A stretch of DNA of 64,000 bases from Bacteroidota bacterium (GTDB lineage: Bacteria; Bacteroidota; Ignavibacteria; Tepidaquicellales; Tepidaquicellaceae). Location: the NCBI GenBank assembly GCA_036782875.1, contig DAIPYG010000002.1, positions 23,340 to 87,339 of the forward strand, in the 5' to 3' direction. Of this stretch, positions 1 through 64,000 are shown in pieces. Position 1 is the stretch's first letter. Each line of letters begins with the position of its first letter. The notes below the pieces were generated by a model that was not told where the DNA came from, ran no database searches, and saw only the letters and a program-made list of their open reading frames with translations. The translations under genes were made by a program, and so were the position numbers.

Positions 1-171
1 TTCGGAATACTTTGTGCTTTTTCCTTCACATTTATCCGTGGTAACATTATAACTCTCGCAGAAATAAAGCTTATCGGAATTGTCACCTGCAAGATTACTC
101 AGCTTGCTGCAGCCTAACATTAAACCGACCAGAACTATCAGTGAAAATAAACCTTTTAGATTTTCTCTCAT
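1..171 (-). CDS. Putative lipoprotein, N-terminal part only (gene runs off the left edge of the window)
   Basis: ATG at 171-169 on the minus strand. My translation MRENLKGLFSLIVLVGLMLGCSKLSNLAGDNSDKLYFCESYNVTTDKCEGKSTKYSE stays open to position 1. It has a hydrophobic signal peptide ending in a lipobox-like LMLGC. Confidence 0.5.
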   Translation of the reverse strand, partial: MRENLKGLFSLIVLVGLMLGCSKLSNLAGDNSDKLYFCESYNVTTDKCEGKSTKYSE

Positions 172-457
172 AATATTTTTAATTTTAGGATTTTGATTAG
201 AGCAATTTACCCAATACTACTTTTATTTTCTATACTTATTTACTGAATAGATTCCAGCTAGAAATAGAAAGGTAACTTTGTTTAATCTATGAAAAGAGTA
301 TAATAAAAATCTTACTCATCGATTTAATCTGATTTGTGTTTTTAAAACCCAGATATATGCTAGTGCCTGTGGGTGTTTAATTCTTTTAAAAGAACTATTT
401 AACAGTTCGCACATCCCGCCCGGTATTTAATCTTCAGAAACCAGCCGGAATATGAAA

Positions 458-2011
458 TTAAAACCAACCTGTTTTTTTTCTTTTTGAACTTGTACTTCCG
501 CCTATTCCCAGCACTCCTAGAATTCCACGTGTAAGCTCACGGGCAACTGTTCTGCCGACCTGTCTGGCTGTTGTGCTCGTCAGAACTTTTTCTACCGTAC
601 TTTTCTCTTCACGGGTGCCTGATGATTTTTTTTCTTCTACAGGATCCAGCTGCTGCGCATCCTGTAATTTTTTATTTAATATCTCATAAGCACTTTCCCT
701 GTCAATAATCTCATTATATTTTTTTACAAGATATGATCTGTTCACGATCTCATCAATTTCTTCCGGAGAAATAATATCCATTCTGGAAGAAGGGGGGCAA
801 AGTAATGTAGCAGAAAGCGGTGTTGGATTTCCTTTCTCACTTAAAACTGTAACAGCTGCTTCACCAATCCCCATCGAAGTCAGAAGCTCTTCAACATTAT
901 AAAATTCGGACATGGGATAATTAGCTGCAATTAATTTTATCTGCTTTCTGTCATTTGCCGTAAATGCTCTCAGTGAATGCTGAACCTTCATTCCCAGCTG
1001 ACTTAGAACAGAATCAGGAATATCAGTCGGATTCTGTGTACAGAAAAATATTCCTACACCTTTCGATCTTATGAGTTTTATGATTGATTCAATCTGATCG
1101 AGTAAGGCTTTCGATGCTTCATTGAAAAGTAGATGCGCCTCATCAATAAATATAACGAGCTTTGGCTGCTCGGAATCTCCTTCTTCCGGAAATGTATTAT
1201 ATATTTCTACAAGAAGGCAAAGTAAAAATGTTGAGAATAATTTAGGCTTGTTCTGTATATCAGTTAAACGTATGATAGAAATAACACCTTTGCCTTCTTC
1301 ATTTATTTTTAAAAGATCTTCAACTTCAAAAGAAGTCTCTCCGAAAAATAAATCAGCGTGCTGCTGTTCGAGTTCAATAACTTTTCTTAAAATAGTGCCT
1401 GTAGAAGTAGTTGATATCTTTCCGTATGCTGACTCTATTTCTTTCTTTCCTTCTTCAGAAATATACTGCAGCATTTTTTTGAAATCTTTCAGATCAAGAA
1501 GCGGGTATTTGTTATCATCACAGTATTTGAATATCAATGAGACTATTCCTGACTGCGTATCATTCAGCTCAAGCATTTTTGAAAACAGCACGGGTCCGAA
1601 TTCCGAAACAGTAGCCCTCATCTTTATTCCTTTTTCACCGGATATTGTCATCAGCTCTACAGGAAATCGCGAGGGAGTGTATGTAATTCCGATTCTTCTT
1701 GCCCGATCCTCTATTTTTTCATTGGTTGATCCCGGCATAGCTATTCCGCTGAGATCACCTTTAATATCCATTAGAAGCACAGGAACACTCTTCGCTGATA
1801 AACCTTCAGAGATCACCTGCAGTGTTTTGGTCTTCCCCGTTCCCGTTGCCCCTGCAATAAGCCCGTGCCTGTTCATTGTCTTTAAAGGCAGTTTTATGTT
1901 TACTCCGCTTAGGCATTCTCCTTTGAATATTGCACCGCCGAGTAATATAGATTCCCCTTTGAAATTATAGCCATCGTTTATAGATGCTGTAAATTTTTCT
2001 TTATCGTCCAT
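458..2011 (-). CDS. HerA-like P-loop ATPase, DUF853 / YjgR family
   Basis: 517 aa with Walker A GATGTGKTKT and Walker B LVIFIDEAHLLF. Length and the basic/Ser-rich C-terminal tail fit YjgR-type 'helicase HerA-like' proteins. ATG start. Confidence 0.85.
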   Translation of the reverse strand: MDDKEKFTASINDGYNFKGESILLGGAIFKGECLSGVNIKLPLKTMNRHGLIAGATGTGKTKTLQVISEGLSAKSVPVLLMDIKGDLSGIAMPGSTNEKIEDRARRIGITYTPSRFPVELMTISGEKGIKMRATVSEFGPVLFSKMLELNDTQSGIVSLIFKYCDDNKYPLLDLKDFKKMLQYISEEGKKEIESAYGKISTTSTGTILRKVIELEQQHADLFFGETSFEVEDLLKINEEGKGVISIIRLTDIQNKPKLFSTFLLCLLVEIYNTFPEEGDSEQPKLVIFIDEAHLLFNEASKALLDQIESIIKLIRSKGVGIFFCTQNPTDIPDSVLSQLGMKVQHSLRAFTANDRKQIKLIAANYPMSEFYNVEELLTSMGIGEAAVTVLSEKGNPTPLSATLLCPPSSRMDIISPEEIDEIVNRSYLVKKYNEIIDRESAYEILNKKLQDAQQLDPVEEKKSSGTREEKSTVEKVLTSTTARQVGRTVARELTRGILGVLGIGGSTSSKRKKTGWF

Positions 2012-2386
2012 AAAAGATATGTTTGTTTATTAAATTGGGTAATGCAAAGTAGTTATTTAATTGTTAGTATTAAATTTAAATATTAAGAATTAATTAATTT
2101 AAATTGAGAACTCTCCTTTATAATTAGATACTTAGGTCACTTTACGGAAATATTTTCAAAAACTTTTACAAAAATGAATTCAGGATATTTTGATTAAGAT
2201 GAAAATACTATTAAGCTAGAGATCGAAGAATATTATCTCAATAATTCGGGTAACGGTTAAGGATACATGCTATATACAAATATCTTTGAAATGTTTTTTT
2301 TACAAAAAAGCATTTTATAAGTTTTGGAAAAAATACAGTTACTGTTAGAGCAGCAACACTTATTTATAAACCTTAAAAAAATTATC

Positions 2387-2899
2387 ATGAAAAAGATCAA
2401 AACAAAAAAGATCAGGATGGAAAGAATCAAAAACAAAACAAGGATCATCGAGAGAGAAGCTGAATATGAAGGAGGGGCAATATTTGCGGAATATTCTCAG
2501 GGTATATGGAAAGGTGAAGAGGTATTACACGGACATTACGAGAGTTTTTATACAGGTTATAATGATTTGGGTGCTACAAAGATAAAATGTAAATACAGGT
2601 ACGGCAAATATTATGGAAGATATGAAGCCTGGTTTGAAGGCGGATATAAAGCTCACGAGGGATACTATAAAAACGGGAAGAAAAATGGAAAATGGACAAC
2701 ATGGTACGATGAAGGTGGGCTGGAAAGTATTATACATTACAAGGATGGGAAAAAGGAAGGACGATGCATTGAATATTACAGGGAAGGAGGTAAGAGTCTT
2801 GAATGCATTTACAAAAACAACAGGATGGTCAGACTGATCGGAGAATGGGGGTATCAAGAAATGAAAGACTATCTGACTCCTGAAGGTCCGGAGTTATGA
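2387..2899 (+). CDS. MORN-repeat-variant protein (YwqK-type)
   Basis: Repeated units YGKYYGRYEAWFEGG, NGKKNGKWTTWYDEGG and DGKKEGRCIEYYREGG. The track start at 2324 is a TTG; I prefer the in-frame ATG at 2387 (MKKIKTKK). This is the only supported plus-strand gene in the window. Confidence 0.65.
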   Translation: MKKIKTKKIRMERIKNKTRIIEREAEYEGGAIFAEYSQGIWKGEEVLHGHYESFYTGYNDLGATKIKCKYRYGKYYGRYEAWFEGGYKAHEGYYKNGKKNGKWTTWYDEGGLESIIHYKDGKKEGRCIEYYREGGKSLECIYKNNRMVRLIGEWGYQEMKDYLTPEGPEL

Positions 2900-2942
2900 T
2901 TGCAACAGACTTCATATATGTTTGATTTTCATTTCTAATAAT

Positions 2943-2981
2943 AAAAAGATCCGCCTGAAATCAATCAGAGCGGATCTTTTT
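2943..2981. terminator. Bidirectional rho-independent terminator between convergent genes
   Basis: aaaaAGATCCGC-(15 nt loop)-GCGGATCTtttt. An 8-bp GC-containing stem is flanked by an A-run on one side and a T-run on the other. It lies between the plus-strand stop at 2899 and the minus-strand stop at 3001. Confidence 0.65.
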
Positions 2982-3000
2982 ACAAATCATATTTAAATTA

Positions 3001-4683
3001 TCAGTAATCAATTCTTAAAGTTGCAAAACCATAGTCATCCGTGAATTTATAATTCTGATACATATCATCTATAATTCTGTGAACATATTTTATCTCTATG
3101 AAGAACTGTCTGATAAACTGCCAGTTAAAATTGGTTGTGATAATATCTCTGTTTATCCTGTGACCTTTCATAAATTCCGGATCAGAGTAGCTGTACCCTG
3201 TTGCATTATTTATATTGCCGCCGTAATTAACAATAACTCTTCCTGCAGAATCTGTTTCTATACCGTTTGCTGAACGCTGATGCTGATAAAGCACATTCAG
3301 ATTTACCCTGTTTGAGAAATCATAGTTCAGCTTAAATGCAATCTCATCAGAATTCGGTTCAAGATGATGACCTAGCGGGAGGTTCCAGTTTGTGTACATA
3401 GTCTTGTTTGAAACGTGTGTATAGACAAACGGATCAAGTTTTGTGTATTCTGATTTCAATTCAAGATTGGGAAGAGTGAAAGCATCGGTCCACATAAGAC
3501 CAAATTGATAAGCAAACTTATTCGTGACCTTCGCATTATCCTTGAATAAAGTACTGAACTCCAGATCATCTGCAAGGAATGAAGCCTGCACAGCAAGCTT
3601 TTTCAAAGGAATTACCATAGCATCAAGTCCCATAATTGCATTGTTAGTATTCTCCGGTCCAGGCTGTGACGCCTTGCTTAAATCTGCTGATGTCAGAAAA
3701 CTTACAGGATTTAGAAAAGTAAAACTGAAAGGACTGTTGGCAATAGTAACGCTTTCAAAAAAACCTATTCTGACTGCATCAGAAAAATTTACATCTAATC
3801 TGTGAGTTGCAATATTCTTTGCATCTATTCTTCTTCCGAGTGAATCTCCGCGCAGACTTCCGTACATAAAAGTGTACTTCACAGCTTTGTAGCCGAGATC
3901 AAGCCTGATATAGTCAAACGGTACTGTGTTATTTGAAAGATATAGCCTGTCAATGAATCCGAATCCCTGATAGACAGGATTTCTTCCTACTGTCAAAGCC
4001 AGCCAGTCGTGTTCAGCTCTGTACCGGAGATAGCCGTCATAGGTATCAAAGTTTCTCTGTTCATATTCAAATTTATACTGAGCATATAATTTCGGATCTG
4101 TATATCTTGCAAATTTTACATCATCAGAATCCCCGCTAAGTTTTTGCCCGTTAGATGCGCGAAGATAATATCCTACGCTGTTGAAAAGTGTTCCTCTCAC
4201 TCTGAATCCAAGTTCTCCTAAAAGAATTGAATGGCGACCTATAGAATCGCCGCGGGATTCTCTCTGTGACAATCCGCCAAGCACATCAAGAAATAAACTC
4301 GCATTACTGTCAGCAAATGTATAGAGATACTTTTGTTTACTATTGGAAAAAACATTTTTAAATCCTTCTTTGAATAGCGGAGCTGCATTCTTCAATGTAC
4401 CATACATATCAAATTCAAATTCAATTTTATAATCATTAAGTATTTCTTTGTCTACAGAAGTGATCTTGCTTTTTTTTGCATCTATCGTTTTCAAATAAGA
4501 GGCTACATTCTCTCTGGAAATAGGAATATTTGCCCTGTTGTAATCTGAAATGATCTCGAGTGTCTGCATTCTCTGAAGAAAATCATAAACCGGATGGTTT
4601 GGCTGTACAAGCTCGACCTGAGCCATTGTAATGTTTGAAATTATTAACAGGCAAAAAATTATCAGCGTAAAAAGTTTTTTCAT
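3001..4683 (-). CDS. Outer-membrane beta-barrel protein, capsule-assembly Wzi-like
   Basis: 560 aa with signal peptide MKKLFTLIIFCLLIISNITMAQ and a C-terminal aromatic residue (...ATLRIDY). An N-terminal helical segment (HPVYDFLQRMQTLEII) precedes a long strand-rich region, as in the Wzi family. The family call is from memory. Confidence 0.55.
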   Translation of the reverse strand: MKKLFTLIIFCLLIISNITMAQVELVQPNHPVYDFLQRMQTLEIISDYNRANIPISRENVASYLKTIDAKKSKITSVDKEILNDYKIEFEFDMYGTLKNAAPLFKEGFKNVFSNSKQKYLYTFADSNASLFLDVLGGLSQRESRGDSIGRHSILLGELGFRVRGTLFNSVGYYLRASNGQKLSGDSDDVKFARYTDPKLYAQYKFEYEQRNFDTYDGYLRYRAEHDWLALTVGRNPVYQGFGFIDRLYLSNNTVPFDYIRLDLGYKAVKYTFMYGSLRGDSLGRRIDAKNIATHRLDVNFSDAVRIGFFESVTIANSPFSFTFLNPVSFLTSADLSKASQPGPENTNNAIMGLDAMVIPLKKLAVQASFLADDLEFSTLFKDNAKVTNKFAYQFGLMWTDAFTLPNLELKSEYTKLDPFVYTHVSNKTMYTNWNLPLGHHLEPNSDEIAFKLNYDFSNRVNLNVLYQHQRSANGIETDSAGRVIVNYGGNINNATGYSYSDPEFMKGHRINRDIITTNFNWQFIRQFFIEIKYVHRIIDDMYQNYKFTDDYGFATLRIDY

Positions 4684-4771
4684 TTATATATTTAATTTTG
4701 AAATGAAAAATTTAACAATTATCATATTGAATATAAAGCTCTGTAAGGTGAATATATTTCCGGCTGGAATA

Positions 4772-6700
4772 TTAAAGAGACTGAACTCCGGTAGGAATCT
4801 GCTGTTCCTCGGAGAGATATTCAGGAACAAGTTTCTTAAGCATACTTACAATTAATTCTTTATCACTGTCATATCTTTTTTCAAGAAGTGTCTCAAGGTT
4901 ATAATCAAAGTGATCCGGTATAAAATGACTGGCGTTTGTCGCGATAAGGATCTTTTCATGAATGGTCTTTTCATATAATTCTCCAGGAATAAATAACTCT
5001 TCATACAATTTCTCTCCGGGTCTTAATCCGGTCTGAACTATCTTTATATCTTTATCGACTTCATAACCGGAAAGTCTTATAATATCTTTAGCAAGATCAA
5101 GAACTTTTACAGGCTCACCCATATCCAGTACAAATATCTCTCCGCCGTTACCTATGACAGAAGCCTGAAGCACCAGCTGAACTGCTTCCGGTATCGTCAT
5201 AAAATATCTTTGAATATCAGGATGTGTAATCGTAACTGGTCCGCCTTCTGCTATCTGCCTTTTGAAAGTTAAGACTACGCTGCCTCTGCTTCCGAGAACA
5301 TTTCCGAAACGTACAGCTGAAAAATTCTTTCCGTAAACTCTTGCAGCTTTCAGGACGATCATTTCAGACACTCTCTTGCTTGCACCCATAATACTGGAAG
5401 GGTTCACTGCTTTGTCAGTAGATATAAAAACAAAATGTCCGACATTATGTTTAAGGGACAGGTCAATTAGATTCTGTGTTCCTTTTATATTATTGCTTAT
5501 AGCTTCACACGAATTCATTTCCATCATTGGCACATGCTTATGAGCTGCAGCGTGGAAAACTACATCAGGCTGATAATCTTCAAAAATTTTGTCGAGCCGG
5601 TTAAATGATCTGATGTTTGCAATTACAGTATTTACTTTTGTGCTGTATTGCTTTCCGTTAGTTAGTGATAATCTTTTAAGTATCTCATGCTGAATATCAA
5701 ATATCGAATTCTCTCCCTGCCCGAGTAATATGATCTCTGAAGGATGACATTTTATTATCTGTCTGCAAAGCTCACTGCCTATTGATCCTCCGGAACCTGT
5801 TATAAGAATTTTCTTTCCTTTTAAAAAATCTTCAACTTTTTTAATATCCGTTTTCACTGGCTCTCTTCTTAGTAAATCTTCAATCTGAACCTGCCTGATA
5901 CTGTCTATTCTGACTTTTTCATCAAGTATTTCATATATCCCCGGAATGGTCCTTGCCTGCACTCCTGTCTTTCTGCAGATTGATACAATGTCCCTGATCT
6001 CTGAACCGGGAGCAGTGGGCATTGCAATGATGACCTTATTAATATCCATCTTCGTGATGATCTCCGGAAGACTGTGTCTTGTTCCCAGTACGGGAATTCC
6101 CCTGATCTTCAGTCCTTTCTTTTCTATATCATCGTCAACAAAGGCAACAGGATTTAGCCCGAGCTGAGGATTTCTCTGCATTTCCTGGACTATAGAATTT
6201 CCTGCTTTTCCCGAACCAACCACCAGCACTCTCTCCCCATGATATGACATTTTTCTTCGTTCATTCAGCCTTTCAATTAATCTGATACTGAACCTTGCTC
6301 CGGTGACAAAGAAAAAAGAAATGATTCCATCTAATAGCGGAAGAGATAAAGGTAATATCTCAAAATTTAATATTTCAATTCTGTTAAAAATAATAAAGAC
6401 AGTGGTCTGAATAATCAGAGCCCAGAAGATGATATAGATGAGCTTTGCAAGTTCGTCTATGCTTGCGCTGTTCCAGTATCTGTTATATAATCCCAGTTTA
6501 TAAAATACAAGAAGGTCTATTGCAAGAAATACAAATGTACAGGATATAAGAGCGTTCAGATATAATTGAAAATCAACCTGACCGTCTAATCTTAATTCTA
6601 AAGCTAATAATGGACTTATGAGAAGGAATACACAATCAAAGAACAGGAAGTGTCTGTTCCTTAATTTTAATAATTTATTATTTAAAAAATTTTCAAGCAT
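4772..6700 (-). CDS. Membrane-anchored nucleotide-sugar 4,6-dehydratase, CapD/WbpM/PglF family
   Basis: 642 aa with about 4 N-terminal TM helices and two Rossmann motifs (VVGSGKAGNSIV, ITGSGGSIGSELCRQI). It carries the HAAAHKHVPMME motif typical of this family. Confidence 0.9.
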   Translation of the reverse strand: MLENFLNNKLLKLRNRHFLFFDCVFLLISPLLALELRLDGQVDFQLYLNALISCTFVFLAIDLLVFYKLGLYNRYWNSASIDELAKLIYIIFWALIIQTTVFIIFNRIEILNFEILPLSLPLLDGIISFFFVTGARFSIRLIERLNERRKMSYHGERVLVVGSGKAGNSIVQEMQRNPQLGLNPVAFVDDDIEKKGLKIRGIPVLGTRHSLPEIITKMDINKVIIAMPTAPGSEIRDIVSICRKTGVQARTIPGIYEILDEKVRIDSIRQVQIEDLLRREPVKTDIKKVEDFLKGKKILITGSGGSIGSELCRQIIKCHPSEIILLGQGENSIFDIQHEILKRLSLTNGKQYSTKVNTVIANIRSFNRLDKIFEDYQPDVVFHAAAHKHVPMMEMNSCEAISNNIKGTQNLIDLSLKHNVGHFVFISTDKAVNPSSIMGASKRVSEMIVLKAARVYGKNFSAVRFGNVLGSRGSVVLTFKRQIAEGGPVTITHPDIQRYFMTIPEAVQLVLQASVIGNGGEIFVLDMGEPVKVLDLAKDIIRLSGYEVDKDIKIVQTGLRPGEKLYEELFIPGELYEKTIHEKILIATNASHFIPDHFDYNLETLLEKRYDSDKELIVSMLKKLVPEYLSEEQQIPTGVQSL

Positions 6701-6937
6701 AAGATTTAGTTTATCTCACCTTAGCATACAAACAACTATAATTTTCATAAAATCAAAAGAACACAATTTCTAAAGAAACAATCTTTATCTAAGGGTTTTG
6801 TTTTGGATGGTGTAAATTACAAAATGTATACTATTGATTCAACAAACTTATTTAAAATTACGAATAAATTATTAATGTGGATTTTAACAAATTATTTTTC
6901 CTGTTTAAAAAAATAAATTCAGAATATAAAAGAAAAT

Positions 6938-7525
6938 CTATCTGAATATTGCGCTTATAGTTTTAAAAATCACCTTTATGTCATTCCCAAAAGATCTCTG
7001 TTCAATATACTCGAGGTTCAGCTTGAGTTTATCAGGCATTACATATTCAATATAATATTCTTCAGGATCGTCGGCTTTCTCAAGCAGTTCATTCTCATTT
7101 CTGTATTTAATTGATGCAATGTCTGTTATTCCCGGAAGGACGCTCAGAACTTTCTTTTGCTCTTCATTATAAAGATCTACGTATTTCCTGACCTCAGGTC
7201 TGGGACCGACAAAACTCATTTCTCCCTTTATTATATTAATCAGCTGCGGCAGCTCATCTAATTTGAATTTTCTTAAATAATATCCGGCTCCTGTAATCCT
7301 GTTATCTCTTCCTCCGACTGTCAGCAATCCGCTTTTATCGGAATCTGCCCGCATTGTCCTGAACTTATACAAACTGAAATCTGTATTATTTTTACCCACG
7401 CGTGTTTGTTTATAAAATATTTTACCTTTTGAGTCAATCTTAATCCATATTGCAGTTATAAGGAATAACGGTGAAAGCAGTATTGTACCAATTAACGAGA
7501 ATAAAAGGTCAAATATTTTTTTCAT
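6938..7525 (-). CDS. Initiating phosphoglycosyltransferase (small bacterial sugar transferase, PglC/WcfS type)
   Basis: 195 aa with a single N-terminal TM helix. Motifs YKFRTM, DELPQL, SFVGPRPE and PGITD are present. Confidence 0.9.
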   Translation of the reverse strand: MKKIFDLLFSLIGTILLSPLFLITAIWIKIDSKGKIFYKQTRVGKNNTDFSLYKFRTMRADSDKSGLLTVGGRDNRITGAGYYLRKFKLDELPQLINIIKGEMSFVGPRPEVRKYVDLYNEEQKKVLSVLPGITDIASIKYRNENELLEKADDPEEYYIEYVMPDKLKLNLEYIEQRSFGNDIKVIFKTISAIFR

Positions 7526-7579
7526 TAGGATCTGATATTAAATATAAACTTATTCATTAGGTTTAATTAGGAACAATAA

Positions 7580-8794
7580 TTATCCAGTAATAACTTTTTG
7601 ACAGGATTCAATTACGGAGTTAATGACCGTATTGATTTCATTATCAGTAAGCTGCGGATATACAGGCAGTGTGATCTCCCTTGAATAGTTATCATAACTG
7701 ACCGGATAATCCTCTATTTTATAATCTCTTTCTCTGAATATTTTCAGCATCGGCAGAGGAATGAAATGAACATTTACAGCAACTTCTTTTTTATTTATCT
7801 CTTCTATAATCCTGTCTCTCTGATCTTCCGTGATGTTTTTAATTCTGAGAAGATAAACGTGATATGAAGTTTCCTTATCTTTGTCTAATGATGGGGGAAG
7901 TTCAGCCCAGTCTGTTTGCCTGAATGCTTCATTGTATTTTTCAAAGATCAGTTTTCTTCTAAGAAGCAGATCATCATTATACTTTCTTATTTGAGCAAGT
8001 CCGACAGCCGCACAAAGATCATTCAGGTTTATTTTAAAACCGGGATACACTATGTCATATCTCCAGTTGCCACCCTGTGATTTTGTAAATGCATCTTTAG
8101 TCTGCCCGTTCAGTGAAAGCAGTCTTAACCATTGATAGAGTTCATCATTATTGAATTTTGCCGGAAGGTTAAGGCAAATTGCTCCGCCTTCGGCAGTCGT
8201 TACATTTTTCACGGCATGAAAAGAAAAAACTGTTGAATCGCATAAAGTACCGCTTGGCTTTCCTTTATATACAGCGCCTATCGAATGCGCGGAATCTGCC
8301 ATTACAAATATGCGTCCGAGCATTCTCTGATTCTCATTTACGGAAATAAACATCTTTTTAATTTCTTCATCATTTACAATTTTATCTATCTCATCATAGT
8401 CACACGGGTAGCCGCCAATATCAACCGGAATAATGGCTTTGGTCCGGGGCGTGATCGCCTTTCGGATCCCGTTTGTGTTAATGCAGAAATCTTTATTAAC
8501 ATCCACTATCACTGCTTTTGCGCCAAGATGCATTACGGCAAGAGCAGTAGCACAGTATGTATATGCGGGAATGATCACTTCATCACCTTTGCCGATTCCG
8601 AACCAGTGAAGCATCAGCATCATTGCTGATGTAGCAGAGTTTACACAAAGGACATTTTTTACTCCGGTAAGCTTTGCAACTTCATTCTCTAGAGCTTTAA
8701 CTTTTGGACCGGTTGTTATCCAGCCGGATCTTAACGAATCGAGAACTTCATTCGTAACGTCCTCATCTATATAAGGTGGTGAAAATGGTATCAT
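7580..8794 (-). CDS. DegT/DnrJ/EryC1/StrS-family sugar aminotransferase (PglE/WcfR-like)
   Basis: 404 aa with PLP-lysine motif FSFHAVKNVTTAEGG. The ATG at 8794 forms an ATGA overlap with the upstream stop. Confidence 0.85.
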   Translation of the reverse strand: MIPFSPPYIDEDVTNEVLDSLRSGWITTGPKVKALENEVAKLTGVKNVLCVNSATSAMMLMLHWFGIGKGDEVIIPAYTYCATALAVMHLGAKAVIVDVNKDFCINTNGIRKAITPRTKAIIPVDIGGYPCDYDEIDKIVNDEEIKKMFISVNENQRMLGRIFVMADSAHSIGAVYKGKPSGTLCDSTVFSFHAVKNVTTAEGGAICLNLPAKFNNDELYQWLRLLSLNGQTKDAFTKSQGGNWRYDIVYPGFKINLNDLCAAVGLAQIRKYNDDLLLRRKLIFEKYNEAFRQTDWAELPPSLDKDKETSYHVYLLRIKNITEDQRDRIIEEINKKEVAVNVHFIPLPMLKIFRERDYKIEDYPVSYDNYSREITLPVYPQLTDNEINTVINSVIESCQKVITG

Positions 8795-10395
8795 TTGTTT
8801 CCTGTTTGTTTAATTTGCGTTCTGAAATTTTTAATCTGATAAATTAAAAAAGGTATGCTGAAGTAAAGTATGAATTCAAGAATATAACTGTACCGGGTTA
8901 TTGATGTGCCTAATATGCTTATGAACAAAGCGTTCATCATAAACATAAATCCGAATATAAAAGGAATAAAGATTCCGGGATCTTTGAATTTTGTTTTTAT
9001 GACCATATATGCAGATAGTGCAAAATTCATTATGAAGATATATATCCATATAATATTTCTGAACAGATAATTACAAAATCTTTCATAGACTTCAAACATC
9101 TGTTTAAGCAAAGTATCCTGAAACAATACAGAGCCATCCGAATATTTAACATATTCAAATCTGCCATGATCATTTACCTGCATATTATAGAGTTCTATTA
9201 CTTCTGCAGCAGCTGTTTTGTCGGAATAAAACTGCTCCCAGTAATCATCTTCAAGGATCTTCACATAATAGTTATCTGCATATATTCTCTGATAAGATCT
9301 TGACAGCTGAGAAAAAAATTTCATTTCTTCGGAAATGTTATTCATGAACTGATATAAATTGCTGATCAAAATCCTTGCATAGACTGCAGGATTATTTATG
9401 ATCGCTTTTTTTGTGATCTGTGCAAGATACGGCTGAATATCCATGTATGTCAATGTGCTGTCTTCTTTCATTACGAAGCCTACAAACCTCCAGGATCTGA
9501 AAAGATTATCATTGAATATTCTGAACAACTTCTTAATTTCCTTTGGATCCTTAACATACGCTCTTTCTTTTTTGGGAATTGAATCAAGTGTAATTTTTAT
9601 TGCACTGTTGATTTCCGGGGGATAGTCAGGTGATTCCTCCATATACAGTATTGTCGTTGCAAAAAAGCTCAGGTCTCCAACCGGTGATATTGTAAATTTT
9701 TTTAATGTAAAATAATTATATGCGCACATTGATAATATTAAAACAGTCATTGGTAATATCAGACTTGTATATTTTCTGATGTCATATTTATTAATAATAA
9801 AAAAAACAAGTATGACAAATATTACGGGTATCAGGAACAGAGCTGCCGGTCTTATTATAATTAGAATCGCGGCAGTAACTGAGAATAATATCCAGTCTGA
9901 TGTCCTGTTATCTTTCAATGACCTCAAAAGATAAGAACAGTTGATCATTATAAAACTGACGAACAGGGATTCCGACAGAACAGAGAATTCAAGAACAAGA
10001 AAGAAAGTAGATGTAATAAATACCGAAATTGCAGCAGCAAAGTACAATGCTTCAGATGTATAATATCTGCAGATTGTCCGGTATAAAAATAATGCAGAAA
10101 ATAAAGCTATCAGACTCTGAAAAACATATGTCAGGATAAAGTTCTTTGAAATCAGAAATACAAAAGTTAAGAGGAAGGGATAACCTGGAGTTCTCATATC
10201 AAACAGAGGGAAACTCAGGTCAAGCATTTTTAATGCAATGGCACAGTAAGACGCACTGTCAGCTGAAATATCAACAACCGGATAGTAAAAGTAATACATC
10301 AGCCTTGTTAAAAGAAATACGGCAGTTATTACCGCAGATCCGGCAATAAACTTATTCTGATAATCATACTTATTTATTATTCCTGGATGTTCCAA
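8791..10395 (-). CDS. Polytopic membrane protein, GT-C (ArnT/PMT)-like candidate with a large hydrophilic insert
   Basis: 534 aa with many hydrophobic helices. The first-loop motif DISADSASY...MRTPGYPFLL resembles GT-C enzymes. A hydrophilic segment of about 190 aa (residues ~245-440) precedes the C-terminal helices. TTG start. Confidence 0.45.
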   Translation of the reverse strand: MEHPGIINKYDYQNKFIAGSAVITAVFLLTRLMYYFYYPVVDISADSASYCAIALKMLDLSFPLFDMRTPGYPFLLTFVFLISKNFILTYVFQSLIALFSALFLYRTICRYYTSEALYFAAAISVFITSTFFLVLEFSVLSESLFVSFIMINCSYLLRSLKDNRTSDWILFSVTAAILIIIRPAALFLIPVIFVILVFFIINKYDIRKYTSLILPMTVLILSMCAYNYFTLKKFTISPVGDLSFFATTILYMEESPDYPPEINSAIKITLDSIPKKERAYVKDPKEIKKLFRIFNDNLFRSWRFVGFVMKEDSTLTYMDIQPYLAQITKKAIINNPAVYARILISNLYQFMNNISEEMKFFSQLSRSYQRIYADNYYVKILEDDYWEQFYSDKTAAAEVIELYNMQVNDHGRFEYVKYSDGSVLFQDTLLKQMFEVYERFCNYLFRNIIWIYIFIMNFALSAYMVIKTKFKDPGIFIPFIFGFMFMMNALFISILGTSITRYSYILEFILYFSIPFLIYQIKNFRTQIKQTGNK

Positions 10396-10506
10396 AGCTA
10401 AATTCGGAATATGATTTTTACTGTCATATTATCCTGTGACATGCTTTTTGCTTAATTGCAAATTGCACTGTACAGAAAATTATGGATTATCTGAGCTGTA
10501 TTATAA

Positions 10507-11469
10507 TTAACTGTAATTATAATAATCTTTAAACCAGATTACAAATCTTTTTAAACCTTCTTCCAAAGATGTTTCCGGTTTATAATTAATGAACTTTGCC
10601 AGCTCTGATGAATCAGCAAACGTTTTCTTTACATCACCGGGCTGCATATCTCTGAAAACTTTAACAGCTTCCCTGCCCAGTTGCTTTTCAAGAAGTTCTA
10701 TAAAGTGAAGCAATCTGACTGGATGTTCTCCTCCTATGTTAAAGATCTTATATTCATTCTTTACTTCTTTTTTTATCAGTCTGAAAACAGATTCTGTTAC
10801 ATCATCTATAAATGTAAAGTCTCTTTCCATGTCACCGTTATTATAAACATTTATCGGGTTGCCTTTCATTATACTTTCAGAGAATTTATAATAAGCCATA
10901 TCAGGTCTTCCGTAAGGTCCGTACACTGTAAAAAATCTCAGTCCGATGACAGAGAAATTATAAAGATGCTGATATGTGTAAGCCATTAATTCATTTGACT
11001 TTTTTGTTGCTGCATACAGTGACACCGGATTGTCAACATTATCTTCTATTGAGGACGGTGTCTTGTTGTTATTCCCGTAGACAGAGCTCGATGAAGCATA
11101 TATCAGAGTCTTTACATCATAATTTTTACAGCATTCCAGAAGATTAAAAAAAGCACTTATATTATTCCTGATGCTTACTTCCGGATTTGTGATCGAATAC
11201 CTTACTCCTGGCTGCGCAGCAAGATTGACTACATACCCGGGCTTCTCTTTCTCAAAATACTTTTCCAGCTCTGCCTTTTCAGCCATATCTGTTTTTGAAA
11301 AAAAGAAGTTCTTAAATTCTTTTAAAATATTAAGACGGGACTCTTTTAATGTAACGTCATAATATGAATTCAGATTATCTATTCCTGTTACTGCATAGCC
11401 TTCTTCGCAAAGTCTTCTGCATAAATGAAATCCTATGAATCCCGCTGCTCCTGTTACTGATATTTTCAA
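10507..11469 (-). CDS. Extended SDR, UDP-glucuronate 4-epimerase-like
   Basis: 320 aa with TGAAGFIG, SSSSVYG and the catalytic YAATK. DNLNSYYDVTLKESRL is typical of uronate 4-epimerases. TTG at 11469 is the only start that keeps the Rossmann motif, because an in-frame stop lies 5 codons upstream. Confidence 0.8.
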   Translation of the reverse strand: MKISVTGAAGFIGFHLCRRLCEEGYAVTGIDNLNSYYDVTLKESRLNILKEFKNFFFSKTDMAEKAELEKYFEKEKPGYVVNLAAQPGVRYSITNPEVSIRNNISAFFNLLECCKNYDVKTLIYASSSSVYGNNNKTPSSIEDNVDNPVSLYAATKKSNELMAYTYQHLYNFSVIGLRFFTVYGPYGRPDMAYYKFSESIMKGNPINVYNNGDMERDFTFIDDVTESVFRLIKKEVKNEYKIFNIGGEHPVRLLHFIELLEKQLGREAVKVFRDMQPGDVKKTFADSSELAKFINYKPETSLEEGLKRFVIWFKDYYNYS

Positions 11470-11494
11470 ATTTCTGATTGTTTAATCTTTTAAA

Positions 11495-12148
11495 TTATTT
11501 TTTGATTTCTTTATACATCTCAAGTGAATTTCCGGTAAGCTTTGATTTAATCCATCCGTTTCTTTCATAAGCTTTTATTGCTTTATCATTGTCATTTCTG
11601 ACCGTCAGATTAATTAAATTAAAATTCATTTCCTTCGACCTGTTCTCAAATTCCTGAAGAAGAACCGACCCGTATCCTTTACCCTGAAATTCCTTTGAAA
11701 CTCCGATCACTACAAGTCCGACAGACGGCACAGGCAATACTTTCGGTTTACTATTCTGAACTTTGATCACTGATTTTTTTTTCTTTATAAATCTGTTTCT
11801 TATATTTTTTTTAATAAGAGAATATTTCGAAGTGACTTCCTTATGAAAAAGAAGCCAGGGTCTGATCATAATTGCAAGGACTGCTGCATTGAAGCTGTAC
11901 TGTATCATTCCGCTTGCAGATCCGCTTGGCTGTGTACCGTCATGAATCATTCCGCCGCAGTATCCCGCGCATTTGCCGTTTTCTTCAATGTGAAATAAGA
12001 ATCTTTTGTCATCTGTAAGATACCATTCGATCATTTTTTTTAAATAATTCTGTCCCATCTTTGTACTGAGTGAATCCGGAAAAGCCGACCTGTGACACTC
12101 TGCGATTTTCTCAAGATCAGATTTCTTTGAATTTATAATTCCGGACAT
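11495..12148 (-). CDS. GNAT-family N-acetyltransferase
   Basis: 217 aa with acetyl-CoA motif QGKGYGSVLL in the C-terminal half. Confidence 0.7.
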   Translation of the reverse strand: MSGIINSKKSDLEKIAECHRSAFPDSLSTKMGQNYLKKMIEWYLTDDKRFLFHIEENGKCAGYCGGMIHDGTQPSGSASGMIQYSFNAAVLAIMIRPWLLFHKEVTSKYSLIKKNIRNRFIKKKKSVIKVQNSKPKVLPVPSVGLVVIGVSKEFQGKGYGSVLLQEFENRSKEMNFNLINLTVRNDNDKAIKAYERNGWIKSKLTGNSLEMYKEIKK

Positions 12149-12154
12149 TATGGT

Positions 12155-13345
12155 CTATTTGGAAAGTGAAATTAGTTTACAGGAAAACTCGTCTATAAGC
12201 ATGTTTCTGTCAAATTTTTCTTCTGCCAGCTTTCGCCCTCTTTCTGACATTTCATTTCTTAATGAAACTGAGTTTTTGATTTTTATAATGTTCTCCTTAA
12301 GCGAATCATAATCTCTCGGTTTTGACACGAGACCAACTTTGTATTCACTGATGATCTTTGCGCCTTCACCTGAACCCGAAAATAGTACAGGCAGACCTGC
12401 GGCCATTGACTCATAAATTTTTGACGGGACGGCTCCGTAAATATTATTTACTAAAGGTATTATCGTACAGTAAAATCCTGACAGCAAATCTGGGATCTCT
12501 TCCCTGCTTACACTTTCATGCAGATAGAAATTCCTGTATCCATTATCCTTCAAATAACTTTCAAGCTTTTGTCTTTCTGCACCTTCCCCGTAAATATGAA
12601 ACTCGCTTCCGAGCTCTCTGAAATCTATATTCTTCGCGATATCAAATATCCCCTGGGCTACTCCGAGAAGTCCTGCATATATGATCTTTATGTTTCCGTC
12701 TGATACGGAAGCTGATCTGCTTTTGGTAAATCTCCTGACATCCACTCCGTTTCTGAATAAATAGACTCTTTCACATCCGCTGCTTTTTATATGAGCAACA
12801 ATCTCTTCTGACTGTCCGGAGCAAAGATATGATTTCTTATATAGAAATTTTTCAAATCTCTCCAGTTGCCTGTACAGAAATCCGTCACTGATCACTCCAA
12901 GTTCCTTCGCAGATAATGGCCATACATCAGAGACATTCATTATCAGTCTGGATCCTGTCATCATTGATAAAAGATATCCGCTGAATGCCAGTGTCAGTGG
13001 CGGGCTCTCGGCAAATATAAAATCAGGCTTAAATTTTTTTATGAAACTCCGGCTGAATAAACATGTAATTGAAAATGACAGCATTGATATTATTCTGGGA
13101 ATGCTCTTTGCCGCAATTGATGCATACATCCAGTATCTTAAAACTTTTATACCCTGTACATTTTCCTCTGTACTGAATTTACCTTTGTATTCACTAAAGA
13201 TCTTTCCTTTCGGATAATTCGGCATTGCAGTGACTACAGATACTTCCCATCCTTTTTCCAAAAATATCTTTGACAACTCAAGAAGCCTGTTTTGAGGAGC
13301 ACCCATCTCGGGATAAAAATACTGACTTAATATTACAAGCTTCAA
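12155..13345 (-). CDS. Glycosyltransferase family 4 (WbuB/WcaI-like)
   Basis: 396 aa. N-terminus MKLVILSQYFYPEMGAPQNRL and C-terminal PSKIYESMAAGLPVL. TTG start. Confidence 0.8.
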   Translation of the reverse strand: MKLVILSQYFYPEMGAPQNRLLELSKIFLEKGWEVSVVTAMPNYPKGKIFSEYKGKFSTEENVQGIKVLRYWMYASIAAKSIPRIISMLSFSITCLFSRSFIKKFKPDFIFAESPPLTLAFSGYLLSMMTGSRLIMNVSDVWPLSAKELGVISDGFLYRQLERFEKFLYKKSYLCSGQSEEIVAHIKSSGCERVYLFRNGVDVRRFTKSRSASVSDGNIKIIYAGLLGVAQGIFDIAKNIDFRELGSEFHIYGEGAERQKLESYLKDNGYRNFYLHESVSREEIPDLLSGFYCTIIPLVNNIYGAVPSKIYESMAAGLPVLFSGSGEGAKIISEYKVGLVSKPRDYDSLKENIIKIKNSVSLRNEMSERGRKLAEEKFDRNMLIDEFSCKLISLSK

Positions 13346-13376
13346 ATTTTTTCAGAAAATTTCAAATTGCGTCCTT

Positions 13377-14678
13377 TCATTTTATGTGAGAATGAAAATG
13401 CTTCATCTTTCCGGCTTTAGTGCGCTCGATCCTGTCCACTCTCCGGATCTCAAATTTCAGTCCAGGCTCAAGGTAAGTATCCATCTTATTCTGTAATTTT
13501 GATTTATCCTTTTCAGAAATATCTTCATCAGATACTATTTCAAAAATAAATTTATCCGGCTCTGTCTGCTTGATAATAAATTCTTTGAGACTGCCGATAT
13601 TCTCCAGAATACTTCTGGTTATGAAATAAAATGTAACTCCCGATGATTTTTTCCCGCTTGGAAGAATTACAAGATCATTTACACCTCCGAGTAATTTCTT
13701 AATTACAATCTCATTACTGCCCGGTTCTATTACTGCCTTATCTCCAATCTCATAACGGATGAAAGGCATTGCCTTATTGTGAAGTGCTGTGAGAAGTATC
13801 CTTCCTTCACCACCTCCTGTCAGCCGCTTTCCATCTTCATCAAGCACTTCAATGAATATATTTTCGCTGGAAAGCTGCCACCTTCCGCTGAGATCTTCAA
13901 ATGCTATCAGGTCAACTTCCGAAGTGCCGTATTCATTTACAGCCGGAACTCCGAATGCCTGTTCAATTATTAATTTATCTTCATCCGCACAGTTTTCGGA
14001 AGTTGCTATGCAGATTTTCATAGTAGGACAAACGTTTTTTAGTATTACCTTTCTCTTTATCAGATAACGGGCAAATAATACAATCGAATTCGTATACCCG
14101 TATACATAATCAAACGAAGTTGTTTTGAATTTTCCGAGAAAGACCTCAAGCATTTCATCTGACAAGTCAAATACAGGAAACCTTACACGGTTGGATAATG
14201 CATCTTTTGTTTTTTCAATAATATAATCCAAACGTTCAAATGGGATACCGTAAAATCTTGCCTGCTTTGAATTGAGTGTCAAACCGAAATTTTTATAGCG
14301 GTTCTTTATAAGTGCCCAGGTCATCGCGTGAGCGGATTTATCTTTTGCGTAATTAAACGGATGTCCGGAAGATCCTGAAGTATAGCCGGTATAAAGATCT
14401 TTTTTGTTGAATGTATCAGATATTAATTTCACATTGGAATTCTGAAAATCGCTTTTAGTCAATACAGGAAGTTCTTCCCAGCTATCCGGAATTTTTCCAG
14501 CGGTCTTGTTTTTGTAAAACTCATTATTGAGGATATGATATTTTACAATCTCCCACTTTTTCTTTATATGCCACTCTTTGAATTCCTCATTATTTAAGCT
14601 CTGAATCCTGCTCAATTCCTTTTCAGCTTGTGCAAGAGGAAATCCTTTTAACTTCAGACTTAATTCAAGAAAGGACAT
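13377..14678 (-). CDS. Adenylate-forming enzyme, phenylacetate-CoA ligase / F390 synthetase family ('CapK'-type)
   Basis: 433 aa with AMP-binding motif YTSGSSGHPF. Size and layout match COG1541-type proteins seen in capsule loci. Confidence 0.7.
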   Translation of the reverse strand: MSFLELSLKLKGFPLAQAEKELSRIQSLNNEEFKEWHIKKKWEIVKYHILNNEFYKNKTAGKIPDSWEELPVLTKSDFQNSNVKLISDTFNKKDLYTGYTSGSSGHPFNYAKDKSAHAMTWALIKNRYKNFGLTLNSKQARFYGIPFERLDYIIEKTKDALSNRVRFPVFDLSDEMLEVFLGKFKTTSFDYVYGYTNSIVLFARYLIKRKVILKNVCPTMKICIATSENCADEDKLIIEQAFGVPAVNEYGTSEVDLIAFEDLSGRWQLSSENIFIEVLDEDGKRLTGGGEGRILLTALHNKAMPFIRYEIGDKAVIEPGSNEIVIKKLLGGVNDLVILPSGKKSSGVTFYFITRSILENIGSLKEFIIKQTEPDKFIFEIVSDEDISEKDKSKLQNKMDTYLEPGLKFEIRRVDRIERTKAGKMKHFHSHIK

Positions 14679-14689
14679 TCAAAAATTAA

Positions 14690-15712
14690 TTAATTATTTT
14701 TGATCAAAGGATCTATCACGGCAAACCATTTTTTACTCACTACATTCCAGTCAAAGTCTTCAACTTTTTTTCTTGCATTCAATGTAAGCGTTGAAACCAA
14801 GGTTGGATCAGATATTAAAGTTTCTATTGCATTGACAAATTTATCTGGATCTTTCGGATTTAAAAGAATACCATCAGTATTATTTTCCACAAGATAAGGC
14901 AGTCCTCCTACATTGGTCGATATTACAGGAAGCCCGACTGCCATGACTTCTATGACGCTTACAGGATGATTATCAAAGTCAGTTGTATTAATGAATATAT
15001 CATATTCTTTTGACAGTTCGATCCATTCTTTTTTTGACAGCTTACCCGTAATCCTCAGAGAATCAGTCAGATTTTCTTTTTCAGCTTTGTCTGTAACTTT
15101 ATTCAGACTGCCGTCCTTATCAGGTCCTACCATGCACAATACAGCTTCCGGATATTTTACTTTTAACTTCTTTAATATTTCAACAGCAAGTAATGGATTG
15201 TAAATTTCATGAAACGATCTTACCCAGAATAATCTTGGCTTTACAACTTCTCTGCGCTTAAACTGATAATTTTCTATTGGAATAAAATTCGGTATATAAT
15301 CCACCTTGAATCCTTCATCTTCAAAATGCTTTTTTAAATAAAATGAAGGGGAAATATTTTTGAATGAATTGCTGAAAATAAATCTGCAGAGTCCGGGAGA
15401 TTGCTTTAGTCTTTCCGGATAACCTCCGCCTCTCAATATCGGTACATATGGTATATTATAAAAGAGACAGATTTTCGAAAGTAAGTAGGTATACCAGAAT
15501 GCCTTCACACTGTAAGAATCGATAAGCACAAGATCAAGATGTTTCCTGTTTCTGAAAACAGATCTGACCATATCATAAAGCCGGAGCAGTTTATTTTCTT
15601 TTTCCGAAACTGCTGTGATTTTATAATACTCTGAAAGTTTTGGTGTTAAAGTTTCTATGAAGGTTGGAGTGTAGCCGAATCTGGAAAGTATATTCCCGGC
15701 ATAAAGGATCAT
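14690..15712 (-). CDS. Glycosyltransferase family 4
   Basis: Motif NHPVSVIEVMAVGLPVISTNVGGLPYLV. I moved the start from the track's 15820 to ATG 15712 (MILYAGN...), which forms an ATGA overlap with the upstream stop at 15709-15711. Confidence 0.8.
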   Translation of the reverse strand: MILYAGNILSRFGYTPTFIETLTPKLSEYYKITAVSEKENKLLRLYDMVRSVFRNRKHLDLVLIDSYSVKAFWYTYLLSKICLFYNIPYVPILRGGGYPERLKQSPGLCRFIFSNSFKNISPSFYLKKHFEDEGFKVDYIPNFIPIENYQFKRREVVKPRLFWVRSFHEIYNPLLAVEILKKLKVKYPEAVLCMVGPDKDGSLNKVTDKAEKENLTDSLRITGKLSKKEWIELSKEYDIFINTTDFDNHPVSVIEVMAVGLPVISTNVGGLPYLVENNTDGILLNPKDPDKFVNAIETLISDPTLVSTLTLNARKKVEDFDWNVVSKKWFAVIDPLIKNN

Positions 15713-17049
15713 ACTCTGGGTTTTCTGATAATAGAAATAAATGCCAGACCGTAAACAAAACCCGGAGCTGCTATTCTCATTGCCGCATGTCCTAATGTAA
15801 CATAAGTAAAGCAAAGACACATTATCATAAATATCTTATCGTCTATTGATTTCAGATTAAAAAAACTCTGTACAGGAAATAACATCATTATAAGAATTGC
15901 AATAACTCCGAAGAGTCCGTGTTCAGCCAGCATTCTCGAATATTCAATATGAGCTGCAGCATCTATTCCGGATTTTTCAGCTCTTACCTGGTGAGACATT
16001 CCGGGTCCGACACCGGTCAGAACATTATCCTTGAATACATCAATATCAGCCATAAATATTTCGTCCCGCCCGCTGAGTAAATTGCTCTTGTCCGCATTAT
16101 ACATTGATTCCCCTTTAAATCTCATTTCAAGAAGTCCACCGCTTACATCATTGACATAATTAAATCCCAAAAAGGCGAGAACAAAAATTACAAGAAATGC
16201 ATATACAACCTTTCCAATTCTTACGCTGAAGCTGCTGTCTGTAAGAGTCATTATAATTATGCATAATAAAATAGAAACCATAGGTGCAAGCATTCCCCCT
16301 CTGGAGAAAGTTGCCAGACCTCTTATCAGAAATCCAACCAGTAAAAGTATATTGACAAATTTTAATTTGAACAGACGGATATTCAGAAAGTAAGCTATTG
16401 CGATTATCAGTATGCCTAATCCGAAAACCGTAGAGACCTGATTAGGACCGAATCCCCCGCTTGCGTCAAAATTTGATTCGGTAGTAAACTGCACTTCTTC
16501 CAGTGACCCGGATTTAAAATAAACAAATATTGACATTGCTGCGATCGGATAAAGCATTGCAAGCAGCAATTTTCTTAACTGCACCGGATTCAGTCTTCTT
16601 TTATAAAAATAAATTGTTGAAACTCCGAGGCAAAGAGGACCGGACAGATTAAATGATACCATTTGTCTTGACAGGTCAAAAGTTCCGAAATCCGCGCTGG
16701 GTATGGAAGGAATAAACATCAGCAGGAAAAACAGAAAGATATACGGAAGTTTCTTTCTCTTTGACTCAACAAGAAATCCCGTTATGAGAAGAAATATAAC
16801 TGCATACTTTCCGTATTCATATCCGAATCCACCCGAATTCATTCTGAATAAAACTTCTATACCAACGACATAAGCAGCGAAATAATGCGCTGCACCGTCA
16901 GCATTCTTATTGGCGAGTATTTTATAAATTCCAACTAACACAATTATTATAGAATACCCGGTGCTTAGCTTTGAATTCAGAAGCATCACCATTGCAAGCG
17001 CAATGTTGATTACTAAATATATTTCGGCTTTATATGGAGATCTTTTCAA
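15709..17049 (-). CDS. O-antigen ligase/polymerase family membrane protein (Wzy_C domain)
   Basis: 446 aa with at least 10 hydrophobic helices. It has the FSRGGMLAP motif and a larger loop before the last helices. I cannot distinguish a polymerase from a WaaL-type ligase. TTG start. Confidence 0.7.
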   Translation of the reverse strand: MKRSPYKAEIYLVINIALAMVMLLNSKLSTGYSIIIVLVGIYKILANKNADGAAHYFAAYVVGIEVLFRMNSGGFGYEYGKYAVIFLLITGFLVESKRKKLPYIFLFFLLMFIPSIPSADFGTFDLSRQMVSFNLSGPLCLGVSTIYFYKRRLNPVQLRKLLLAMLYPIAAMSIFVYFKSGSLEEVQFTTESNFDASGGFGPNQVSTVFGLGILIIAIAYFLNIRLFKLKFVNILLLVGFLIRGLATFSRGGMLAPMVSILLCIIIMTLTDSSFSVRIGKVVYAFLVIFVLAFLGFNYVNDVSGGLLEMRFKGESMYNADKSNLLSGRDEIFMADIDVFKDNVLTGVGPGMSHQVRAEKSGIDAAAHIEYSRMLAEHGLFGVIAILIMMLFPVQSFFNLKSIDDKIFMIMCLCFTYVTLGHAAMRIAAPGFVYGLAFISIIRKPRV

Positions 17050-17228
17050 TATATTATTACGATCTTAATAAATTAACAGAATTATCTGTGTTTCTTTTAT
17101 TTTTGTTTGTTCTGAAAATAGTCATATATTTAAAATAAATTAAGCACAATAAATTTACTGAAGGATTAAACTGAATTTTGATTTATAATTACTTTATTAT
17201 GTTAATATGATCTTTGCAGGAATTAATT

Positions 17229-18350
17229 TTATTCAGCTAATAATATTTTATTCTTAAGGTTATTGATATAATTTTCAAATGTGAACAGTTCAGCAACTTT
17301 TAAACAATGCAGAGACATTTCCTTTAATCTGAACCTGTCATTCAAAGCAAGATCTATTTTTTCAGCTATCTCATCAGAATTAATTTTCTTCAACAGATAT
17401 CCGTTAGTGTCATTGAAATACTGTCCTATCGATGACACATCAGATACTACTGGAATGCATCCGTAAGCAGCAGCTTCAGCTATCACTTTTGGAAAGCCCT
17501 CTGACTGGCTGGGAAGTATTATTAAATGTGATTGCTCATATACCTTTTCAAGTTCCGCACTGCCCAGTAGTCCTCTGAAAGAAATATTCATGTTTATTTC
17601 AGATGCTTCTTGTTCATATTTTTTTCTGCCTGCTCCGTCTCCTGCGAAAATAACTTCCCTGATATCTTCTTTACTCTTAAGTTTTTTCAATGCTTCCAGC
17701 AATATATCCACTCCTTTATTTTTTGTAAGTGTTCCTGCAAAACATAAGGTCAGCTTGTTCTCAAAATTTTTATTAACGGATATTTTTTTTGCTCTTTGAA
17801 GCTGTTCATTATCCAGACAGGGATTCTGAAAATTCAGTATATGTTCTTTTTGACCTTCCCAATGACCGTTGATAGTGACTTTTGATCTCTGAAAATTATT
17901 CTCAAGCCACCATTTCTGGATCCGGTATGACAAAGGCGGAGATTCCATCTTCCAGTTGCCTGCATATTTGACCCACCTCCTGGGTGTTTTGCGAATGCTT
18001 AAATACGGAAGTACATAAAGTCCCATTGAAGTAGGAGCTCTGAACTGTACCCAGTCTACTTTATCAAGCACAGGTTTTATTTTTTTCAGATTGGAGAAAG
18101 CTGTTGATATTATTGTAAACTTATCTCCAAGGCTTTCACCTCCGTATGGTTTTAAAGGAATAAAATTAATTCTATCGCTGTCATAACTTAAGGAACTTTC
18201 CGGTGAAGGCTCTTTATGAAGAGGCGCAATGTGAAATATTTCATCAAATAATCCTGTAAGATTATTTATTTCCCTTATTGTCGGTCCCCAACCGGAGATT
18301 TTATTTTCTTTAATATAATGCGGAGTATGAGAAATAATTGCAAGCTTCAT
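17229..18350 (-). CDS. Glycosyltransferase family 4
   Basis: Motif SQSEGFPKVIAEAAAYGCIPVVSDVSS. The track ORF starts at ATG 18365. ATG 18350 (MKLAIISHTPHY) forms an ATGA overlap with the upstream stop and is preferred. Confidence 0.8.
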   Translation of the reverse strand: MKLAIISHTPHYIKENKISGWGPTIREINNLTGLFDEIFHIAPLHKEPSPESSLSYDSDRINFIPLKPYGGESLGDKFTIISTAFSNLKKIKPVLDKVDWVQFRAPTSMGLYVLPYLSIRKTPRRWVKYAGNWKMESPPLSYRIQKWWLENNFQRSKVTINGHWEGQKEHILNFQNPCLDNEQLQRAKKISVNKNFENKLTLCFAGTLTKNKGVDILLEALKKLKSKEDIREVIFAGDGAGRKKYEQEASEINMNISFRGLLGSAELEKVYEQSHLIILPSQSEGFPKVIAEAAAYGCIPVVSDVSSIGQYFNDTNGYLLKKINSDEIAEKIDLALNDRFRLKEMSLHCLKVAELFTFENYINNLKNKILLAE

Positions 18351-20230
18351 CTTACGCTGTGCCATCTGCTCAGACTGTAGAGCATTAATATTCTCTGATA
18401 GATTCCCGCCCTGCTAATATCTGATTCGGCAGATGTCCTGTCATCCAGAGCCCTGAACAGAAATTCCGTATATTCTTTTTTTACATAATGATTCACAAAA
18501 TTATTTTCTTTCAGAAGCTCTTCCCTGATTACTTCAAACTCATCTCTGCTTAATGCAGTATCCAGCGGAATTGTAAATCCCTTTTTAGATGCACTGCTTG
18601 TTTCTTTAGGATATATTTTCCCGTGAATTGCTCTTAATATTTTCTTGGAAACTTTAAGAGAAGATTTCTGACCGAATGGAATCGTCAAAGCATAGTTAGT
18701 CAGATCTTCATCTAATAACGGTACTCTGTATTCAACCCCGTTCAGCATTGACATCATATCTGTCTTCCTTAAATAATTACTCAGCATCTGCTTCCTGAAA
18801 TAATCATACACAACATAATTTTTAAATTCGTGCGGAGATTTCTCTTCAAATATGGCTTTATAAAATTCTACTCCCTCTGAAGGATCAAACAGAAATGGAC
18901 TTCCGCTTTTAAAAACAGTTTTTCTCGGAAACCAGGAATGCCAGTCATATAACAGTTCATGAGGCTTGTCAGTCCACAGATCAGAAATCCTTTTGACAAA
19001 TCTTTTTCTTGAAGTGCCTGAGATGGATTTTGCTATATGAAGAAATGCTTTGCCACCGCTTTTAGTAATGCTGTTATTGTTCAGTCTGTCTATATATGTA
19101 AGCCAGGTCATTGACGGATATCCGTTAAACAACTCGTCACCTCCGTCTCCTCCTAGCAGAACCTTTGTCAATTTTCCCGCAGCTTTTGTAAGATAGTAGA
19201 CATTAATGGCCGAAGAGTCTGCATAGGGCTGATCAAAGCCATCCAGTATATTATTTAATGTATCCAGGTTCAGTTCAGATTCAGCTTCTATGTATTCAAT
19301 TTTACCGTTCAGCGTATCGGAATATATTTTAGCAATGTCTCCTTCATTATATTCCTTATCACTGGATTTTATTGTAAGACCTTTAATCTCTGAATTTGAT
19401 CTGTTTGCAAATGCATAAATGAGAGATGAATCTATACCTCCGCTCAAGGCAACCGTCACTTCTACATCAGCTATTAAATTTCTTTCAACCGCAGTCTTTA
19501 TTCTTTCTTCCGTATTTGCAGTATTCTGTCTGAAATCATAAGTGTTCTCTTTTTGAAAATCAAATGTTTCAAAATAATTCTTAAAGTATCCTTCTTTATT
19601 AATAGTAATAAAGCTCCCTGGTTCTGCAGCTTTGATCTCATTGTAAATTGTATATGGCTCTGAACAGTAACCTAAATTTAAATAACTTTTCAGTATGCTC
19701 TCATTAATTGTGAGCTTTTCCCTCAGACAAGGAAGCAATGCCTTTATCTCACTGCCGAAAATATACTGTCCGTTTTTTGCAAAAAGATACAACGGCTTGA
19801 TTCCTGAAGGATCTCTTGCAAGAATGATCTTTTGTTCATTGCGGTAATCGTATATAGCAAAAGAATATATTCCTCTCAATTTTTTAAAGTAATCCGGTCC
19901 TTCCTGCAGATATCCCTCCAGTACTATTTCTGTATCGGAAGAAGATATGAATTTTGTATTGGTAAATTTATTTTTTAATTCTTTGTAATTATAAATTTCT
20001 CCGTTAAAGATCAGGTATGCATCCGCATTTGCAGACTTCAGCGGCTGATCGGCATTTGCAGAAAGATCAATGATGCTAAGCCTGTTATGTCCCAGAAATA
20101 TATTTCTATGAACATATTCCCGGCTGCCGTCCGGTCCTCTGTGTGCAATGTTCCTTAATCCTTGCTGCAGTAAAGGATAGATTGGCTCTATTCCTCTTTT
20201 AAAATCAACAGCTCCTAAATATCCGCACAT
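18347..20230 (-). CDS. Asparagine synthase (glutamine-hydrolysing)-family amidotransferase
   Basis: 627 aa with the N-terminal nucleophile MCG and PP-loop ALSGGIDSS. This is the full two-domain AsnB architecture. Confidence 0.9.
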   Translation of the reverse strand: MCGYLGAVDFKRGIEPIYPLLQQGLRNIAHRGPDGSREYVHRNIFLGHNRLSIIDLSANADQPLKSANADAYLIFNGEIYNYKELKNKFTNTKFISSSDTEIVLEGYLQEGPDYFKKLRGIYSFAIYDYRNEQKIILARDPSGIKPLYLFAKNGQYIFGSEIKALLPCLREKLTINESILKSYLNLGYCSEPYTIYNEIKAAEPGSFITINKEGYFKNYFETFDFQKENTYDFRQNTANTEERIKTAVERNLIADVEVTVALSGGIDSSLIYAFANRSNSEIKGLTIKSSDKEYNEGDIAKIYSDTLNGKIEYIEAESELNLDTLNNILDGFDQPYADSSAINVYYLTKAAGKLTKVLLGGDGGDELFNGYPSMTWLTYIDRLNNNSITKSGGKAFLHIAKSISGTSRKRFVKRISDLWTDKPHELLYDWHSWFPRKTVFKSGSPFLFDPSEGVEFYKAIFEEKSPHEFKNYVVYDYFRKQMLSNYLRKTDMMSMLNGVEYRVPLLDEDLTNYALTIPFGQKSSLKVSKKILRAIHGKIYPKETSSASKKGFTIPLDTALSRDEFEVIREELLKENNFVNHYVKKEYTEFLFRALDDRTSAESDISRAGIYQRILMLYSLSRWHSVR

Positions 20231-20233
20231 ATA

Positions 20234-21361
20234 TTATTTGAGCCCTTCAATTTCTTTTAAATATCTTTTTATAATATTAGACCAGTGATGCTGTGCTGCC
20301 CATTCTTTAGCGCCTTCGCTGAATTTTCTATAATCTGCCGCAATGGTCTTAAGAGCTTCGAGTATTTCACCTTTATTCTTTGGATCAACTAAAACTCCGC
20401 TGTAACCGTTTTTAATGGAATCCTCCAGTCCGCTTTTGAATGAACCTATAGCAGGCAGTCCGAAATAATTAGCTTCAAGTACTGCTATTCCAAAGCCTTC
20501 AAAGTCACCGCTGGACTGACTTTCACTCAGCAATATGAATATCTGACTTCCATTTAGGAGTTCAATTTTTTCTTTATTGGATACTGGACCAAGCAGATTC
20601 AAATGATCCTTGAATCTATCTGATTCTATTAATTTTTCTATTTTCGAAAGATCGGCTAATCTCCCGGCTATGTTGTATTTTGTCTCTGGAAATAAATTAA
20701 TTATTTCCGGAAATGCATTAAGAACATTGTGATGACCTTTTCTCGGCCAGACTGTTCCGACAGTAATTAAATTCAGCGAACCGTTCACAAGACTTTTTTC
20801 ACTGACCTTTAACTGATCTATATTATCAAGGTCAAAACCATTGGGGATCACTTTAATTTTTTCCTTACTTATTCCTTTATCAATGAATGATCCTGAAAAA
20901 TTTGAAACAGGTATGATAAGATCAGATTTTTGTAAAGCTTTTTTTATAAGATATTTTTCTATAGCATTATCAGAGTTTACATCTCCTCCGTGAACTATAG
21001 AGATAAATTTCAAATGCTTATGGTACTTATTCAGAAATACCGAAGTCATCAGCGGATATCTTCCGGAGAATATTACATGCGAATATTTTTCTTTGTTTAA
21101 ATATTGTCTGATCGATTTTAATCTTCCCGCAGTTGTCTTTAATCTGCTGTCATATCTTTTGAATCTGAAAATTTCAAATTTCTGTGAACTGTCAAAATTC
21201 TTTTGCTCTTTTTCTTCAGCGAAATCCGAAATAGTTAATACTGTTACATCACAGCCGTTTAAATTCAGATACTTTGCAAGATTAAAAGCATGATTCCCTA
21301 TTCCTCCCGGACCCGGTGGGAATTCTGAAACTATAAGAAGTATTTTTCTAGAGCCACTCAA
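20234..21361 (-). CDS. Glycosyltransferase family 4
   Basis: 375 aa. ILLIVSEFPPGPGGIGNHA at the N-terminus and FEGFGIAVLEANYFGLPAIGS at the C-terminus. TTG start. Confidence 0.8.
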   Translation of the reverse strand: MSGSRKILLIVSEFPPGPGGIGNHAFNLAKYLNLNGCDVTVLTISDFAEEKEQKNFDSSQKFEIFRFKRYDSRLKTTAGRLKSIRQYLNKEKYSHVIFSGRYPLMTSVFLNKYHKHLKFISIVHGGDVNSDNAIEKYLIKKALQKSDLIIPVSNFSGSFIDKGISKEKIKVIPNGFDLDNIDQLKVSEKSLVNGSLNLITVGTVWPRKGHHNVLNAFPEIINLFPETKYNIAGRLADLSKIEKLIESDRFKDHLNLLGPVSNKEKIELLNGSQIFILLSESQSSGDFEGFGIAVLEANYFGLPAIGSFKSGLEDSIKNGYSGVLVDPKNKGEILEALKTIAADYRKFSEGAKEWAAQHHWSNIIKRYLKEIEGLK

Positions 21362-22718
21362 TCTTATTTCCTTCCTTTAGCATTTCTGATGCTTTGCCCC
21401 ATGAAATAGCTAACTGCAGCAGGAGAACAGGCAGTATGAAAATTGCAAGAACCGCACTTACCGGATAAAGATATTTTTTTCCTTTCCACTTATAAGGAAT
21501 AAGAGATGGTAAAATGCCAATTATCATAGCATTCGCAACATAGTTAACAGGATAATATTTTCTGAAAAAATATAAAACACTCGGTATCGGTCTTGGCGCA
21601 AAAAACTTTTTCGGTCTGAATGCATCCCACGAACCCATCTGGCGAAGTCCGCCCGTTCCGATTTTCAGATGAAGACGTTTTGCATTGGGATTTGAAATGC
21701 TTTTAAATCCCGCAAGGTAAGCTCTTAACCCGAATTCACCGTCACCCATTCTTTGTTTGTCAAATTGTCTGTCAAACATTCCTGTCTTTTGAAATACTTC
21801 TCTTCTTACCATTGCATTGCCCGAATCAAACTGATCCGCCCATCTGAAGAAACTGTAATTTCTGGGGACAGAATCTCCTGTCTTTGATATTGATACTCCT
21901 GCTGAAATATCAGCTTTAAAAAAATCCAGACATTTTAAATGCTCACTGATCCAGTCTTTATCTATCCTTGAGTCATCATCAAAAAAAAGAAGGTAGTCAC
22001 CTTCTGAATTTCTTACTGCTTCATTTCTCGCAAGCCACTGTCCTTTTCCTTCCTGATAAATAACTTTTAATTTTAATCCCGATTTTTTATAGAACTCTTT
22101 ATCCGGATTATCTGTCTGATCAATTATTATCGTCTCAAAGTTTTTATAATACTGTTTTTCAAGATCTTCAAGTACATCTTTCAGATATTCATATCTGTTA
22201 AGTGTAGGAATAATGACACTTACAAGCGGCTGTGATTTTACAAGTTCAGATGTGAAGCTGATATATTCCGGATAATCACAGTGATCTTTGATTAGATCAA
22301 TATTCTTTATTTCCTTTGTTGCATTAAATGCTCTTATCTCAGCAATTGGATTTCTAAGACTGAATATATTCTTAATTAAATAATAATAAGCTCTGTGCCA
22401 CTTGAAATATCTTCTTATGAAAATATAATTATCTTTAAGACCCGGTTTTTCAGTATGAAATAACTTTTCTTTATTTACGGATTCTGCAGTCAGCATCACT
22501 CCTTTATTCCAGAGCCGGTATCCGAGATCAAGCTCGCGTGAAACTCTGCCGGAATAATCATTATCTTCAGAGATAATATTTTTAAACTCTTCAGGTATTT
22601 TCATTGCAGATGAGTTATAGTAACAGGTAGAAAATGATTCTGCCTTTTCGGGATACAGATTATAATACCAGATGGGATTCAGGTCTTTCAGGATCTCAAA
22701 ACTTTCAAATACTCTCAA
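21348..22718 (-). CDS. Glycosyltransferase family 2 with an uncharacterised ~165-aa N-terminal region and C-terminal TM helices
   Basis: 456 aa. The GT2 core begins at VSVIIPTLNRYEYLKDVLEDLEKQ and includes LLFFDDDS. Two hydrophobic helices lie near the C-terminus. TTG start. Confidence 0.75.
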   Translation of the reverse strand: MRVFESFEILKDLNPIWYYNLYPEKAESFSTCYYNSSAMKIPEEFKNIISEDNDYSGRVSRELDLGYRLWNKGVMLTAESVNKEKLFHTEKPGLKDNYIFIRRYFKWHRAYYYLIKNIFSLRNPIAEIRAFNATKEIKNIDLIKDHCDYPEYISFTSELVKSQPLVSVIIPTLNRYEYLKDVLEDLEKQYYKNFETIIIDQTDNPDKEFYKKSGLKLKVIYQEGKGQWLARNEAVRNSEGDYLLFFDDDSRIDKDWISEHLKCLDFFKADISAGVSISKTGDSVPRNYSFFRWADQFDSGNAMVRREVFQKTGMFDRQFDKQRMGDGEFGLRAYLAGFKSISNPNAKRLHLKIGTGGLRQMGSWDAFRPKKFFAPRPIPSVLYFFRKYYPVNYVANAMIIGILPSLIPYKWKGKKYLYPVSAVLAIFILPVLLLQLAISWGKASEMLKEGNKIEWL

Positions 22719-22745
22719 TTGGCTATATCGTATGTGATGATCATT

Positions 22746-23756
22746 TTATAAATTCAGGTCTGTATCATAAAGAGTAAAATAAAAATAATCCTTACTGCTG
22801 AATTTAATTTTGTCGGAATAGTAAATTACTTTTTCATCATTTCTCGATCTTATAAATCCTGCAGAAGCAAGCAATTGCATTTCTCTTTCGCTGTTGGATA
22901 AGATCTGAATAGTTTTTGCCTTCTCGTCTGAAGCAAGCTTCATTACAACAGACAGCATGGATTTAAGATCACTGTCTTCTGTACAATGCCATTCATAAAT
23001 ATTGAAGTACGGTTTAAAATAAGAATACAGTGCGTAGCTGCCGTTAGATGATCTCATAGCTTTTATTTCGGGAGAATAGTTCAGAAATCCCGATGCCCTC
23101 CATTTCAGAAATTCCTCATCATGCAGAATCTGTAAGCTGATGCTTTCATCCTGCCTTTGCTTTACTGATCCGGCAACATCTTTCCAGCTGCATAAGTTGA
23201 AATAATTTTCTTTAACGTTTAATTTTTTCCTTTTTAAAGAAAAGTAAGGTTTTAAAATCTTACCAATTACAGGAACAGCAAATGAGAATTTTTTCGGAAC
23301 TGCCCAGCTTATCAATTGCCCGGGATCAATCGGAAACACCATTAGCCGCCCGCTGTTTACAGCATTAAATCCCGCCTTTAGCATCAGCACTTCAGCTTTT
23401 GGACTGGGATTATTTCCAAGTGTAATTTTATCCCGCTTCATTCCTGCTTCGAAGAGCATATTTCCCGTACCGAGCTTTCTGTACTCCGGATCTACAATCA
23501 GATCACAAGCCCATTGAGCTTCATAATTTTTTTTTCCGTGCCTGAGCTTTACTGGCAAAAGACCAAGCTGACCAATGATCTTATCTTCAAGCTTAGCAAG
23601 TAAGAGTCCCTCTACAACACCCTTTTCAGGACCTCTGAATTTCCATCGGTTATATATTTCCGATCTTCTTCTTTTCTTATCCGGCCATACCTTAGCAGCA
23701 AATTCACCGTGAGATTTTACAAGTTCATCTGAATATGGTCTGATCTCTATTTTAAT
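22746..23756 (-). CDS. GNAT-like acyltransferase; N-terminus extended to a non-canonical ATT start
   Basis: The track ORF (22746-23558) starts at an internal TTG. The frame is open to 23762 and the extension reads like a GNAT N-terminus (IEIRPYSDELVKSHGEFAAKVWP...). The acetyl-CoA-site-like YRKLGTGNMLF follows. The start-codon choice is uncertain. Confidence 0.6.
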   Translation of the reverse strand: MKIEIRPYSDELVKSHGEFAAKVWPDKKRRRSEIYNRWKFRGPEKGVVEGLLLAKLEDKIIGQLGLLPVKLRHGKKNYEAQWACDLIVDPEYRKLGTGNMLFEAGMKRDKITLGNNPSPKAEVLMLKAGFNAVNSGRLMVFPIDPGQLISWAVPKKFSFAVPVIGKILKPYFSLKRKKLNVKENYFNLCSWKDVAGSVKQRQDESISLQILHDEEFLKWRASGFLNYSPEIKAMRSSNGSYALYSYFKPYFNIYEWHCTEDSDLKSMLSVVMKLASDEKAKTIQILSNSEREMQLLASAGFIRSRNDEKVIYYSDKIKFSSKDYFYFTLYDTDLNL

Positions 23757-24624
23757 TTTTACTCACTCCTGCTGAGAAATGTTTACCGATATAATCTGTA
23801 ACTGTAAACACTTCTATCTGTTCTTTTGAAATTCCGTTCTTTATTTTTTCCATAAAGCGATTGAAATGAGAAACGCTTTCGGATTTGTTCCGGCTTAAAG
23901 CAGCAGGATGTCCGACTATTACAAGAGTTTCATTGAGCTCAATAGCTTTATTGAGATACTTTTCCGCATAGTCATCAAAACCGGTATAATGCTGAGGTAC
24001 ACATACTATCCCGTTGTGTATTTCCCATTCAGAAAAAAATATTTCATCATCATTCCTCTTACTTATAATTTTTTTCCATACCGGATCATAACTTCTCAAA
24101 ACCCTGCACCATTTATAATTTAAAATTGAAAGCTGCTTCAAAATATACCCGGTGTCAGAACCTTTGTGAAAAGGATAAAATCCCCTGTCACCAAGACTGA
24201 CAGAATATTTTCTATACCAGCTCATCGGTCTGCTGTGAGGAGGAACAAATCCGGTGACAACATCTTTTTTACCAATGCATTCTTCAAGTGCATACTTGCT
24301 CCTTTCCAGAGATCTGTAAATCTGTTTATCTGTAAGATAAGGGAACCACTCGTGCTTCCAAGAATGAGATGCTATCTCGTGTCCGCTTTCAAATATTCTC
24401 TTTATCTGTTCCGGATTGTTAAAAGGCAACAGACCTTTTTCAGCAGCAAACCCAAGACAGGCAAATGTCATTTTAATGCCAAACTCATTTGCTTTGCTTA
24501 TAATATACTCTACGTTTTCAATTTCCTGATAAATCGGGTCATACTTGAAATTATAGGGAAAAGATGAATTGATCTGACCTATGGCTGAATCATAGTCCCA
24601 TATTATCACTAATTTAGCTGACAT
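23752..24624 (-). CDS. Polysaccharide deacetylase (CE4 / NodB-homology, ArnD-like)
   Basis: 290 aa with His motif HEIASHSWKHEW and the overall NodB-type pattern. Confidence 0.75.
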   Translation of the reverse strand: MSAKLVIIWDYDSAIGQINSSFPYNFKYDPIYQEIENVEYIISKANEFGIKMTFACLGFAAEKGLLPFNNPEQIKRIFESGHEIASHSWKHEWFPYLTDKQIYRSLERSKYALEECIGKKDVVTGFVPPHSRPMSWYRKYSVSLGDRGFYPFHKGSDTGYILKQLSILNYKWCRVLRSYDPVWKKIISKRNDDEIFFSEWEIHNGIVCVPQHYTGFDDYAEKYLNKAIELNETLVIVGHPAALSRNKSESVSHFNRFMEKIKNGISKEQIEVFTVTDYIGKHFSAGVSKN

Positions 24625-26065
24625 TATTTACGCTGATCTCGTAATTAACTTTACCCGGTGAACTATTTTTTCTTTGAGACAACGCTACTGCAAATACCGG
24701 AAAAAGCAAATAAGGGAAATTATATCTTGCTCTGGTTTCGGATACCGGGAACAGGGCTAATGTATAACTAAGATATGCCCACAGAATATAAACAGATACC
24801 GGAGAAAACTTTTTATTCCTTAATAAAAAAACAAAAGGGAAAAACAATATAACCCAGAAAAAAAAATTTTCTACCGCCTGAAAAAAAGCTTCATAATATC
24901 CTGCGTTCGGATATTTAGTATACTGAAAGAAATAACTGACAGTCCAGTCCTGTCTTCCTGAAAACTTTATCATTTTAAAAGGAAGTCCTTTTATTAATAC
25001 ATCCGGATGGCTTTTAACAAAATCAAAGGTTTCTTTCTTAAGCGCATCATCAAATTCAACTTCCGGCAGCTTGCTGTATTTATTCATTACCGAATCAGGT
25101 ACTCCGTTGTAATCGCCTACTTTTTTCGGATCTGTAGTTACATTGCTGCTGTATAGCCCCAGCCCGGTGGTTGGCATAAGACGTATTGTTCCGTACAGCA
25201 TATAATTTCTGTAAATCCAGGGAGAATAAAACAGAAGAAAGCTTACATATATCAGACCCAGACGACTTAATGAATATGACATATTCCTGTCGGAATGCTT
25301 TTCAATTATGAATGGTATGAGAATGAATATCATCAGGAAATTAAATCTGATATACATCTCAGCAGCAAGTAATACTCCTATTAATATAAGCTGAGAAGTC
25401 TTACCGGTATAATTTTTCAGTACAATGAAAAGCAGTATCAGAAAGAAAAAAAATGACAACTGTGTGTTTGAATTGGATGCCATGAAAAGCATATTCGGAG
25501 AAACGGATAAATATGCAAATGAGAAAACAGCAGCTATGTTGCCCAGATCTTTAAACAGATAAAAACCGGATATTAAAACTCCCAGAGAAAAAAGTATCAT
25601 GATCACAGCATAAGTGACAGGATGATTATAAATAAGGAGTCCGGCAGCAAATACAGCAGGTAATCCCGGCTGTCTGAAATTTCTAAGCTCAACTCCGGCA
25701 AAGTCATAGAATTCTCCTTCGGTTGCCATCCTCTGACCAAGCTTTTCGTGTTTCTCATAATCACTGTCCTGTACAGGTCTGTCATACAGATCATGGACTG
25801 CAAAAATAATTCTTAATACTATTCCTGAGATAAGAAGTATTTTAAAAATTCTTTCTTTTCTGACTTCGAATATATTATTCTTAATAATTCTGTAAACTAA
25901 AAACAAAGCTGCAGCTATAAGCAACAGCTCTATTATATAATCTGCTTCCCTGTATTTTATCACCATGAAAGCCCTGTTCAAAATACCGGACAGGATCAGC
26001 AGGGAAAGAAGTATGATGTTTCCCCACCTTCCTGAAGAATTATAAGCTCTTAATAACCTATCCAT
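24614..26065 (-). CDS. GT-C fold glycosyltransferase, ArnT/PMT (GT39/GT83)-like
   Basis: 483 aa, polytopic. The first periplasmic loop carries DSDYEKHEKLG...FRQPGLPAVFAAGL. Confidence 0.65.
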   Translation of the reverse strand: MDRLLRAYNSSGRWGNIILLSLLILSGILNRAFMVIKYREADYIIELLLIAAALFLVYRIIKNNIFEVRKERIFKILLISGIVLRIIFAVHDLYDRPVQDSDYEKHEKLGQRMATEGEFYDFAGVELRNFRQPGLPAVFAAGLLIYNHPVTYAVIMILFSLGVLISGFYLFKDLGNIAAVFSFAYLSVSPNMLFMASNSNTQLSFFFFLILLFIVLKNYTGKTSQLILIGVLLAAEMYIRFNFLMIFILIPFIIEKHSDRNMSYSLSRLGLIYVSFLLFYSPWIYRNYMLYGTIRLMPTTGLGLYSSNVTTDPKKVGDYNGVPDSVMNKYSKLPEVEFDDALKKETFDFVKSHPDVLIKGLPFKMIKFSGRQDWTVSYFFQYTKYPNAGYYEAFFQAVENFFFWVILFFPFVFLLRNKKFSPVSVYILWAYLSYTLALFPVSETRARYNFPYLLFPVFAVALSQRKNSSPGKVNYEISVNNVS

Positions 26066-27203
26066 TTTCAGTAAAGAATGCTTTTATTTTATCTGTTACA
26101 AAATCAAGATCATCATCAGACAACTCATAGTATAAAGGAAGTCTCAGAAGGTGATCGGTGTAGTAATCAGAATATTTCATATCGTGATTTTCTGATTTTT
26201 CTTTATAGTAAGGACTTTTATCAAGAGAAAGATAATGAAATACAGCATAGATGCCATTTGATTTCAGGAATTCAATCAGCCTGTTTCTTTCATCAAGACT
26301 TCTGCATAAAATATAAAACATATGCGCATTGTTAGTTGCATAATCAGGTAATTTCTGAAAACTGATAAATCCTTTCTCTGAAAGATCCCTGAGTTTATCG
26401 TGATAGTAATTCCAAATGTGCTTTCTCTTATTTTGAATGTCATCAAGATTCTCAAGCTGTGCAAAGAGAAATGCAGCAATAATGTCCGACGGAAGAAATG
26501 AAGAACCAATATCCACCCAGCCGTATTTATCTACTTCACCTCTGAAAAAAGCTGAACGATTTGTCCCCTTTTCCCTGATTATCTCAGCCCGCTCTGCAAA
26601 TCTTTCGTCATTTATAACCAGCATTCCGCCTTCTCCGGAAATGACATTCTTTGTTTCGTGAAATGAAAATGCTGCAAGATGACCAATAGAACCAAGAGGC
26701 TTTTCATTATAATAAGAGTCTATGGAATGCGCTGCATCCTCTATTACAAAGAGTCCATGATCTTCTGCTAATTTCATTAAAGGATCCATATCAACTGCTA
26801 TTCCGGCATAATGAACAACGATAATTGCTTTTGTCTTAGGAGTAATAAGTTTTTTAATCTTTCTTATGTCAATGTTCGGAGATTCCGACTCACTGTCACA
26901 GAAAATTATTTTAGCTCCCCTCAGAACAAATGCATTTACCGAAGATACAAATGTATAAGAAGGAGCAATTATCTCATCACCGGCTTTTGTATCAATCAGT
27001 ATAGCTGCCATCTCAAGCGCATCAGTGCAGGATGTTGTAAGGAGTACTTTCTTAAAACCGAATCTCTTCTCGAAAAACTCATGACACTTTTTTGTAAATA
27101 AACCGTCCCCTGATATTTTCCTAGTCTCTACAGACTCCAGAATATACTTGGTTTCCTTACCTGTGAGATAAGGTTTATTGAATCCTATGTGACGTTTTTT
27201 CAA
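26058..27203 (-). CDS. WecE/RffA-like 4-keto-6-deoxyhexose aminotransferase (DegT family)
   Basis: 381 aa with FNKPYLTGKE, ISGDGLFTKKCHEF, LLTTSCTDALEMAA and PSYTFVSSVNAFVLRGA. The PLP lysine is in FSFHETKNVISGEGG. TTG start. Confidence 0.85.
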   Translation of the reverse strand: MKKRHIGFNKPYLTGKETKYILESVETRKISGDGLFTKKCHEFFEKRFGFKKVLLTTSCTDALEMAAILIDTKAGDEIIAPSYTFVSSVNAFVLRGAKIIFCDSESESPNIDIRKIKKLITPKTKAIIVVHYAGIAVDMDPLMKLAEDHGLFVIEDAAHSIDSYYNEKPLGSIGHLAAFSFHETKNVISGEGGMLVINDERFAERAEIIREKGTNRSAFFRGEVDKYGWVDIGSSFLPSDIIAAFLFAQLENLDDIQNKRKHIWNYYHDKLRDLSEKGFISFQKLPDYATNNAHMFYILCRSLDERNRLIEFLKSNGIYAVFHYLSLDKSPYYKEKSENHDMKYSDYYTDHLLRLPLYYELSDDDLDFVTDKIKAFFTENG

Positions 27204-27214
27204 ATTTAATATTT

Positions 27215-27257
27215 AGTATTGGGGCATTAAGTATTCAGTATTTAGTATTGAGTATTA
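27215..27257. repeat. AGTATT hexamer motif: four tandem heptads plus one outlier
   Basis: AGTATT occurs at 27215, 27230, 27237, 27244 and 27251. The last four are contiguous heptads AGTATTC/AGTATTT/AGTATTG/AGTATTA. The repeat lies in the 148-bp gap directly upstream (minus sense) of the TTG start at 27203. Confidence 0.8.
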
Positions 27258-27351
27258 GTTTGTTTGGTGTGAATAAAGATCTTCTATTTATTTCTCAATG
27301 TTTATTTCACATTTATACATTTAATACTTATAGTTGTTAAATGTTCATAAT

Positions 27352-28284
27352 TCATTGTTCATTGATCAGCACCGCCAGTCCCACACCTGTTTTTCCGTAA
27401 CTGTTTCCATTATAAAGCATATATCTCATCCCTTTAAAATCATACAGATAAGAATATTCAATCATTTCAGAATCCCAGCCGGTTTCTGATATGTCAAGAT
27501 TTATTTTTTCATCCATCCTGTTCCATTTAATTCCGTCATTAGATTCGGCATATCCGATTCTGTAAGTATTTATACCTTTTCCTTCCCTGTAAGAATACCA
27601 CATTTTATAAATGCCGTTTTCCTTCATTACAAACGGGCGGGCGATAGCGTATTCGAATTCATTCTTAAAATCTATGCAAACGATCCCTTCTCTCTTAAAA
27701 TTAATTCCGTCATCCGATTCCGCATATCTGATATTATAATAGTGTTTCAGCTTACCTTCTTCCACTGTCCATTTTATCAGTGATACATACCAGATTTTCC
27801 ATTTGCCGTCATCTATCAGAACATAAGGTGCAAAAGTTGAGTAAGGATCAGTTTCATTTGAAAACAACACTGCAGGACCTCTGGATTTTTTTAAGAAAGT
27901 TTTGCCATCATCGCCGCTGATTGCAACACCATTAAAAGAAAAGAAAGGTACATTTTTTCCTAATGTCCAACCGTTGTAATACAAATATTTTTTATCATTA
28001 TGATTTACCAGGCAAGTTGGCATTATCCCTGAGTCGTCAAATGCTCCCAGCTGTCCCAGCTTCAACACGGGTTCTTTACTTATACTGATTATTTTGAAAG
28101 GATCATTAAGATTTATTTCAATAAAAGCTCCCTGCGACCTTCCTTTAATATCTCTTGCAGAAAAATAAATTTTCGCAATGTCGTTTTCATAAATATCTAT
28201 GACCGGCATCATTGCATGCGTAAGCATCCAGCCGGTTTCTCCGTCAGGACTATAAATGAGACCAAGTTTTTTCCAGTTCTGCAC
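27352..28284 (-). CDS. Predicted beta-propeller protein (GH43/GH130-like fold), function unknown
   Basis: 310 aa with no signal peptide. Blade-like segments recur: KIYFSARD, YLYYNGW, KIWYVS, YKMWYSY, YMLYNG. GTG start. The fold call is an inference. Confidence 0.45.
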   Translation of the reverse strand: MQNWKKLGLIYSPDGETGWMLTHAMMPVIDIYENDIAKIYFSARDIKGRSQGAFIEINLNDPFKIISISKEPVLKLGQLGAFDDSGIMPTCLVNHNDKKYLYYNGWTLGKNVPFFSFNGVAISGDDGKTFLKKSRGPAVLFSNETDPYSTFAPYVLIDDGKWKIWYVSLIKWTVEEGKLKHYYNIRYAESDDGINFKREGIVCIDFKNEFEYAIARPFVMKENGIYKMWYSYREGKGINTYRIGYAESNDGIKWNRMDEKINLDISETGWDSEMIEYSYLYDFKGMRYMLYNGNSYGKTGVGLAVLINEQ

Positions 28285-28299
28285 TATATTATTAATATT

Positions 28300-28974
28300 T
28301 TAAGATATCTGAATTTCATCACTTTTTTTATCAAACAAAGTCGATCGGGCTGGAAGATAAACTCCTTTTTCCACCGTATCCTTCATTATTATTGCACCTG
28401 CTGCTATCAGAGTTTCAGGTGCTATGGTAATTGCATCACGCAGAGTGGCATTTACTCCGATGAAACAGTTTCTCTTTATTGTTACAAACCCGGATACTAC
28501 TACATGCGAAGAAATAAAATTGTGATCTTCGATCTTTACATCATGACCAATATGATTACCGCTCCAAAGTACTACATTGTTGCCGATCCTGACATAAGGC
28601 TGAATAGTATTATCCTCAAGTATAAAACAGTTATCTCCCGGCGGGAACTGTGACAGATAAGAACAGTGAGAGCTGATATAATTTGCCATACGGTATCCTT
28701 TTGATTTACATTCATTGTATAAAGCTTCTCTTATTTTATTCATATTATTATAACCTACAGCAACAAATGCTTCATATTCTGAAGATTGATATTTGGATTC
28801 AAGTTCTTCAAGAGCTGTAACAGGCAGATCCTCAAAGACAGGAGAAGCTATGTATTTTTCATTGACCGAAAAAGCGCAGACTTCATATTCAGAATCAGTT
28901 TCAAAGAAAAACTTTGCCAGCCTGGCATTCGATGTGTTTCCTATTATTACGAGTTTCTTATTTTTTTCTCTCAT
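28300..28974 (-). CDS. NeuD/PglD-family sugar N/O-acyltransferase (left-handed beta-helix)
   Basis: 224 aa. An N-terminal Rossmann-like KLVIIGNTSNARLA is followed by hexapeptide repeats (IGNNVVLWSGNHIGHDVKIEDHNFISSHVVVSG...). ATGA overlap at 28971-28974. Confidence 0.75.
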   Translation of the reverse strand: MREKNKKLVIIGNTSNARLAKFFFETDSEYEVCAFSVNEKYIASPVFEDLPVTALEELESKYQSSEYEAFVAVGYNNMNKIREALYNECKSKGYRMANYISSHCSYLSQFPPGDNCFILEDNTIQPYVRIGNNVVLWSGNHIGHDVKIEDHNFISSHVVVSGFVTIKRNCFIGVNATLRDAITIAPETLIAAGAIIMKDTVEKGVYLPARSTLFDKKSDEIQIS

Positions 28975-29666
28975 GATTTAAATGATTTCATAAATTTAGG
29001 TGAATTTGGACCTTCATTGAAGATTAGATCGATAATGCTTACTGCATGCGTGAATTCCCCGTGAAGCTGTTCGTATTCAGGGTAGCCGGAATAATCAAAA
29101 TAATGAACTCTGATGTTTTCTTTTTCAAAAAGCTCTTCGTTCATATATGCCTTTGCTGCTGGTCCGGAATAATAATCAGTTGCTCCCAGAGTTTTACAGA
29201 TATCCACAAGTCTCTCCGTCTTTTCCTCAAGAAGATTAAACTCATCGGACCAGATCATCTTAGTTTTAATTCCGAGAATCTCACAGATGGTTTTTATAAA
29301 ATTATAATTTACTTTGCTCAGATATTCTTCTTTACTATTGAGATAAAGCTTTTCGAATATTTGCTTGTATTCATTGAAATATTTTGCCCGGGAGTAATTG
29401 TGTATAATTGTATTCCAGTGCTTCTCTGCCCAGTCAGGTTCGCTTATCTTTGTTTCCTTTATCTTTTGAAAATATTTGCCCTTTACTTCGACAGGTATTG
29501 TCAGCCACTTTACGCCGTCTCTTGTCTTTATCTGATTCCTGTTGCGCCAGTCCCTTCTTGTAAACTGCATATCGTCATATAATACAAATTCATCGACCAT
29601 GTTTATCGAATCGAAATATCCTTTCCAGGGAATATAGTTTGACTGTGTGATAATAATTTTTTTCAA
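28971..29666 (-). CDS. wbqC: WbqC-family protein (function unknown)
   Basis: 231 aa. N-terminus ITQSNYIPWKGYFDSINMVDEFVLYDDMQFTRRDWRNRNQIKT matches the WbqC-like signature. TTG start. Confidence 0.75.
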   Translation of the reverse strand: MKKIIITQSNYIPWKGYFDSINMVDEFVLYDDMQFTRRDWRNRNQIKTRDGVKWLTIPVEVKGKYFQKIKETKISEPDWAEKHWNTIIHNYSRAKYFNEYKQIFEKLYLNSKEEYLSKVNYNFIKTICEILGIKTKMIWSDEFNLLEEKTERLVDICKTLGATDYYSGPAAKAYMNEELFEKENIRVHYFDYSGYPEYEQLHGEFTHAVSIIDLIFNEGPNSPKFMKSFKS

Positions 29667-29667
29667 A

Positions 29668-30600
29668 TTACAGATTTAATTTTTCATCAATTATATAAAG
29701 AGGTCTTTGCTTTGTCTGCTCGAATATTTTACCGATATATATTCCGGCAATTCCTATGCTCATAAGGATCAGTCCTGTTGAAAACAATATTGCCACGATG
29801 AGGCTCGGCCAGCCTGGCTGAAACTTAAGAAGAAAATAACTAAGCACTATGCTCAGTCCTGCCAGCAATGACAAAATGGAAATTATCAGACCTGTATAAA
29901 TAGATAATCTTAACAGCTTGTCCGAATATGATGTCCAGCCCTGAAGAGCTGTGACAAACAGTTTCGAAATTGAATAAGTTGAACTGCCTTCATACCTTTC
30001 CCTGTGTTCTACCGGAACATATGTTGATCTGAATCCAACCCATTTTATCAGCTGAATGTAAAGTCTGTCCTGATCCCTGAGTTTTAAAAATTCATCCTTT
30101 ACCCTTCGGCTGATCATTGTCATTGAACCGACATTAAGGTCATAATTTTTATCGGAAAACATTTTAAATAATGAGTTGTAAATCTTTGCGGTTATCATTT
30201 TAAAAAATGAATGCTTCCTTCCTATCCTTCTGGTAAAAACAACATCATAGCCATTCCCGAATTCGTCAAGTAATTTTTTTATGTGAACAGGATCATCCTG
30301 AAGATCACAGTCCATAATAACTATAATATCCCCGGAAGCCCTGCTCAGTCCGGCTGTAATTGCATAATGCTGACCGAAGTTCCTGCTGAGTTTAATTCCC
30401 TTGACCCTTTTATCTCTTATGCAGTTCTCTTCTATCTTTAGCCATGAACTGTCACCGCCTCCGTCTTCCACAAGAATTATTTCATAATTTTCTGTAATTT
30501 TGGAAAGAGATTCAGACAATCTTTTTACAAGTTCATCTACTATCTTTTCAGATTTGTAAACAGGACTTACAACTGAAATAAATTTTCCTGATTGAGTCAT
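29668..30600 (-). CDS. GT2 polyprenyl-phosphate sugar synthase (ArnC/GtrB/DPM1-like)
   Basis: 310 aa with ISVVSPVYKSE, ILVEDGGGD and IMDCDLQDDP, plus two C-terminal TM helices. Confidence 0.8.
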   Translation of the reverse strand: MTQSGKFISVVSPVYKSEKIVDELVKRLSESLSKITENYEIILVEDGGGDSSWLKIEENCIRDKRVKGIKLSRNFGQHYAITAGLSRASGDIIVIMDCDLQDDPVHIKKLLDEFGNGYDVVFTRRIGRKHSFFKMITAKIYNSLFKMFSDKNYDLNVGSMTMISRRVKDEFLKLRDQDRLYIQLIKWVGFRSTYVPVEHRERYEGSSTYSISKLFVTALQGWTSYSDKLLRLSIYTGLIISILSLLAGLSIVLSYFLLKFQPGWPSLIVAILFSTGLILMSIGIAGIYIGKIFEQTKQRPLYIIDEKLNL

Positions 30601-31772
30601 GAATTAAAAAATTCCTTAAAAAGTAAATTTTGTTTTTCTATTGTAAAGCTTTCTTCCACTCTTCTTCTTGCATTGCCTGAAACTACCCTTCTTTTCTCTT
30701 CAGACAGATTTATCACATATTCTATTTTTGATGCAAATGACGACGGATCCCTTCGTTTAACAATCCATCCGGTTACACCGTCCTGAATATTTTCTTTCAA
30801 ACCATCCGCATCACTTACAATGCATAGTAAACCTGAAGCCTGAGCTTCCAGCACTGATACACAGAATCCTTCCTGCATACTTGTCTGTATATATATATCA
30901 GACTCTATCATCATGCTGTTTATTTCCTTGTGTTCTTTTTTTCCTGAAAAAAATACTCTGTCCTGCAGACCGCACTGGTAAACGGCAAATGTAAGCCGTT
31001 CGAGCTCTGTACCTGCTCCGACTATGTTGTATATAAAATCAATTCCTTTGTCTTTAAGAATCTTCATCGCCGATATAGCAGTCTCGTAATCCTTTATCCA
31101 GTTTAGTCTGCCGATGGTAAGTATCCTGATCTTATTTCCAATAATTCCCTTATTGTCTTTTACTCTGAATTGATTTACATCTATTGCCGGAGTAATTTTT
31201 CTGTAAAAGACATTTTCCGGTAGTCCGAGTTTTAAAGCCTTTTTATAAAGGTAATCCGAAATTGAATGCACCTTATCTGCTTTCTGCCATAGAAGATCAT
31301 AACATCCCGGATTCTTCAGCGGATAAATATTTATATCAAATCCTCTGAAGCTCACACTCATTTTCGCATTCACTGCTTTTGCAACATTCTCTCTTTTTAA
31401 AGTCATTGTTGCAAATCCGAAATGCAGGCAGTCAATCTTTTCTGTAATTATATGTGAATTGATATAAATTGATTTAAGTGACTTGCTGAATGATCCGTTT
31501 CCTTTTCTTTCAAGTTTAAATAATCTGATAAAATTTTTCGGGGCTTTTATGAATGTTAATCCTAAAACCCAGAACAGCATTACCGTCTGCTTTACCGGTT
31601 TCTTTTCATAGACCGGATACGCGCTTCTTATTTTATATCCAAATTTTTTCTTTTCTTTTTTATTGCTGAAGACAATCACTTCAAATCCCGAATCAGTAAG
31701 TCCCCTGATCTTGTGATTAAAGAATGTTTCTGAATACTGCGGAGCTTCAGGCAAGACAAGACCAATTCTCAT
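30597..31772 (-). CDS. Glycosyltransferase family 4
   Basis: 391 aa with motif QEGFCVSVLEAQASGLLCIVSDADGL. ATGA overlap with the downstream gene. Confidence 0.8.
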   Translation of the reverse strand: MRIGLVLPEAPQYSETFFNHKIRGLTDSGFEVIVFSNKKEKKKFGYKIRSAYPVYEKKPVKQTVMLFWVLGLTFIKAPKNFIRLFKLERKGNGSFSKSLKSIYINSHIITEKIDCLHFGFATMTLKRENVAKAVNAKMSVSFRGFDINIYPLKNPGCYDLLWQKADKVHSISDYLYKKALKLGLPENVFYRKITPAIDVNQFRVKDNKGIIGNKIRILTIGRLNWIKDYETAISAMKILKDKGIDFIYNIVGAGTELERLTFAVYQCGLQDRVFFSGKKEHKEINSMMIESDIYIQTSMQEGFCVSVLEAQASGLLCIVSDADGLKENIQDGVTGWIVKRRDPSSFASKIEYVINLSEEKRRVVSGNARRRVEESFTIEKQNLLFKEFFNS

Positions 31773-31776
31773 TTTT

Positions 31777-32958
31777 TTAAGAGCCGAGAATTGTATTATA
31801 TAATCCTGAGAATTCTCGCATTTGCTTATCTATGCTGAAATCTTCCTTAATTGTATTCTTCGCTTTTTTTACTATTTCTGTCTTAAATTCAATATCAGAA
31901 TTTATGAACTGCTTTATTTTATCTGAAAGCAATACCGGATCTCTTACAGGAACTATGTATCCGTTAACTTTATCCACAACTACTTCGTCCATTCCTCCGC
32001 AGTCAGTAGTCAGAACCGGAACACCTGTAGCCATTGCTTCAAGTACAACATTTGCAATTCCTTCTTCCACACTCGGAAGTATGAGAAGATGAGATGTCTG
32101 CAGCTTTTTAATGAGTTCATCATGTTTCATTCCCGGAATAATATTTACTTTATCTGACAGTCCGTATTCATTTATCATAAATGTTATCTCTTCAGGAATT
32201 TTCCCCTGTGCAATTATAGAATAAGTAAAATCTATTTTACTGTCATTCAGGATCTTCATTGCGTCCAATGCATAATGATAACCTTTCTTCCAGTGAAATC
32301 TGCCTATGGAAATTATTTCAAGTGTGTTCCCGCTTTTGTACAATTCTGACTTCTTCAAAAACAGTTCATCCTTTATACTGGAATGAATGACCTTGATCTT
32401 ATTTTTTTCAGCGCCGTATTTCATGGCTTCTCTGCCTATATGCTCTGATACAGCGTGAAATCCGTCTATTCCGGGAAAGTATTTTCTGTATGCTTCGGCA
32501 AGATTAAAATCAAGAATGGGTGAATAATTTATATGAGCTCCTCTGAGACTGACTATAAATTTACTGTTTAAGAGTTCGAATAATTCAGGATGCTGCTCGA
32601 CCGTCTTCGCCCATTGTATATGAAAGATATCGGGTTTGTTGTTCAGTATGGGAAATATTATTCCTGCTTCTTTTATGATCCCTTTGAGTTTCTTTTTTTT
32701 ATTCTTTAAAATTTTATAACATTTGATTAACAATCCGGGATCTTTCGCCAGTAAAGTTAGTGACTGATACATTACATTTATAAATAATCCTGCTCCGCTC
32801 GCAGGAGTGGGATATACTTTAACATTCCCTTTATATTTAACTTCTGCAGTTTGCTTGCCGAACAACAATATCTCTGTACCTGACTGGGCTAATCCTTCAA
32901 TGAGGTTTTCAATGAATGTTGTTGAAGGAATATTTCCGGAATAGACAGCAACTTTCAT
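31777..32958 (-). CDS. Glycosyltransferase family 4
   Basis: 393 aa with motif EEGIANVVLEAMATGVPVLTTDCGGM. Confidence 0.8.
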   Translation of the reverse strand: MKVAVYSGNIPSTTFIENLIEGLAQSGTEILLFGKQTAEVKYKGNVKVYPTPASGAGLFINVMYQSLTLLAKDPGLLIKCYKILKNKKKKLKGIIKEAGIIFPILNNKPDIFHIQWAKTVEQHPELFELLNSKFIVSLRGAHINYSPILDFNLAEAYRKYFPGIDGFHAVSEHIGREAMKYGAEKNKIKVIHSSIKDELFLKKSELYKSGNTLEIISIGRFHWKKGYHYALDAMKILNDSKIDFTYSIIAQGKIPEEITFMINEYGLSDKVNIIPGMKHDELIKKLQTSHLLILPSVEEGIANVVLEAMATGVPVLTTDCGGMDEVVVDKVNGYIVPVRDPVLLSDKIKQFINSDIEFKTEIVKKAKNTIKEDFSIDKQMREFSGLYNTILGS

Positions 32959-32959
32959 A

Positions 32960-34351
32960 TCAGCTATCAGTTTTGATTTTCTTCATTTGCGAAAACATTG
33001 ACAGGGTTAATAGCATATTTACAGAATGAGAATAATAAACCGGATCTTTTTTGAATCCGTTATAGAAATATTTTACCGTATCAGGTGAAACTAAACCGGA
33101 GAATGAATTATTGTCAAACAAATGTTCTTTAAGATGCTTATCATTGTCTTCTCCGGTAAACTGAATTTCCCAGTTACGTATGTTTAGTTTCTTCCCGAAG
33201 ATTTTTTCGTTGATCAGTCTTTTGCCTTTTCTGATTGCTCTGCCCGGTAATCTGGCTTTGTTATGAAAATTCTTGTAATCGTAAAGATTATAAGGATCAT
33301 AGTCCTGCCATGGAATCTTTGCAAGTTCAGCATTTTTCATTTTAATATAATTTATCTGTACCTTTCTTCCGGCAAGAAGCTTCTCAGGAATACGGCATAT
33401 AAACTTACACATCTCATCATCATAATACGGCAACACTAAGGGATTATAAGCGCTGAAAATTTCCATGTTTGCACTTGTCCATCTAGGAGCCCAGTACATG
33501 GATTTGAAAGCTCTTATCCTTGAGTTTGCATTGTCAATTTTTATTTCCTGAAGAAGCAAAGATATTCTTTCTTCAAGATAAGACCTGAAATTTCCCTCCA
33601 GACCCCAGCTTGCCCACAAAGACTGAGCTAATTCTTCACCGCTGCGTTTCAGTATCTTTTTTAAAATAACAATTATCTGTTCTTCAAATGAGATTTCATC
33701 TTTTACACCCATGTCATCAAACAAGACATCACCCCAGTGTCCGAGAAAAAAAACATTTCCTGATTCAGAGATCTCTTCTATTACTGCCATCTGCCTTGGA
33801 CTTGTAAAATCGGCATAGCACTTATTTATTGCTGCAAGCTTGTCTATCACATTCCACAAATAACCTCTGGGAATAATATACTCCTTAAAAGGGAATGATC
33901 TTACTTCTGAAATCATCTTTCCGTATTTCGTTTCATCAAAACTGTCTTCAAATTTATATGAATAAGATCTAACATTTGAATTATCACTAAGTACTGCTGC
34001 CTGAGTTCTGCTGTCTAGACCTCCTGAAAGTGGAAGTATAACTTCCATATTTTTTAACTTTGTGCTGCAGATCTTTTCAAAAAGATGTGCGAATTCTTCT
34101 GTAGCCTTTTTTAATGTAATATCCTCGGGACTGTAATGCCACTTCCAGTAATGAACAGAATTTTTAATCTTCTTATTTTCATCGATCACATAATCAGTTG
34201 CAGGCTGAAGTGCTTCAAGATCTTTATAGAATGTATCTTTTTCAAGAAAAAATCCTGTTGCAGCAAATATACATATTGCTTTTAAATTCAGTCCGGACCC
34301 GCAATCGCTGTTTACAAATATCTGCTTATCGGGAATTATTGATGTCTTCAA
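32960..34351 (-). CDS. Asparagine-synthetase-like PP-loop ATPase lacking the glutaminase domain
   Basis: 463 aa with PP-loop LPLSGGLDSRTQ about 100 aa from the N-terminus. There is no N-terminal Cys nucleophile. TTG start. Confidence 0.65.
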   Translation of the reverse strand: MKTSIIPDKQIFVNSDCGSGLNLKAICIFAATGFFLEKDTFYKDLEALQPATDYVIDENKKIKNSVHYWKWHYSPEDITLKKATEEFAHLFEKICSTKLKNMEVILPLSGGLDSRTQAAVLSDNSNVRSYSYKFEDSFDETKYGKMISEVRSFPFKEYIIPRGYLWNVIDKLAAINKCYADFTSPRQMAVIEEISESGNVFFLGHWGDVLFDDMGVKDEISFEEQIIVILKKILKRSGEELAQSLWASWGLEGNFRSYLEERISLLLQEIKIDNANSRIRAFKSMYWAPRWTSANMEIFSAYNPLVLPYYDDEMCKFICRIPEKLLAGRKVQINYIKMKNAELAKIPWQDYDPYNLYDYKNFHNKARLPGRAIRKGKRLINEKIFGKKLNIRNWEIQFTGEDNDKHLKEHLFDNNSFSGLVSPDTVKYFYNGFKKDPVYYSHSVNMLLTLSMFSQMKKIKTDS

Positions 34352-34359
34352 AATAATCT

Positions 34360-35346
34360 TCAGTGTTTTTTCAGCCAGTCAAATCTGATCTTTGCCGATA
34401 CCTTTGTGGCAATATCAAAAGGCATGAGAAGATCGAGCAGATAATCATTTTTAAATTTTTGTTTCAGCTCGGGATAATTACTAAGTCCATCTTTAAGCTC
34501 TCTGCGGCTCTCTAAATATTTTTTCTTACCTGCTATTCTTTTCAGACAGGTATAATAAGAAAACTCATAATCATCCTGAAGCTTTTTATCGAAAGAATTG
34601 GCTTTAAGAAATTCTATTACCCACCTGTAAAACCCAAGGTTCCATTGATCCATTATTCCGCTCTTTGTTGCCTGTCTTAATGTAGATTCATAATGCTTTC
34701 TGTATTTTACAATTATCTCATCATCAAAGAAAATCCTGAATTTGGCAGCAAGTTTAAGCCATAATACTATATCTTCAGATCCTTTTACTGATTCTTCAAA
34801 TCCATTCACTTCATTAAAGTACTTTCTTCTTACCATGCTTGCGCTCGGAAGAGGAGTACACTTCAGATCTTTAAGAAAATTTTCTACCAGCACCGGCGGT
34901 TCAAAAATTCCGCTGTCTAATCCTTTTCCGTCTTTTCCTACAGGCTGCTTGAATGTGCGCTCCTTATACCAGTATAGTGCAGGACTCCAGATCATAGCGC
35001 AGTCCTTTAGATCTTTAAATATATTATTTTGGCGCGACAACCGGTTTACATACCAGATATCATCCTGATCAATGAAGGAAATTATCTCTCCGCTTGATTT
35101 CTCAATCGCCCTGTTTCTGGTATAAGCTGTACCGAAATTACTGTTAACCCTATGCTCAAAGAAAAATATCTTATCAGAATATTTCCCGGCTAGCTCTCTT
35201 GCAATCTCCTGAGTTCCGTCTGTGCTGCCGTCATCAAATAAAATCCACTCCCAGTCTTCGAAATCCTGTCTCAATACACTGTCTGCTGTCTCGGAAAATA
35301 GTTTTGATCCGTTATAAAGTGTTGTAATTATGGAAATAAATGCCAT
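34360..35346 (-). CDS. Glycosyltransferase family 2
   Basis: 328 aa with ISIITTLYNGSKLF, ILFDDGSTDGT and SFIDQDD. Confidence 0.8.
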   Translation of the reverse strand: MAFISIITTLYNGSKLFSETADSVLRQDFEDWEWILFDDGSTDGTQEIARELAGKYSDKIFFFEHRVNSNFGTAYTRNRAIEKSSGEIISFIDQDDIWYVNRLSRQNNIFKDLKDCAMIWSPALYWYKERTFKQPVGKDGKGLDSGIFEPPVLVENFLKDLKCTPLPSASMVRRKYFNEVNGFEESVKGSEDIVLWLKLAAKFRIFFDDEIIVKYRKHYESTLRQATKSGIMDQWNLGFYRWVIEFLKANSFDKKLQDDYEFSYYTCLKRIAGKKKYLESRRELKDGLSNYPELKQKFKNDYLLDLLMPFDIATKVSAKIRFDWLKKH

Positions 35347-35350
35347 TGAA

Positions 35351-36064
35351 TTATTTATTCATATATAATAGTCCATTACCCATTATACTGCTGCCGGGTT
35401 TAATATACTCTTCATTTTTATAATTACTTTTTATTTCGTTCCAGAATTTATAAACTTCATGACCGTCCTTATAAGTATTAATGTCATGAAATCCTATAAG
35501 CCCGTCATCAGCCATCATATCTTTGTAAATTTCAAAATCCTTTTTTATTCCTTCATATGTATGATCACCGTCGAGATAGAGAAAATCTATTTTTTTTTCA
35601 CCCAGAATTTCTTTCAAATTTTTAATGGACTCAGGGGATTTTGAGTCGCCCCTTATAAAGTCTAAAACTGTGTTTGACCTGTCGCTTACAAATTCTCTGA
35701 AAAATTTTATTCGCTTTATATCATACCCGCCTCCGTATTGTCCGTCCGGAAGATCTATACTTATGATATTCTCAGCCTTGGGTAAGATCCTGCACCAGAC
35801 AAAAAATGTTCCGCCGTTCCAGGTGCCTATCTCAACTATTACTTTTGGGTTATGCTTAATAACGCTTTCACTTAAATATTTAAGTTCAGTATGTTCCTGT
35901 GCTAACCGTATCTTATCATAAAATCCTCTGCCTCTGTAATTTTCAATTGAAAGTAATACATCATCTATATTTCCCGGAGGTAATATTTTCTTCAGTTTTC
36001 TTTTTGAGATTCTGAAGGCAATGTTATCCTTTAATCTTTCAAAAACGCCTGTGTCTGTTAACAT
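35351..36064 (-). CDS. Class I SAM-dependent methyltransferase (Methyltransf_24 / CmcI-like)
   Basis: 237 aa with VIVEIGTWNGGTFFVW and DFLYLDGDHTYEGIKKDFEIY. Confidence 0.65.
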   Translation of the reverse strand: MLTDTGVFERLKDNIAFRISKRKLKKILPPGNIDDVLLSIENYRGRGFYDKIRLAQEHTELKYLSESVIKHNPKVIVEIGTWNGGTFFVWCRILPKAENIISIDLPDGQYGGGYDIKRIKFFREFVSDRSNTVLDFIRGDSKSPESIKNLKEILGEKKIDFLYLDGDHTYEGIKKDFEIYKDMMADDGLIGFHDINTYKDGHEVYKFWNEIKSNYKNEEYIKPGSSIMGNGLLYMNK

Positions 36065-36071
36065 ATTGAGA

Positions 36072-36728
36072 TTACTTTTTTGCTAATGAATAAATTGTGG
36101 TTTCCGGCATGAGCCGGGATATCTTGAATATTCCTTTTCCGAAATACTTTCTGTGTATTCTTCTTATCATAAATCCTATATTGCTTTCATCCTCATGCTT
36201 TTCCGAAAGCAGCTGTGGAAGCGGATACTTCAGGGGCATAAGCTTATCCACTTTATCCCTGGTAAGTGATATCATTGCCCTGGAATCCTGAAATGCGAGC
36301 CCTGAAAAAAGCTCCTTGGTTCCGTCATATGTAAATCTCCACAGATCTATAGGCATTTTCGAAATTTTTCTGACATAGCATTCAGACATAATTGCAGTTC
36401 CTCCCTTTTTCATCATAGAAATAATATTCTCTGATGCCTTAAAAGGATTCCTGACATTTGTCAGAACTTCCATGCAGATTACAGTGGAAAAAAATTCCCT
36501 GTGGTTTTTTATGAAATCCGCGCTGCTATCAGTGATATCTACTGCATAATCAACTCCCTCACCTTCAAACAGATCTATTCCCGTTATATCACTAAAGCCA
36601 AGCTTCTTCAGACAGGATTGAAGATTTTCTTTGTCGTACTCATATTGCTTTGAGCCTACAAGCAAAATCGGTTCCGTAATGAATTCCTTGTTGATTTCAA
36701 TAAAACTTATCTGGTTTCTTGTTGCCAT
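36072..36728 (-). CDS. Methyltransferase-fold-like protein with a degenerate SAM motif
   Basis: 218 aa. ILLVGSKQY replaces the usual GxGxG. ITGIDL and VICMEVLTNVRNP resemble motifs II/III of class I methyltransferases. This is a weak call. Confidence 0.4.
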   Translation of the reverse strand: MATRNQISFIEINKEFITEPILLVGSKQYEYDKENLQSCLKKLGFSDITGIDLFEGEGVDYAVDITDSSADFIKNHREFFSTVICMEVLTNVRNPFKASENIISMMKKGGTAIMSECYVRKISKMPIDLWRFTYDGTKELFSGLAFQDSRAMISLTRDKVDKLMPLKYPLPQLLSEKHEDESNIGFMIRRIHRKYFGKGIFKISRLMPETTIYSLAKK

Positions 36729-37768
36729 AAAATATCATTTAAATTTTGTGAATGTAAAAATTTTGCTTCAGGCCATTTCAAATAAATCTTTTCGAAAAGC
36801 AGATCCAGTTCTTTCATTGTTTTTGACCTGTATTCAGCTGCATATGTTCCTGCAAAGTTAACTCTGTGAAAATCTATTACTGCCGGGATATTGTATTCAA
36901 ATGCTTTCTCGATTGAAATCAAACATTGTTCGTGAAGCATATTATAATCCTTATGAGGATCGAGCCTGGCATTTCTTACTGACCAGTAAAGACCTTTTCT
37001 TTTCTGAAAATATGGAACACTTATTCTTTTATCATCAGATGTCTCAAGCCGGTTTGATGCCTGTATCATCGAGATTTTATTTTCCTTTAAAACATCAATT
37101 AATTTTTTATCAAAGATATAAGTAGGAGGTATTACAGAACCGGAATAAAATCCGAAGTAATTATTGAATTCATCCGCTGCATTTTTGATCTTTGAAGATT
37201 CAAGGTTATGAATGCTTAACTCTCCCTGCAAAAAACTGAAACTTCCCCTGACTGTCGATTTAGCTGTAAAAAATCCGTTATCAAAAGATTCCTTTCCTTC
37301 ATCTGTATAAAAATATTTTTCCAGTGAGCTTAAATTATAATGACTGAATCCATGTAGCTGCGGGAAAATAATTTTACTTTCTATTCCTTCTCTGTATAAT
37401 TTTTTTAATTCTTTACTTTCAGTATTAAATCCATTTGATAAAGGAATATATTCCGGTTTATCCTTGACTGAATAGTCAATATTATGAGTTATGAAATTAG
37501 AAGTTATGACGGGAGGTGATTCAAACTTTAATGAATATTTTTTCAGAATATAATATAATTCACTGAGATCTTCCGGAGTTTCAAGTGTATCATAACTCCA
37601 TCTGCTCATCTTATCGATACCGTATTTGTTTTCCATCCATTTTACTGAATCAGAATTCATAGATCTTTCAAGTCCCCAGTCATCGCTTTCTATGATGATA
37701 TATTTTCCGTTGAACTTCTTCCTTAAATAATGCGGAAGATATTTTAAAAAATTAAAAGGATTCCTCAA
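36707..37768 (-). CDS. Hypothetical protein, possibly a carbohydrate deacetylase-like fold
   Basis: 353 aa. IIIESDDWG and PQLHGFSHYN are reminiscent of metal-dependent sugar deacetylases. TTG start. Weak call. Confidence 0.3.
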   Translation of the reverse strand: MRNPFNFLKYLPHYLRKKFNGKYIIIESDDWGLERSMNSDSVKWMENKYGIDKMSRWSYDTLETPEDLSELYYILKKYSLKFESPPVITSNFITHNIDYSVKDKPEYIPLSNGFNTESKELKKLYREGIESKIIFPQLHGFSHYNLSSLEKYFYTDEGKESFDNGFFTAKSTVRGSFSFLQGELSIHNLESSKIKNAADEFNNYFGFYSGSVIPPTYIFDKKLIDVLKENKISMIQASNRLETSDDKRISVPYFQKRKGLYWSVRNARLDPHKDYNMLHEQCLISIEKAFEYNIPAVIDFHRVNFAGTYAAEYRSKTMKELDLLFEKIYLKWPEAKFLHSQNLNDILWQQETR

Positions 37769-38912
37769 AACTCAGGTTAATATTTTTTTCCGCACTGTAC
37801 ACTTTTATATAAAGCTGCTGAAGCCTCTTGATCTCATTCTCAATTGAATAATTATTTCTAACAAATTCCAATTGCCTGGCTTTTCTGATTTTCCTTTCTT
37901 CCATACTCATTTTTGAGAAATGTAAGATCTTGTTTGCAATTGATCCCGGGTTCTCAGATTCAAACAGCTGATCCTGAAACTCCCTGAACTGATCCCTTAT
38001 TCCGGGTACATTGCTGCCATAGCTAATCACACCGCTTGCCATTGCTTCAAGTACAGAAATTGGTCCGCCCTCTCCTGTTTTCATTGATGAAAGAATAAAA
38101 ATATCTGCAATACTGAAAAATGATTTAATGTTATTTTGTTTCCCGGTAAAGATTATCCTGTTATCCATTCCCATTTCTTTTACTTTGTTTTTCAGATTGT
38201 CTGCGTATTCGGTTTTATCTTCACCTACAATCAGTAATTTCGGATTCTCAAAATCATCGTGTATAAGATTGAAACCTTTGATTAAAAAATCTATGCCCTT
38301 GATCGGAATAATGTTTGCAATAGTCAGTATGACCGGATATGCATTCTTAAGTTCATATTTTGCTTCCAGTTCTTCATCTTTTTTTAATTCAGTAAATTCA
38401 TTTAGATCGATGCCAATAGGTATCAGGGAATACTTTTCAATATTATTAAAAAACACATTCACCATCTCCTGATTTTGAGGAATTATAGCGTTAGCTAATT
38501 TAGTTCTGATCCTCCACGCATTGCTTCCCCATCCCATATTCTTTTTTGTATAAATCCATTTTATACCTGATAATTTTGCCGCAAGTCCTTCCGAATAATC
38601 ATCAGAATAGTTATATGAATGAATAATATCAGGACCGATCTTCTTAAAAAATCCTGATAACTTTATAACGCTTTCCATTCCCTTTAATCTGGGTTTCATA
38701 GGAGCAGAAAATTCAGAGATATATATAGGTATATTCAAAGCTTTCGCTGTATTAAAAAGCTCTCCCCTTTCATGGCGGCAGCAGATGCACGGCTCAAAAA
38801 TATTTTTGTCTATTCTTGAAATGACGTTGATAAGAGCTTTGCCGCTTCCTGCTGTATTGAAATTGGGGATTGTATAAAGAATTTTTATCTTACCGTTTTT
38901 TACTTTTTTCAT
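37752..38912 (-). CDS. Glycosyltransferase family 4
   Basis: 386 aa with ILYTIPNFNTAGSGKAL and GEGGPISVLEAMASGV. Confidence 0.8.
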   Translation of the reverse strand: MKKVKNGKIKILYTIPNFNTAGSGKALINVISRIDKNIFEPCICCRHERGELFNTAKALNIPIYISEFSAPMKPRLKGMESVIKLSGFFKKIGPDIIHSYNYSDDYSEGLAAKLSGIKWIYTKKNMGWGSNAWRIRTKLANAIIPQNQEMVNVFFNNIEKYSLIPIGIDLNEFTELKKDEELEAKYELKNAYPVILTIANIIPIKGIDFLIKGFNLIHDDFENPKLLIVGEDKTEYADNLKNKVKEMGMDNRIIFTGKQNNIKSFFSIADIFILSSMKTGEGGPISVLEAMASGVISYGSNVPGIRDQFREFQDQLFESENPGSIANKILHFSKMSMEERKIRKARQLEFVRNNYSIENEIKRLQQLYIKVYSAEKNINLSFEESF

Positions 38913-38950
38913 AAGTTCATTTTAGAAAATATACGAAGATCCAAAATACA

Positions 38951-40186
38951 TCATATTGAATTGTAAAGATCTTTATAGGAACTGTCTACAATTTCCGTTG
39001 ACCAGTTTCTGCAAACTTTTTCCCTGGCTTCTTTAATTATATTTAGATTTCCGTTTTCATCTGTTAATACTTTCTCAAGTATTTCTGAGAGACTCAGTGT
39101 ATCACCTACGGGAAATACATACCCGTCTGTTCCGTTCTTTATCTGAGCTCTGGCTATTTCCGGAATATCAGAACCGATAACTATAAGCCCACTGGACATT
39201 GCCTCAAGTATTGAAATAGGAAATCCTTCCTGCTTTGATGGCAGTACGAATATTTCAGAGCATTTCATATAATCATGAACATTTGAAATGTTATCCTCAG
39301 TTAGTAATATTTTATCTGACAGGTTTAAGTCTTTAATTTTATTTTTAATATCTTCTATGTACTTTTTGTCATATTTATAAGTCGGTCCGGCTATTACAAG
39401 TCTTATATCGGGAAATTTTTTCTCCAGTGAAATAAATGCATCAAGAAGAATATGAACACCTTTCCTTACGTTGATTCCTCCTACGAAAAGTATTATTCTT
39501 CCCACCGGCCACAAATTCAGTTTTTCTCTCAATCGGGTTTTTTCTTCTGCACTGACCGGCTTAAAAATATTGATATCAACTGAATAAGGGATTTGTGCTA
39601 CTTTGCTCATGGGTATCTCCGACTTTTCAAAAATTTCTGTGATCACTTCGGATTTGCTTACATATCGGTCTGCCATCTTATAAAATTTATATCTTAAGTA
39701 TTTCGGTTTTAAATAATCTTTCCAGTCTGGAAATCTTCCCAATGATAAAGGATCGTCGTCCCCTACCAGTGAAGTTTCTGTGATAACTTTTTTCCCCAGC
39801 ATTTTACCTATAAATATAGACACTCTGTTAAATGCAAATCCTGAATTGAAATTGTGAATGTAATCATATTTGTCCCTTAACTTGTACATTGGTTTGATCA
39901 GCGCCCAAAAGCAGTTCCACATGTGATTTATCTGCTGAAAATAAATCAATACTCCATTGGCATCTTTTGGATTTTCCGGAAATGCTATTGAATGAACGAA
40001 ATCAAATTTGACATTACTCTCTTTGTAAGCCCCTGTTCTGTCCCAGCCGATAATTATTACCTGTGAATCCGGATCTTCATTCAGTCTGCTTGCATATTTA
40101 AAAGCAGCCACTTCTGCTCCCCCGTATGCCGGAGGAAGAATTGCAGATACAATACACACTTTATATTTTATGTTTTCGGATTTCAA
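38951..40186 (-). CDS. Glycosyltransferase family 4
   Basis: 411 aa with QEGFPISILEAMSSGLIVIGSDIPEI. TTG start. Confidence 0.8.
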   Translation of the reverse strand: MKSENIKYKVCIVSAILPPAYGGAEVAAFKYASRLNEDPDSQVIIIGWDRTGAYKESNVKFDFVHSIAFPENPKDANGVLIYFQQINHMWNCFWALIKPMYKLRDKYDYIHNFNSGFAFNRVSIFIGKMLGKKVITETSLVGDDDPLSLGRFPDWKDYLKPKYLRYKFYKMADRYVSKSEVITEIFEKSEIPMSKVAQIPYSVDINIFKPVSAEEKTRLREKLNLWPVGRIILFVGGINVRKGVHILLDAFISLEKKFPDIRLVIAGPTYKYDKKYIEDIKNKIKDLNLSDKILLTEDNISNVHDYMKCSEIFVLPSKQEGFPISILEAMSSGLIVIGSDIPEIARAQIKNGTDGYVFPVGDTLSLSEILEKVLTDENGNLNIIKEAREKVCRNWSTEIVDSSYKDLYNSI

Positions 40187-40219
40187 GAATGCTTTTTTCA
40201 GATATAATTTTTCGAAGTT

Positions 40220-41359
40220 TTAATTTTTCACTTTATTTTTCAGACTGGTTATTTCATTACAGAAATAGCCCACCGGATCCTGAGGTATCAGGGATTTTAC
40301 ATATTCTTTAGCTTTGATGCCCATCTGTTTCCAGTCATCTTTCTTTGACCAGGCTCTTTCCATTGCTTCATCTACAAATTCAGGCGTGGCTGCTCCTGCA
40401 ATAAATCCATTTTCATTGTCAATAACAATTTCAGGATTTCCGCTAACATTAGTCACGATCCCTGTTCTTCCGCATAACATTGCTTCTACAAGTGCAAGTG
40501 GAAGTCCTTCATATCTTGAAGTTAATATTAGAGCATGACATTGTTTCCATATATCATTCGGATCTGAGTAGCCTTCTATGCTTATATTTGTAAGCTTAAA
40601 GTAATCCTTAAGTTTTTTTAAAGAACCGGAATGCTCTCCTTTTCCGTAAAGATTTACATTTAAATTTCTTTCCCTCCATTTTTTTTCATTTAAAACCTGA
40701 AATAAAATATCCTGACCCTTGGCATAAAATTCGTGCCTTGCCACATTTGCAAGTATATAGTTTTCAGTTACATCCGGGTATGCAAAATCAAAATTATAAT
40801 CGACATTGAAGGGGTTGAAGATTATTTTTGAATTATCGATCTTCTGACCAATCTGTATTTCTGTCAATGCAAGATTTGCCCTGCTTACGTAATAATTTTT
40901 AACTGCTTTTGGTAAAGCAGCAGATAAGCGTCTGTTCAGCTCATCCGTAGGCCATTTTGCTTCGTTTGCGGCATTTGAAATTGTCACAAAAGGTAAACAG
41001 TATTTAATGCAGAATTCCATAAGATCTATTCCTCCTGTGTTTCCGCCCTGATTTACTATTACGATATCAGGCTTAAAATCAAGCAGAAACAAAAAACCCT
41101 CTTCCTCTAAATTTCCAAAAAGTTTTCCGGGCAGAAATCTGTGGACTATTCTCTTGTATTTTGAGTGATCCGTATTATATAGAACCTTAATGTTGCTGGA
41201 TAAGATTGTATTCACAGCTGATGGTATTTCTTTCCATCGGGGAATGCTTACTATCACTGACTTTCCGGCTTCACTTAATTTTAATGCTGCCAGATACCAG
41301 AGATATTCACTTCCTCCCCAGGAAGATTTATTGGTGGATACGATTGCTATTTTATTCAA
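40220..41359 (-). CDS. Glycosyltransferase family 4
   Basis: 379 aa with YEGLPLALVEAMLCGRTGIVTNVSGNPE. TTG start. Confidence 0.8.
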   Translation of the reverse strand: MNKIAIVSTNKSSWGGSEYLWYLAALKLSEAGKSVIVSIPRWKEIPSAVNTILSSNIKVLYNTDHSKYKRIVHRFLPGKLFGNLEEEGFLFLLDFKPDIVIVNQGGNTGGIDLMEFCIKYCLPFVTISNAANEAKWPTDELNRRLSAALPKAVKNYYVSRANLALTEIQIGQKIDNSKIIFNPFNVDYNFDFAYPDVTENYILANVARHEFYAKGQDILFQVLNEKKWRERNLNVNLYGKGEHSGSLKKLKDYFKLTNISIEGYSDPNDIWKQCHALILTSRYEGLPLALVEAMLCGRTGIVTNVSGNPEIVIDNENGFIAGAATPEFVDEAMERAWSKKDDWKQMGIKAKEYVKSLIPQDPVGYFCNEITSLKNKVKN

Positions 41360-41387
41360 TATTAATTTTCATCTTAATTTTCGTCTG

Positions 41388-42563
41388 TTACATTTCGGGC
41401 ACAGGATCTTTTTTCATACTTTTGTTCTTTGCTTTGCTGTTTCTGCTGTTTATGAACTTAATTACCGGCTCAAGTTTGTATTTCAAAAGTTTCGACTTTA
41501 CTTTTAAGGTTCTGAGATCATTTTTCTGCTTTTCATTTAACCACTTGCTCTCCAGTGTCTTTAGCCACAGGTCTAATTGCTTTATGTTACCTTCTGTGTA
41601 AGAGCTCCTTGCATTAAAAAGAAACAGGCTGTTAACTACCTTTTTTGCAAGAATTAAATCATTGTTTGAAAAGATCATTCTAAAATCATATTCTGAAATA
41701 ATGTCCCTGCCGTAAATTGTTTTCATTAATTCCATATGTTTTATCATTCCTGCTTTGTCTGCTATTGAGTAGAAAATACCCATATGCTCATTTATGAATT
41801 TGAACTGAGATGTCTTGGAGCCGGTGTGAAACCTGAACGAGACGATAACTTCTTTTATTATTTTTATCTTTTCCTGTCCGTACTTAAATAAATATTTTTT
41901 CCAAATATCCTGATCCATCAGATAATTTAATCTTTCATCAAGTTCACCCAGCGACTTTACAATATCCATCCTGAAAAAAGTTGACGGCTGATTTACAGCA
42001 ACTAACGCAATAGATTCCTCTAATGTATTTCTCATTTTCAGATCTATGATCTTTTCTTTGCTCCCGTCTTCATAAAAGAATCTGTATTTCCCTGATACAA
42101 CTTCAGTTTCTCTGTCCAGAAAATTTTCTGCAAGAAATTTAAAGCAGCTTTTGTTGTAAAAATCATCACTATTTAGCCAGTTAAATATTTCTCCTTCACA
42201 TTTTCGAATCCCTTTGTTAATGGCATGAGTCTGCCCGCGGTCTTTTTCACTGACATAATATTTTAACCATTGTTTATATTTATTGATGATATCAGAAGTT
42301 TCATCAGTGCTTCCTCCGTCTATGATTATGTACTCAAGGTTAGGATAATTCTGCAGAAGCACGGATCTGATTGTCTGCTCAATAAATTTTCCCTGATTAT
42401 AGCTTGGAGTTACAATTGATATCTTAGGAAATGATTTAATGTTTTCGTAAATTCTTGTTTCAGTTTCTTCGGTCCATGGCCATCCTTTTTTACCTTCAGG
42501 CGGCTCCGGAAGTTTGTTCAGCATAGATTCTTTAATATTTATGTTTTTATCTTTTGCTTTCAT
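41388..42563 (-). CDS. Glycosyltransferase family 2
   Basis: 391 aa with ISIVTPSYNQGKFIEQTIRSVLLQNYPNLEYIIIDGGSTDET. TAATG overlap at 42563. Confidence 0.8.
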   Translation of the reverse strand: MKAKDKNINIKESMLNKLPEPPEGKKGWPWTEETETRIYENIKSFPKISIVTPSYNQGKFIEQTIRSVLLQNYPNLEYIIIDGGSTDETSDIINKYKQWLKYYVSEKDRGQTHAINKGIRKCEGEIFNWLNSDDFYNKSCFKFLAENFLDRETEVVSGKYRFFYEDGSKEKIIDLKMRNTLEESIALVAVNQPSTFFRMDIVKSLGELDERLNYLMDQDIWKKYLFKYGQEKIKIIKEVIVSFRFHTGSKTSQFKFINEHMGIFYSIADKAGMIKHMELMKTIYGRDIISEYDFRMIFSNNDLILAKKVVNSLFLFNARSSYTEGNIKQLDLWLKTLESKWLNEKQKNDLRTLKVKSKLLKYKLEPVIKFINSRNSKAKNKSMKKDPVPEM

Positions 42564-43762
42564 TATTTTGAGAATTCATCAATTTGTTTCATCAGCATAT
42601 CAATCCTTGAAGACGGATCAAGTTCTTTTTTGAAAATTTCCCTGCAACCATTAGTCTTTAAAGTATAGTTACTTTTTATTTTTTCGAGTTTTTCCGGAAG
42701 CTCTTCTATGTCCTTAATAGTTTCTCCGAAATTATAGATCTCATTGAGTTCCTTGTAAATGCTGTTGGAAGTTGTCACTGTAGGAAGCTCAAGCATCATA
42801 TATGTTGAGAACTTTCCGGATGACAGACCGATCTCAATAATGTTCTTGCCGGCAAAAAAATCTATTGTATTAGGAATATAAACTGCTAACCCGATATGGC
42901 AGCAGGATAAAAACGAGTTATAATCTTTCGTATGATAGAAAGGCTTGTTGTGAAAAGTAATGTTCATATTATCTTTTATCATTTCATCCAGTCTTAGCTT
43001 AAGCAAATTATTCTCTTCCAGTATAAAGTGAGAATGGATTACAAACCAGAAATCGTTATTCCATTTGTCCGGAAATAGATCAAGTATCTCATTAATCCCG
43101 CTCCATCTCTGCAGGTTGCCTGAATATACAACGATTGTTTTATCCTTTGGTATTTTTAATTCACTGTAGATATCAAATCCAGTTTTATCTGCCTCTGAAT
43201 ATTGGGGAGAAACAGGTATGTGAATAAATTTCGTTTCTTTTCTGAATTTATTTTCTTCTCTAAGCAGTCTTTCCCTGACTTTATCCTGAACTATAACAAG
43301 ATCCGCCTTTACAGAATATTCTTTTTCCAGTGTCTTGATTAGTTTTTTTTCTTCATCATAAAATTCATCTTCAAAGAATATCTCGAATGACGCATAAATG
43401 ATTTTTACATTAATAAGCTTTCTTATGCGTCCTCCGTATACAAGTCCCATCGGATCTACGCAGATCATTGTATTTATTTTGTTATCAACTTTGAAAAGTT
43501 TGTATAGTTTATGATATTGTTTAACCATCTTCATAATATCAAAAGGTCTTCTCATTGGTTCCGGTCTTTTGAAGAATGAAAAAAAATTAAATGGAATTTC
43601 GTGAAACTCTATCTTTTCCCTTATCTCACCCGGAATAAACAGCTGGTCAAAAGCAAAGAAAAGAATTTTATATTGTTCTTTGATTAATCTTTCAAAAAGC
43701 AGTATGAGTGTCGGATTACTGAAAGTATCTATTTTCGGCGTTATGATAGCTATTGATTTCAT
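42563..43762 (-). CDS. Divergent GT-B-like protein (putative glycosyltransferase)
   Basis: I prefer the ATG at 43762 (MKSIAIITPK...) because the track start at 43813 overlaps the upstream gene. It has two Rossmann-like halves, and GLSSGKFSTYMMLELPTVTT resembles the GT-B C-terminal motif. There is no clear EX7E. Confidence 0.4.
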   Translation of the reverse strand: MKSIAIITPKIDTFSNPTLILLFERLIKEQYKILFFAFDQLFIPGEIREKIEFHEIPFNFFSFFKRPEPMRRPFDIMKMVKQYHKLYKLFKVDNKINTMICVDPMGLVYGGRIRKLINVKIIYASFEIFFEDEFYDEEKKLIKTLEKEYSVKADLVIVQDKVRERLLREENKFRKETKFIHIPVSPQYSEADKTGFDIYSELKIPKDKTIVVYSGNLQRWSGINEILDLFPDKWNNDFWFVIHSHFILEENNLLKLRLDEMIKDNMNITFHNKPFYHTKDYNSFLSCCHIGLAVYIPNTIDFFAGKNIIEIGLSSGKFSTYMMLELPTVTTSNSIYKELNEIYNFGETIKDIEELPEKLEKIKSNYTLKTNGCREIFKKELDPSSRIDMLMKQIDEFSK

Positions 43763-43778
43763 AATTGATATTCTTTTC

Positions 43779-44537
43779 TTAATGCTGTCTGATCCCGCAT
43801 ACTGCAAGTCCATACCAGCTCTTGTCCGTTAACTCTTTACCGTTCATCCATTCCTCGGTGTGATCGATCTTCATGTCAAGCTCATCAAGGATTAATTTTA
43901 ATTCCGGCAGAAATAAATATCTCATTCTGTGTGTCTCTTCTATCTTCTGTTCAGAGTCGGTTTTTATCTCCCTAACTGATATTTTAAAATTCACATCTAC
44001 ATAATTTTCATTTACATTCATACTTGGCTGCGTGATCCTTTCAATTATACATTCCTCATCTTTAAAACTTTTTACTTTACTTACAGGTCTGTCACTTAAT
44101 ACAGCAGGACCATACCAGAAATCAAAAATGAACTTGCCCCGGGGATTGAGATGTTCCTTCACGGTTTTAAATGTAGATCTGAGATCTTCATTGGTAGACT
44201 GATAGTTTATCACATGAAACAAAGATATAATCACATCATACTTCATATTCAGCCTGATATCCCTTATGTCACCGTTTATAAAATTAACGTTCGCATTATT
44301 TTTGTTACTGTCTGCCAGTAATGTCATTTTTTTAGAAAGTTCGACTCCGGTTACCTTAAAATTATTTTCAGAAAAACAGATATCATGCCTGCCTGTTCCG
44401 CAGCCCAGATCAAGAATACTTTTCGCTTCAGGCATATATCTGTTTATAAAACCTGTCACATAATCTGCTTCGGAATTGTAATTTTTATCTTTATAAAGCA
44501 GATCATAGTATTTTGCATAAGCGTCAAATATTTTCAT
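43779..44537 (-). CDS. Class I SAM-dependent methyltransferase
   Basis: 252 aa with motif I ILDLGCGTGRH and post-I VTGVELS. Confidence 0.8.
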   Translation of the reverse strand: MKIFDAYAKYYDLLYKDKNYNSEADYVTGFINRYMPEAKSILDLGCGTGRHDICFSENNFKVTGVELSKKMTLLADSNKNNANVNFINGDIRDIRLNMKYDVIISLFHVINYQSTNEDLRSTFKTVKEHLNPRGKFIFDFWYGPAVLSDRPVSKVKSFKDEECIIERITQPSMNVNENYVDVNFKISVREIKTDSEQKIEETHRMRYLFLPELKLILDELDMKIDHTEEWMNGKELTDKSWYGLAVCGIRQH

Positions 44538-45328
44538 TATAAAAAGGAATTTAAGAATTTAGAATATTTCGTGTCTTTCAGGAAATCATATACTTCTTCA
44601 TAGTTTATAATTGTGTCCTTTAAATTATCCGGTACAATTCTCTGCAAATCTGTTTTTACCTTTTCGGATCTAAGCCCCAAAAAACTGAATACTTTATCTG
44701 CAGTCTGCTGAAGCTTCGAATTATCCTGAATATCATTTTCATAGCTCAGTTTTAAATGTGGTATGTTCTTTAAATTCTCCTTTTCTGTCTGCTCAACTTC
44801 TTCTGAATATTCGATTCCTTTAAGCAGTTCATTGCAGTCAACTAGTATCTTTTCTGATCTCTTAATATCCCCGCTCTTCAAATGAAATATGTTAGTCTTT
44901 GAAGAAACAAAATTTGACAATTTGTGCCTGAGATAATTTTCTCTTTTTAAATATATAAATTTCCAGCCGGCTGAATGCATATCGGCGAGTATTTTATCAT
45001 AATTGTAATAATTATGTTCATATCTTAACTGAGCTATCTTTACCTTGAACCCATAAGTTGATTTACCGTACATCGCAGCTTTTTTACTGCAGCTTTTTAT
45101 ATACATACCGGGGAATTTGACTTTGCTTAAGGAATACAGATAATTAAATATTTCAACATCGCAGTAAATGTCGGGATGACAGTTAAGAAGCTCAGTTAGA
45201 ACCGTGCTCCCTGTCCTTCCTCTGGTATAGATCACAAACTTATTTTTAGGATAAGGTAATTTATAGTTAAGTAGATTTTTATACTTGTTCTTTTTAATGT
45301 ATATGTTTAATAATTTTTCAGTAATCAA
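44537..45328 (-). CDS. Sulfotransferase-like protein (Stf0-type)
   Basis: 263 aa. The PAPS 5'-phosphosulfate-loop-like YTRGRTGSTVLTELL is present, and YLKRENYLRHKLSNFVS resembles the 3'-phosphate motif. TTG start. Confidence 0.55.
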   Translation of the reverse strand: MITEKLLNIYIKKNKYKNLLNYKLPYPKNKFVIYTRGRTGSTVLTELLNCHPDIYCDVEIFNYLYSLSKVKFPGMYIKSCSKKAAMYGKSTYGFKVKIAQLRYEHNYYNYDKILADMHSAGWKFIYLKRENYLRHKLSNFVSSKTNIFHLKSGDIKRSEKILVDCNELLKGIEYSEEVEQTEKENLKNIPHLKLSYENDIQDNSKLQQTADKVFSFLGLRSEKVKTDLQRIVPDNLKDTIINYEEVYDFLKDTKYSKFLNSFL

Positions 45329-45341
45329 TTTTTATTACTTA

Positions 45342-46469
45342 TTATTTAAGAAAGTTTTTCAGTTTTGAAATAACAAGTTCAATATCACTGTTTTCCATAG
45401 GTATATATAAAGGAATCATAATGCTTCTGTCACTTGCATCTTCTGAATCCGGCAGTTGAATTTCTCTGTAATCGTTTTTATATGCGCTTTCCCTGTGGCT
45501 GGTCATTATACCGCGCCTGGAAGCTATACCTGCATTCAATAGTTTCTGCATAAGTTCATTTCTGCTGATTCCGCAGGTCTCCTTCAGGTAAACACTAAAT
45601 GACTGATAGTTCGAATAATATCCTTCTTTCTCCTCAGGCAATAAAACACATTCAATTTCTTTTAACTCTTTGATGTATCTTAATGCAATTTCTCTTCTTT
45701 GCCTGATAATCCAGTCAAGCTTTTCAAGCTGCTTTAATCCTATGGCTGCCTGAAAATCAGTCATCCTGTAATTGTACCCTACCTCAAGATGATCTTCAAA
45801 CAATACTTTATCAGACTGATGTCTGACCCTGTCATTTACGGACATAGCGTGCTGTCTTAGAAGTTTCATTCTTTTATAATAATCGGGATTTGATGTGGTA
45901 ATCATTCCTCCTTCACCTGTCGTGATCACCTTCCTTGGATGAAATGAAAAACAAACCAGTTCAGAATGACAACCTATCTTTTTCCCTTTATACGAAGAAC
46001 CTATTGCACACGCAGCATCTTCAATTAGCTTAATATTTTTTTTTTCACATAATGCCTTGAAAGAATCTATGTCTGCCGGCATTCCTATCTGATGTACAAT
46101 GAGTATTGCTTTTGTTTTTTCCGTTATTAATTTTTCCGCATGCTCTATGCTTATGTTATAGGTTTCTTTTTCCACCTCGGCAAATACGGGTTTTGCACCT
46201 ACATACTTTATACAGTTTGCTGTTGCGACATAGCTCAATGAAGGACAGATTACTTCATCGCCTTTACTGATTCCAGCAGCTATCATAGCCAGATGAAGAG
46301 CTGTTGTACAGTTGGATACGGCTACCGCGTATTCCGCGCCTGTATATTCGCAGAACTTTTTTTCAAACTCCTCCACTCTCGGACCCTGTGTAACCCATCC
46401 TGTGAGAATAGTATCATAAGCACTCTGCGCTTCGTCCTTTGTTAAGTAAGGTTTTGCTATGGGTATCAT
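45342..46469 (-). CDS. DegT-family sugar aminotransferase (ArnB-like)
   Basis: 375 aa with PLP lysine in FSFHPRKVITTGEGGM. Confidence 0.85.
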   Translation of the reverse strand: MIPIAKPYLTKDEAQSAYDTILTGWVTQGPRVEEFEKKFCEYTGAEYAVAVSNCTTALHLAMIAAGISKGDEVICPSLSYVATANCIKYVGAKPVFAEVEKETYNISIEHAEKLITEKTKAILIVHQIGMPADIDSFKALCEKKNIKLIEDAACAIGSSYKGKKIGCHSELVCFSFHPRKVITTGEGGMITTSNPDYYKRMKLLRQHAMSVNDRVRHQSDKVLFEDHLEVGYNYRMTDFQAAIGLKQLEKLDWIIRQRREIALRYIKELKEIECVLLPEEKEGYYSNYQSFSVYLKETCGISRNELMQKLLNAGIASRRGIMTSHRESAYKNDYREIQLPDSEDASDRSIMIPLYIPMENSDIELVISKLKNFLK

Positions 46470-46470
46470 T

Positions 46471-47448
46471 TTAATTATTTATTTTTGTTTTTTCAAAATA
46501 CCAGTCACATAATTCTTTTAAACCAAGCTCCAGATTTGTCCGGGGAGAATAGTTCAATAATTTTCGGGCTTTACTGTTATCCGAAAGTCTTCTGCTTACA
46601 GGATTAACTGAATTACTTTCCAGATACTCAGGCTTGATATTACTGTTGTTAATTTTGATCATCATTTCAAGAAGCTGTTTTAAGCTTGTCTCACGGTTGT
46701 TACCTATGTTGAAATTTTCATCGGTAACATCGGAAAGCAATGCTGCTACATTAGCTTCAGCTACATCTTTTACATACACAAAATCCATTGATGTACTGCC
46801 GTCACCGTGTATCACGGGGGCTTTTCCGTCTCTTATGCAGTCAAGCCATTTTATCATTACTTCAGTGTACTTACCGTCGGTATCCATTCTTGGTCCGTAA
46901 ACATTAAAATAGCGAAGCGCAACATAATCCAGCCCGTACATAAATTTATAGCTTCTGAAAAGCTGTTCACCGAATAATTTTGCCGCTCCGTAAAATGTCT
47001 GGTTGTCATAAGGATTATCATTCTCTGTTGTCGGAAAATTCTGGGCAAGCCCATAGACTGAAGCGCTCGAGCTGTAAATTATTTTCTTTACTTTATGTTT
47101 TCTTGAAAGCTCAGCAATTGAGAATGGAGCTCTCACCATTGTTTCAAATCCGTCAGACGGATCTGCTGCACAGGCATTAATTCTCAATGCTGCCATATGA
47201 AAAATATAATCAGCCTGAGGGATATATTTTTCAAGTAAAATTTCATTTTTAATATCTCCTTCTACAAATTCCACAACAGGGTTGTTTATGAATTCTTTCA
47301 TGTTCTCAAAACTGCCTCTGATAAGATTATCTATGATTATGATCTTCCCGGGAGAATATTTCAAAAGTTCTTCTGCCAAATATGAACCGATAAACCCTGC
47401 TCCGCCGGTAATGAGTATGGTGCTGTTATGAATTTTAGTGTTTTCCAA
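46471..47448 (-). CDS. Extended SDR, NAD-dependent nucleotide-sugar epimerase/dehydratase/decarboxylase family
   Basis: 325 aa with ILITGGAGFIGSYL, SSSASVYG and the catalytic YGAAK. TTG start. Confidence 0.85.
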   Translation of the reverse strand: MENTKIHNSTILITGGAGFIGSYLAEELLKYSPGKIIIIDNLIRGSFENMKEFINNPVVEFVEGDIKNEILLEKYIPQADYIFHMAALRINACAADPSDGFETMVRAPFSIAELSRKHKVKKIIYSSSASVYGLAQNFPTTENDNPYDNQTFYGAAKLFGEQLFRSYKFMYGLDYVALRYFNVYGPRMDTDGKYTEVMIKWLDCIRDGKAPVIHGDGSTSMDFVYVKDVAEANVAALLSDVTDENFNIGNNRETSLKQLLEMMIKINNSNIKPEYLESNSVNPVSRRLSDNSKARKLLNYSPRTNLELGLKELCDWYFEKTKINN

Positions 47449-47466
47449 TTTTAAATTAATTTATAA

Positions 47467-48435
47467 TTATTTTTCAGATTCGATGCCTGACTTTTTGTCT
47501 TTATTTAATTCCACTATTTCATCTATAATATATAAGGGTCTGTTTCTTGCTGCATCCAGTGTACGCCAGAGATATTCGGCTATGATCCCTAGAGAAAGAT
47601 TGGTAATGCCGAACCCCAGAAATAGTATCGAAGACATTAAAGTCCACCCCTGAGCTATATCATTAAAAAATATTTTTCTCATTACTATAATTAAAGACCA
47701 GACAATTCCTGTCATTAATAAAATGAATCCGGTAAGTGTTACCAGCCTTATTGGCGTATATGAGAATCCAATGACAGAGTCTGTCATTAGTTTTAATTTT
47801 TTAGAAAATGTCCATTTTGACTTTCCGCTCTTTCTGTTTTCTCTTTCATAATGAATATAGGACTGTCTGAATCCTATATTCATTATATCAAGGAATAGTG
47901 ATGTGTTTATCTCATAAGTTTCAATTACGTGATCTGCAACTTTTCTGTTAATAAAAAAAAGATCAAAATTCTTGTTCGGATAATTTCTTATGGCGATCTT
48001 TCTAATAAGCGATGCATACAGATTCGAAAACAGCCTCACAAAAATATTCTGGCCTGATACTTCTCTTAAAGGGAAAATTATGTCAAAACCTTTTTGAGAT
48101 TCTTCATACATTTTACCGATTACAGATGCATTATCCTGAAAGTCACCTGAAAGTATCGTAACATAATCGCCCGTGGAATTCGTGATCCCGGAAAATATAG
48201 CCGCATGTGATCCAAAATTTTTGGAAAGTCTGATTATTCTCGATTCGATGTTTGGATAATTAACTGTATCTATTTTTTTTAAAACTTCTTCTGATCCGTC
48301 AGTTCCTCCGTCATTTACAAATAATATCTCGTAAGAAAAATCCGTCACAGATAAAGGTTTATACAGCAGCTCTTCTGCCAGCTTTAAATTTTCCTCTTCA
48401 TTCAGAAACGGTATGATTACAGTTATCTTTTTCAT
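47467..48435 (-). CDS. GT2 polyprenyl-phosphate sugar synthase (ArnC/GtrB-like)
   Basis: 322 aa with ITVIIPFLNEE, LFVNDGGTDGS and LSGDFQDN, plus two C-terminal TM helices. Confidence 0.8.
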   Translation of the reverse strand: MKKITVIIPFLNEEENLKLAEELLYKPLSVTDFSYEILFVNDGGTDGSEEVLKKIDTVNYPNIESRIIRLSKNFGSHAAIFSGITNSTGDYVTILSGDFQDNASVIGKMYEESQKGFDIIFPLREVSGQNIFVRLFSNLYASLIRKIAIRNYPNKNFDLFFINRKVADHVIETYEINTSLFLDIMNIGFRQSYIHYERENRKSGKSKWTFSKKLKLMTDSVIGFSYTPIRLVTLTGFILLMTGIVWSLIIVMRKIFFNDIAQGWTLMSSILFLGFGITNLSLGIIAEYLWRTLDAARNRPLYIIDEIVELNKDKKSGIESEK

Positions 48436-49343
48436 TAAATGATCTTATTCAGCTTGAGAATTTCTTCGGTAAAATTTAATCCCAGTCTTACTCCGGATTT
48501 TCTGATAAGCTTTCCTGCCTTGAGCTTATTGCCTTCATAAATTACATCTTCTATCCATAAACATTTATCCTTTGTCTTGACCAGTATCTTATCATTGGTT
48601 TTGTAAACAACATGTCCCGGAATTTCCAGATAGTCTTTACATGGATATAGCTCTGCATTTAATATTGTCATGCGCTTAGCATCATATATTGTGAATGCTC
48701 CGGGTCCTGCCGGTACTGACAAAGCTCTGATGAATCTTTCAATAAAAGCTGATTTATTATTCCAGTCGATCATGCAGTCTGATAGATTTCTTTTAGAATA
48801 ATATTTCGGGAATTTAATTCTCTGAGGTTTACTTTTGATTTTTCCGTATGTAAAATCGCATAATACTTTTACAATATTTTTTCTCTGATCAAGATCAACC
48901 GCATTCTTTAGTTCCGAAAAAGTAGTGTTTCTTTTGACAGGATATCTGAATGTATAAATCACATCTCCGCTGTCCAGACCTTCATCCATTAAATGAAGAG
49001 TGTAACCTAATTCATTATGATCATTGATGAATCCCCAGCCAAGCGTGTGATATCCCCTGTTTTCCGGAAGTAATCCGCCGTGAGAGTTAATTATTTTAAA
49101 TGAACTTATAATTTCAGCGGGAATTATTTTATGATAGTCGAGAGCTATGCTAATATCCGGATTCAGCTTAGACAGTATGTTAATGTCTGTTCCGAGATCA
49201 TAATCAGAAAATCCTTGAAGTTTGTCTTTATCTTTTTCTTTTACGTACCCGTATAGGTTTAATTTTTTGGAAACTAAAATCTGCTTTCCTATCTCAAGAG
49301 CAAGAGGACTTCCTCCTAATATGACAACATTCTTCTTACTCAA
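48435..49343 (-). CDS. Formyltransferase-fold protein (Fmt / ArnA N-terminal-domain-like)
   Basis: 302 aa. INSHGGLLPENRG...GYTLHLMDEGLDSGDVI is followed by an Fmt-type C-terminal domain. TTG start. TAATG overlap at 48435. Confidence 0.7.
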   Translation of the reverse strand: MSKKNVVILGGSPLALEIGKQILVSKKLNLYGYVKEKDKDKLQGFSDYDLGTDINILSKLNPDISIALDYHKIIPAEIISSFKIINSHGGLLPENRGYHTLGWGFINDHNELGYTLHLMDEGLDSGDVIYTFRYPVKRNTTFSELKNAVDLDQRKNIVKVLCDFTYGKIKSKPQRIKFPKYYSKRNLSDCMIDWNNKSAFIERFIRALSVPAGPGAFTIYDAKRMTILNAELYPCKDYLEIPGHVVYKTNDKILVKTKDKCLWIEDVIYEGNKLKAGKLIRKSGVRLGLNFTEEILKLNKII

Positions 49344-50337
49344 ATCTGATTGAAAAAGTATTTCTCAGCATGGGAATACTTCCGTATTTTTCCTTGTAAT
49401 TAATAAGTGAATAATGAGGCTTGAGTCCGAATGTCGCAGGTCCGAAGTCTACATACTTTATATTTCTTTCCTTTGCCCAGTTTAAAACATTATAATAAGT
49501 GAACTGCATACCTTTTAGTTCTCTCTGATCTTCATCGTCAAAAATATAAAAGGTATTTAGTGTATTCTGATTGCCAAGAAATCCAACTATTCCGGCAACG
49601 ACTTTATTATTATATAATGCTGTAAACGAAACAATGTTACCCGGAAAGAAAACGCTTATAGTGTTAAGTTCTTCATAGCTGTGTGTTGGTGTGCCTCCCA
49701 GCCTGTCCTGACTTTTTAAAAGCAAACTGTAAGTTTCATCAGTGATTATATTCTCTGCCCTGAATTCAAGATCATTTTTCTGCGCCTGTTTTATCTGCCT
49801 TTGAATAGTATTATGAAAACTGCTGTAGAAATCTTCTCCTGTATTTTTTACAAGTATCATTTCAAGACCCGATAGATCAAATCCCTTTAACTTCAGAATA
49901 TAGCTTATGTAATTATTTTTTTCTTTCAGTTCTCCGCAGTAGCAGTCAGCTGTCTGTGTAAAATATATCTCGTTGATGTTCTCCGATCTGAGGTTATTCA
50001 AAAAGAGATCTATTATCTTTTCCATCTCTTCAAACTTTAAGCATGTATCATAAACAATTCCACCGTATGATGAATAGAATGGTGTCTTATATACTTTCCT
50101 GTTTTGTTCTGATATATATACTGCACCGGGAATAAATGCGGCAATATTTTTCTTTTCATCTCTGAATAAAAAATGGTAAAATGTAAAATCCTTCATTGCA
50201 CTGAATTTTTTTTTATCATGGTAATTTAAAAATTTCGGTCTGTGAAATATCGTACAGTTTTCAGTTTGATTAAGAAATATTTCCAGACCTCTGTCTTCAG
50301 TATTTTGTTTTAATATTTCAACTTTAAATTCAGCCAT
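49336..50337 (-). CDS. FemAB-like / Acetyltransf_6 GNAT-fold protein
   Basis: 333 aa in two GNAT-like halves. IQRQIKQAQKNDLEF, VVAGIVGF and INYKEKYGS resemble the FemAB/BioF2-like family. Confidence 0.5.
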   Translation of the reverse strand: MAEFKVEILKQNTEDRGLEIFLNQTENCTIFHRPKFLNYHDKKKFSAMKDFTFYHFLFRDEKKNIAAFIPGAVYISEQNRKVYKTPFYSSYGGIVYDTCLKFEEMEKIIDLFLNNLRSENINEIYFTQTADCYCGELKEKNNYISYILKLKGFDLSGLEMILVKNTGEDFYSSFHNTIQRQIKQAQKNDLEFRAENIITDETYSLLLKSQDRLGGTPTHSYEELNTISVFFPGNIVSFTALYNNKVVAGIVGFLGNQNTLNTFYIFDDEDQRELKGMQFTYYNVLNWAKERNIKYVDFGPATFGLKPHYSLINYKEKYGSIPMLRNTFSIRFE

Positions 50338-50343
50338 TTTTAT

Positions 50344-51381
50344 TTACAACAATTCCACCAGCAACTGACCATTATAATCAGTTTGTCCTTGAAGCATTAA
50401 CTCTCCTGCTTTTAATCCGCCGGACTGAAGTCTTATCACAGGATCAAATCCTATATCAGAAGGAAGAACACCCATATGCCCGCTCTGTACTTTCTCTGGA
50501 AAATATTTCAATCCTTTTTCATCTGACACAACTGTATCTATATCTCCTGCATATCTGAGAATAAGCGGATCATTAAATTCTTTCATAAGTGTACCGGCCG
50601 TAATTACACTTGTCTCATCTCCTATCCATTTTTTGTCAAAAGGATATGCAGTGAATATTATTGCTTCACAGTCTTTGTATTTTTCAGTTACTTTTATTTC
50701 AGGAAAATCCGAAAGCCATTCAATATTGCTATCATAATTTTTTCTGTTCTCCTTTTTATCTATCACTCCGAGATTTTTACAAACCCTGCTCAGGGTTTGT
50801 GCTATATATGGTCCGAATTGGTTGTTACATAAAAGAACGAAATTGTTATCATAAAGGCAAACACCGGAATCTAATATTTGCTTTACAGCCATATCACCGA
50901 GATAGCTGAATACATTTATATCCGGATGACGCTCATTTGTAGCTCCGACCGGAATACCTTTATCCTTGCAGTATTTTAAGTCCAGATCCGAATCACGAAG
51001 TTCCCAGGATTCATACATAAGTGGAATTACACATCCTTTTTTAATATGCTTTAGTAAATCCATATTGACAGGTCTCAGGTGACCGGAGTTTGTAATGATG
51101 TCAGCTTTTGAAATAACATTGCTGTCAAGTCTGTCAATGTAATTTATATCAATATCAGTACCAAGATCTGCTAATATCTTCCTGTTAATTTCAAAAACTT
51201 CCATAGCAGAACCGTACCTCGAATTTTTTGCATATGCAAATACTTTGGCTCCGGCTAATGCGCCGGTAATGGATGTTACAATATAAGGACCTGTTGCTGC
51301 TTCAGTTAATAAGATCTTCCCTGATAAGTTCAGTGAAAGTGCTTCGATCTGTTTTTTTATTTTATGTAGAACTTTTCTCAA
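50344..51381 (-). CDS. Hypothetical protein, no family recognised
   Basis: 345 aa, soluble, with the codon usage and spacing of a real gene inside the operon. It has alternating beta/alpha-like segments but no canonical GxGxxG. TTG start. Confidence 0.6.
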   Translation of the reverse strand: MRKVLHKIKKQIEALSLNLSGKILLTEAATGPYIVTSITGALAGAKVFAYAKNSRYGSAMEVFEINRKILADLGTDIDINYIDRLDSNVISKADIITNSGHLRPVNMDLLKHIKKGCVIPLMYESWELRDSDLDLKYCKDKGIPVGATNERHPDINVFSYLGDMAVKQILDSGVCLYDNNFVLLCNNQFGPYIAQTLSRVCKNLGVIDKKENRKNYDSNIEWLSDFPEIKVTEKYKDCEAIIFTAYPFDKKWIGDETSVITAGTLMKEFNDPLILRYAGDIDTVVSDEKGLKYFPEKVQSGHMGVLPSDIGFDPVIRLQSGGLKAGELMLQGQTDYNGQLLVELL

Positions 51382-51407
51382 CTGATTTAAGTAACCGGGT
51401 TGGTAAA

Positions 51408-52340
51408 TTATTTTAATGTGGCTGTAATGGACTTAATCTGTGAGCAGGGATTTGATACAGTTCCGTCTTCTGAATTTTTCCATTCAAGTATTTTTATTGT
51501 CCCTGAACCGCACAACACTTCTGCTCCTTCTTCATCCATTTTAATGACTCTTCCTGGGATTCTTCCTGAATAAACTTTATTGTTCAGATCCCCCACTTTC
51601 GCTTTGTTTATAAGATACTTTTCATTATTAAAATAACAGAATGCGCCGGGATAAGGAAATGCAACTGCCCTGATGAGATTATGTATTTCTAAGGAAGAGC
51701 AAGACCAGTTTATTCTTCCGTCTTCCGGAATTCTCCTGCATGTATAAGTTGATATCCGCTCATCCTGTACTTTAAATTTTAACGTGTCTGATCTTATATC
51801 TTCAAAAAAATTCATAATTAATTCTATCGCTGCCTTTGTCATCTTTTTATCTACATCAAAGCCCTGATTATCAGATGATATAGCAATTTTTGCCTGTGAA
51901 ATTATTTCTCCTGAATCAATTTCACCGTCCCCTATCCGGAAAAGCGTTACGCCCGATTCTGTTTCCCCGTTTATTATTGCCCACTGCACGGGTGCAAATC
52001 CCCTGTATTTAGGCAGTAATGAAAAATGAGATGCAATAAATCCGTACTTTAAATTAAGATCCGGATCTGTATTTATTAAAGTTCTCCATCCTAGGACTAA
52101 AGCAAAATCCGAATTGGAATTTTTAATTTCATTATAATCATCATCTGTTAGTTTTTTCCTGATTTGAAAAGTGATATTACACGACTTAAGCAGCTCTGTT
52201 ATTTTCAGTGAATATTTTTCAGGCTCCTGATCATCTTCCTTTAAAATCACAGCAAACACAGGAAGATAATTTTTTTCAATCAAAGCTTTAAGAAGTTCGT
52301 ATCCTCTTTTAGTTCCGCCTATGAACGTAAACCTGCTCAT
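51408..52340 (-). CDS. Formyltransferase (Fmt-like), second copy
   Basis: 310 aa. ASHFSLLPKYRGFAPVQWAIINGETESGVTLF closely follows the Fmt active-site signature. A C-terminal OB-like domain is present. Confidence 0.8.
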   Translation of the reverse strand: MSRFTFIGGTKRGYELLKALIEKNYLPVFAVILKEDDQEPEKYSLKITELLKSCNITFQIRKKLTDDDYNEIKNSNSDFALVLGWRTLINTDPDLNLKYGFIASHFSLLPKYRGFAPVQWAIINGETESGVTLFRIGDGEIDSGEIISQAKIAISSDNQGFDVDKKMTKAAIELIMNFFEDIRSDTLKFKVQDERISTYTCRRIPEDGRINWSCSSLEIHNLIRAVAFPYPGAFCYFNNEKYLINKAKVGDLNNKVYSGRIPGRVIKMDEEGAEVLCGSGTIKILEWKNSEDGTVSNPCSQIKSITATLK

Positions 52341-52382
52341 ATATACTTTGAAATTATATCTATCTTATTAATCGACATAAAT

Positions 52383-53900
52383 TCATGTATTAAATTTCAA
52401 AGATGACTTTATATCTTTCCTTCCCAGATAAATTACAATCACTGTCATCAATCCGATTATCGGAAGCTGGATGTAATATGCGAGATTTGAAAAAGTAAAC
52501 GTATTCATGAATGCCAGCTGATTCGGAAAATCGTATGCCGACTCACTCTCAATGGGAATGCCGTTCAGCGGAATATATATTTTCGACAGAATTATTGAGA
52601 AAGCAATAAGCACACCGAATAGTTTGTTACTCATATTCATTTCTCTTAATACCAGTATAGTAAATAATAAAATGAACGGAATGAAATTTGAAACTAATCT
52701 GGTCTCTGAAGTAAACATCAGTAGAATAGTAATTATAAATGAGACCAGAACTCCGAATCCAAAGCTCTCAATAATGTTCTTGTATCTGCTGAGAAAAAAA
52801 TACATAAGTATAAACATTGGACCGTAACAGGTTATCGCAACAAGTATGTATCCAAGCGGTTTTAGAGTGCTGTAAAGTGATATGCAGTAAAATACTTTCA
52901 TAAAGGATGAACTCTGTCCTCCCGCCTCTGGATTACTTAGAATCTTCAAAGGTATGAAAACAGCTGCATACATTAATGCACATATTAAAACGTGTTTCAG
53001 CTTTATACCGGAAAGTAAGTTCTTTGCAAACTGAAAATATTTTGTAAAACTAAATGCCGGGATGAATATTCTGAAAATATATACCATCAGAATATAATTT
53101 AAAACTGCTGCCACAAACAATAATGAGTCTATAAAAGGAACTGCCTTTTTGACATAAGGAAACAACTGACCGAACATCATATATTTGTAGATGTAATAAG
53201 AACTCAAAGCAAGAAAAGGAAGAGGGATCAGAAAAGCAAGTATGTTAACTTTATGTTTTTCAAACTTTTCAGAAAATACTGAGCCGGAGCTCATCGGAAA
53301 TATTATCATTAATATTCCGTAATACATAAAGCTTGGCCAGGTCAGAGCGCCTAATACAGACACAATAATTTTTCCCGTCAGATTATTATTCAGATGAAAG
53401 TATAGCAACAAAAATCCCAGAGTAAATGCGGTAAGATCAGTGAGTACAGGGTACCAGAATGTTACCATTACATTGGCAAAATTTACAAAGCCGAAAACAA
53501 ATCCGAGCCAGATATATCTCAGATCGAGTCTGTATATATTAGCGATCCTGATCCAGATAAGCGCGCAAACCTGCAGCAGTATCATGTGATAGATCTGCCA
53601 TAGCTTTACAATGTAATAATTTTCTTTCGGCATATTAATTACTGTGAGAACACAACTTATAATAAATGAAGGAAATATTCTCTGTATCCTGTAAAACGTA
53701 AGCTCTCCTCCGAATACCTGCTGATAGAATTTTTTGGCTGTTGTCCCGTAGTAATTTCCGTCATATCCGAAGCCGTCATTCACGGATAATACATATCCGA
53801 AAAAGAAATAATAGAATGCCCACAATGCTATTAATGCAAGCATGCTGTATTGCGGATATTCCCAGATATACCGGAAGATGCTCTTCCTTTTTTCGATCAT
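52383..53900 (-). CDS. Polytopic membrane protein (about 13 helices), GT-C-like or polymerase candidate
   Basis: 505 aa. The first loop NDGFGYDGNYYG is acidic and aromatic, as in GT-C enzymes. It has no Wzx/MATE-like pattern. Confidence 0.4.
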   Translation of the reverse strand: MIEKRKSIFRYIWEYPQYSMLALIALWAFYYFFFGYVLSVNDGFGYDGNYYGTTAKKFYQQVFGGELTFYRIQRIFPSFIISCVLTVINMPKENYYIVKLWQIYHMILLQVCALIWIRIANIYRLDLRYIWLGFVFGFVNFANVMVTFWYPVLTDLTAFTLGFLLLYFHLNNNLTGKIIVSVLGALTWPSFMYYGILMIIFPMSSGSVFSEKFEKHKVNILAFLIPLPFLALSSYYIYKYMMFGQLFPYVKKAVPFIDSLLFVAAVLNYILMVYIFRIFIPAFSFTKYFQFAKNLLSGIKLKHVLICALMYAAVFIPLKILSNPEAGGQSSSFMKVFYCISLYSTLKPLGYILVAITCYGPMFILMYFFLSRYKNIIESFGFGVLVSFIITILLMFTSETRLVSNFIPFILLFTILVLREMNMSNKLFGVLIAFSIILSKIYIPLNGIPIESESAYDFPNQLAFMNTFTFSNLAYYIQLPIIGLMTVIVIYLGRKDIKSSLKFNT

Positions 53901-53969
53901 ATAAAATTAAATTGGTTTTTATTTATTCCTTTTTACATCATAAGGCAAGTATGTGTGCTGAATCGAATT

Positions 53970-54974
53970 TTACTTTATCAGCACTTCCCTCCCTGAATTT
54001 TTTATTGATTCCTGAGATGCTTCAAGTATTTTTATTACTTCAAGACCTGAATTAAAATCCGATACCGGCTTATGACCGTTTATTATTGCTGAAATGAAAT
54101 CTGAAGCCATACCTGACAGAGCTTCTTTTGGATCAAGCTTGGGTGTATAAATATCACCTGTCCTGTAATCTACAAGCACCTTCTTCTTGTCTTCATCTGT
54201 CTTATGCTCATAACCCGTATCATAGACCTTGATCTTTTCAGTAGGCTCTATGTCATTGAAGACTATCATTTTCTTATCACCGCCGATCAGCATCATCCGT
54301 ATTTTCACAGGTGAGCTCCATGAGCAGCTGAAGTGAGCTATAAATCCTGAATTATAATTTACATTTATATATGCAATGTTCTCGATGCCGTTATTTGTAT
54401 GTGAAACTCCGTTGGCATTAACACTGTACGGTTTTTCATCGACAAGATAATTTAAAATGGAAATGTCATGAGGCGCAAGATCCCATAAAACGTTTACGTC
54501 GGGCTGAAAGAGTCCGAGATTTATTCTCGTGGAATCAAAATATTTAATATTTCCAATATCACCGCTTTCAATCAGTGATTTCATTTTCTGCACGGCACCT
54601 GTATAAAGAAATGTATGATCAACCATAAGCACTTTATTTTTTTTATCCGCAAGCTCAATTAATTTTTTCGCCTGGTCTGTTCCTGATACCATAGGTTTTT
54701 CAATCAGCACATGCTTGTCGTTTTGAAGAGCTTTTAATGCCAGATCAAAGTGTGTAAACACAGGAGTTGCGATCACAACTGCATCTATTTCAGCATTATT
54801 TAATATGTCATCAGCTGATGTGGAAAAAGCTGCTGAAGGACATAATTTACTTAATGCTGCTTCCCGCTCAGATCTTGCATCTACAACCATTTTCAGATTT
54901 ACATTCTTAAGACCGGCAAAATTTCTTACAAGGTTTGTTCCCCAGTATCCGAAACCTATTATTCCTATGTTCAT
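53970..54974 (-). CDS. Gfo/Idh/MocA-family oxidoreductase (WbpB/GnnA-like sugar 3-dehydrogenase)
   Basis: 334 aa with MNIGIIGFGYWG and EKPM. Confidence 0.8.
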   Translation of the reverse strand: MNIGIIGFGYWGTNLVRNFAGLKNVNLKMVVDARSEREAALSKLCPSAAFSTSADDILNNAEIDAVVIATPVFTHFDLALKALQNDKHVLIEKPMVSGTDQAKKLIELADKKNKVLMVDHTFLYTGAVQKMKSLIESGDIGNIKYFDSTRINLGLFQPDVNVLWDLAPHDISILNYLVDEKPYSVNANGVSHTNNGIENIAYINVNYNSGFIAHFSCSWSSPVKIRMMLIGGDKKMIVFNDIEPTEKIKVYDTGYEHKTDEDKKKVLVDYRTGDIYTPKLDPKEALSGMASDFISAIINGHKPVSDFNSGLEVIKILEASQESIKNSGREVLIK

Positions 54975-54999
54975 TTTATTTATTTAGATTTATTTATTT

Positions 55000-56115
55000 T
55001 TATATTAAATTTTTAACAGCTTCTATAGTTATATCCGCCTGCTCTTTTGTTAAAGCAAGACCGCTTGGAATGTAGAATCCGTATTCTGCTATTCTTTCCG
55101 AAACCGGATAAGATTCATTTTTAAAAAATCCCATTTTTCTTAACACCGGCTGAAGATGCATTGGATAAAAGAAAGGACGGGTGCCTATCTTCTTCTCAGA
55201 TAGTATCTTCATCGCCTGTTCAGCATTTATCCCGGCTTCCTTCTTAAGGACAATTCCATAGACCCAGTAAATATTATCCGAAAAATCTTTTTTTCTTAAA
55301 GGCAGGTCAATGAACGGCACATCTTTAAGTCCTTCGTAATATATATTTCCGGTTATCCTTTTTATTTCTATAAACTCTTCCAGCTTTTCCAGCTGGGCTA
55401 CTCCGAGAGCTGCCTGCATATTAGTCATTCTGAAATTAAATCCTAATTCATCATGCACAAATCTTTTCTCCGGCCTGAAACACAGATTACGGAGTGATCT
55501 GCATCTTCCGGCAATCTCTTCATTATCGGTCACTATCATTCCGCCTTCTCCTGTCGTAATGTGCTTGTTAGGATAAAAGCTGAAAGTGCTCACATCTCCA
55601 AAGCTGCCGCATTGCTTTCCGAAATAAGTCTGACCTATTAATTCTGCTGCATCTTCAATTATTTTTAAATTGTACTTCTCTGCCAGTTGCATAACAGGAT
55701 TCATATCGACAGGCAGACCGTAAATATGAACAACCATTATCGCTCTGGTCTTTGAGGTTATTTTTTTTTCGATCTGATTCACATCCATATTCCATGTATC
55801 CGCTTCTGAATCTGTGAGTACGGGTATAGCTCCTGCTCTTATTACAGCAGACGCACATGAAATTATAGTGAATGCCGGCATTATAACCTCGTCATCTTTG
55901 CCGATACCTGCGGCAATTACTGCCGCCTCCAGAGCAGCTGTTCCGTTACATACGGCTATTCCGAATCTTCTTCCGGTTCTTGCTGCGAAGCTGTCTTCTA
56001 GTTTTTTTACAAACGGTCCTTCTGATGAGATCCATCCCGTGTCTATGCATTCATTAAGATATTTTTTCTCATTACCATTCAGCAATGGTTCGTTAACAGG
56101 GATAAAACTATTCAT
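55000..56115 (-). CDS. DegT-family aminotransferase (WbpE/GnnB-like)
   Basis: 371 aa with PLP lysine in FSFYPNKHITTGEGGM. It abuts the upstream stop (TAGATG). Confidence 0.85.
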   Translation of the reverse strand: MNSFIPVNEPLLNGNEKKYLNECIDTGWISSEGPFVKKLEDSFAARTGRRFGIAVCNGTAALEAAVIAAGIGKDDEVIMPAFTIISCASAVIRAGAIPVLTDSEADTWNMDVNQIEKKITSKTRAIMVVHIYGLPVDMNPVMQLAEKYNLKIIEDAAELIGQTYFGKQCGSFGDVSTFSFYPNKHITTGEGGMIVTDNEEIAGRCRSLRNLCFRPEKRFVHDELGFNFRMTNMQAALGVAQLEKLEEFIEIKRITGNIYYEGLKDVPFIDLPLRKKDFSDNIYWVYGIVLKKEAGINAEQAMKILSEKKIGTRPFFYPMHLQPVLRKMGFFKNESYPVSERIAEYGFYIPSGLALTKEQADITIEAVKNLI

Positions 56116-56544
56116 CTATTTTACAATTGTCTTTTCTTTGTTAATTCCTGAAAACCTTGTTTTGTCTTCATCGCCGGCGTATGGTCCCTGTTTCACTTCG
56201 ATCATTTCTATTTCCTCCAGTACTTCAAATCCATGTCCGCCGGTCGCAAGCAAAATGACATCGCCTCTTTCAAGAATCCTGCTTTCAAGATAATTTTTTT
56301 CATCATCATAAAAATCTACGCGAAGCTTACCTTTTTTTATAAACAGCACTTCCTGAGTGTACTGAACTTCCCTGGGCAGCGGATTATGAACATGCGGCTC
56401 TATTACCTTTCCTGCCGGATGATGCATATAAGCTAACTGCTGTGAAAGATCATTAGGTGTGAAGAAGTGAATTCCCTCTTTCTTGAAATCGTTTTTGATG
56501 ATCAGTGCCAGAAGCCTGTCATTATGTTTTATGTTCTCTACCAT
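56116..56544 (-). CDS. Cupin-fold protein (WbuC-like)
   Basis: 142 aa with His-rich HHPAGKVIEPHVH and the late VKQGPY motif. Confidence 0.5.
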   Translation of the reverse strand: MVENIKHNDRLLALIIKNDFKKEGIHFFTPNDLSQQLAYMHHPAGKVIEPHVHNPLPREVQYTQEVLFIKKGKLRVDFYDDEKNYLESRILERGDVILLATGGHGFEVLEEIEMIEVKQGPYAGDEDKTRFSGINKEKTIVK

Positions 56545-56584
56545 ATTTTAATGAACTCTTTGACTGCATTTATTGAGATTTAAT

Positions 56585-57772
56585 TCAATTATTCTGCAAC
56601 TCGGATTTATTTAATTTTTCTTTCTCCATCAATTTTTTAAAAATATCAAAAACCCGGTTCACACTAATATTGTTAATGTCTATTTCAGAACTTATAAAAT
56701 ACTTACTTACCATCGCTGCATAATCATGCATTTCAGAATAAATCTCTTCAGGGTAAATTGTTTTCACCAAGGGAGTAATTTCTTCCGGATAAGGATTGAA
56801 CCTGCCGAAATGATTTCCGTTTGATATACAAATTGTCATTGTGTTCACAGCAGCTCCTATATGAACCGCGCAGGTTTCATTTGAAATTACAAGTTTGGCG
56901 TCAGTTATTAATTCTACTAACTGGCTTAAACTTGTTTGACCTGTTTTATCCACTATATTCTTGATATCAGCTCGTTTCATGATCTCCTTTGCAATCTGTT
57001 TGTCTGATTCGTTTCCGCAAATGTAAATTTTTGAATTTGATATCTCCTGGATTTTTATGCACAGTTTTGCAAAATTTTCAGGTGACCATTTTCTCCAGTT
57101 ATTACCGGCTCCGGGAAAGATTACGAAGTATTCTTCTGCTGACGCATTCTTTTTTATTTCAAAAAATGGCTTTTTAATCTCAGCTCTATTATCGGTTATC
57201 TTCTCTATGAATTTTTTATTCCTGTAAAAAAGGAATACGGATTTATTTTCATTATCAATTGGTGCGTTGATGGAATTCATTGCAGATCCGTTTCTATTCA
57301 AAGCGGGCAATATTCTTTCCGTGGCAGATATAACGTTATCTATTCCGCACCTTTTGATTATATAATCGCTGATCCGTGAATTCATATCATTTGGTTGTAG
57401 TAATGCTTCAAATCCTTTTAAATGTAGTTTCAGCATTAAAAAGTTAGAATACAGCCACTCTGAACTTTTTCTGAATCTATTCTTATCTACCCATATAAAT
57501 TCATCGATGTATTCTTTGTCATACTTTTCTGCCAGTTCGCGCCATAAAATGTTTCCGCAAATTGTGAATTTGTATCCTTTGAATCTTTCTGACTCTTTTA
57601 AGATCTTTATGAAATTTCTGAAAAGAATGTAATCACCTATTGCGTCAAGTCTTAAAATCAAAAGAGTTTTCTTTCGTGTAATTAAAGATTTTCTTTTTAA
57701 AAATACTTCTGAGGTTTTCAGCAGGAAATTTCTGAATTTTATTTTTATCTCTGTCAGCAGTCTAAAATTAAT
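56585..57772 (-). CDS. Glycosyltransferase family 9 (heptosyltransferase-like); start uncertain
   Basis: LRLDAIGDYILF and ISNETCAVHIGAAV motifs are present. The track start is TTG 57661 (MILRLD...). The frame is open to 57772, and KKTLLILRLDAIGD suggests an upstream non-canonical start. Confidence 0.7.
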   Translation of the reverse strand: MNFRLLTEIKIKFRNFLLKTSEVFLKRKSLITRKKTLLILRLDAIGDYILFRNFIKILKESERFKGYKFTICGNILWRELAEKYDKEYIDEFIWVDKNRFRKSSEWLYSNFLMLKLHLKGFEALLQPNDMNSRISDYIIKRCGIDNVISATERILPALNRNGSAMNSINAPIDNENKSVFLFYRNKKFIEKITDNRAEIKKPFFEIKKNASAEEYFVIFPGAGNNWRKWSPENFAKLCIKIQEISNSKIYICGNESDKQIAKEIMKRADIKNIVDKTGQTSLSQLVELITDAKLVISNETCAVHIGAAVNTMTICISNGNHFGRFNPYPEEITPLVKTIYPEEIYSEMHDYAAMVSKYFISSEIDINNISVNRVFDIFKKLMEKEKLNKSELQNN

Positions 57773-57799
57773 TTAATTTCGAATAATTGTTTCTGTAAT

Positions 57800-58867
57800 T
57801 TATTTTCTGATTATTTCTTCAAAGTCTAAAACGCTCGCTGAAGTTCTTTTGAGCATTTCCTGAAGAATAATAGGGTCTGTAACTACGGCATTGTTATACG
57901 CCTCCATCAGCTTATCAGGAGTAAATGGTTTTTTAACTTCTTTTATTCCCAGTTCATTAGCCAGTGAGCTTACTTTAGATGAACGCTCAAGAATAACTAC
58001 TTTACTTCCGGCCCATGCAGCCGTCAGCGCAGAATGATAGCGTGAAGTCATTATAGTCTCACACTCCGTATAATGCTTTAGTAATTCATTTATACTTCCT
58101 GAACTGAAATAATCAGGCTGATACAATTCAACATTATACAATAACCTGTCAATCATCGGAAATATTTTCTTATAAAGCTCAAATTCATATATCCCTTTTT
58201 TATTTACCGCATTGCTGAATAACAGCTTTTTTCTCATCAAACCGGATTTCTTCAGAAACTGTTTGAGTGCTGACAAATTCGCTTCCTCCGCATTCTCATC
58301 ATAATAACATATGCCAATATCATATTTGAATTTATTCACCTTGTTCCCAGAAGAAAAAATCTTACTTAGTGAAATGTTTGCAAGATCTGATGATGATGTA
58401 ACTTTTTGTGCCGGTATTTCAAAATCATTAACTATAATATCTGTTGTTGAAATATCCCTTGTCCAGAAATGGTCAACTCTTTCCAGAGCTTTTATGTAAT
58501 GCTCTTTTTCTGATACTGCTTCCTTTTCAGCTCCTATTCCAATCATGAAATATTTTTTACTTCCTTTCCTGAGCAATTCAATGTCAGCGGTAAGCTTTTG
58601 AAGGAACCATTTTCCTGATTTAATCTGTACAGGAGTGTCCCCTACCCCGACCCAAATTCCGCAGCTTGCAGCAGTCTTTTCCCGTTCTTTAAACTCAACA
58701 AAATTGACAGAAGGAAACCGCACACGCTGATGTTCCGGTTCTCTTGGAATTGAACAGTAAAACTCATAGTCATTATACTTTAATCCTTTTAGAAATCCGT
58801 CCATCATCAGATCATCACCAATATTTCCCGCTCCATAAAAATCAAAACTTAAAAATATTTTAATCAA
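57800..58867 (-). CDS. Polysaccharide pyruvyl transferase family protein
   Basis: 355 aa with FDFYGAGNIGDDLMMDG and TSRYHSALTAAWAGSKVVIL. TTG start. Confidence 0.75.
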   Translation of the reverse strand: MIKIFLSFDFYGAGNIGDDLMMDGFLKGLKYNDYEFYCSIPREPEHQRVRFPSVNFVEFKEREKTAASCGIWVGVGDTPVQIKSGKWFLQKLTADIELLRKGSKKYFMIGIGAEKEAVSEKEHYIKALERVDHFWTRDISTTDIIVNDFEIPAQKVTSSSDLANISLSKIFSSGNKVNKFKYDIGICYYDENAEEANLSALKQFLKKSGLMRKKLLFSNAVNKKGIYEFELYKKIFPMIDRLLYNVELYQPDYFSSGSINELLKHYTECETIMTSRYHSALTAAWAGSKVVILERSSKVSSLANELGIKEVKKPFTPDKLMEAYNNAVVTDPIILQEMLKRTSASVLDFEEIIRK

Positions 58868-60160
58868 TTATTTAATATGCAAATTTTCATTTATACAATT
58901 CCATTTAAAGTCTGCTATCACGACTCCCATATCTTTGCCGGTAAATCTATGCAGACCCGAGCCTGATTCTATTATGTTGAAGCCAATTGCGTTTTCCTTT
59001 GAATCAAACAACTGAACATTCTCTATATGCAATGCGGCATTTATAAAGTAACTTCCGGGAGCAAGAAATAATCCGGGAATAATAACTTCTGCAGTGAGAT
59101 CTCCGGAAATATTTTCATAAACTGCTGAAAATTCCTTAACGGATTTTGAATCATAAAGAATTTTCATACCATTTTTTGAGTATATGGAAAATCCAAGTCG
59201 AAGACCGGGTATATTAATGTTACCTGCAAAAACAAACTCAATTTTAAATGGATTCTTGACATCTATCTCAGTTGATGGTTGTGAACTGTTACCGGGAATT
59301 ACAGAAATCCTTTTAAAAAATATATCTGAGTTTTTATCTTCGTATTCTCTCGAAGAGATTTTTAAATCCGAATTCAAATTAAGATATTCTTCAATTATAC
59401 TTTCAGTATTTCCTGAGTTTTTTATCATGCCCCTTTCAAGAAGTATGGAAGAAGTGCATAGATTCTTTACAGCCCCCATATTATGACTGACAAAGATTAC
59501 TGTTCTGCCTTCATTCGCTGATACATCATGCATTTTACCAAGGCACTTCTTTTGAAATTCTGCATCCCCGACTGCCAGTACTTCATCAACTATTAATATT
59601 TCAGGCTCGAGATAAGCTGCAACTGCAAATGCAAGCCTGACATACATCCCTGAAGAATATCTCTTTACCGGAGTATCTATGAATTTTTCAACACCTGAGA
59701 AGTCAACTATCTCATCATATTTAGATTTTATTTCATTCTTTGTCATTCCGAGAATTGAACCGTTCAAGAATATGTTCTCCTTACCGCTGAGATCCTGATG
59801 AAAACCTGTTCCTACTTCCAGAAGACTTGCAACCCTTCCTTTTATTTTTACATTTCCTGTAGTCGGTGTAGTAACCCGGGATAAAATCTTAAGCAAAGTA
59901 GATTTTCCGGCACCGTTATTTCCTATTATGCCGATAATTTCACCAGATCTGATTTCGAAATTAATATCCTTTAATGCCCAGACAAACTGACCGGCACTCT
60001 TCTTTTCTCTGAAATTTATTTCACCGACTTTCATATAAGGATCCTCTTTGCCTCTTACCCTCGCAATAAAGCGGCTCATATCCTGAGCAATGGATCGTGT
60101 TGATATTATTCCTAACCTGTACAGCTTGGATATATTTTCAGACTTGATTACTATGCTCAT
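58868..60160 (-). CDS. wzt: O-antigen/teichoic-acid-type ABC exporter ATPase with a C-terminal carbohydrate-binding-type domain (Wzt)
   Basis: 430 aa with Walker A GNNGAGKST, signature YSSGMYVRL and Walker B ILIVDE. A strand-rich C-terminal extension of about 180 aa follows, as in Wzt. Confidence 0.85.
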   Translation of the reverse strand: MSIVIKSENISKLYRLGIISTRSIAQDMSRFIARVRGKEDPYMKVGEINFREKKSAGQFVWALKDINFEIRSGEIIGIIGNNGAGKSTLLKILSRVTTPTTGNVKIKGRVASLLEVGTGFHQDLSGKENIFLNGSILGMTKNEIKSKYDEIVDFSGVEKFIDTPVKRYSSGMYVRLAFAVAAYLEPEILIVDEVLAVGDAEFQKKCLGKMHDVSANEGRTVIFVSHNMGAVKNLCTSSILLERGMIKNSGNTESIIEEYLNLNSDLKISSREYEDKNSDIFFKRISVIPGNSSQPSTEIDVKNPFKIEFVFAGNINIPGLRLGFSIYSKNGMKILYDSKSVKEFSAVYENISGDLTAEVIIPGLFLAPGSYFINAALHIENVQLFDSKENAIGFNIIESGSGLHRFTGKDMGVVIADFKWNCINENLHIK

Positions 60161-60187
60161 TTGTTCATTTTAATTTCACTCAACTAA

Positions 60188-61174
60188 TCAATGATAAATA
60201 TATTTCTTCTCATTTTCTCTCATGTACAAATAAAAATGGAGAATATCTTTAAGGCTGTCCTCGAGAAGTATCTCATTAGACCAGCTGGTTTCTCTCTTTA
60301 TCTTTTCATTGCATCCCACAATTACCGGTATATCCGCAGGTCTCTTTAATTTCTTGTCTTCTCTGTTGCTTAATCTTATCTCCATGATCTCGCAAAGCAT
60401 CTGTATGATATTATGCAGTGAAATTCCGCATCCGCTGCATACATTATAGATCTCTCCTCTTTTCCCTTTCAGAAACAACTGATGATATGCCCGCACTACA
60501 TCCCTAACGTCTATAAAATCCCTTACCACTGATACATCACCGGTTACTATAAACTCATTTCCGCTATTCCGTTTAATGTCGGTTATCTGTTTTGCAAATG
60601 ATGAAATAGCAAAATTTTCGCTTTGTCCCGGTCCTATATGATTAAATGATCTTGTAATTACTATGTCCATTCCATATACATTTGAATACATTAGGGACAA
60701 TAATTCCTGACTGTATCTTGCTATCCCGAAAGGACTTAATGGTTTCAGTTCCTGCTCTTCCTTTATCGGCAGATCGGAAAACTTTACTGTTCCGTATACA
60801 TCAGATGAACCCACGGAAATTATTCTGCAGTCTGTTCCGGTTTTCCTGATGTCCTCAAGAAGATTTAAAAAGATATTCACATTGTTCTGGAAACAATTGT
60901 TCGGATTTCTCCAGCTTCCTGCGACACTGCTGTATGAAGCAAGATGAAGTATATATCTGGGATTGAAATCATATATAAGTTTGCTGACCTTGTCTCTTTC
61001 TCTGAGATCGGTTTTGACAAATTTCACTTTTATATTTCCGAAACTCTCCGGTGTATAAGCAGGTTCAGTTATATCAATTCCGAGAACAGAAGTATTGACG
61101 GTATTATTATTCAGATATTCAATAAAATTTTTACCGACAAATCCCGATGATCCTGTAATTAAATAATTTGTCAA
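60188..61174 (-). CDS. Extended SDR-fold protein with a non-canonical active site
   Basis: 328 aa with ITGSSGFVG and VGSSDVYG. The position of the catalytic YxxxK reads SPFGIAR (F149, R153). TTG is the only possible start. Confidence 0.8.
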   Translation of the reverse strand: MTNYLITGSSGFVGKNFIEYLNNNTVNTSVLGIDITEPAYTPESFGNIKVKFVKTDLRERDKVSKLIYDFNPRYILHLASYSSVAGSWRNPNNCFQNNVNIFLNLLEDIRKTGTDCRIISVGSSDVYGTVKFSDLPIKEEQELKPLSPFGIARYSQELLSLMYSNVYGMDIVITRSFNHIGPGQSENFAISSFAKQITDIKRNSGNEFIVTGDVSVVRDFIDVRDVVRAYHQLFLKGKRGEIYNVCSGCGISLHNIIQMLCEIMEIRLSNREDKKLKRPADIPVIVGCNEKIKRETSWSNEILLEDSLKDILHFYLYMRENEKKYIYH

Positions 61175-61175
61175 A

Positions 61176-62468
61176 TTATTCCCTGCTGTGTGCTTTGATT
61201 TCTATTAATCCGTTATTCATCAAACCTGCCGCTGCATATGCTAATGATTTAAATGAGATTCCGCTCCTGCCTGAAATCTCAATAAGATCATTAGTCCCGT
61301 CGGATAAATTCAAAATCCACATCATGGAGTTTACAAATTCAGCCGTGTCTTTCTGCGACCCTATTGTCGGATACAATCCTCTTTTTCCAAGCTGAGGTTC
61401 GCAGTTCGGCATTTTATTTATATATGTAAAATTGTTTTCTATCACATTCAGAATTTCAAGATATTTAATAACTGAATCTTCCATGGATTTAAAAGATATA
61501 AATTCCTTATTGTCCGCAGATGTGTGGTACTCCTTATACATTCCGTACCTTGTTCTCATTAATGAACCAACCGGCAGATCAAATCCCGGCGAGCAATACT
61601 GTCGTTCATCGCTGCCTGTAGGAAAAAATTTTTCGACAATATAATTTTTTTCTGTCTGTTTCAATACAAGCTCTGCTGCCCTGTCAGCTAGGGTGTTTCC
61701 CCTTCTGCTTTGCTTGTATGTAAAATTCCCTTTATCTCCAATGCAGGTTATTACAAATCCTGCAGCTATTTTTTTTTTAAAATGCTCACCATACTCCGAT
61801 AAATAGTAAATGCTGCCGATAGTTTCCGGAAGGTAAAGTATACGGTAAGTATATCTTCTGTTTTTCTTTTCTTTTAATTTATCGTAAATAAATGAAGTAA
61901 CTAATGGACCTGATAATTCATTGTTTGCCATTGAAGGATGACAGATGTAGGTAGACAGCAGAATTTCTTCATCGGTATCTCCTTTCAGAACTGCTTCGCC
62001 TATTGTCATTGACCCTTCAGGATTAAGCTCGGAATTTATTTTAACTTCATAAGTTTCATCCTTTAAACATAAAAGCTGATTATGGCTTAGGCAAAACCCC
62101 CAGCGATTTTTATAATAAGATGTAAGATACGGAATTACTTCAGGCTGATCAGGCAGGGAGTAAAGATGTTTCTTTAATTCTTCCAGACTCAGTTGTCCGG
62201 AATAATTTTCTGAATATCCCAGTAAATGTAAATTGTTCAAACTGTAATCCACAATTTTATTCCCACTGCTGTCTTTTATCCAGGCTTCATTTACATTCCA
62301 TTCCGGCGGAACTGTCCAGTCATAGCATTCAGTACCGGATGGAATCTCCGAAATCTTTATATCGGCGATCTCTGATAAGATCTTCAGAGTCTCGCGATTT
62401 CCATTACCGGTCAGGCTTCTGTTCAGTGGCCATAGCCTGTCAAAATATTCTTCTATACGGTCTTTCAG
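61176..62468 (-). CDS. DUF2172/DUF4910 aminopeptidase-like protein with a C-terminal winged-helix region; N-terminus extended to CTG
   Basis: The track ORF starts at GTG 62252. The frame is open to 62474, and the extension (LWPLNRSLTGNGNRETLKIL...IPSGTECYDWTVPPEWNV) is the conserved N-terminal part of this family. Confidence 0.7.
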   Translation of the reverse strand: MKDRIEEYFDRLWPLNRSLTGNGNRETLKILSEIADIKISEIPSGTECYDWTVPPEWNVNEAWIKDSSGNKIVDYSLNNLHLLGYSENYSGQLSLEELKKHLYSLPDQPEVIPYLTSYYKNRWGFCLSHNQLLCLKDETYEVKINSELNPEGSMTIGEAVLKGDTDEEILLSTYICHPSMANNELSGPLVTSFIYDKLKEKKNRRYTYRILYLPETIGSIYYLSEYGEHFKKKIAAGFVITCIGDKGNFTYKQSRRGNTLADRAAELVLKQTEKNYIVEKFFPTGSDERQYCSPGFDLPVGSLMRTRYGMYKEYHTSADNKEFISFKSMEDSVIKYLEILNVIENNFTYINKMPNCEPQLGKRGLYPTIGSQKDTAEFVNSMMWILNLSDGTNDLIEISGRSGISFKSLAYAAAGLMNNGLIEIKAHSRE

Positions 62469-63283
62469 ATTTTTTTATTTATTTTATAAAGCATATTCTG
62501 AGACCTGCCTTCTTTTATTACTTTGGATGCTTCTTCATATACTTTCTCCGCCTGTATCACATGCATGCAGCTTCCTTTACCGGGTCTGTATCCTGAATAT
62601 AATCCCTTTGACCAGAGATATTCCTCCATTTGCTTTACATCAGTCTCCACACCTTCTTCAATTTTTCTAGAATATACATTGAACTCTCTTTCATGCTGAT
62701 TTCCGTATTTGTCTATGTATTTACCTTTGAAAATTTTGTGATATCTGTTAGGTGCTTCTTCCATTTCTTCAACATGATGATAAAAGGTCATGCAGTTTTC
62801 TCCGGCAACATCAAGTGCTGCGATCTTTCCTCCAAGCTCAAGCAGTTTTGCAAATGGTGAATCTTCCCCGAATGCACTGAAATTACAGAGGTCCTCAAAT
62901 ATATTTTTATTGTACCCTATGACAGCAAATGAAAAAAGCGGATGACCTGTCCTGACGGAATCCGGGTGCAGTCTTGCAGTTTCTGATAATACTCCTGTCT
63001 CTGATCTTGTATTACGAATATCAAATGTAATTCCCTTTGTAAATTCAAAATTATATGTTGGGAAAATGAGTGTGCCGTTTTTACCGGCTGCTATTATTAA
63101 TGAATCAAGAATATCTTTCGGTGAGACCATTATACCTTTTGTCCTGTATTTTCTTAAGAATCCGGAAAGAGAACTGTGAAGCAATATTGTATCACCTTTT
63201 TCAATTCCGCTTTCATTCCAGGATTCTGCTAATTCATATATGACTTTTTGCATAATGTCTGACTTCAATTCAGTTGATATCAT
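62465..63283 (-). CDS. AAC(3)-family (aminoglycoside 3-N-acetyltransferase-like) acetyltransferase
   Basis: 272 aa with GDTILLHSSLSG, GTLIFPTYNF, ETGVLSE and RTGHPLFSFAVIG. ATGA overlap at 63280-63283. Confidence 0.7.
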   Translation of the reverse strand: MISTELKSDIMQKVIYELAESWNESGIEKGDTILLHSSLSGFLRKYRTKGIMVSPKDILDSLIIAAGKNGTLIFPTYNFEFTKGITFDIRNTRSETGVLSETARLHPDSVRTGHPLFSFAVIGYNKNIFEDLCNFSAFGEDSPFAKLLELGGKIAALDVAGENCMTFYHHVEEMEEAPNRYHKIFKGKYIDKYGNQHEREFNVYSRKIEEGVETDVKQMEEYLWSKGLYSGYRPGKGSCMHVIQAEKVYEEASKVIKEGRSQNMLYKINKKI

Positions 63284-64000
63284 AATCCTAAAATGTTCAT
63301 AATTTTATCTGCTGCAGTATTTGAAGCATTTCCGGGATTGTAGCTTAGCTTTCGGGCTAATTCCTTTCTCTTGTCTGAAAGCTCACCTGGATTTGCCAGA
63401 CTATTTAAAATTGCCTCCGGCAATTCTTCAGGACGGGAAACAATTTTACCTACATGCCTTCCTGCATTTGCTTTCGGATCGTTCTTTACAAATTCTGCTG
63501 TAGTATCCCCGAAGTTTGAATATATATTTTTAAGTGTCTTTTCGAAAAATTCAGGACAATCAATATAGATCACGGGTTTGTCGAGTACAATAAATTCCAG
63601 AGCGACGCTGCTAAGATCAGTTACCATTACATCTGCCGCTGACAATAAAGGATCTATGTTGTTTGATGGAACATGTCTGAAGTCAGGATATGAATCAAAT
63701 TTAGAAAATTTTTTTATCCAATCGGTTCCGCCTGTATAAAATATGTAGTTAGGTCCGTTCTTGGGGCAATAACTGATAGGATGAAGTTTAACTATAAGGT
63801 TAATATTTTTTACTTTTAAAATATTTTCAATAACTTTATCTCCGAATGTTCTGAGTGAAAGTCCTTCATCCCAGGAAGGTGAATACAAAACCGTCTTATG
63901 TGCAGGATCAAGCTTTAACTGATTTAAAACATCTTCCCTGTGATACTTTCCCTTCAGCAGCTGATCTGATTTTGAATATCCGATGTCATATAATTTTATA
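63280..64000 (-). CDS. CDP-glycerol glycerophosphotransferase (TagB/TagF) family protein, C-terminal part (5' end beyond the window)
   Basis: The track start at 63888 is an internal TTG. My translation stays open to 64000 (...GYSKSDQLLKGKYHREDVLNQLKLDPAHKTVLYSPSWDEG...). VLYSPSW and ADVMVTDLSSVALEF are TagF-type motifs. Confidence 0.7.
   Translation of the reverse strand, partial: IKLYDIGYSKSDQLLKGKYHREDVLNQLKLDPAHKTVLYSPSWDEGLSLRTFGDKVIENILKVKNINLIVKLHPISYCPKNGPNYIFYTGGTDWIKKFSKFDSYPDFRHVPSNNIDPLLSAADVMVTDLSSVALEFIVLDKPVIYIDCPEFFEKTLKNIYSNFGDTTAEFVKNDPKANAGRHVGKIVSRPEELPEAILNSLANPGELSDKRKELARKLSYNPGNASNTAADKIMNILGL

What the first reader, a model, noticed from the sequence alone, without database searches (positions are those of the whole stretch)
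23752..30600. Second Arn-like module containing two unknown-function families (WbqC and a beta-propeller)
In transcription order the genes are: an ArnC-like GT2 (29668), WbqC (28971), a NeuD/PglD-type acyltransferase (28300), a 310-aa beta-propeller-like protein (27352) and a WecE-like aminotransferase (26058). These are followed by an ArnT-like GT-C (24614) and a CE4 deacetylase (23752, ArnD-like position). Aminotransferase, acyltransferase, Und-P-sugar synthase, deacylase and GT-C are the logic of the Arn pathway applied to a different, probably 4-amino-6-deoxy, sugar. WbqC and the propeller protein sit in the middle and have no assigned chemistry. No RmlA/RmlB-type genes for the dTDP-4-keto-6-deoxyhexose substrate expected for a WecE-like enzyme are present in the window.
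Basis: inference. Interest (0 to 1): 0.65.

Follow-up and report, generated by a model that had tools for sequence, protein, structure and literature searches.

The report
Lipid-carrier amino-sugar decoration cassette
Seven co-transcribed genes most likely build an N-acylated 4-amino-6-deoxy sugar, load it on a membrane lipid carrier and attach it to a surface glycan outside the cytoplasm. It is a local variant of a cassette found in hundreds of species, and two of its conserved enzymes (WbqC and a glycosidase-fold propeller) have no known chemistry.

Summary
All seven genes are at the stated coordinates and the family calls hold. They are a GtrB/ArnC-type polyprenyl-phosphate GT2, WbqC, a PglD/VioB-type hexapeptide N-acetyltransferase, a cytoplasmic five-bladed propeller, a WecE-type aminotransferase, a polytopic GT-C-like membrane protein and a CE4 deacetylase.

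The missing dTDP-sugar precursor genes are not a gap: the same genome has a true RmlA and a true RmlB on other contigs.

In 69 propeller-bearing loci from other phyla:
- 62 carry the acyltransferase;
- 52 carry WbqC;
- 52 carry the aminotransferase;
- 42 carry the GtrB/ArnC-like GT2;
- many also carry GtrA- or EamA-like small membrane proteins and PMT_2-like membrane proteins.

So the make-load-flip-attach logic is supported. The ArnD-like CE4 and this particular membrane protein occur only in Ignavibacteria relatives.

WbqC and the propeller also occur in nonulosonic-acid clusters that lack the GT2, so they tailor the sugar rather than serve the carrier step. WbqC folds as a Rossmann-type nucleotide-binding domain, with BshC as a weak best match. 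I propose it adds an amino acid to the sugar amine, with moderate to low confidence. The propeller lacks the GH130 catalytic aspartate and its role is open.

The closest characterised relative is the mycobacterial LOS-IV capping locus. This is a new variant of a known kind.

The parts
29668..30600 (-). GtrB/ArnC-type polyprenyl-phosphate glycosyltransferase (GT2), 310 aa, with two C-terminal TM helices
   Evidence: PF00535 2.7e-26. NCBIfam PgfS 9e-61 and ArnC 3e-48, both below the equivalog cut-offs. PDB GtrB 5EKE 3.5e-56 and ArnC 9HWJ/9BHC about 1e-42 over residues 6-306. TM helices start at residues 228 and 262.
28971..29666 (-). WbqC-family protein, 231 aa, soluble, Rossmann-like; proposed amino-acid:amino-sugar ligase or transferase (inferred)
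   Evidence: PF08889 281 bits. AlphaFold2 pLDDT 96.9. Foldseek best hits are weak: BshC 4WBD (E 0.014, prob 0.96, TMq 0.42) and TagD cytidylyltransferase (prob 0.92). There is no sequence-level link to BshC.
28300..28974 (-). Left-handed beta-helix N-acyltransferase of the NeuD/PglD/VioB type, 224 aa
   Evidence: TIGR03570 158.1 bits against a cut-off of 160.8; Hexapep 1.2e-15; weak PglD_N match. PDB PglD 9e-14, PerB and QdtC. It lies immediately upstream of the propeller in nearly all related loci.
27352..28284 (-). Cytoplasmic five-bladed beta-propeller, 310 aa, distant and apparently blade-permuted relative of GH130; function unknown
   Evidence: PF04041 26.0 bits, equal to the cut-off. AlphaFold2 pLDDT 91.5. 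Foldseek hits GH137, GH117, GH130 and GH43 with TM 0.66-0.75 at about 15% identity. hhalign to GH130 gives probability 95% with blades offset by two, and Arg216 at the position of the GH130 'EDPR' aspartate. No signal peptide or TM helix.
26058..27203 (-). WecE-type PLP aminotransferase (dTDP-4-keto-6-deoxy-D-glucose to dTDP-4-amino-4,6-dideoxyhexose), 381 aa
   Evidence: NF008687 558.8 bits (cut-off 375); TIGR02379 511.3 bits (cut-off 434.85); DegT 3e-87.
24614..26065 (-). Polytopic membrane protein, 483 aa, probable GT-C glycosyltransferase of the PMT_2/ArnT-like kind; the family is restricted to Ignavibacteria relatives
   Evidence: 7-10 TM helices. PMT_2 E 0.0026, in only 1 of 25 family members. 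No PDB hit by sequence or by profile. hhalign to true PMT_2 proteins gives probability 87%, E 3.6e-6 over 238 columns, against 0.3% for the reversed control. Only 59 homologues, all at least 55% identical.
23752..24624 (-). CE4 polysaccharide deacetylase, 290 aa, cytoplasmic; lineage-specific accessory
   Evidence: PF01522 2.3e-15. Best NCBIfam match is the XrtA-system deacetylase at 45 bits, far below cut-off, with no ArnD match. Present in 10 of 11 Ignavibacteria loci (split in one) and in 0 of 69 loci elsewhere.

Best explanation
The seven genes are the Ignavibacteria version of a widespread cassette. The cassette makes a decorated 4-amino-4,6-dideoxyhexose and delivers it through a polyprenyl-phosphate carrier.

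Proposed steps:
1. RmlA and RmlB, encoded elsewhere in the genome, supply dTDP-4-keto-6-deoxy-D-glucose. (Gene presence shown; use inferred.)
2. The WecE-type aminotransferase makes dTDP-4-amino-4,6-dideoxyhexose, probably Fuc4N. (Family membership shown; product inferred.)
3. The 4-amine is decorated in the cytoplasm. WbqC, a Rossmann-type nucleotide-binding protein, attaches an amino-acid-type acyl group. The PglD/VioB-type transferase caps an amine with acetyl. The propeller then carries out a further, non-hydrolytic tailoring step on the acylated sugar. (All inferred. The WbqC step has confidence about 0.3. The propeller step is unassigned.)
4. The GtrB/ArnC-type GT2 transfers the sugar to undecaprenyl phosphate. 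(Family shown; donor inferred.)
5. The lipid-linked sugar is flipped. No flippase gene lies in this module. Related cassettes carry GtrA- or EamA-like genes.
6. The GT-C-like membrane protein transfers the sugar to a periplasmic acceptor, most likely the polysaccharide made by the surrounding 60-kb locus. (Inferred.)
7. The CE4 enzyme may remove an acetyl group at the lipid-linked stage, as ArnD removes formyl. This step is specific to the lineage. (Weakly inferred.)
For: - Gene identities.
- Precursor genes in the genome.
- Synteny in Ignavibacteria: GT2-WbqC-LbH-propeller-aminotransferase-membrane protein in 11 of 11 relatives.
- Cassette across phyla: of 69 loci outside Ignavibacteria, 62 have the acyltransferase, 52 WbqC, 52 the aminotransferase, 42 the GtrB/ArnC-like GT2 and 40 a methyltransferase of about 212 aa. 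Sixteen have EamA-like and 7 have GtrA-like small membrane proteins. Thirty-five have a protein of at least 400 aa and at least 7 TM helices in or next to the cassette.
- Some of those large membrane proteins resemble PMT_2 by hhalign, at 94.5% and 96.5% probability. The window's own membrane protein scores 87%, against 0.3% for a reversed control.
- WbqC as ligase, line 1: the fold search puts BshC and HUP-class nucleotidyltransferases first.
- WbqC as ligase, line 2: a published operon reads ProRS paralogue-GT4-WbqC-LmbE-tRNAProX-murG (PMC10404621).
- WbqC as ligase, line 3: the E. coli O121 antigen carries amide-linked N-acetylglycine (PMC7685785). WbqC is reported from an E. coli O-antigen cluster (PMC5532660). 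From my own knowledge, the family was named from the O121 cluster.
- WbqC as ligase, line 4: FemAB-like genes (PF13480) occur only in cassettes without WbqC, 4 of 19 against 0 of 55.
- WbqC as ligase, line 5: WbqC is found fused to GNAT and to PseG/PseH-like domains.
- Chemistry anchor: the M. marinum LOS-IV cap is a pyrrolidone-substituted dideoxygalactose (PMC12507525). Making it requires wecE, mmar_2318 and the membrane protein mmar_2319 (PMC4703794). Rv1503c-Rv1507c form one operon containing an aminotransferase, an acyltransferase and a methyltransferase (PMC2936551). The published Rv1507c primer encodes MKKVAIVQS, which matches the WbqC N-terminal consensus.
Against: - No flippase gene lies in or next to the window's module.
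- The GT-C assignment rests on one profile-profile match at 87%. Pfam PMT_2 hits only 1 of 25 family members. PDB sequence and profile searches find nothing.
- CE4 has no ArnD-specific similarity and is absent outside the clade.
- WbqC shows no sequence-profile similarity to BshC: hhalign probability 0.2%. The fold match is weak (TMq 0.42, E 0.014).
- Some complete cassettes have neither WbqC nor a FemAB-like gene, for example the Pseudomonas loci L122 and L123.
- WbqC is in 51% of sampled Bacteroidota genomes, often outside glycan loci, so the family may have more than one function.
- No biochemical result exists for any step.
Confidence: 0.6

Rival explanations
1. Ordinary cytoplasmic route. 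The module only supplies dTDP-Fuc4NAc or dTDP-Qui4NAc, or a close derivative. One of the locus's many GT4 or GT2 enzymes then builds it into the repeat unit on Und-PP. The GT2 is a conventional transferase, and the 483-aa membrane protein is not a glycosyltransferase.
For: The surrounding locus holds more than ten GT4 and GT2 genes, a Wzy-like protein, a Wzt ATPase and a PglC-like initiating transferase. The GT-C evidence is modest. No flippase gene lies in the module.
Against: The GT2 matches GtrB and ArnC over its full length, including the two C-terminal TM helices typical of polyprenyl-phosphate sugar synthases. Orthologous GT2 genes in other phyla sit beside GtrA- or EamA-like small membrane proteins and PMT_2-like proteins. 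The membrane protein overlaps both neighbours and keeps its position in 11 of 11 relatives.
Confidence: 0.12
2. Same carrier route, but the acceptor is a protein: O-glycosylation of surface proteins, as in the Streptococcus mutans Pgf system or actinobacterial PMT. The acceptor is not the polysaccharide of the locus, and not lipid A.
For: The best NCBIfam hit of the GT2 is PgfS, 9e-61. The membrane protein's only detectable relatives are PMT_2-type proteins.
Against: The module is embedded, without transcription signals above background, in a 60-kb co-directional polysaccharide locus. PMT_2 is a broad family that also covers ArnT-like lipid and glycan transferases. No acceptor information exists either way.
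Confidence: 0.15
3. WbqC is not a ligase. It could be a nucleotide-sugar-binding enzyme of another kind, for example an isomerase or epimerase that sets the configuration, or a nucleotidyl-transfer enzyme. The acyltransferase alone would then decorate the amine. In this reading the propeller is a GH130-like phosphorylase working in reverse as a glycosyltransferase that adds a second sugar.
For: The WbqC fold hits include cytidylyl- and adenylyltransferases. WbqC has no sequence link to BshC. Some WbqC copies pair only with a small formyltransferase outside glycan loci. The propeller belongs to the glycosidase/phosphorylase superfamily and keeps invariant carboxylates D83, E211, D258 and D271.
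Against: The GH130 catalytic Asp position holds Arg216 in this family. WbqC is mutually exclusive with FemAB-like genes, is linked to a ProRS paralogue and tRNA operon, and is linked to aminoacylated or pyrrolidone-acylated amino sugars. These points favour acyl or aminoacyl chemistry.
Confidence: 0.13

Closest known systems
Three-component periplasmic glycan modification systems: GtrA/GtrB/GtrC of Shigella and Salmonella phages; ArnC/ArnE-F/ArnT; CsbB/GtcA/YfhO; PgfS/PgfM
   Same: A GtrB/ArnC-type GT2 with C-terminal TM helices, and a polytopic GT-C-like transferase. Related cassettes also have GtrA- or EamA-like small membrane proteins. The logic is make, load, flip, attach.
   Different: The donor is a tailored dTDP-4-amino-4,6-dideoxyhexose, not UDP-Glc, UDP-GlcNAc or UDP-Ara4FN. 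The window has no flippase gene. Two extra conserved enzymes, WbqC and the propeller, have no counterpart in the known systems.
Arn (PmrHFIJKLM) pathway for L-Ara4N on lipid A
   Same: The order of chemistry matches: aminotransferase, N-acyl cap, transfer to Und-P, then possibly de-acylation by a CE4 enzyme and a GT-C transfer.
   Different: None of the genes is an Arn equivalog (ArnB 219 of 631 bits, ArnC 165 of 529 bits). There is no ArnA and no ArnE/F. CE4 has no ArnD-specific match and is confined to one clade. The sugar is a 6-deoxyhexose made from a dTDP precursor.
Mycobacterium marinum LOS-IV capping genes and M. tuberculosis Rv1500-Rv1508c (losA locus)
   Same: The gene families match: a GT2 (losA/Rv1500), a WecE aminotransferase, a hexapeptide acyltransferase (Rv1505c) and WbqC (Rv1507c, by its primer-encoded N-terminus). 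There is also a 302-aa protein, MMAR_2318/Rv1502, that ends in AVLDD like the propeller family, and a 545-aa membrane protein. The product is an N-acylated 4-amino-4,6-dideoxygalactose. Knock-outs of wecE, mmar_2318 and mmar_2319 lose LOS-IV.
   Different: The mycobacterial locus also has a methyltransferase (Rv1506c); the window's module has no methyltransferase. Rv1501 may be a PhyH-type oxygenase, but I recall that from memory and did not check it. The acceptor in mycobacteria is a trehalose glycolipid. I could not fetch the MMAR_2318 sequence, so its membership in the propeller family is inferred.
BshC and MshC (cysteine addition to the GlcN amine in bacillithiol and mycothiol synthesis)
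   Same: WbqC's best fold match is BshC. The published WbqC operon with GT4, LmbE and a ProRS paralogue mirrors the order BshA/MshA, BshB/MshB, BshC/MshC.
   Different: There is no detectable sequence homology (hhalign 0.2%). WbqC is 231 aa against about 540 aa, and the fold match is weak (TMq 0.42). The biochemical activity of BshC has itself not been reconstituted (own knowledge).
GH130 beta-mannoside phosphorylases (PDB 9FJ8, 7FIP) and the related five-bladed GH families 43, 117 and 137
   Same: The five-bladed propeller fold and the blade motifs of the type S-x-DG-x-x-W. Like the phosphorylases, the protein is cytoplasmic.
   Different: Identity is about 15%. The sequence-similar blades are rotated by two positions. 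The GH130 catalytic Asp of the EDPR motif aligns with an invariant Arg. The genomic setting is biosynthetic, beside an N-acyltransferase.
Modified-viosamine flagellin glycosylation island of Pseudomonas syringae (vioA, vioB, vioM, vioR, vioS, vioT)
   Same: An aminotransferase and a hexapeptide N-acyltransferase (plus, in related cassettes, a methyltransferase and a FabG-like reductase) act on a dTDP-4-amino-4,6-dideoxyhexose.
   Different: That system uses a cytoplasmic transferase acting on flagellin, not a lipid carrier.

Membership tests
WbqC family (PF08889) | Match to the Pfam model above the gathering score over the whole domain | tested here: met
   281.2 bits against 21.3, residues 8-223 on model positions 1-216 of 218.
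WecE / dTDP-4-amino-4,6-dideoxyhexose transaminase | Score above the NCBIfam equivalog or subfamily cut-off | tested here: met
   NF008687 558.8 bits (cut-off 375); TIGR02379 511.3 bits (cut-off 434.85).
GtrB/ArnC polyprenyl-phosphate glycosyltransferases | GT2 catalytic domain followed by C-terminal TM helices, with full-length similarity to solved members | tested here: met
   5EKE 3.5e-56 and ArnC about 1e-42 over residues 6-306 of 310. Two TM helices start at residues 228 and 262.
Arn pathway (ArnBCADTEF) | ArnB and ArnC equivalogs | tested here: not met
   ArnB model 218.6 bits against a cut-off of 631. ArnC model 164.5 bits against a cut-off of 529.
Arn pathway (ArnBCADTEF) | ArnA (UDP-GlcA decarboxylase/formyltransferase) and the ArnE/ArnF flippase in the module | tested here: not met
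   The seven genes contain no SDR, no formyltransferase and no small multi-TM gene.
Arn pathway (ArnBCADTEF) | ArnD-type deformylase acting on the lipid-linked sugar | tested here: inconclusive
   The CE4 fold is present (PF01522 2.3e-15). No ArnD model appears among the NCBIfam hits, and the gene is confined to the clade.
GT-C glycosyltransferases (PMT_2/ArnT-like) | Polytopic membrane protein with profile similarity to the N-terminal catalytic module, including the acidic motif in the first outer loop | tested here: inconclusive
   hhalign probability 87%, E 3.6e-6 over 238 columns, against 0.3% for the reversed control. The conserved segment QDSDY aligns with the PMT_2 W-D-E-x-x-Y region. 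Pfam PMT_2 reaches only E 0.0026, in 1 of 25 members, and there is no PDB hit.
Gtr-type three-component system | GtrA-like or equivalent small flippase encoded with the GT2 | tested here: not met
   None in the module. The only small 3-TM ORF in the window (2525-2857) has no Pfam hit. GtrA-like genes occur in 7, and EamA-like genes in 16, of the 69 related cassettes.
GH130 glycoside phosphorylases/hydrolases | Pfam membership and the catalytic Asp of the G-x-E-D-P-R motif | tested here: not met
   PF04041 scores 26.0 bits, exactly the cut-off. In the 95%-probability hhalign match, the Asp of the EDPR motif aligns with Arg216, which is invariant in the close family. The five-bladed fold itself is met.
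NeuD/PglD/VioB sugar N-acetyltransferases | Score above the TIGR03570 cut-off; an N-terminal PglD-type domain followed by a hexapeptide helix | tested here: inconclusive
   158.1 bits against a cut-off of 160.8. PglD_N E 0.005. PglD is the best solved relative, 9e-14.
BshC family | Sequence or profile homology to BshC | tested here: not met
   hhalign of the WbqC alignment against 20 BshC proteins gives probability 0.2%. Only a weak fold match exists.
Mycobacterial LOS-IV capping cassette | Shared set of WecE, hexapeptide acyltransferase, WbqC, propeller, GT2 and a large membrane protein | tested here: inconclusive
   This rests on the literature and on primer-derived peptides only. Rv1507c begins MKKVAIVQS, matching the WbqC consensus. 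MMAR_2318 is 909 bp and ends AVLDD, matching the propeller C-terminus GLAVL. The sequences themselves could not be fetched.

The most novel reading that the evidence does not exclude
WbqC is a new family of enzymes that attach amino acids, from an adenylate or from aminoacyl-tRNA, to the amine of nucleotide-linked amino sugars. The blade-permuted GH130-like propeller is a non-hydrolytic tailoring enzyme that reshapes the resulting N-acyl group. One possibility is ring closure of an N-acetyl-aminoacyl group to the 5-oxoproline (pyrrolidone) type substituent seen on the M. marinum LOS-IV sugar and on some O-antigens. Together they would explain how aminoacyl- and pyrrolidone-acylated amino sugars are made.
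Probability: 0.15. Interest if true: 0.8.

Novelty: new variant of a known kind. Interest (0 to 1): 0.5.

Why it matters
The cassette is present in at least 576 species genomes. These span about 20 bacterial phyla and two archaeal lineages. They include cultivable Pseudomonas, Vibrio, Xanthomonas, Collimonas and Rhizobium strains. The mycobacterial locus that caps LOS-IV belongs to the same kind, and its M. tuberculosis counterpart (Rv1503c-Rv1506c) affects phagosome maturation (PMC2936551).

Two of the near-constant enzymes have no assigned reaction. Assigning them would explain how amino-acid-type and pyrrolidone-type N-acyl groups are put on surface amino sugars. It would also improve the annotation of thousands of glycan loci.

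For this window alone the gain is modest. It is one lineage-specific arrangement of that cassette, with an added deacetylase and its own GT-C-like transferase.

Tried and rejected
- Sequence and profile searches of WbqC against PDB sequences found nothing useful.
- Profile-profile comparison of WbqC with BshC was negative at 0.2%, so homology to BshC is rejected. Only the analogy remains.
- PDB searches with the membrane protein, as a single sequence and as a profile, found nothing. A Pfam scan of 25 family members gave PMT_2 for the window's copy only.
- Pfam found no family for seven large membrane proteins that flank cassettes in other phyla. Single-sequence hhalign to PMT_2 was positive for some (L063 at 96.5%) and negative for others such as L070, L083, L095 and L101. 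Not every flanking membrane protein can therefore be called GT-C.
- I tried to find E. coli O121-type wbqC genes. A blastn search of E. coli genomes with two gammaproteobacterial WbqC genes gave no match. The supplements of two O-antigen surveys did not contain the term. The paper on Qui4N biosynthesis (PMC2168959) is not held.
- I first read the acyltransferase-propeller pair as the tightest unit. That holds for the close subfamily. In Rhizobium leguminosarum a GNAT takes the place of the hexapeptide enzyme, so the type of acyltransferase is not fixed.
- The promoter and terminator scan gave counts at the level of shuffled sequence and adds nothing beyond the tight gene spacing.
- I considered the idea that the absence of RmlA and RmlB points to a non-dTDP substrate. 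I rejected it because both genes are in the genome.

Full report
**Observation.** They are separated by overlaps of 4 to 11 bp or by short gaps; the only larger gap is 148 bp between the propeller and the aminotransferase. Promoter-like and terminator-like sites are no more frequent than in shuffled sequence.

All the family calls hold.
- The GT2 matches the solved polyprenyl-phosphate glucose synthase GtrB (3.5e-56) and ArnC (about 1e-42) over its full length. It has two C-terminal TM helices.
- WbqC matches PF08889 with 281 bits.
- The hexapeptide protein sits just below the NeuD/PglB/VioB cut-off (158.1 against 160.8 bits). PglD is its closest solved relative.
- The aminotransferase passes the equivalog cut-off for dTDP-4-amino-4,6-dideoxygalactose transaminase (559 against 375 bits).
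- CE4 matches PF01522 (2.3e-15).

**The two weaker calls.** The propeller reaches the GH130 Pfam model exactly at its cut-off (26.0 bits). Its AlphaFold2 model is confident (pLDDT 91.5). The model superposes on five-bladed GH137, GH117, GH130 and GH43 structures with TM 0.66-0.75 at about 15% identity. The protein has no signal peptide.

The 483-aa membrane protein has 7 to 10 predicted TM helices. Its Pfam PMT_2 match is poor (E 0.0026), and only 1 of 25 family members gives it. PDB searches by sequence and by profile were empty. I then aligned 23 true PMT_2 proteins taken from related genomes and compared the two profiles. The result was probability 87%, E 3.6e-6 over 238 columns. This region covers the N-terminal module and aligns the conserved QDSDY loop with the PMT_2 W-D-E-x-x-Y region. 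The reversed-sequence control gave 0.3%. I call the protein GT-C-like with moderate confidence.

**Precursors.** The genome has a true RmlB on contig C3 (486 bits, cut-off 365) and a true RmlA on C8 (418 bits, cut-off 361). The expected dTDP-4-keto-6-deoxyglucose substrate is therefore available.

**Conserved linkage.** The propeller family is large: 6705 proteins at E <= 1e-5, about 55% identical across phyla. It is sparse within the phylum, however: 6 of 301 sampled Bacteroidota genomes. WbqC is far commoner, in 154 of 301.

Three metagenomic contexts first showed WbqC, a GT2 of 307-335 aa, a hexapeptide transferase, the propeller and a DegT aminotransferase together. A scan of species-representative genomes found at least 576 carriers, and I kept 80 loci. 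They cover Bacteroidota, Verrucomicrobiota, Omnitrophota, Acidobacteriota, Nitrospirota, Chloroflexota, Desulfobacterota, Alpha-, Beta- and Gammaproteobacteria, Campylobacterota, Planctomycetota, Cyanobacteria, Myxococcota, Bacillota, a CPR lineage and two archaea.

I annotated these loci with profiles built here and by clustering. All eleven Ignavibacteria loci show the window's order: GT2-WbqC-acyltransferase-propeller-aminotransferase-membrane protein. CE4 follows in ten of them.

Among the 69 other loci:
- 62 have the acyltransferase;
- 52 have WbqC;
- 52 have the aminotransferase;
- 42 have the orthologous GtrB/ArnC-like GT2;
- 40 have a SAM methyltransferase of about 212 aa;
- 16 have a small EamA-like protein and 7 have a small GtrA-like protein (Pfam);
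- 35 have a protein of at least 400 aa with at least 7 TM helices in or beside the cassette.

The usual order is [large membrane protein]-WbqC-GT2-methyltransferase-acyltransferase-propeller-[small membrane protein]-...-aminotransferase-[large membrane protein]. One recurrent family of these large proteins (about 537 aa) matches PMT_2 at 94.5% probability. A 617-aa example matches at 96.5%, though several others do not match.

**What is not conserved.** Homologues of the window's CE4 and of its membrane protein occur in none of the 69 other loci. The membrane-protein family has only 59 members, all close relatives. CE4 has no ArnD-specific match, and one Ignavibacteria relative lacks it (L051). 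The ArnD-like reading is possible but lineage-specific.

The window's module also lacks the methyltransferase and the small membrane protein of the canonical cassette.

WbqC, the propeller and the acyltransferase also occur with PseG/PseH-like and NeuB genes, without the GT2, in at least six loci. What those clusters share with the window is a nucleotide-linked 4-amino-4,6-dideoxyhexose intermediate. I therefore place the two unknown proteins in sugar tailoring, not in the carrier step.

In Rhizobium leguminosarum plasmid pRlvE the set reads DegT-(IS3)-WbqC-propeller-propeller-GNAT-methyltransferase-glycosyltransferase. The type of N-acyltransferase is therefore interchangeable.

**WbqC.** The AlphaFold2 model is very confident (pLDDT 96.9) and has an alpha/beta Rossmann-like fold. 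No solved structure matches it strongly. The best are BshC (E 0.014, probability 0.96, TMq 0.42) and a cytidylyltransferase (probability 0.92), followed by class I aminoacyl-tRNA synthetase and adenylyltransferase domains. BshC is the enzyme held to add cysteine to the free amine of GlcN-malate.

Four independent observations point towards aminoacyl chemistry.
1. A published operon reads ProRS paralogue, GT4, WbqC, LmbE deacetylase, tRNAProX, murG (PMC10404621). This mirrors the order of the bacillithiol and mycothiol genes.
2. The E. coli O121 antigen carries amide-linked N-acetylglycine (PMC7685785). WbqC is reported from an E. coli O-antigen cluster (PMC5532660). From my own knowledge, the family takes its name from the O121 cluster.
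3. FemAB-like genes (PF13480) sit inside the acyltransferase-propeller unit only in cassettes without WbqC: 4 of 19 against 0 of 55. My own hand calculation gives an exact-test p of about 0.003; it was not run in a tool.
4. WbqC occurs fused to GNAT and to PseG/PseH-like domains.

Several results count against the idea. WbqC has no profile similarity to BshC (0.2%). Some complete cassettes have neither WbqC nor a FemAB-like gene. Close WbqC copies also pair with a small formyltransferase outside glycan loci. I put the ligase proposal at about 0.3.

**The propeller.** HMMER and hhalign agree that the family is related to GH130 (probability 95%). The sequence-similar blades are offset by two positions: query residues 127-257 align with GH130 positions 6-131, and query residues 1-106 align with positions 178-288. 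The aspartate of the GH130 G-x-E-D-P-R motif aligns with Arg216, which is invariant in the close family. Across 81 sequences, including distant paralogues, the invariant polar residues are K6, R44, D83, E211, R256, D258 and D271, together with many aromatic residues.

The protein is therefore not a canonical GH130 phosphorylase, but it is probably still an enzyme that binds a sugar or sugar phosphate. Its reaction remains unassigned. A ring-closing role on the N-acyl group is a speculation prompted by the LOS-IV structure.

**Chemistry anchor from the literature.**
- The LOS-IV cap is a pyrrolidone-substituted dideoxygalactose (PMC12507525).
- Mutants in wecE, in mmar_2318 (909 bp, homologue of Rv1502) and in the membrane protein mmar_2319 (1638 bp) accumulate LOS-III and lack LOS-IV (PMC4703794).
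- Rv1503c-Rv1507c form one operon. Rv1503c is a transaminase, Rv1505c a putative acyltransferase and Rv1506c a methyltransferase (PMC2936551).
- The published Rv1507c primer encodes MKKVAIVQS, which matches the WbqC N-terminal consensus.
- The reverse primer for mmar_2318 encodes a C-terminus ...AVLDD, which fits the propeller family's G-L-A-V-L ending. The length of 302 aa also fits.

I could not fetch the mycobacterial sequences, so this link is probable rather than shown. If it holds, there is already genetic evidence that the propeller is needed to add the acylated amino sugar.

**Verdict.** The module is a clade-specific arrangement of a widespread, uncharacterised cassette that delivers a tailored 4-amino-4,6-dideoxyhexose through a lipid carrier. 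It works like the Gtr and Arn systems but is not a member of the Arn pathway. Its interest lies in the two unassigned enzyme families, for which I give testable proposals and lists of residues to mutate.

Noticed in passing
G000:C100:207-857 (locus L007/L017): A second WbqC paralogue in the same genome, 28% identical to the window's copy (237 bits to PF08889). It lies at the start of a 10.8-kb contig. None of the window's ten module or flanking proteins has a homologue beside it.
   Followed up: partly
window 4772-10395 (-): A third amino-sugar set lies at the downstream end of the locus: a PglF-like Polysacc_synt_2 dehydratase (4772-6700), a PglC-like Bac_transf (6938-7525), a DegT aminotransferase (7580-8794) and a true PMT_2 GT-C (8791-10395; 34.6 bits, cut-off 26.1). 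The window holds four DegT genes in all.
   Followed up: partly
L029:6776-8137 and L030:6441-7792: WbqC copies 56-57% identical to the window's sit next to a 221-aa Formyl_trans_N gene. Their other neighbours are not glycan genes: a tRNA U5-methyltransferase-like protein, a cNMP-binding protein and an amidohydrolase. WbqC is present in 154 of 301 sampled Bacteroidota genomes, so the family has a widespread role beyond O-antigen-type loci.
   Followed up: partly
proteins P0244, P0273, P0290, P0313: Natural WbqC fusions exist: tandem WbqC-WbqC (494 aa), Glyco_tran_28_C + GNAT + WbqC (662 aa, PseG/PseH-like), WbqC + SAM methyltransferase (579 aa) and GNAT + WbqC (363 aa).
   Followed up: partly
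window 27352-28284 against GH130 alignments: HMMER and hhalign both align blades 3-4 of the propeller with blades 1-2 of GH130, and blades 1-2 with blades 4-5. This is a consistent two-blade rotation and suggests a circular permutation relative to GH130.
   Followed up: partly
L025:4287-15022 and L118:9000-13000: In some genomes the acyltransferase-propeller pair sits inside a module that matches the window's other Arn-like block (45342-54974). That module has homologues of the 50344 orphan protein (50% identity), the GFO/IDH/MocA oxidoreductase at 53970 (68%), the 45342 aminotransferase (67%), the SDR, the GT2 at 47467 and a FemAB-like gene. The window's two modules exchange parts in other lineages.
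   Followed up: partly
L053 (Ignavibacteria MAG JADJAH010000017.1): In this long-read assembly the aminotransferase, CE4 and AsnB genes of the syntenic locus are each split into two ORFs. These could be frameshift errors or real pseudogenes.
   Followed up: no
L176:7346-8939 (Rhizobium leguminosarum pRlvE, NZ_CP025506.1): An IS3 transposase lies between the DegT gene and a truncated WbqC gene (399 bp), upstream of two tandem propeller paralogues (38% and 33% identical to the window's), a GNAT, a methyltransferase and a glycosyltransferase.
   Followed up: partly
G000:C33:11964-13562: The genome encodes a full BshC (471 bits, cut-off 266). BshC is present in 40 of 41 sampled genomes of the phylum.
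   Followed up: no
window 26058-27203, 28971-29666, 27352-28284: Three of the seven genes can start only at non-ATG codons: TTG, TTG and GTG. This agrees with another first-stage note on the frequent use of TTG starts in this locus.
   Followed up: no
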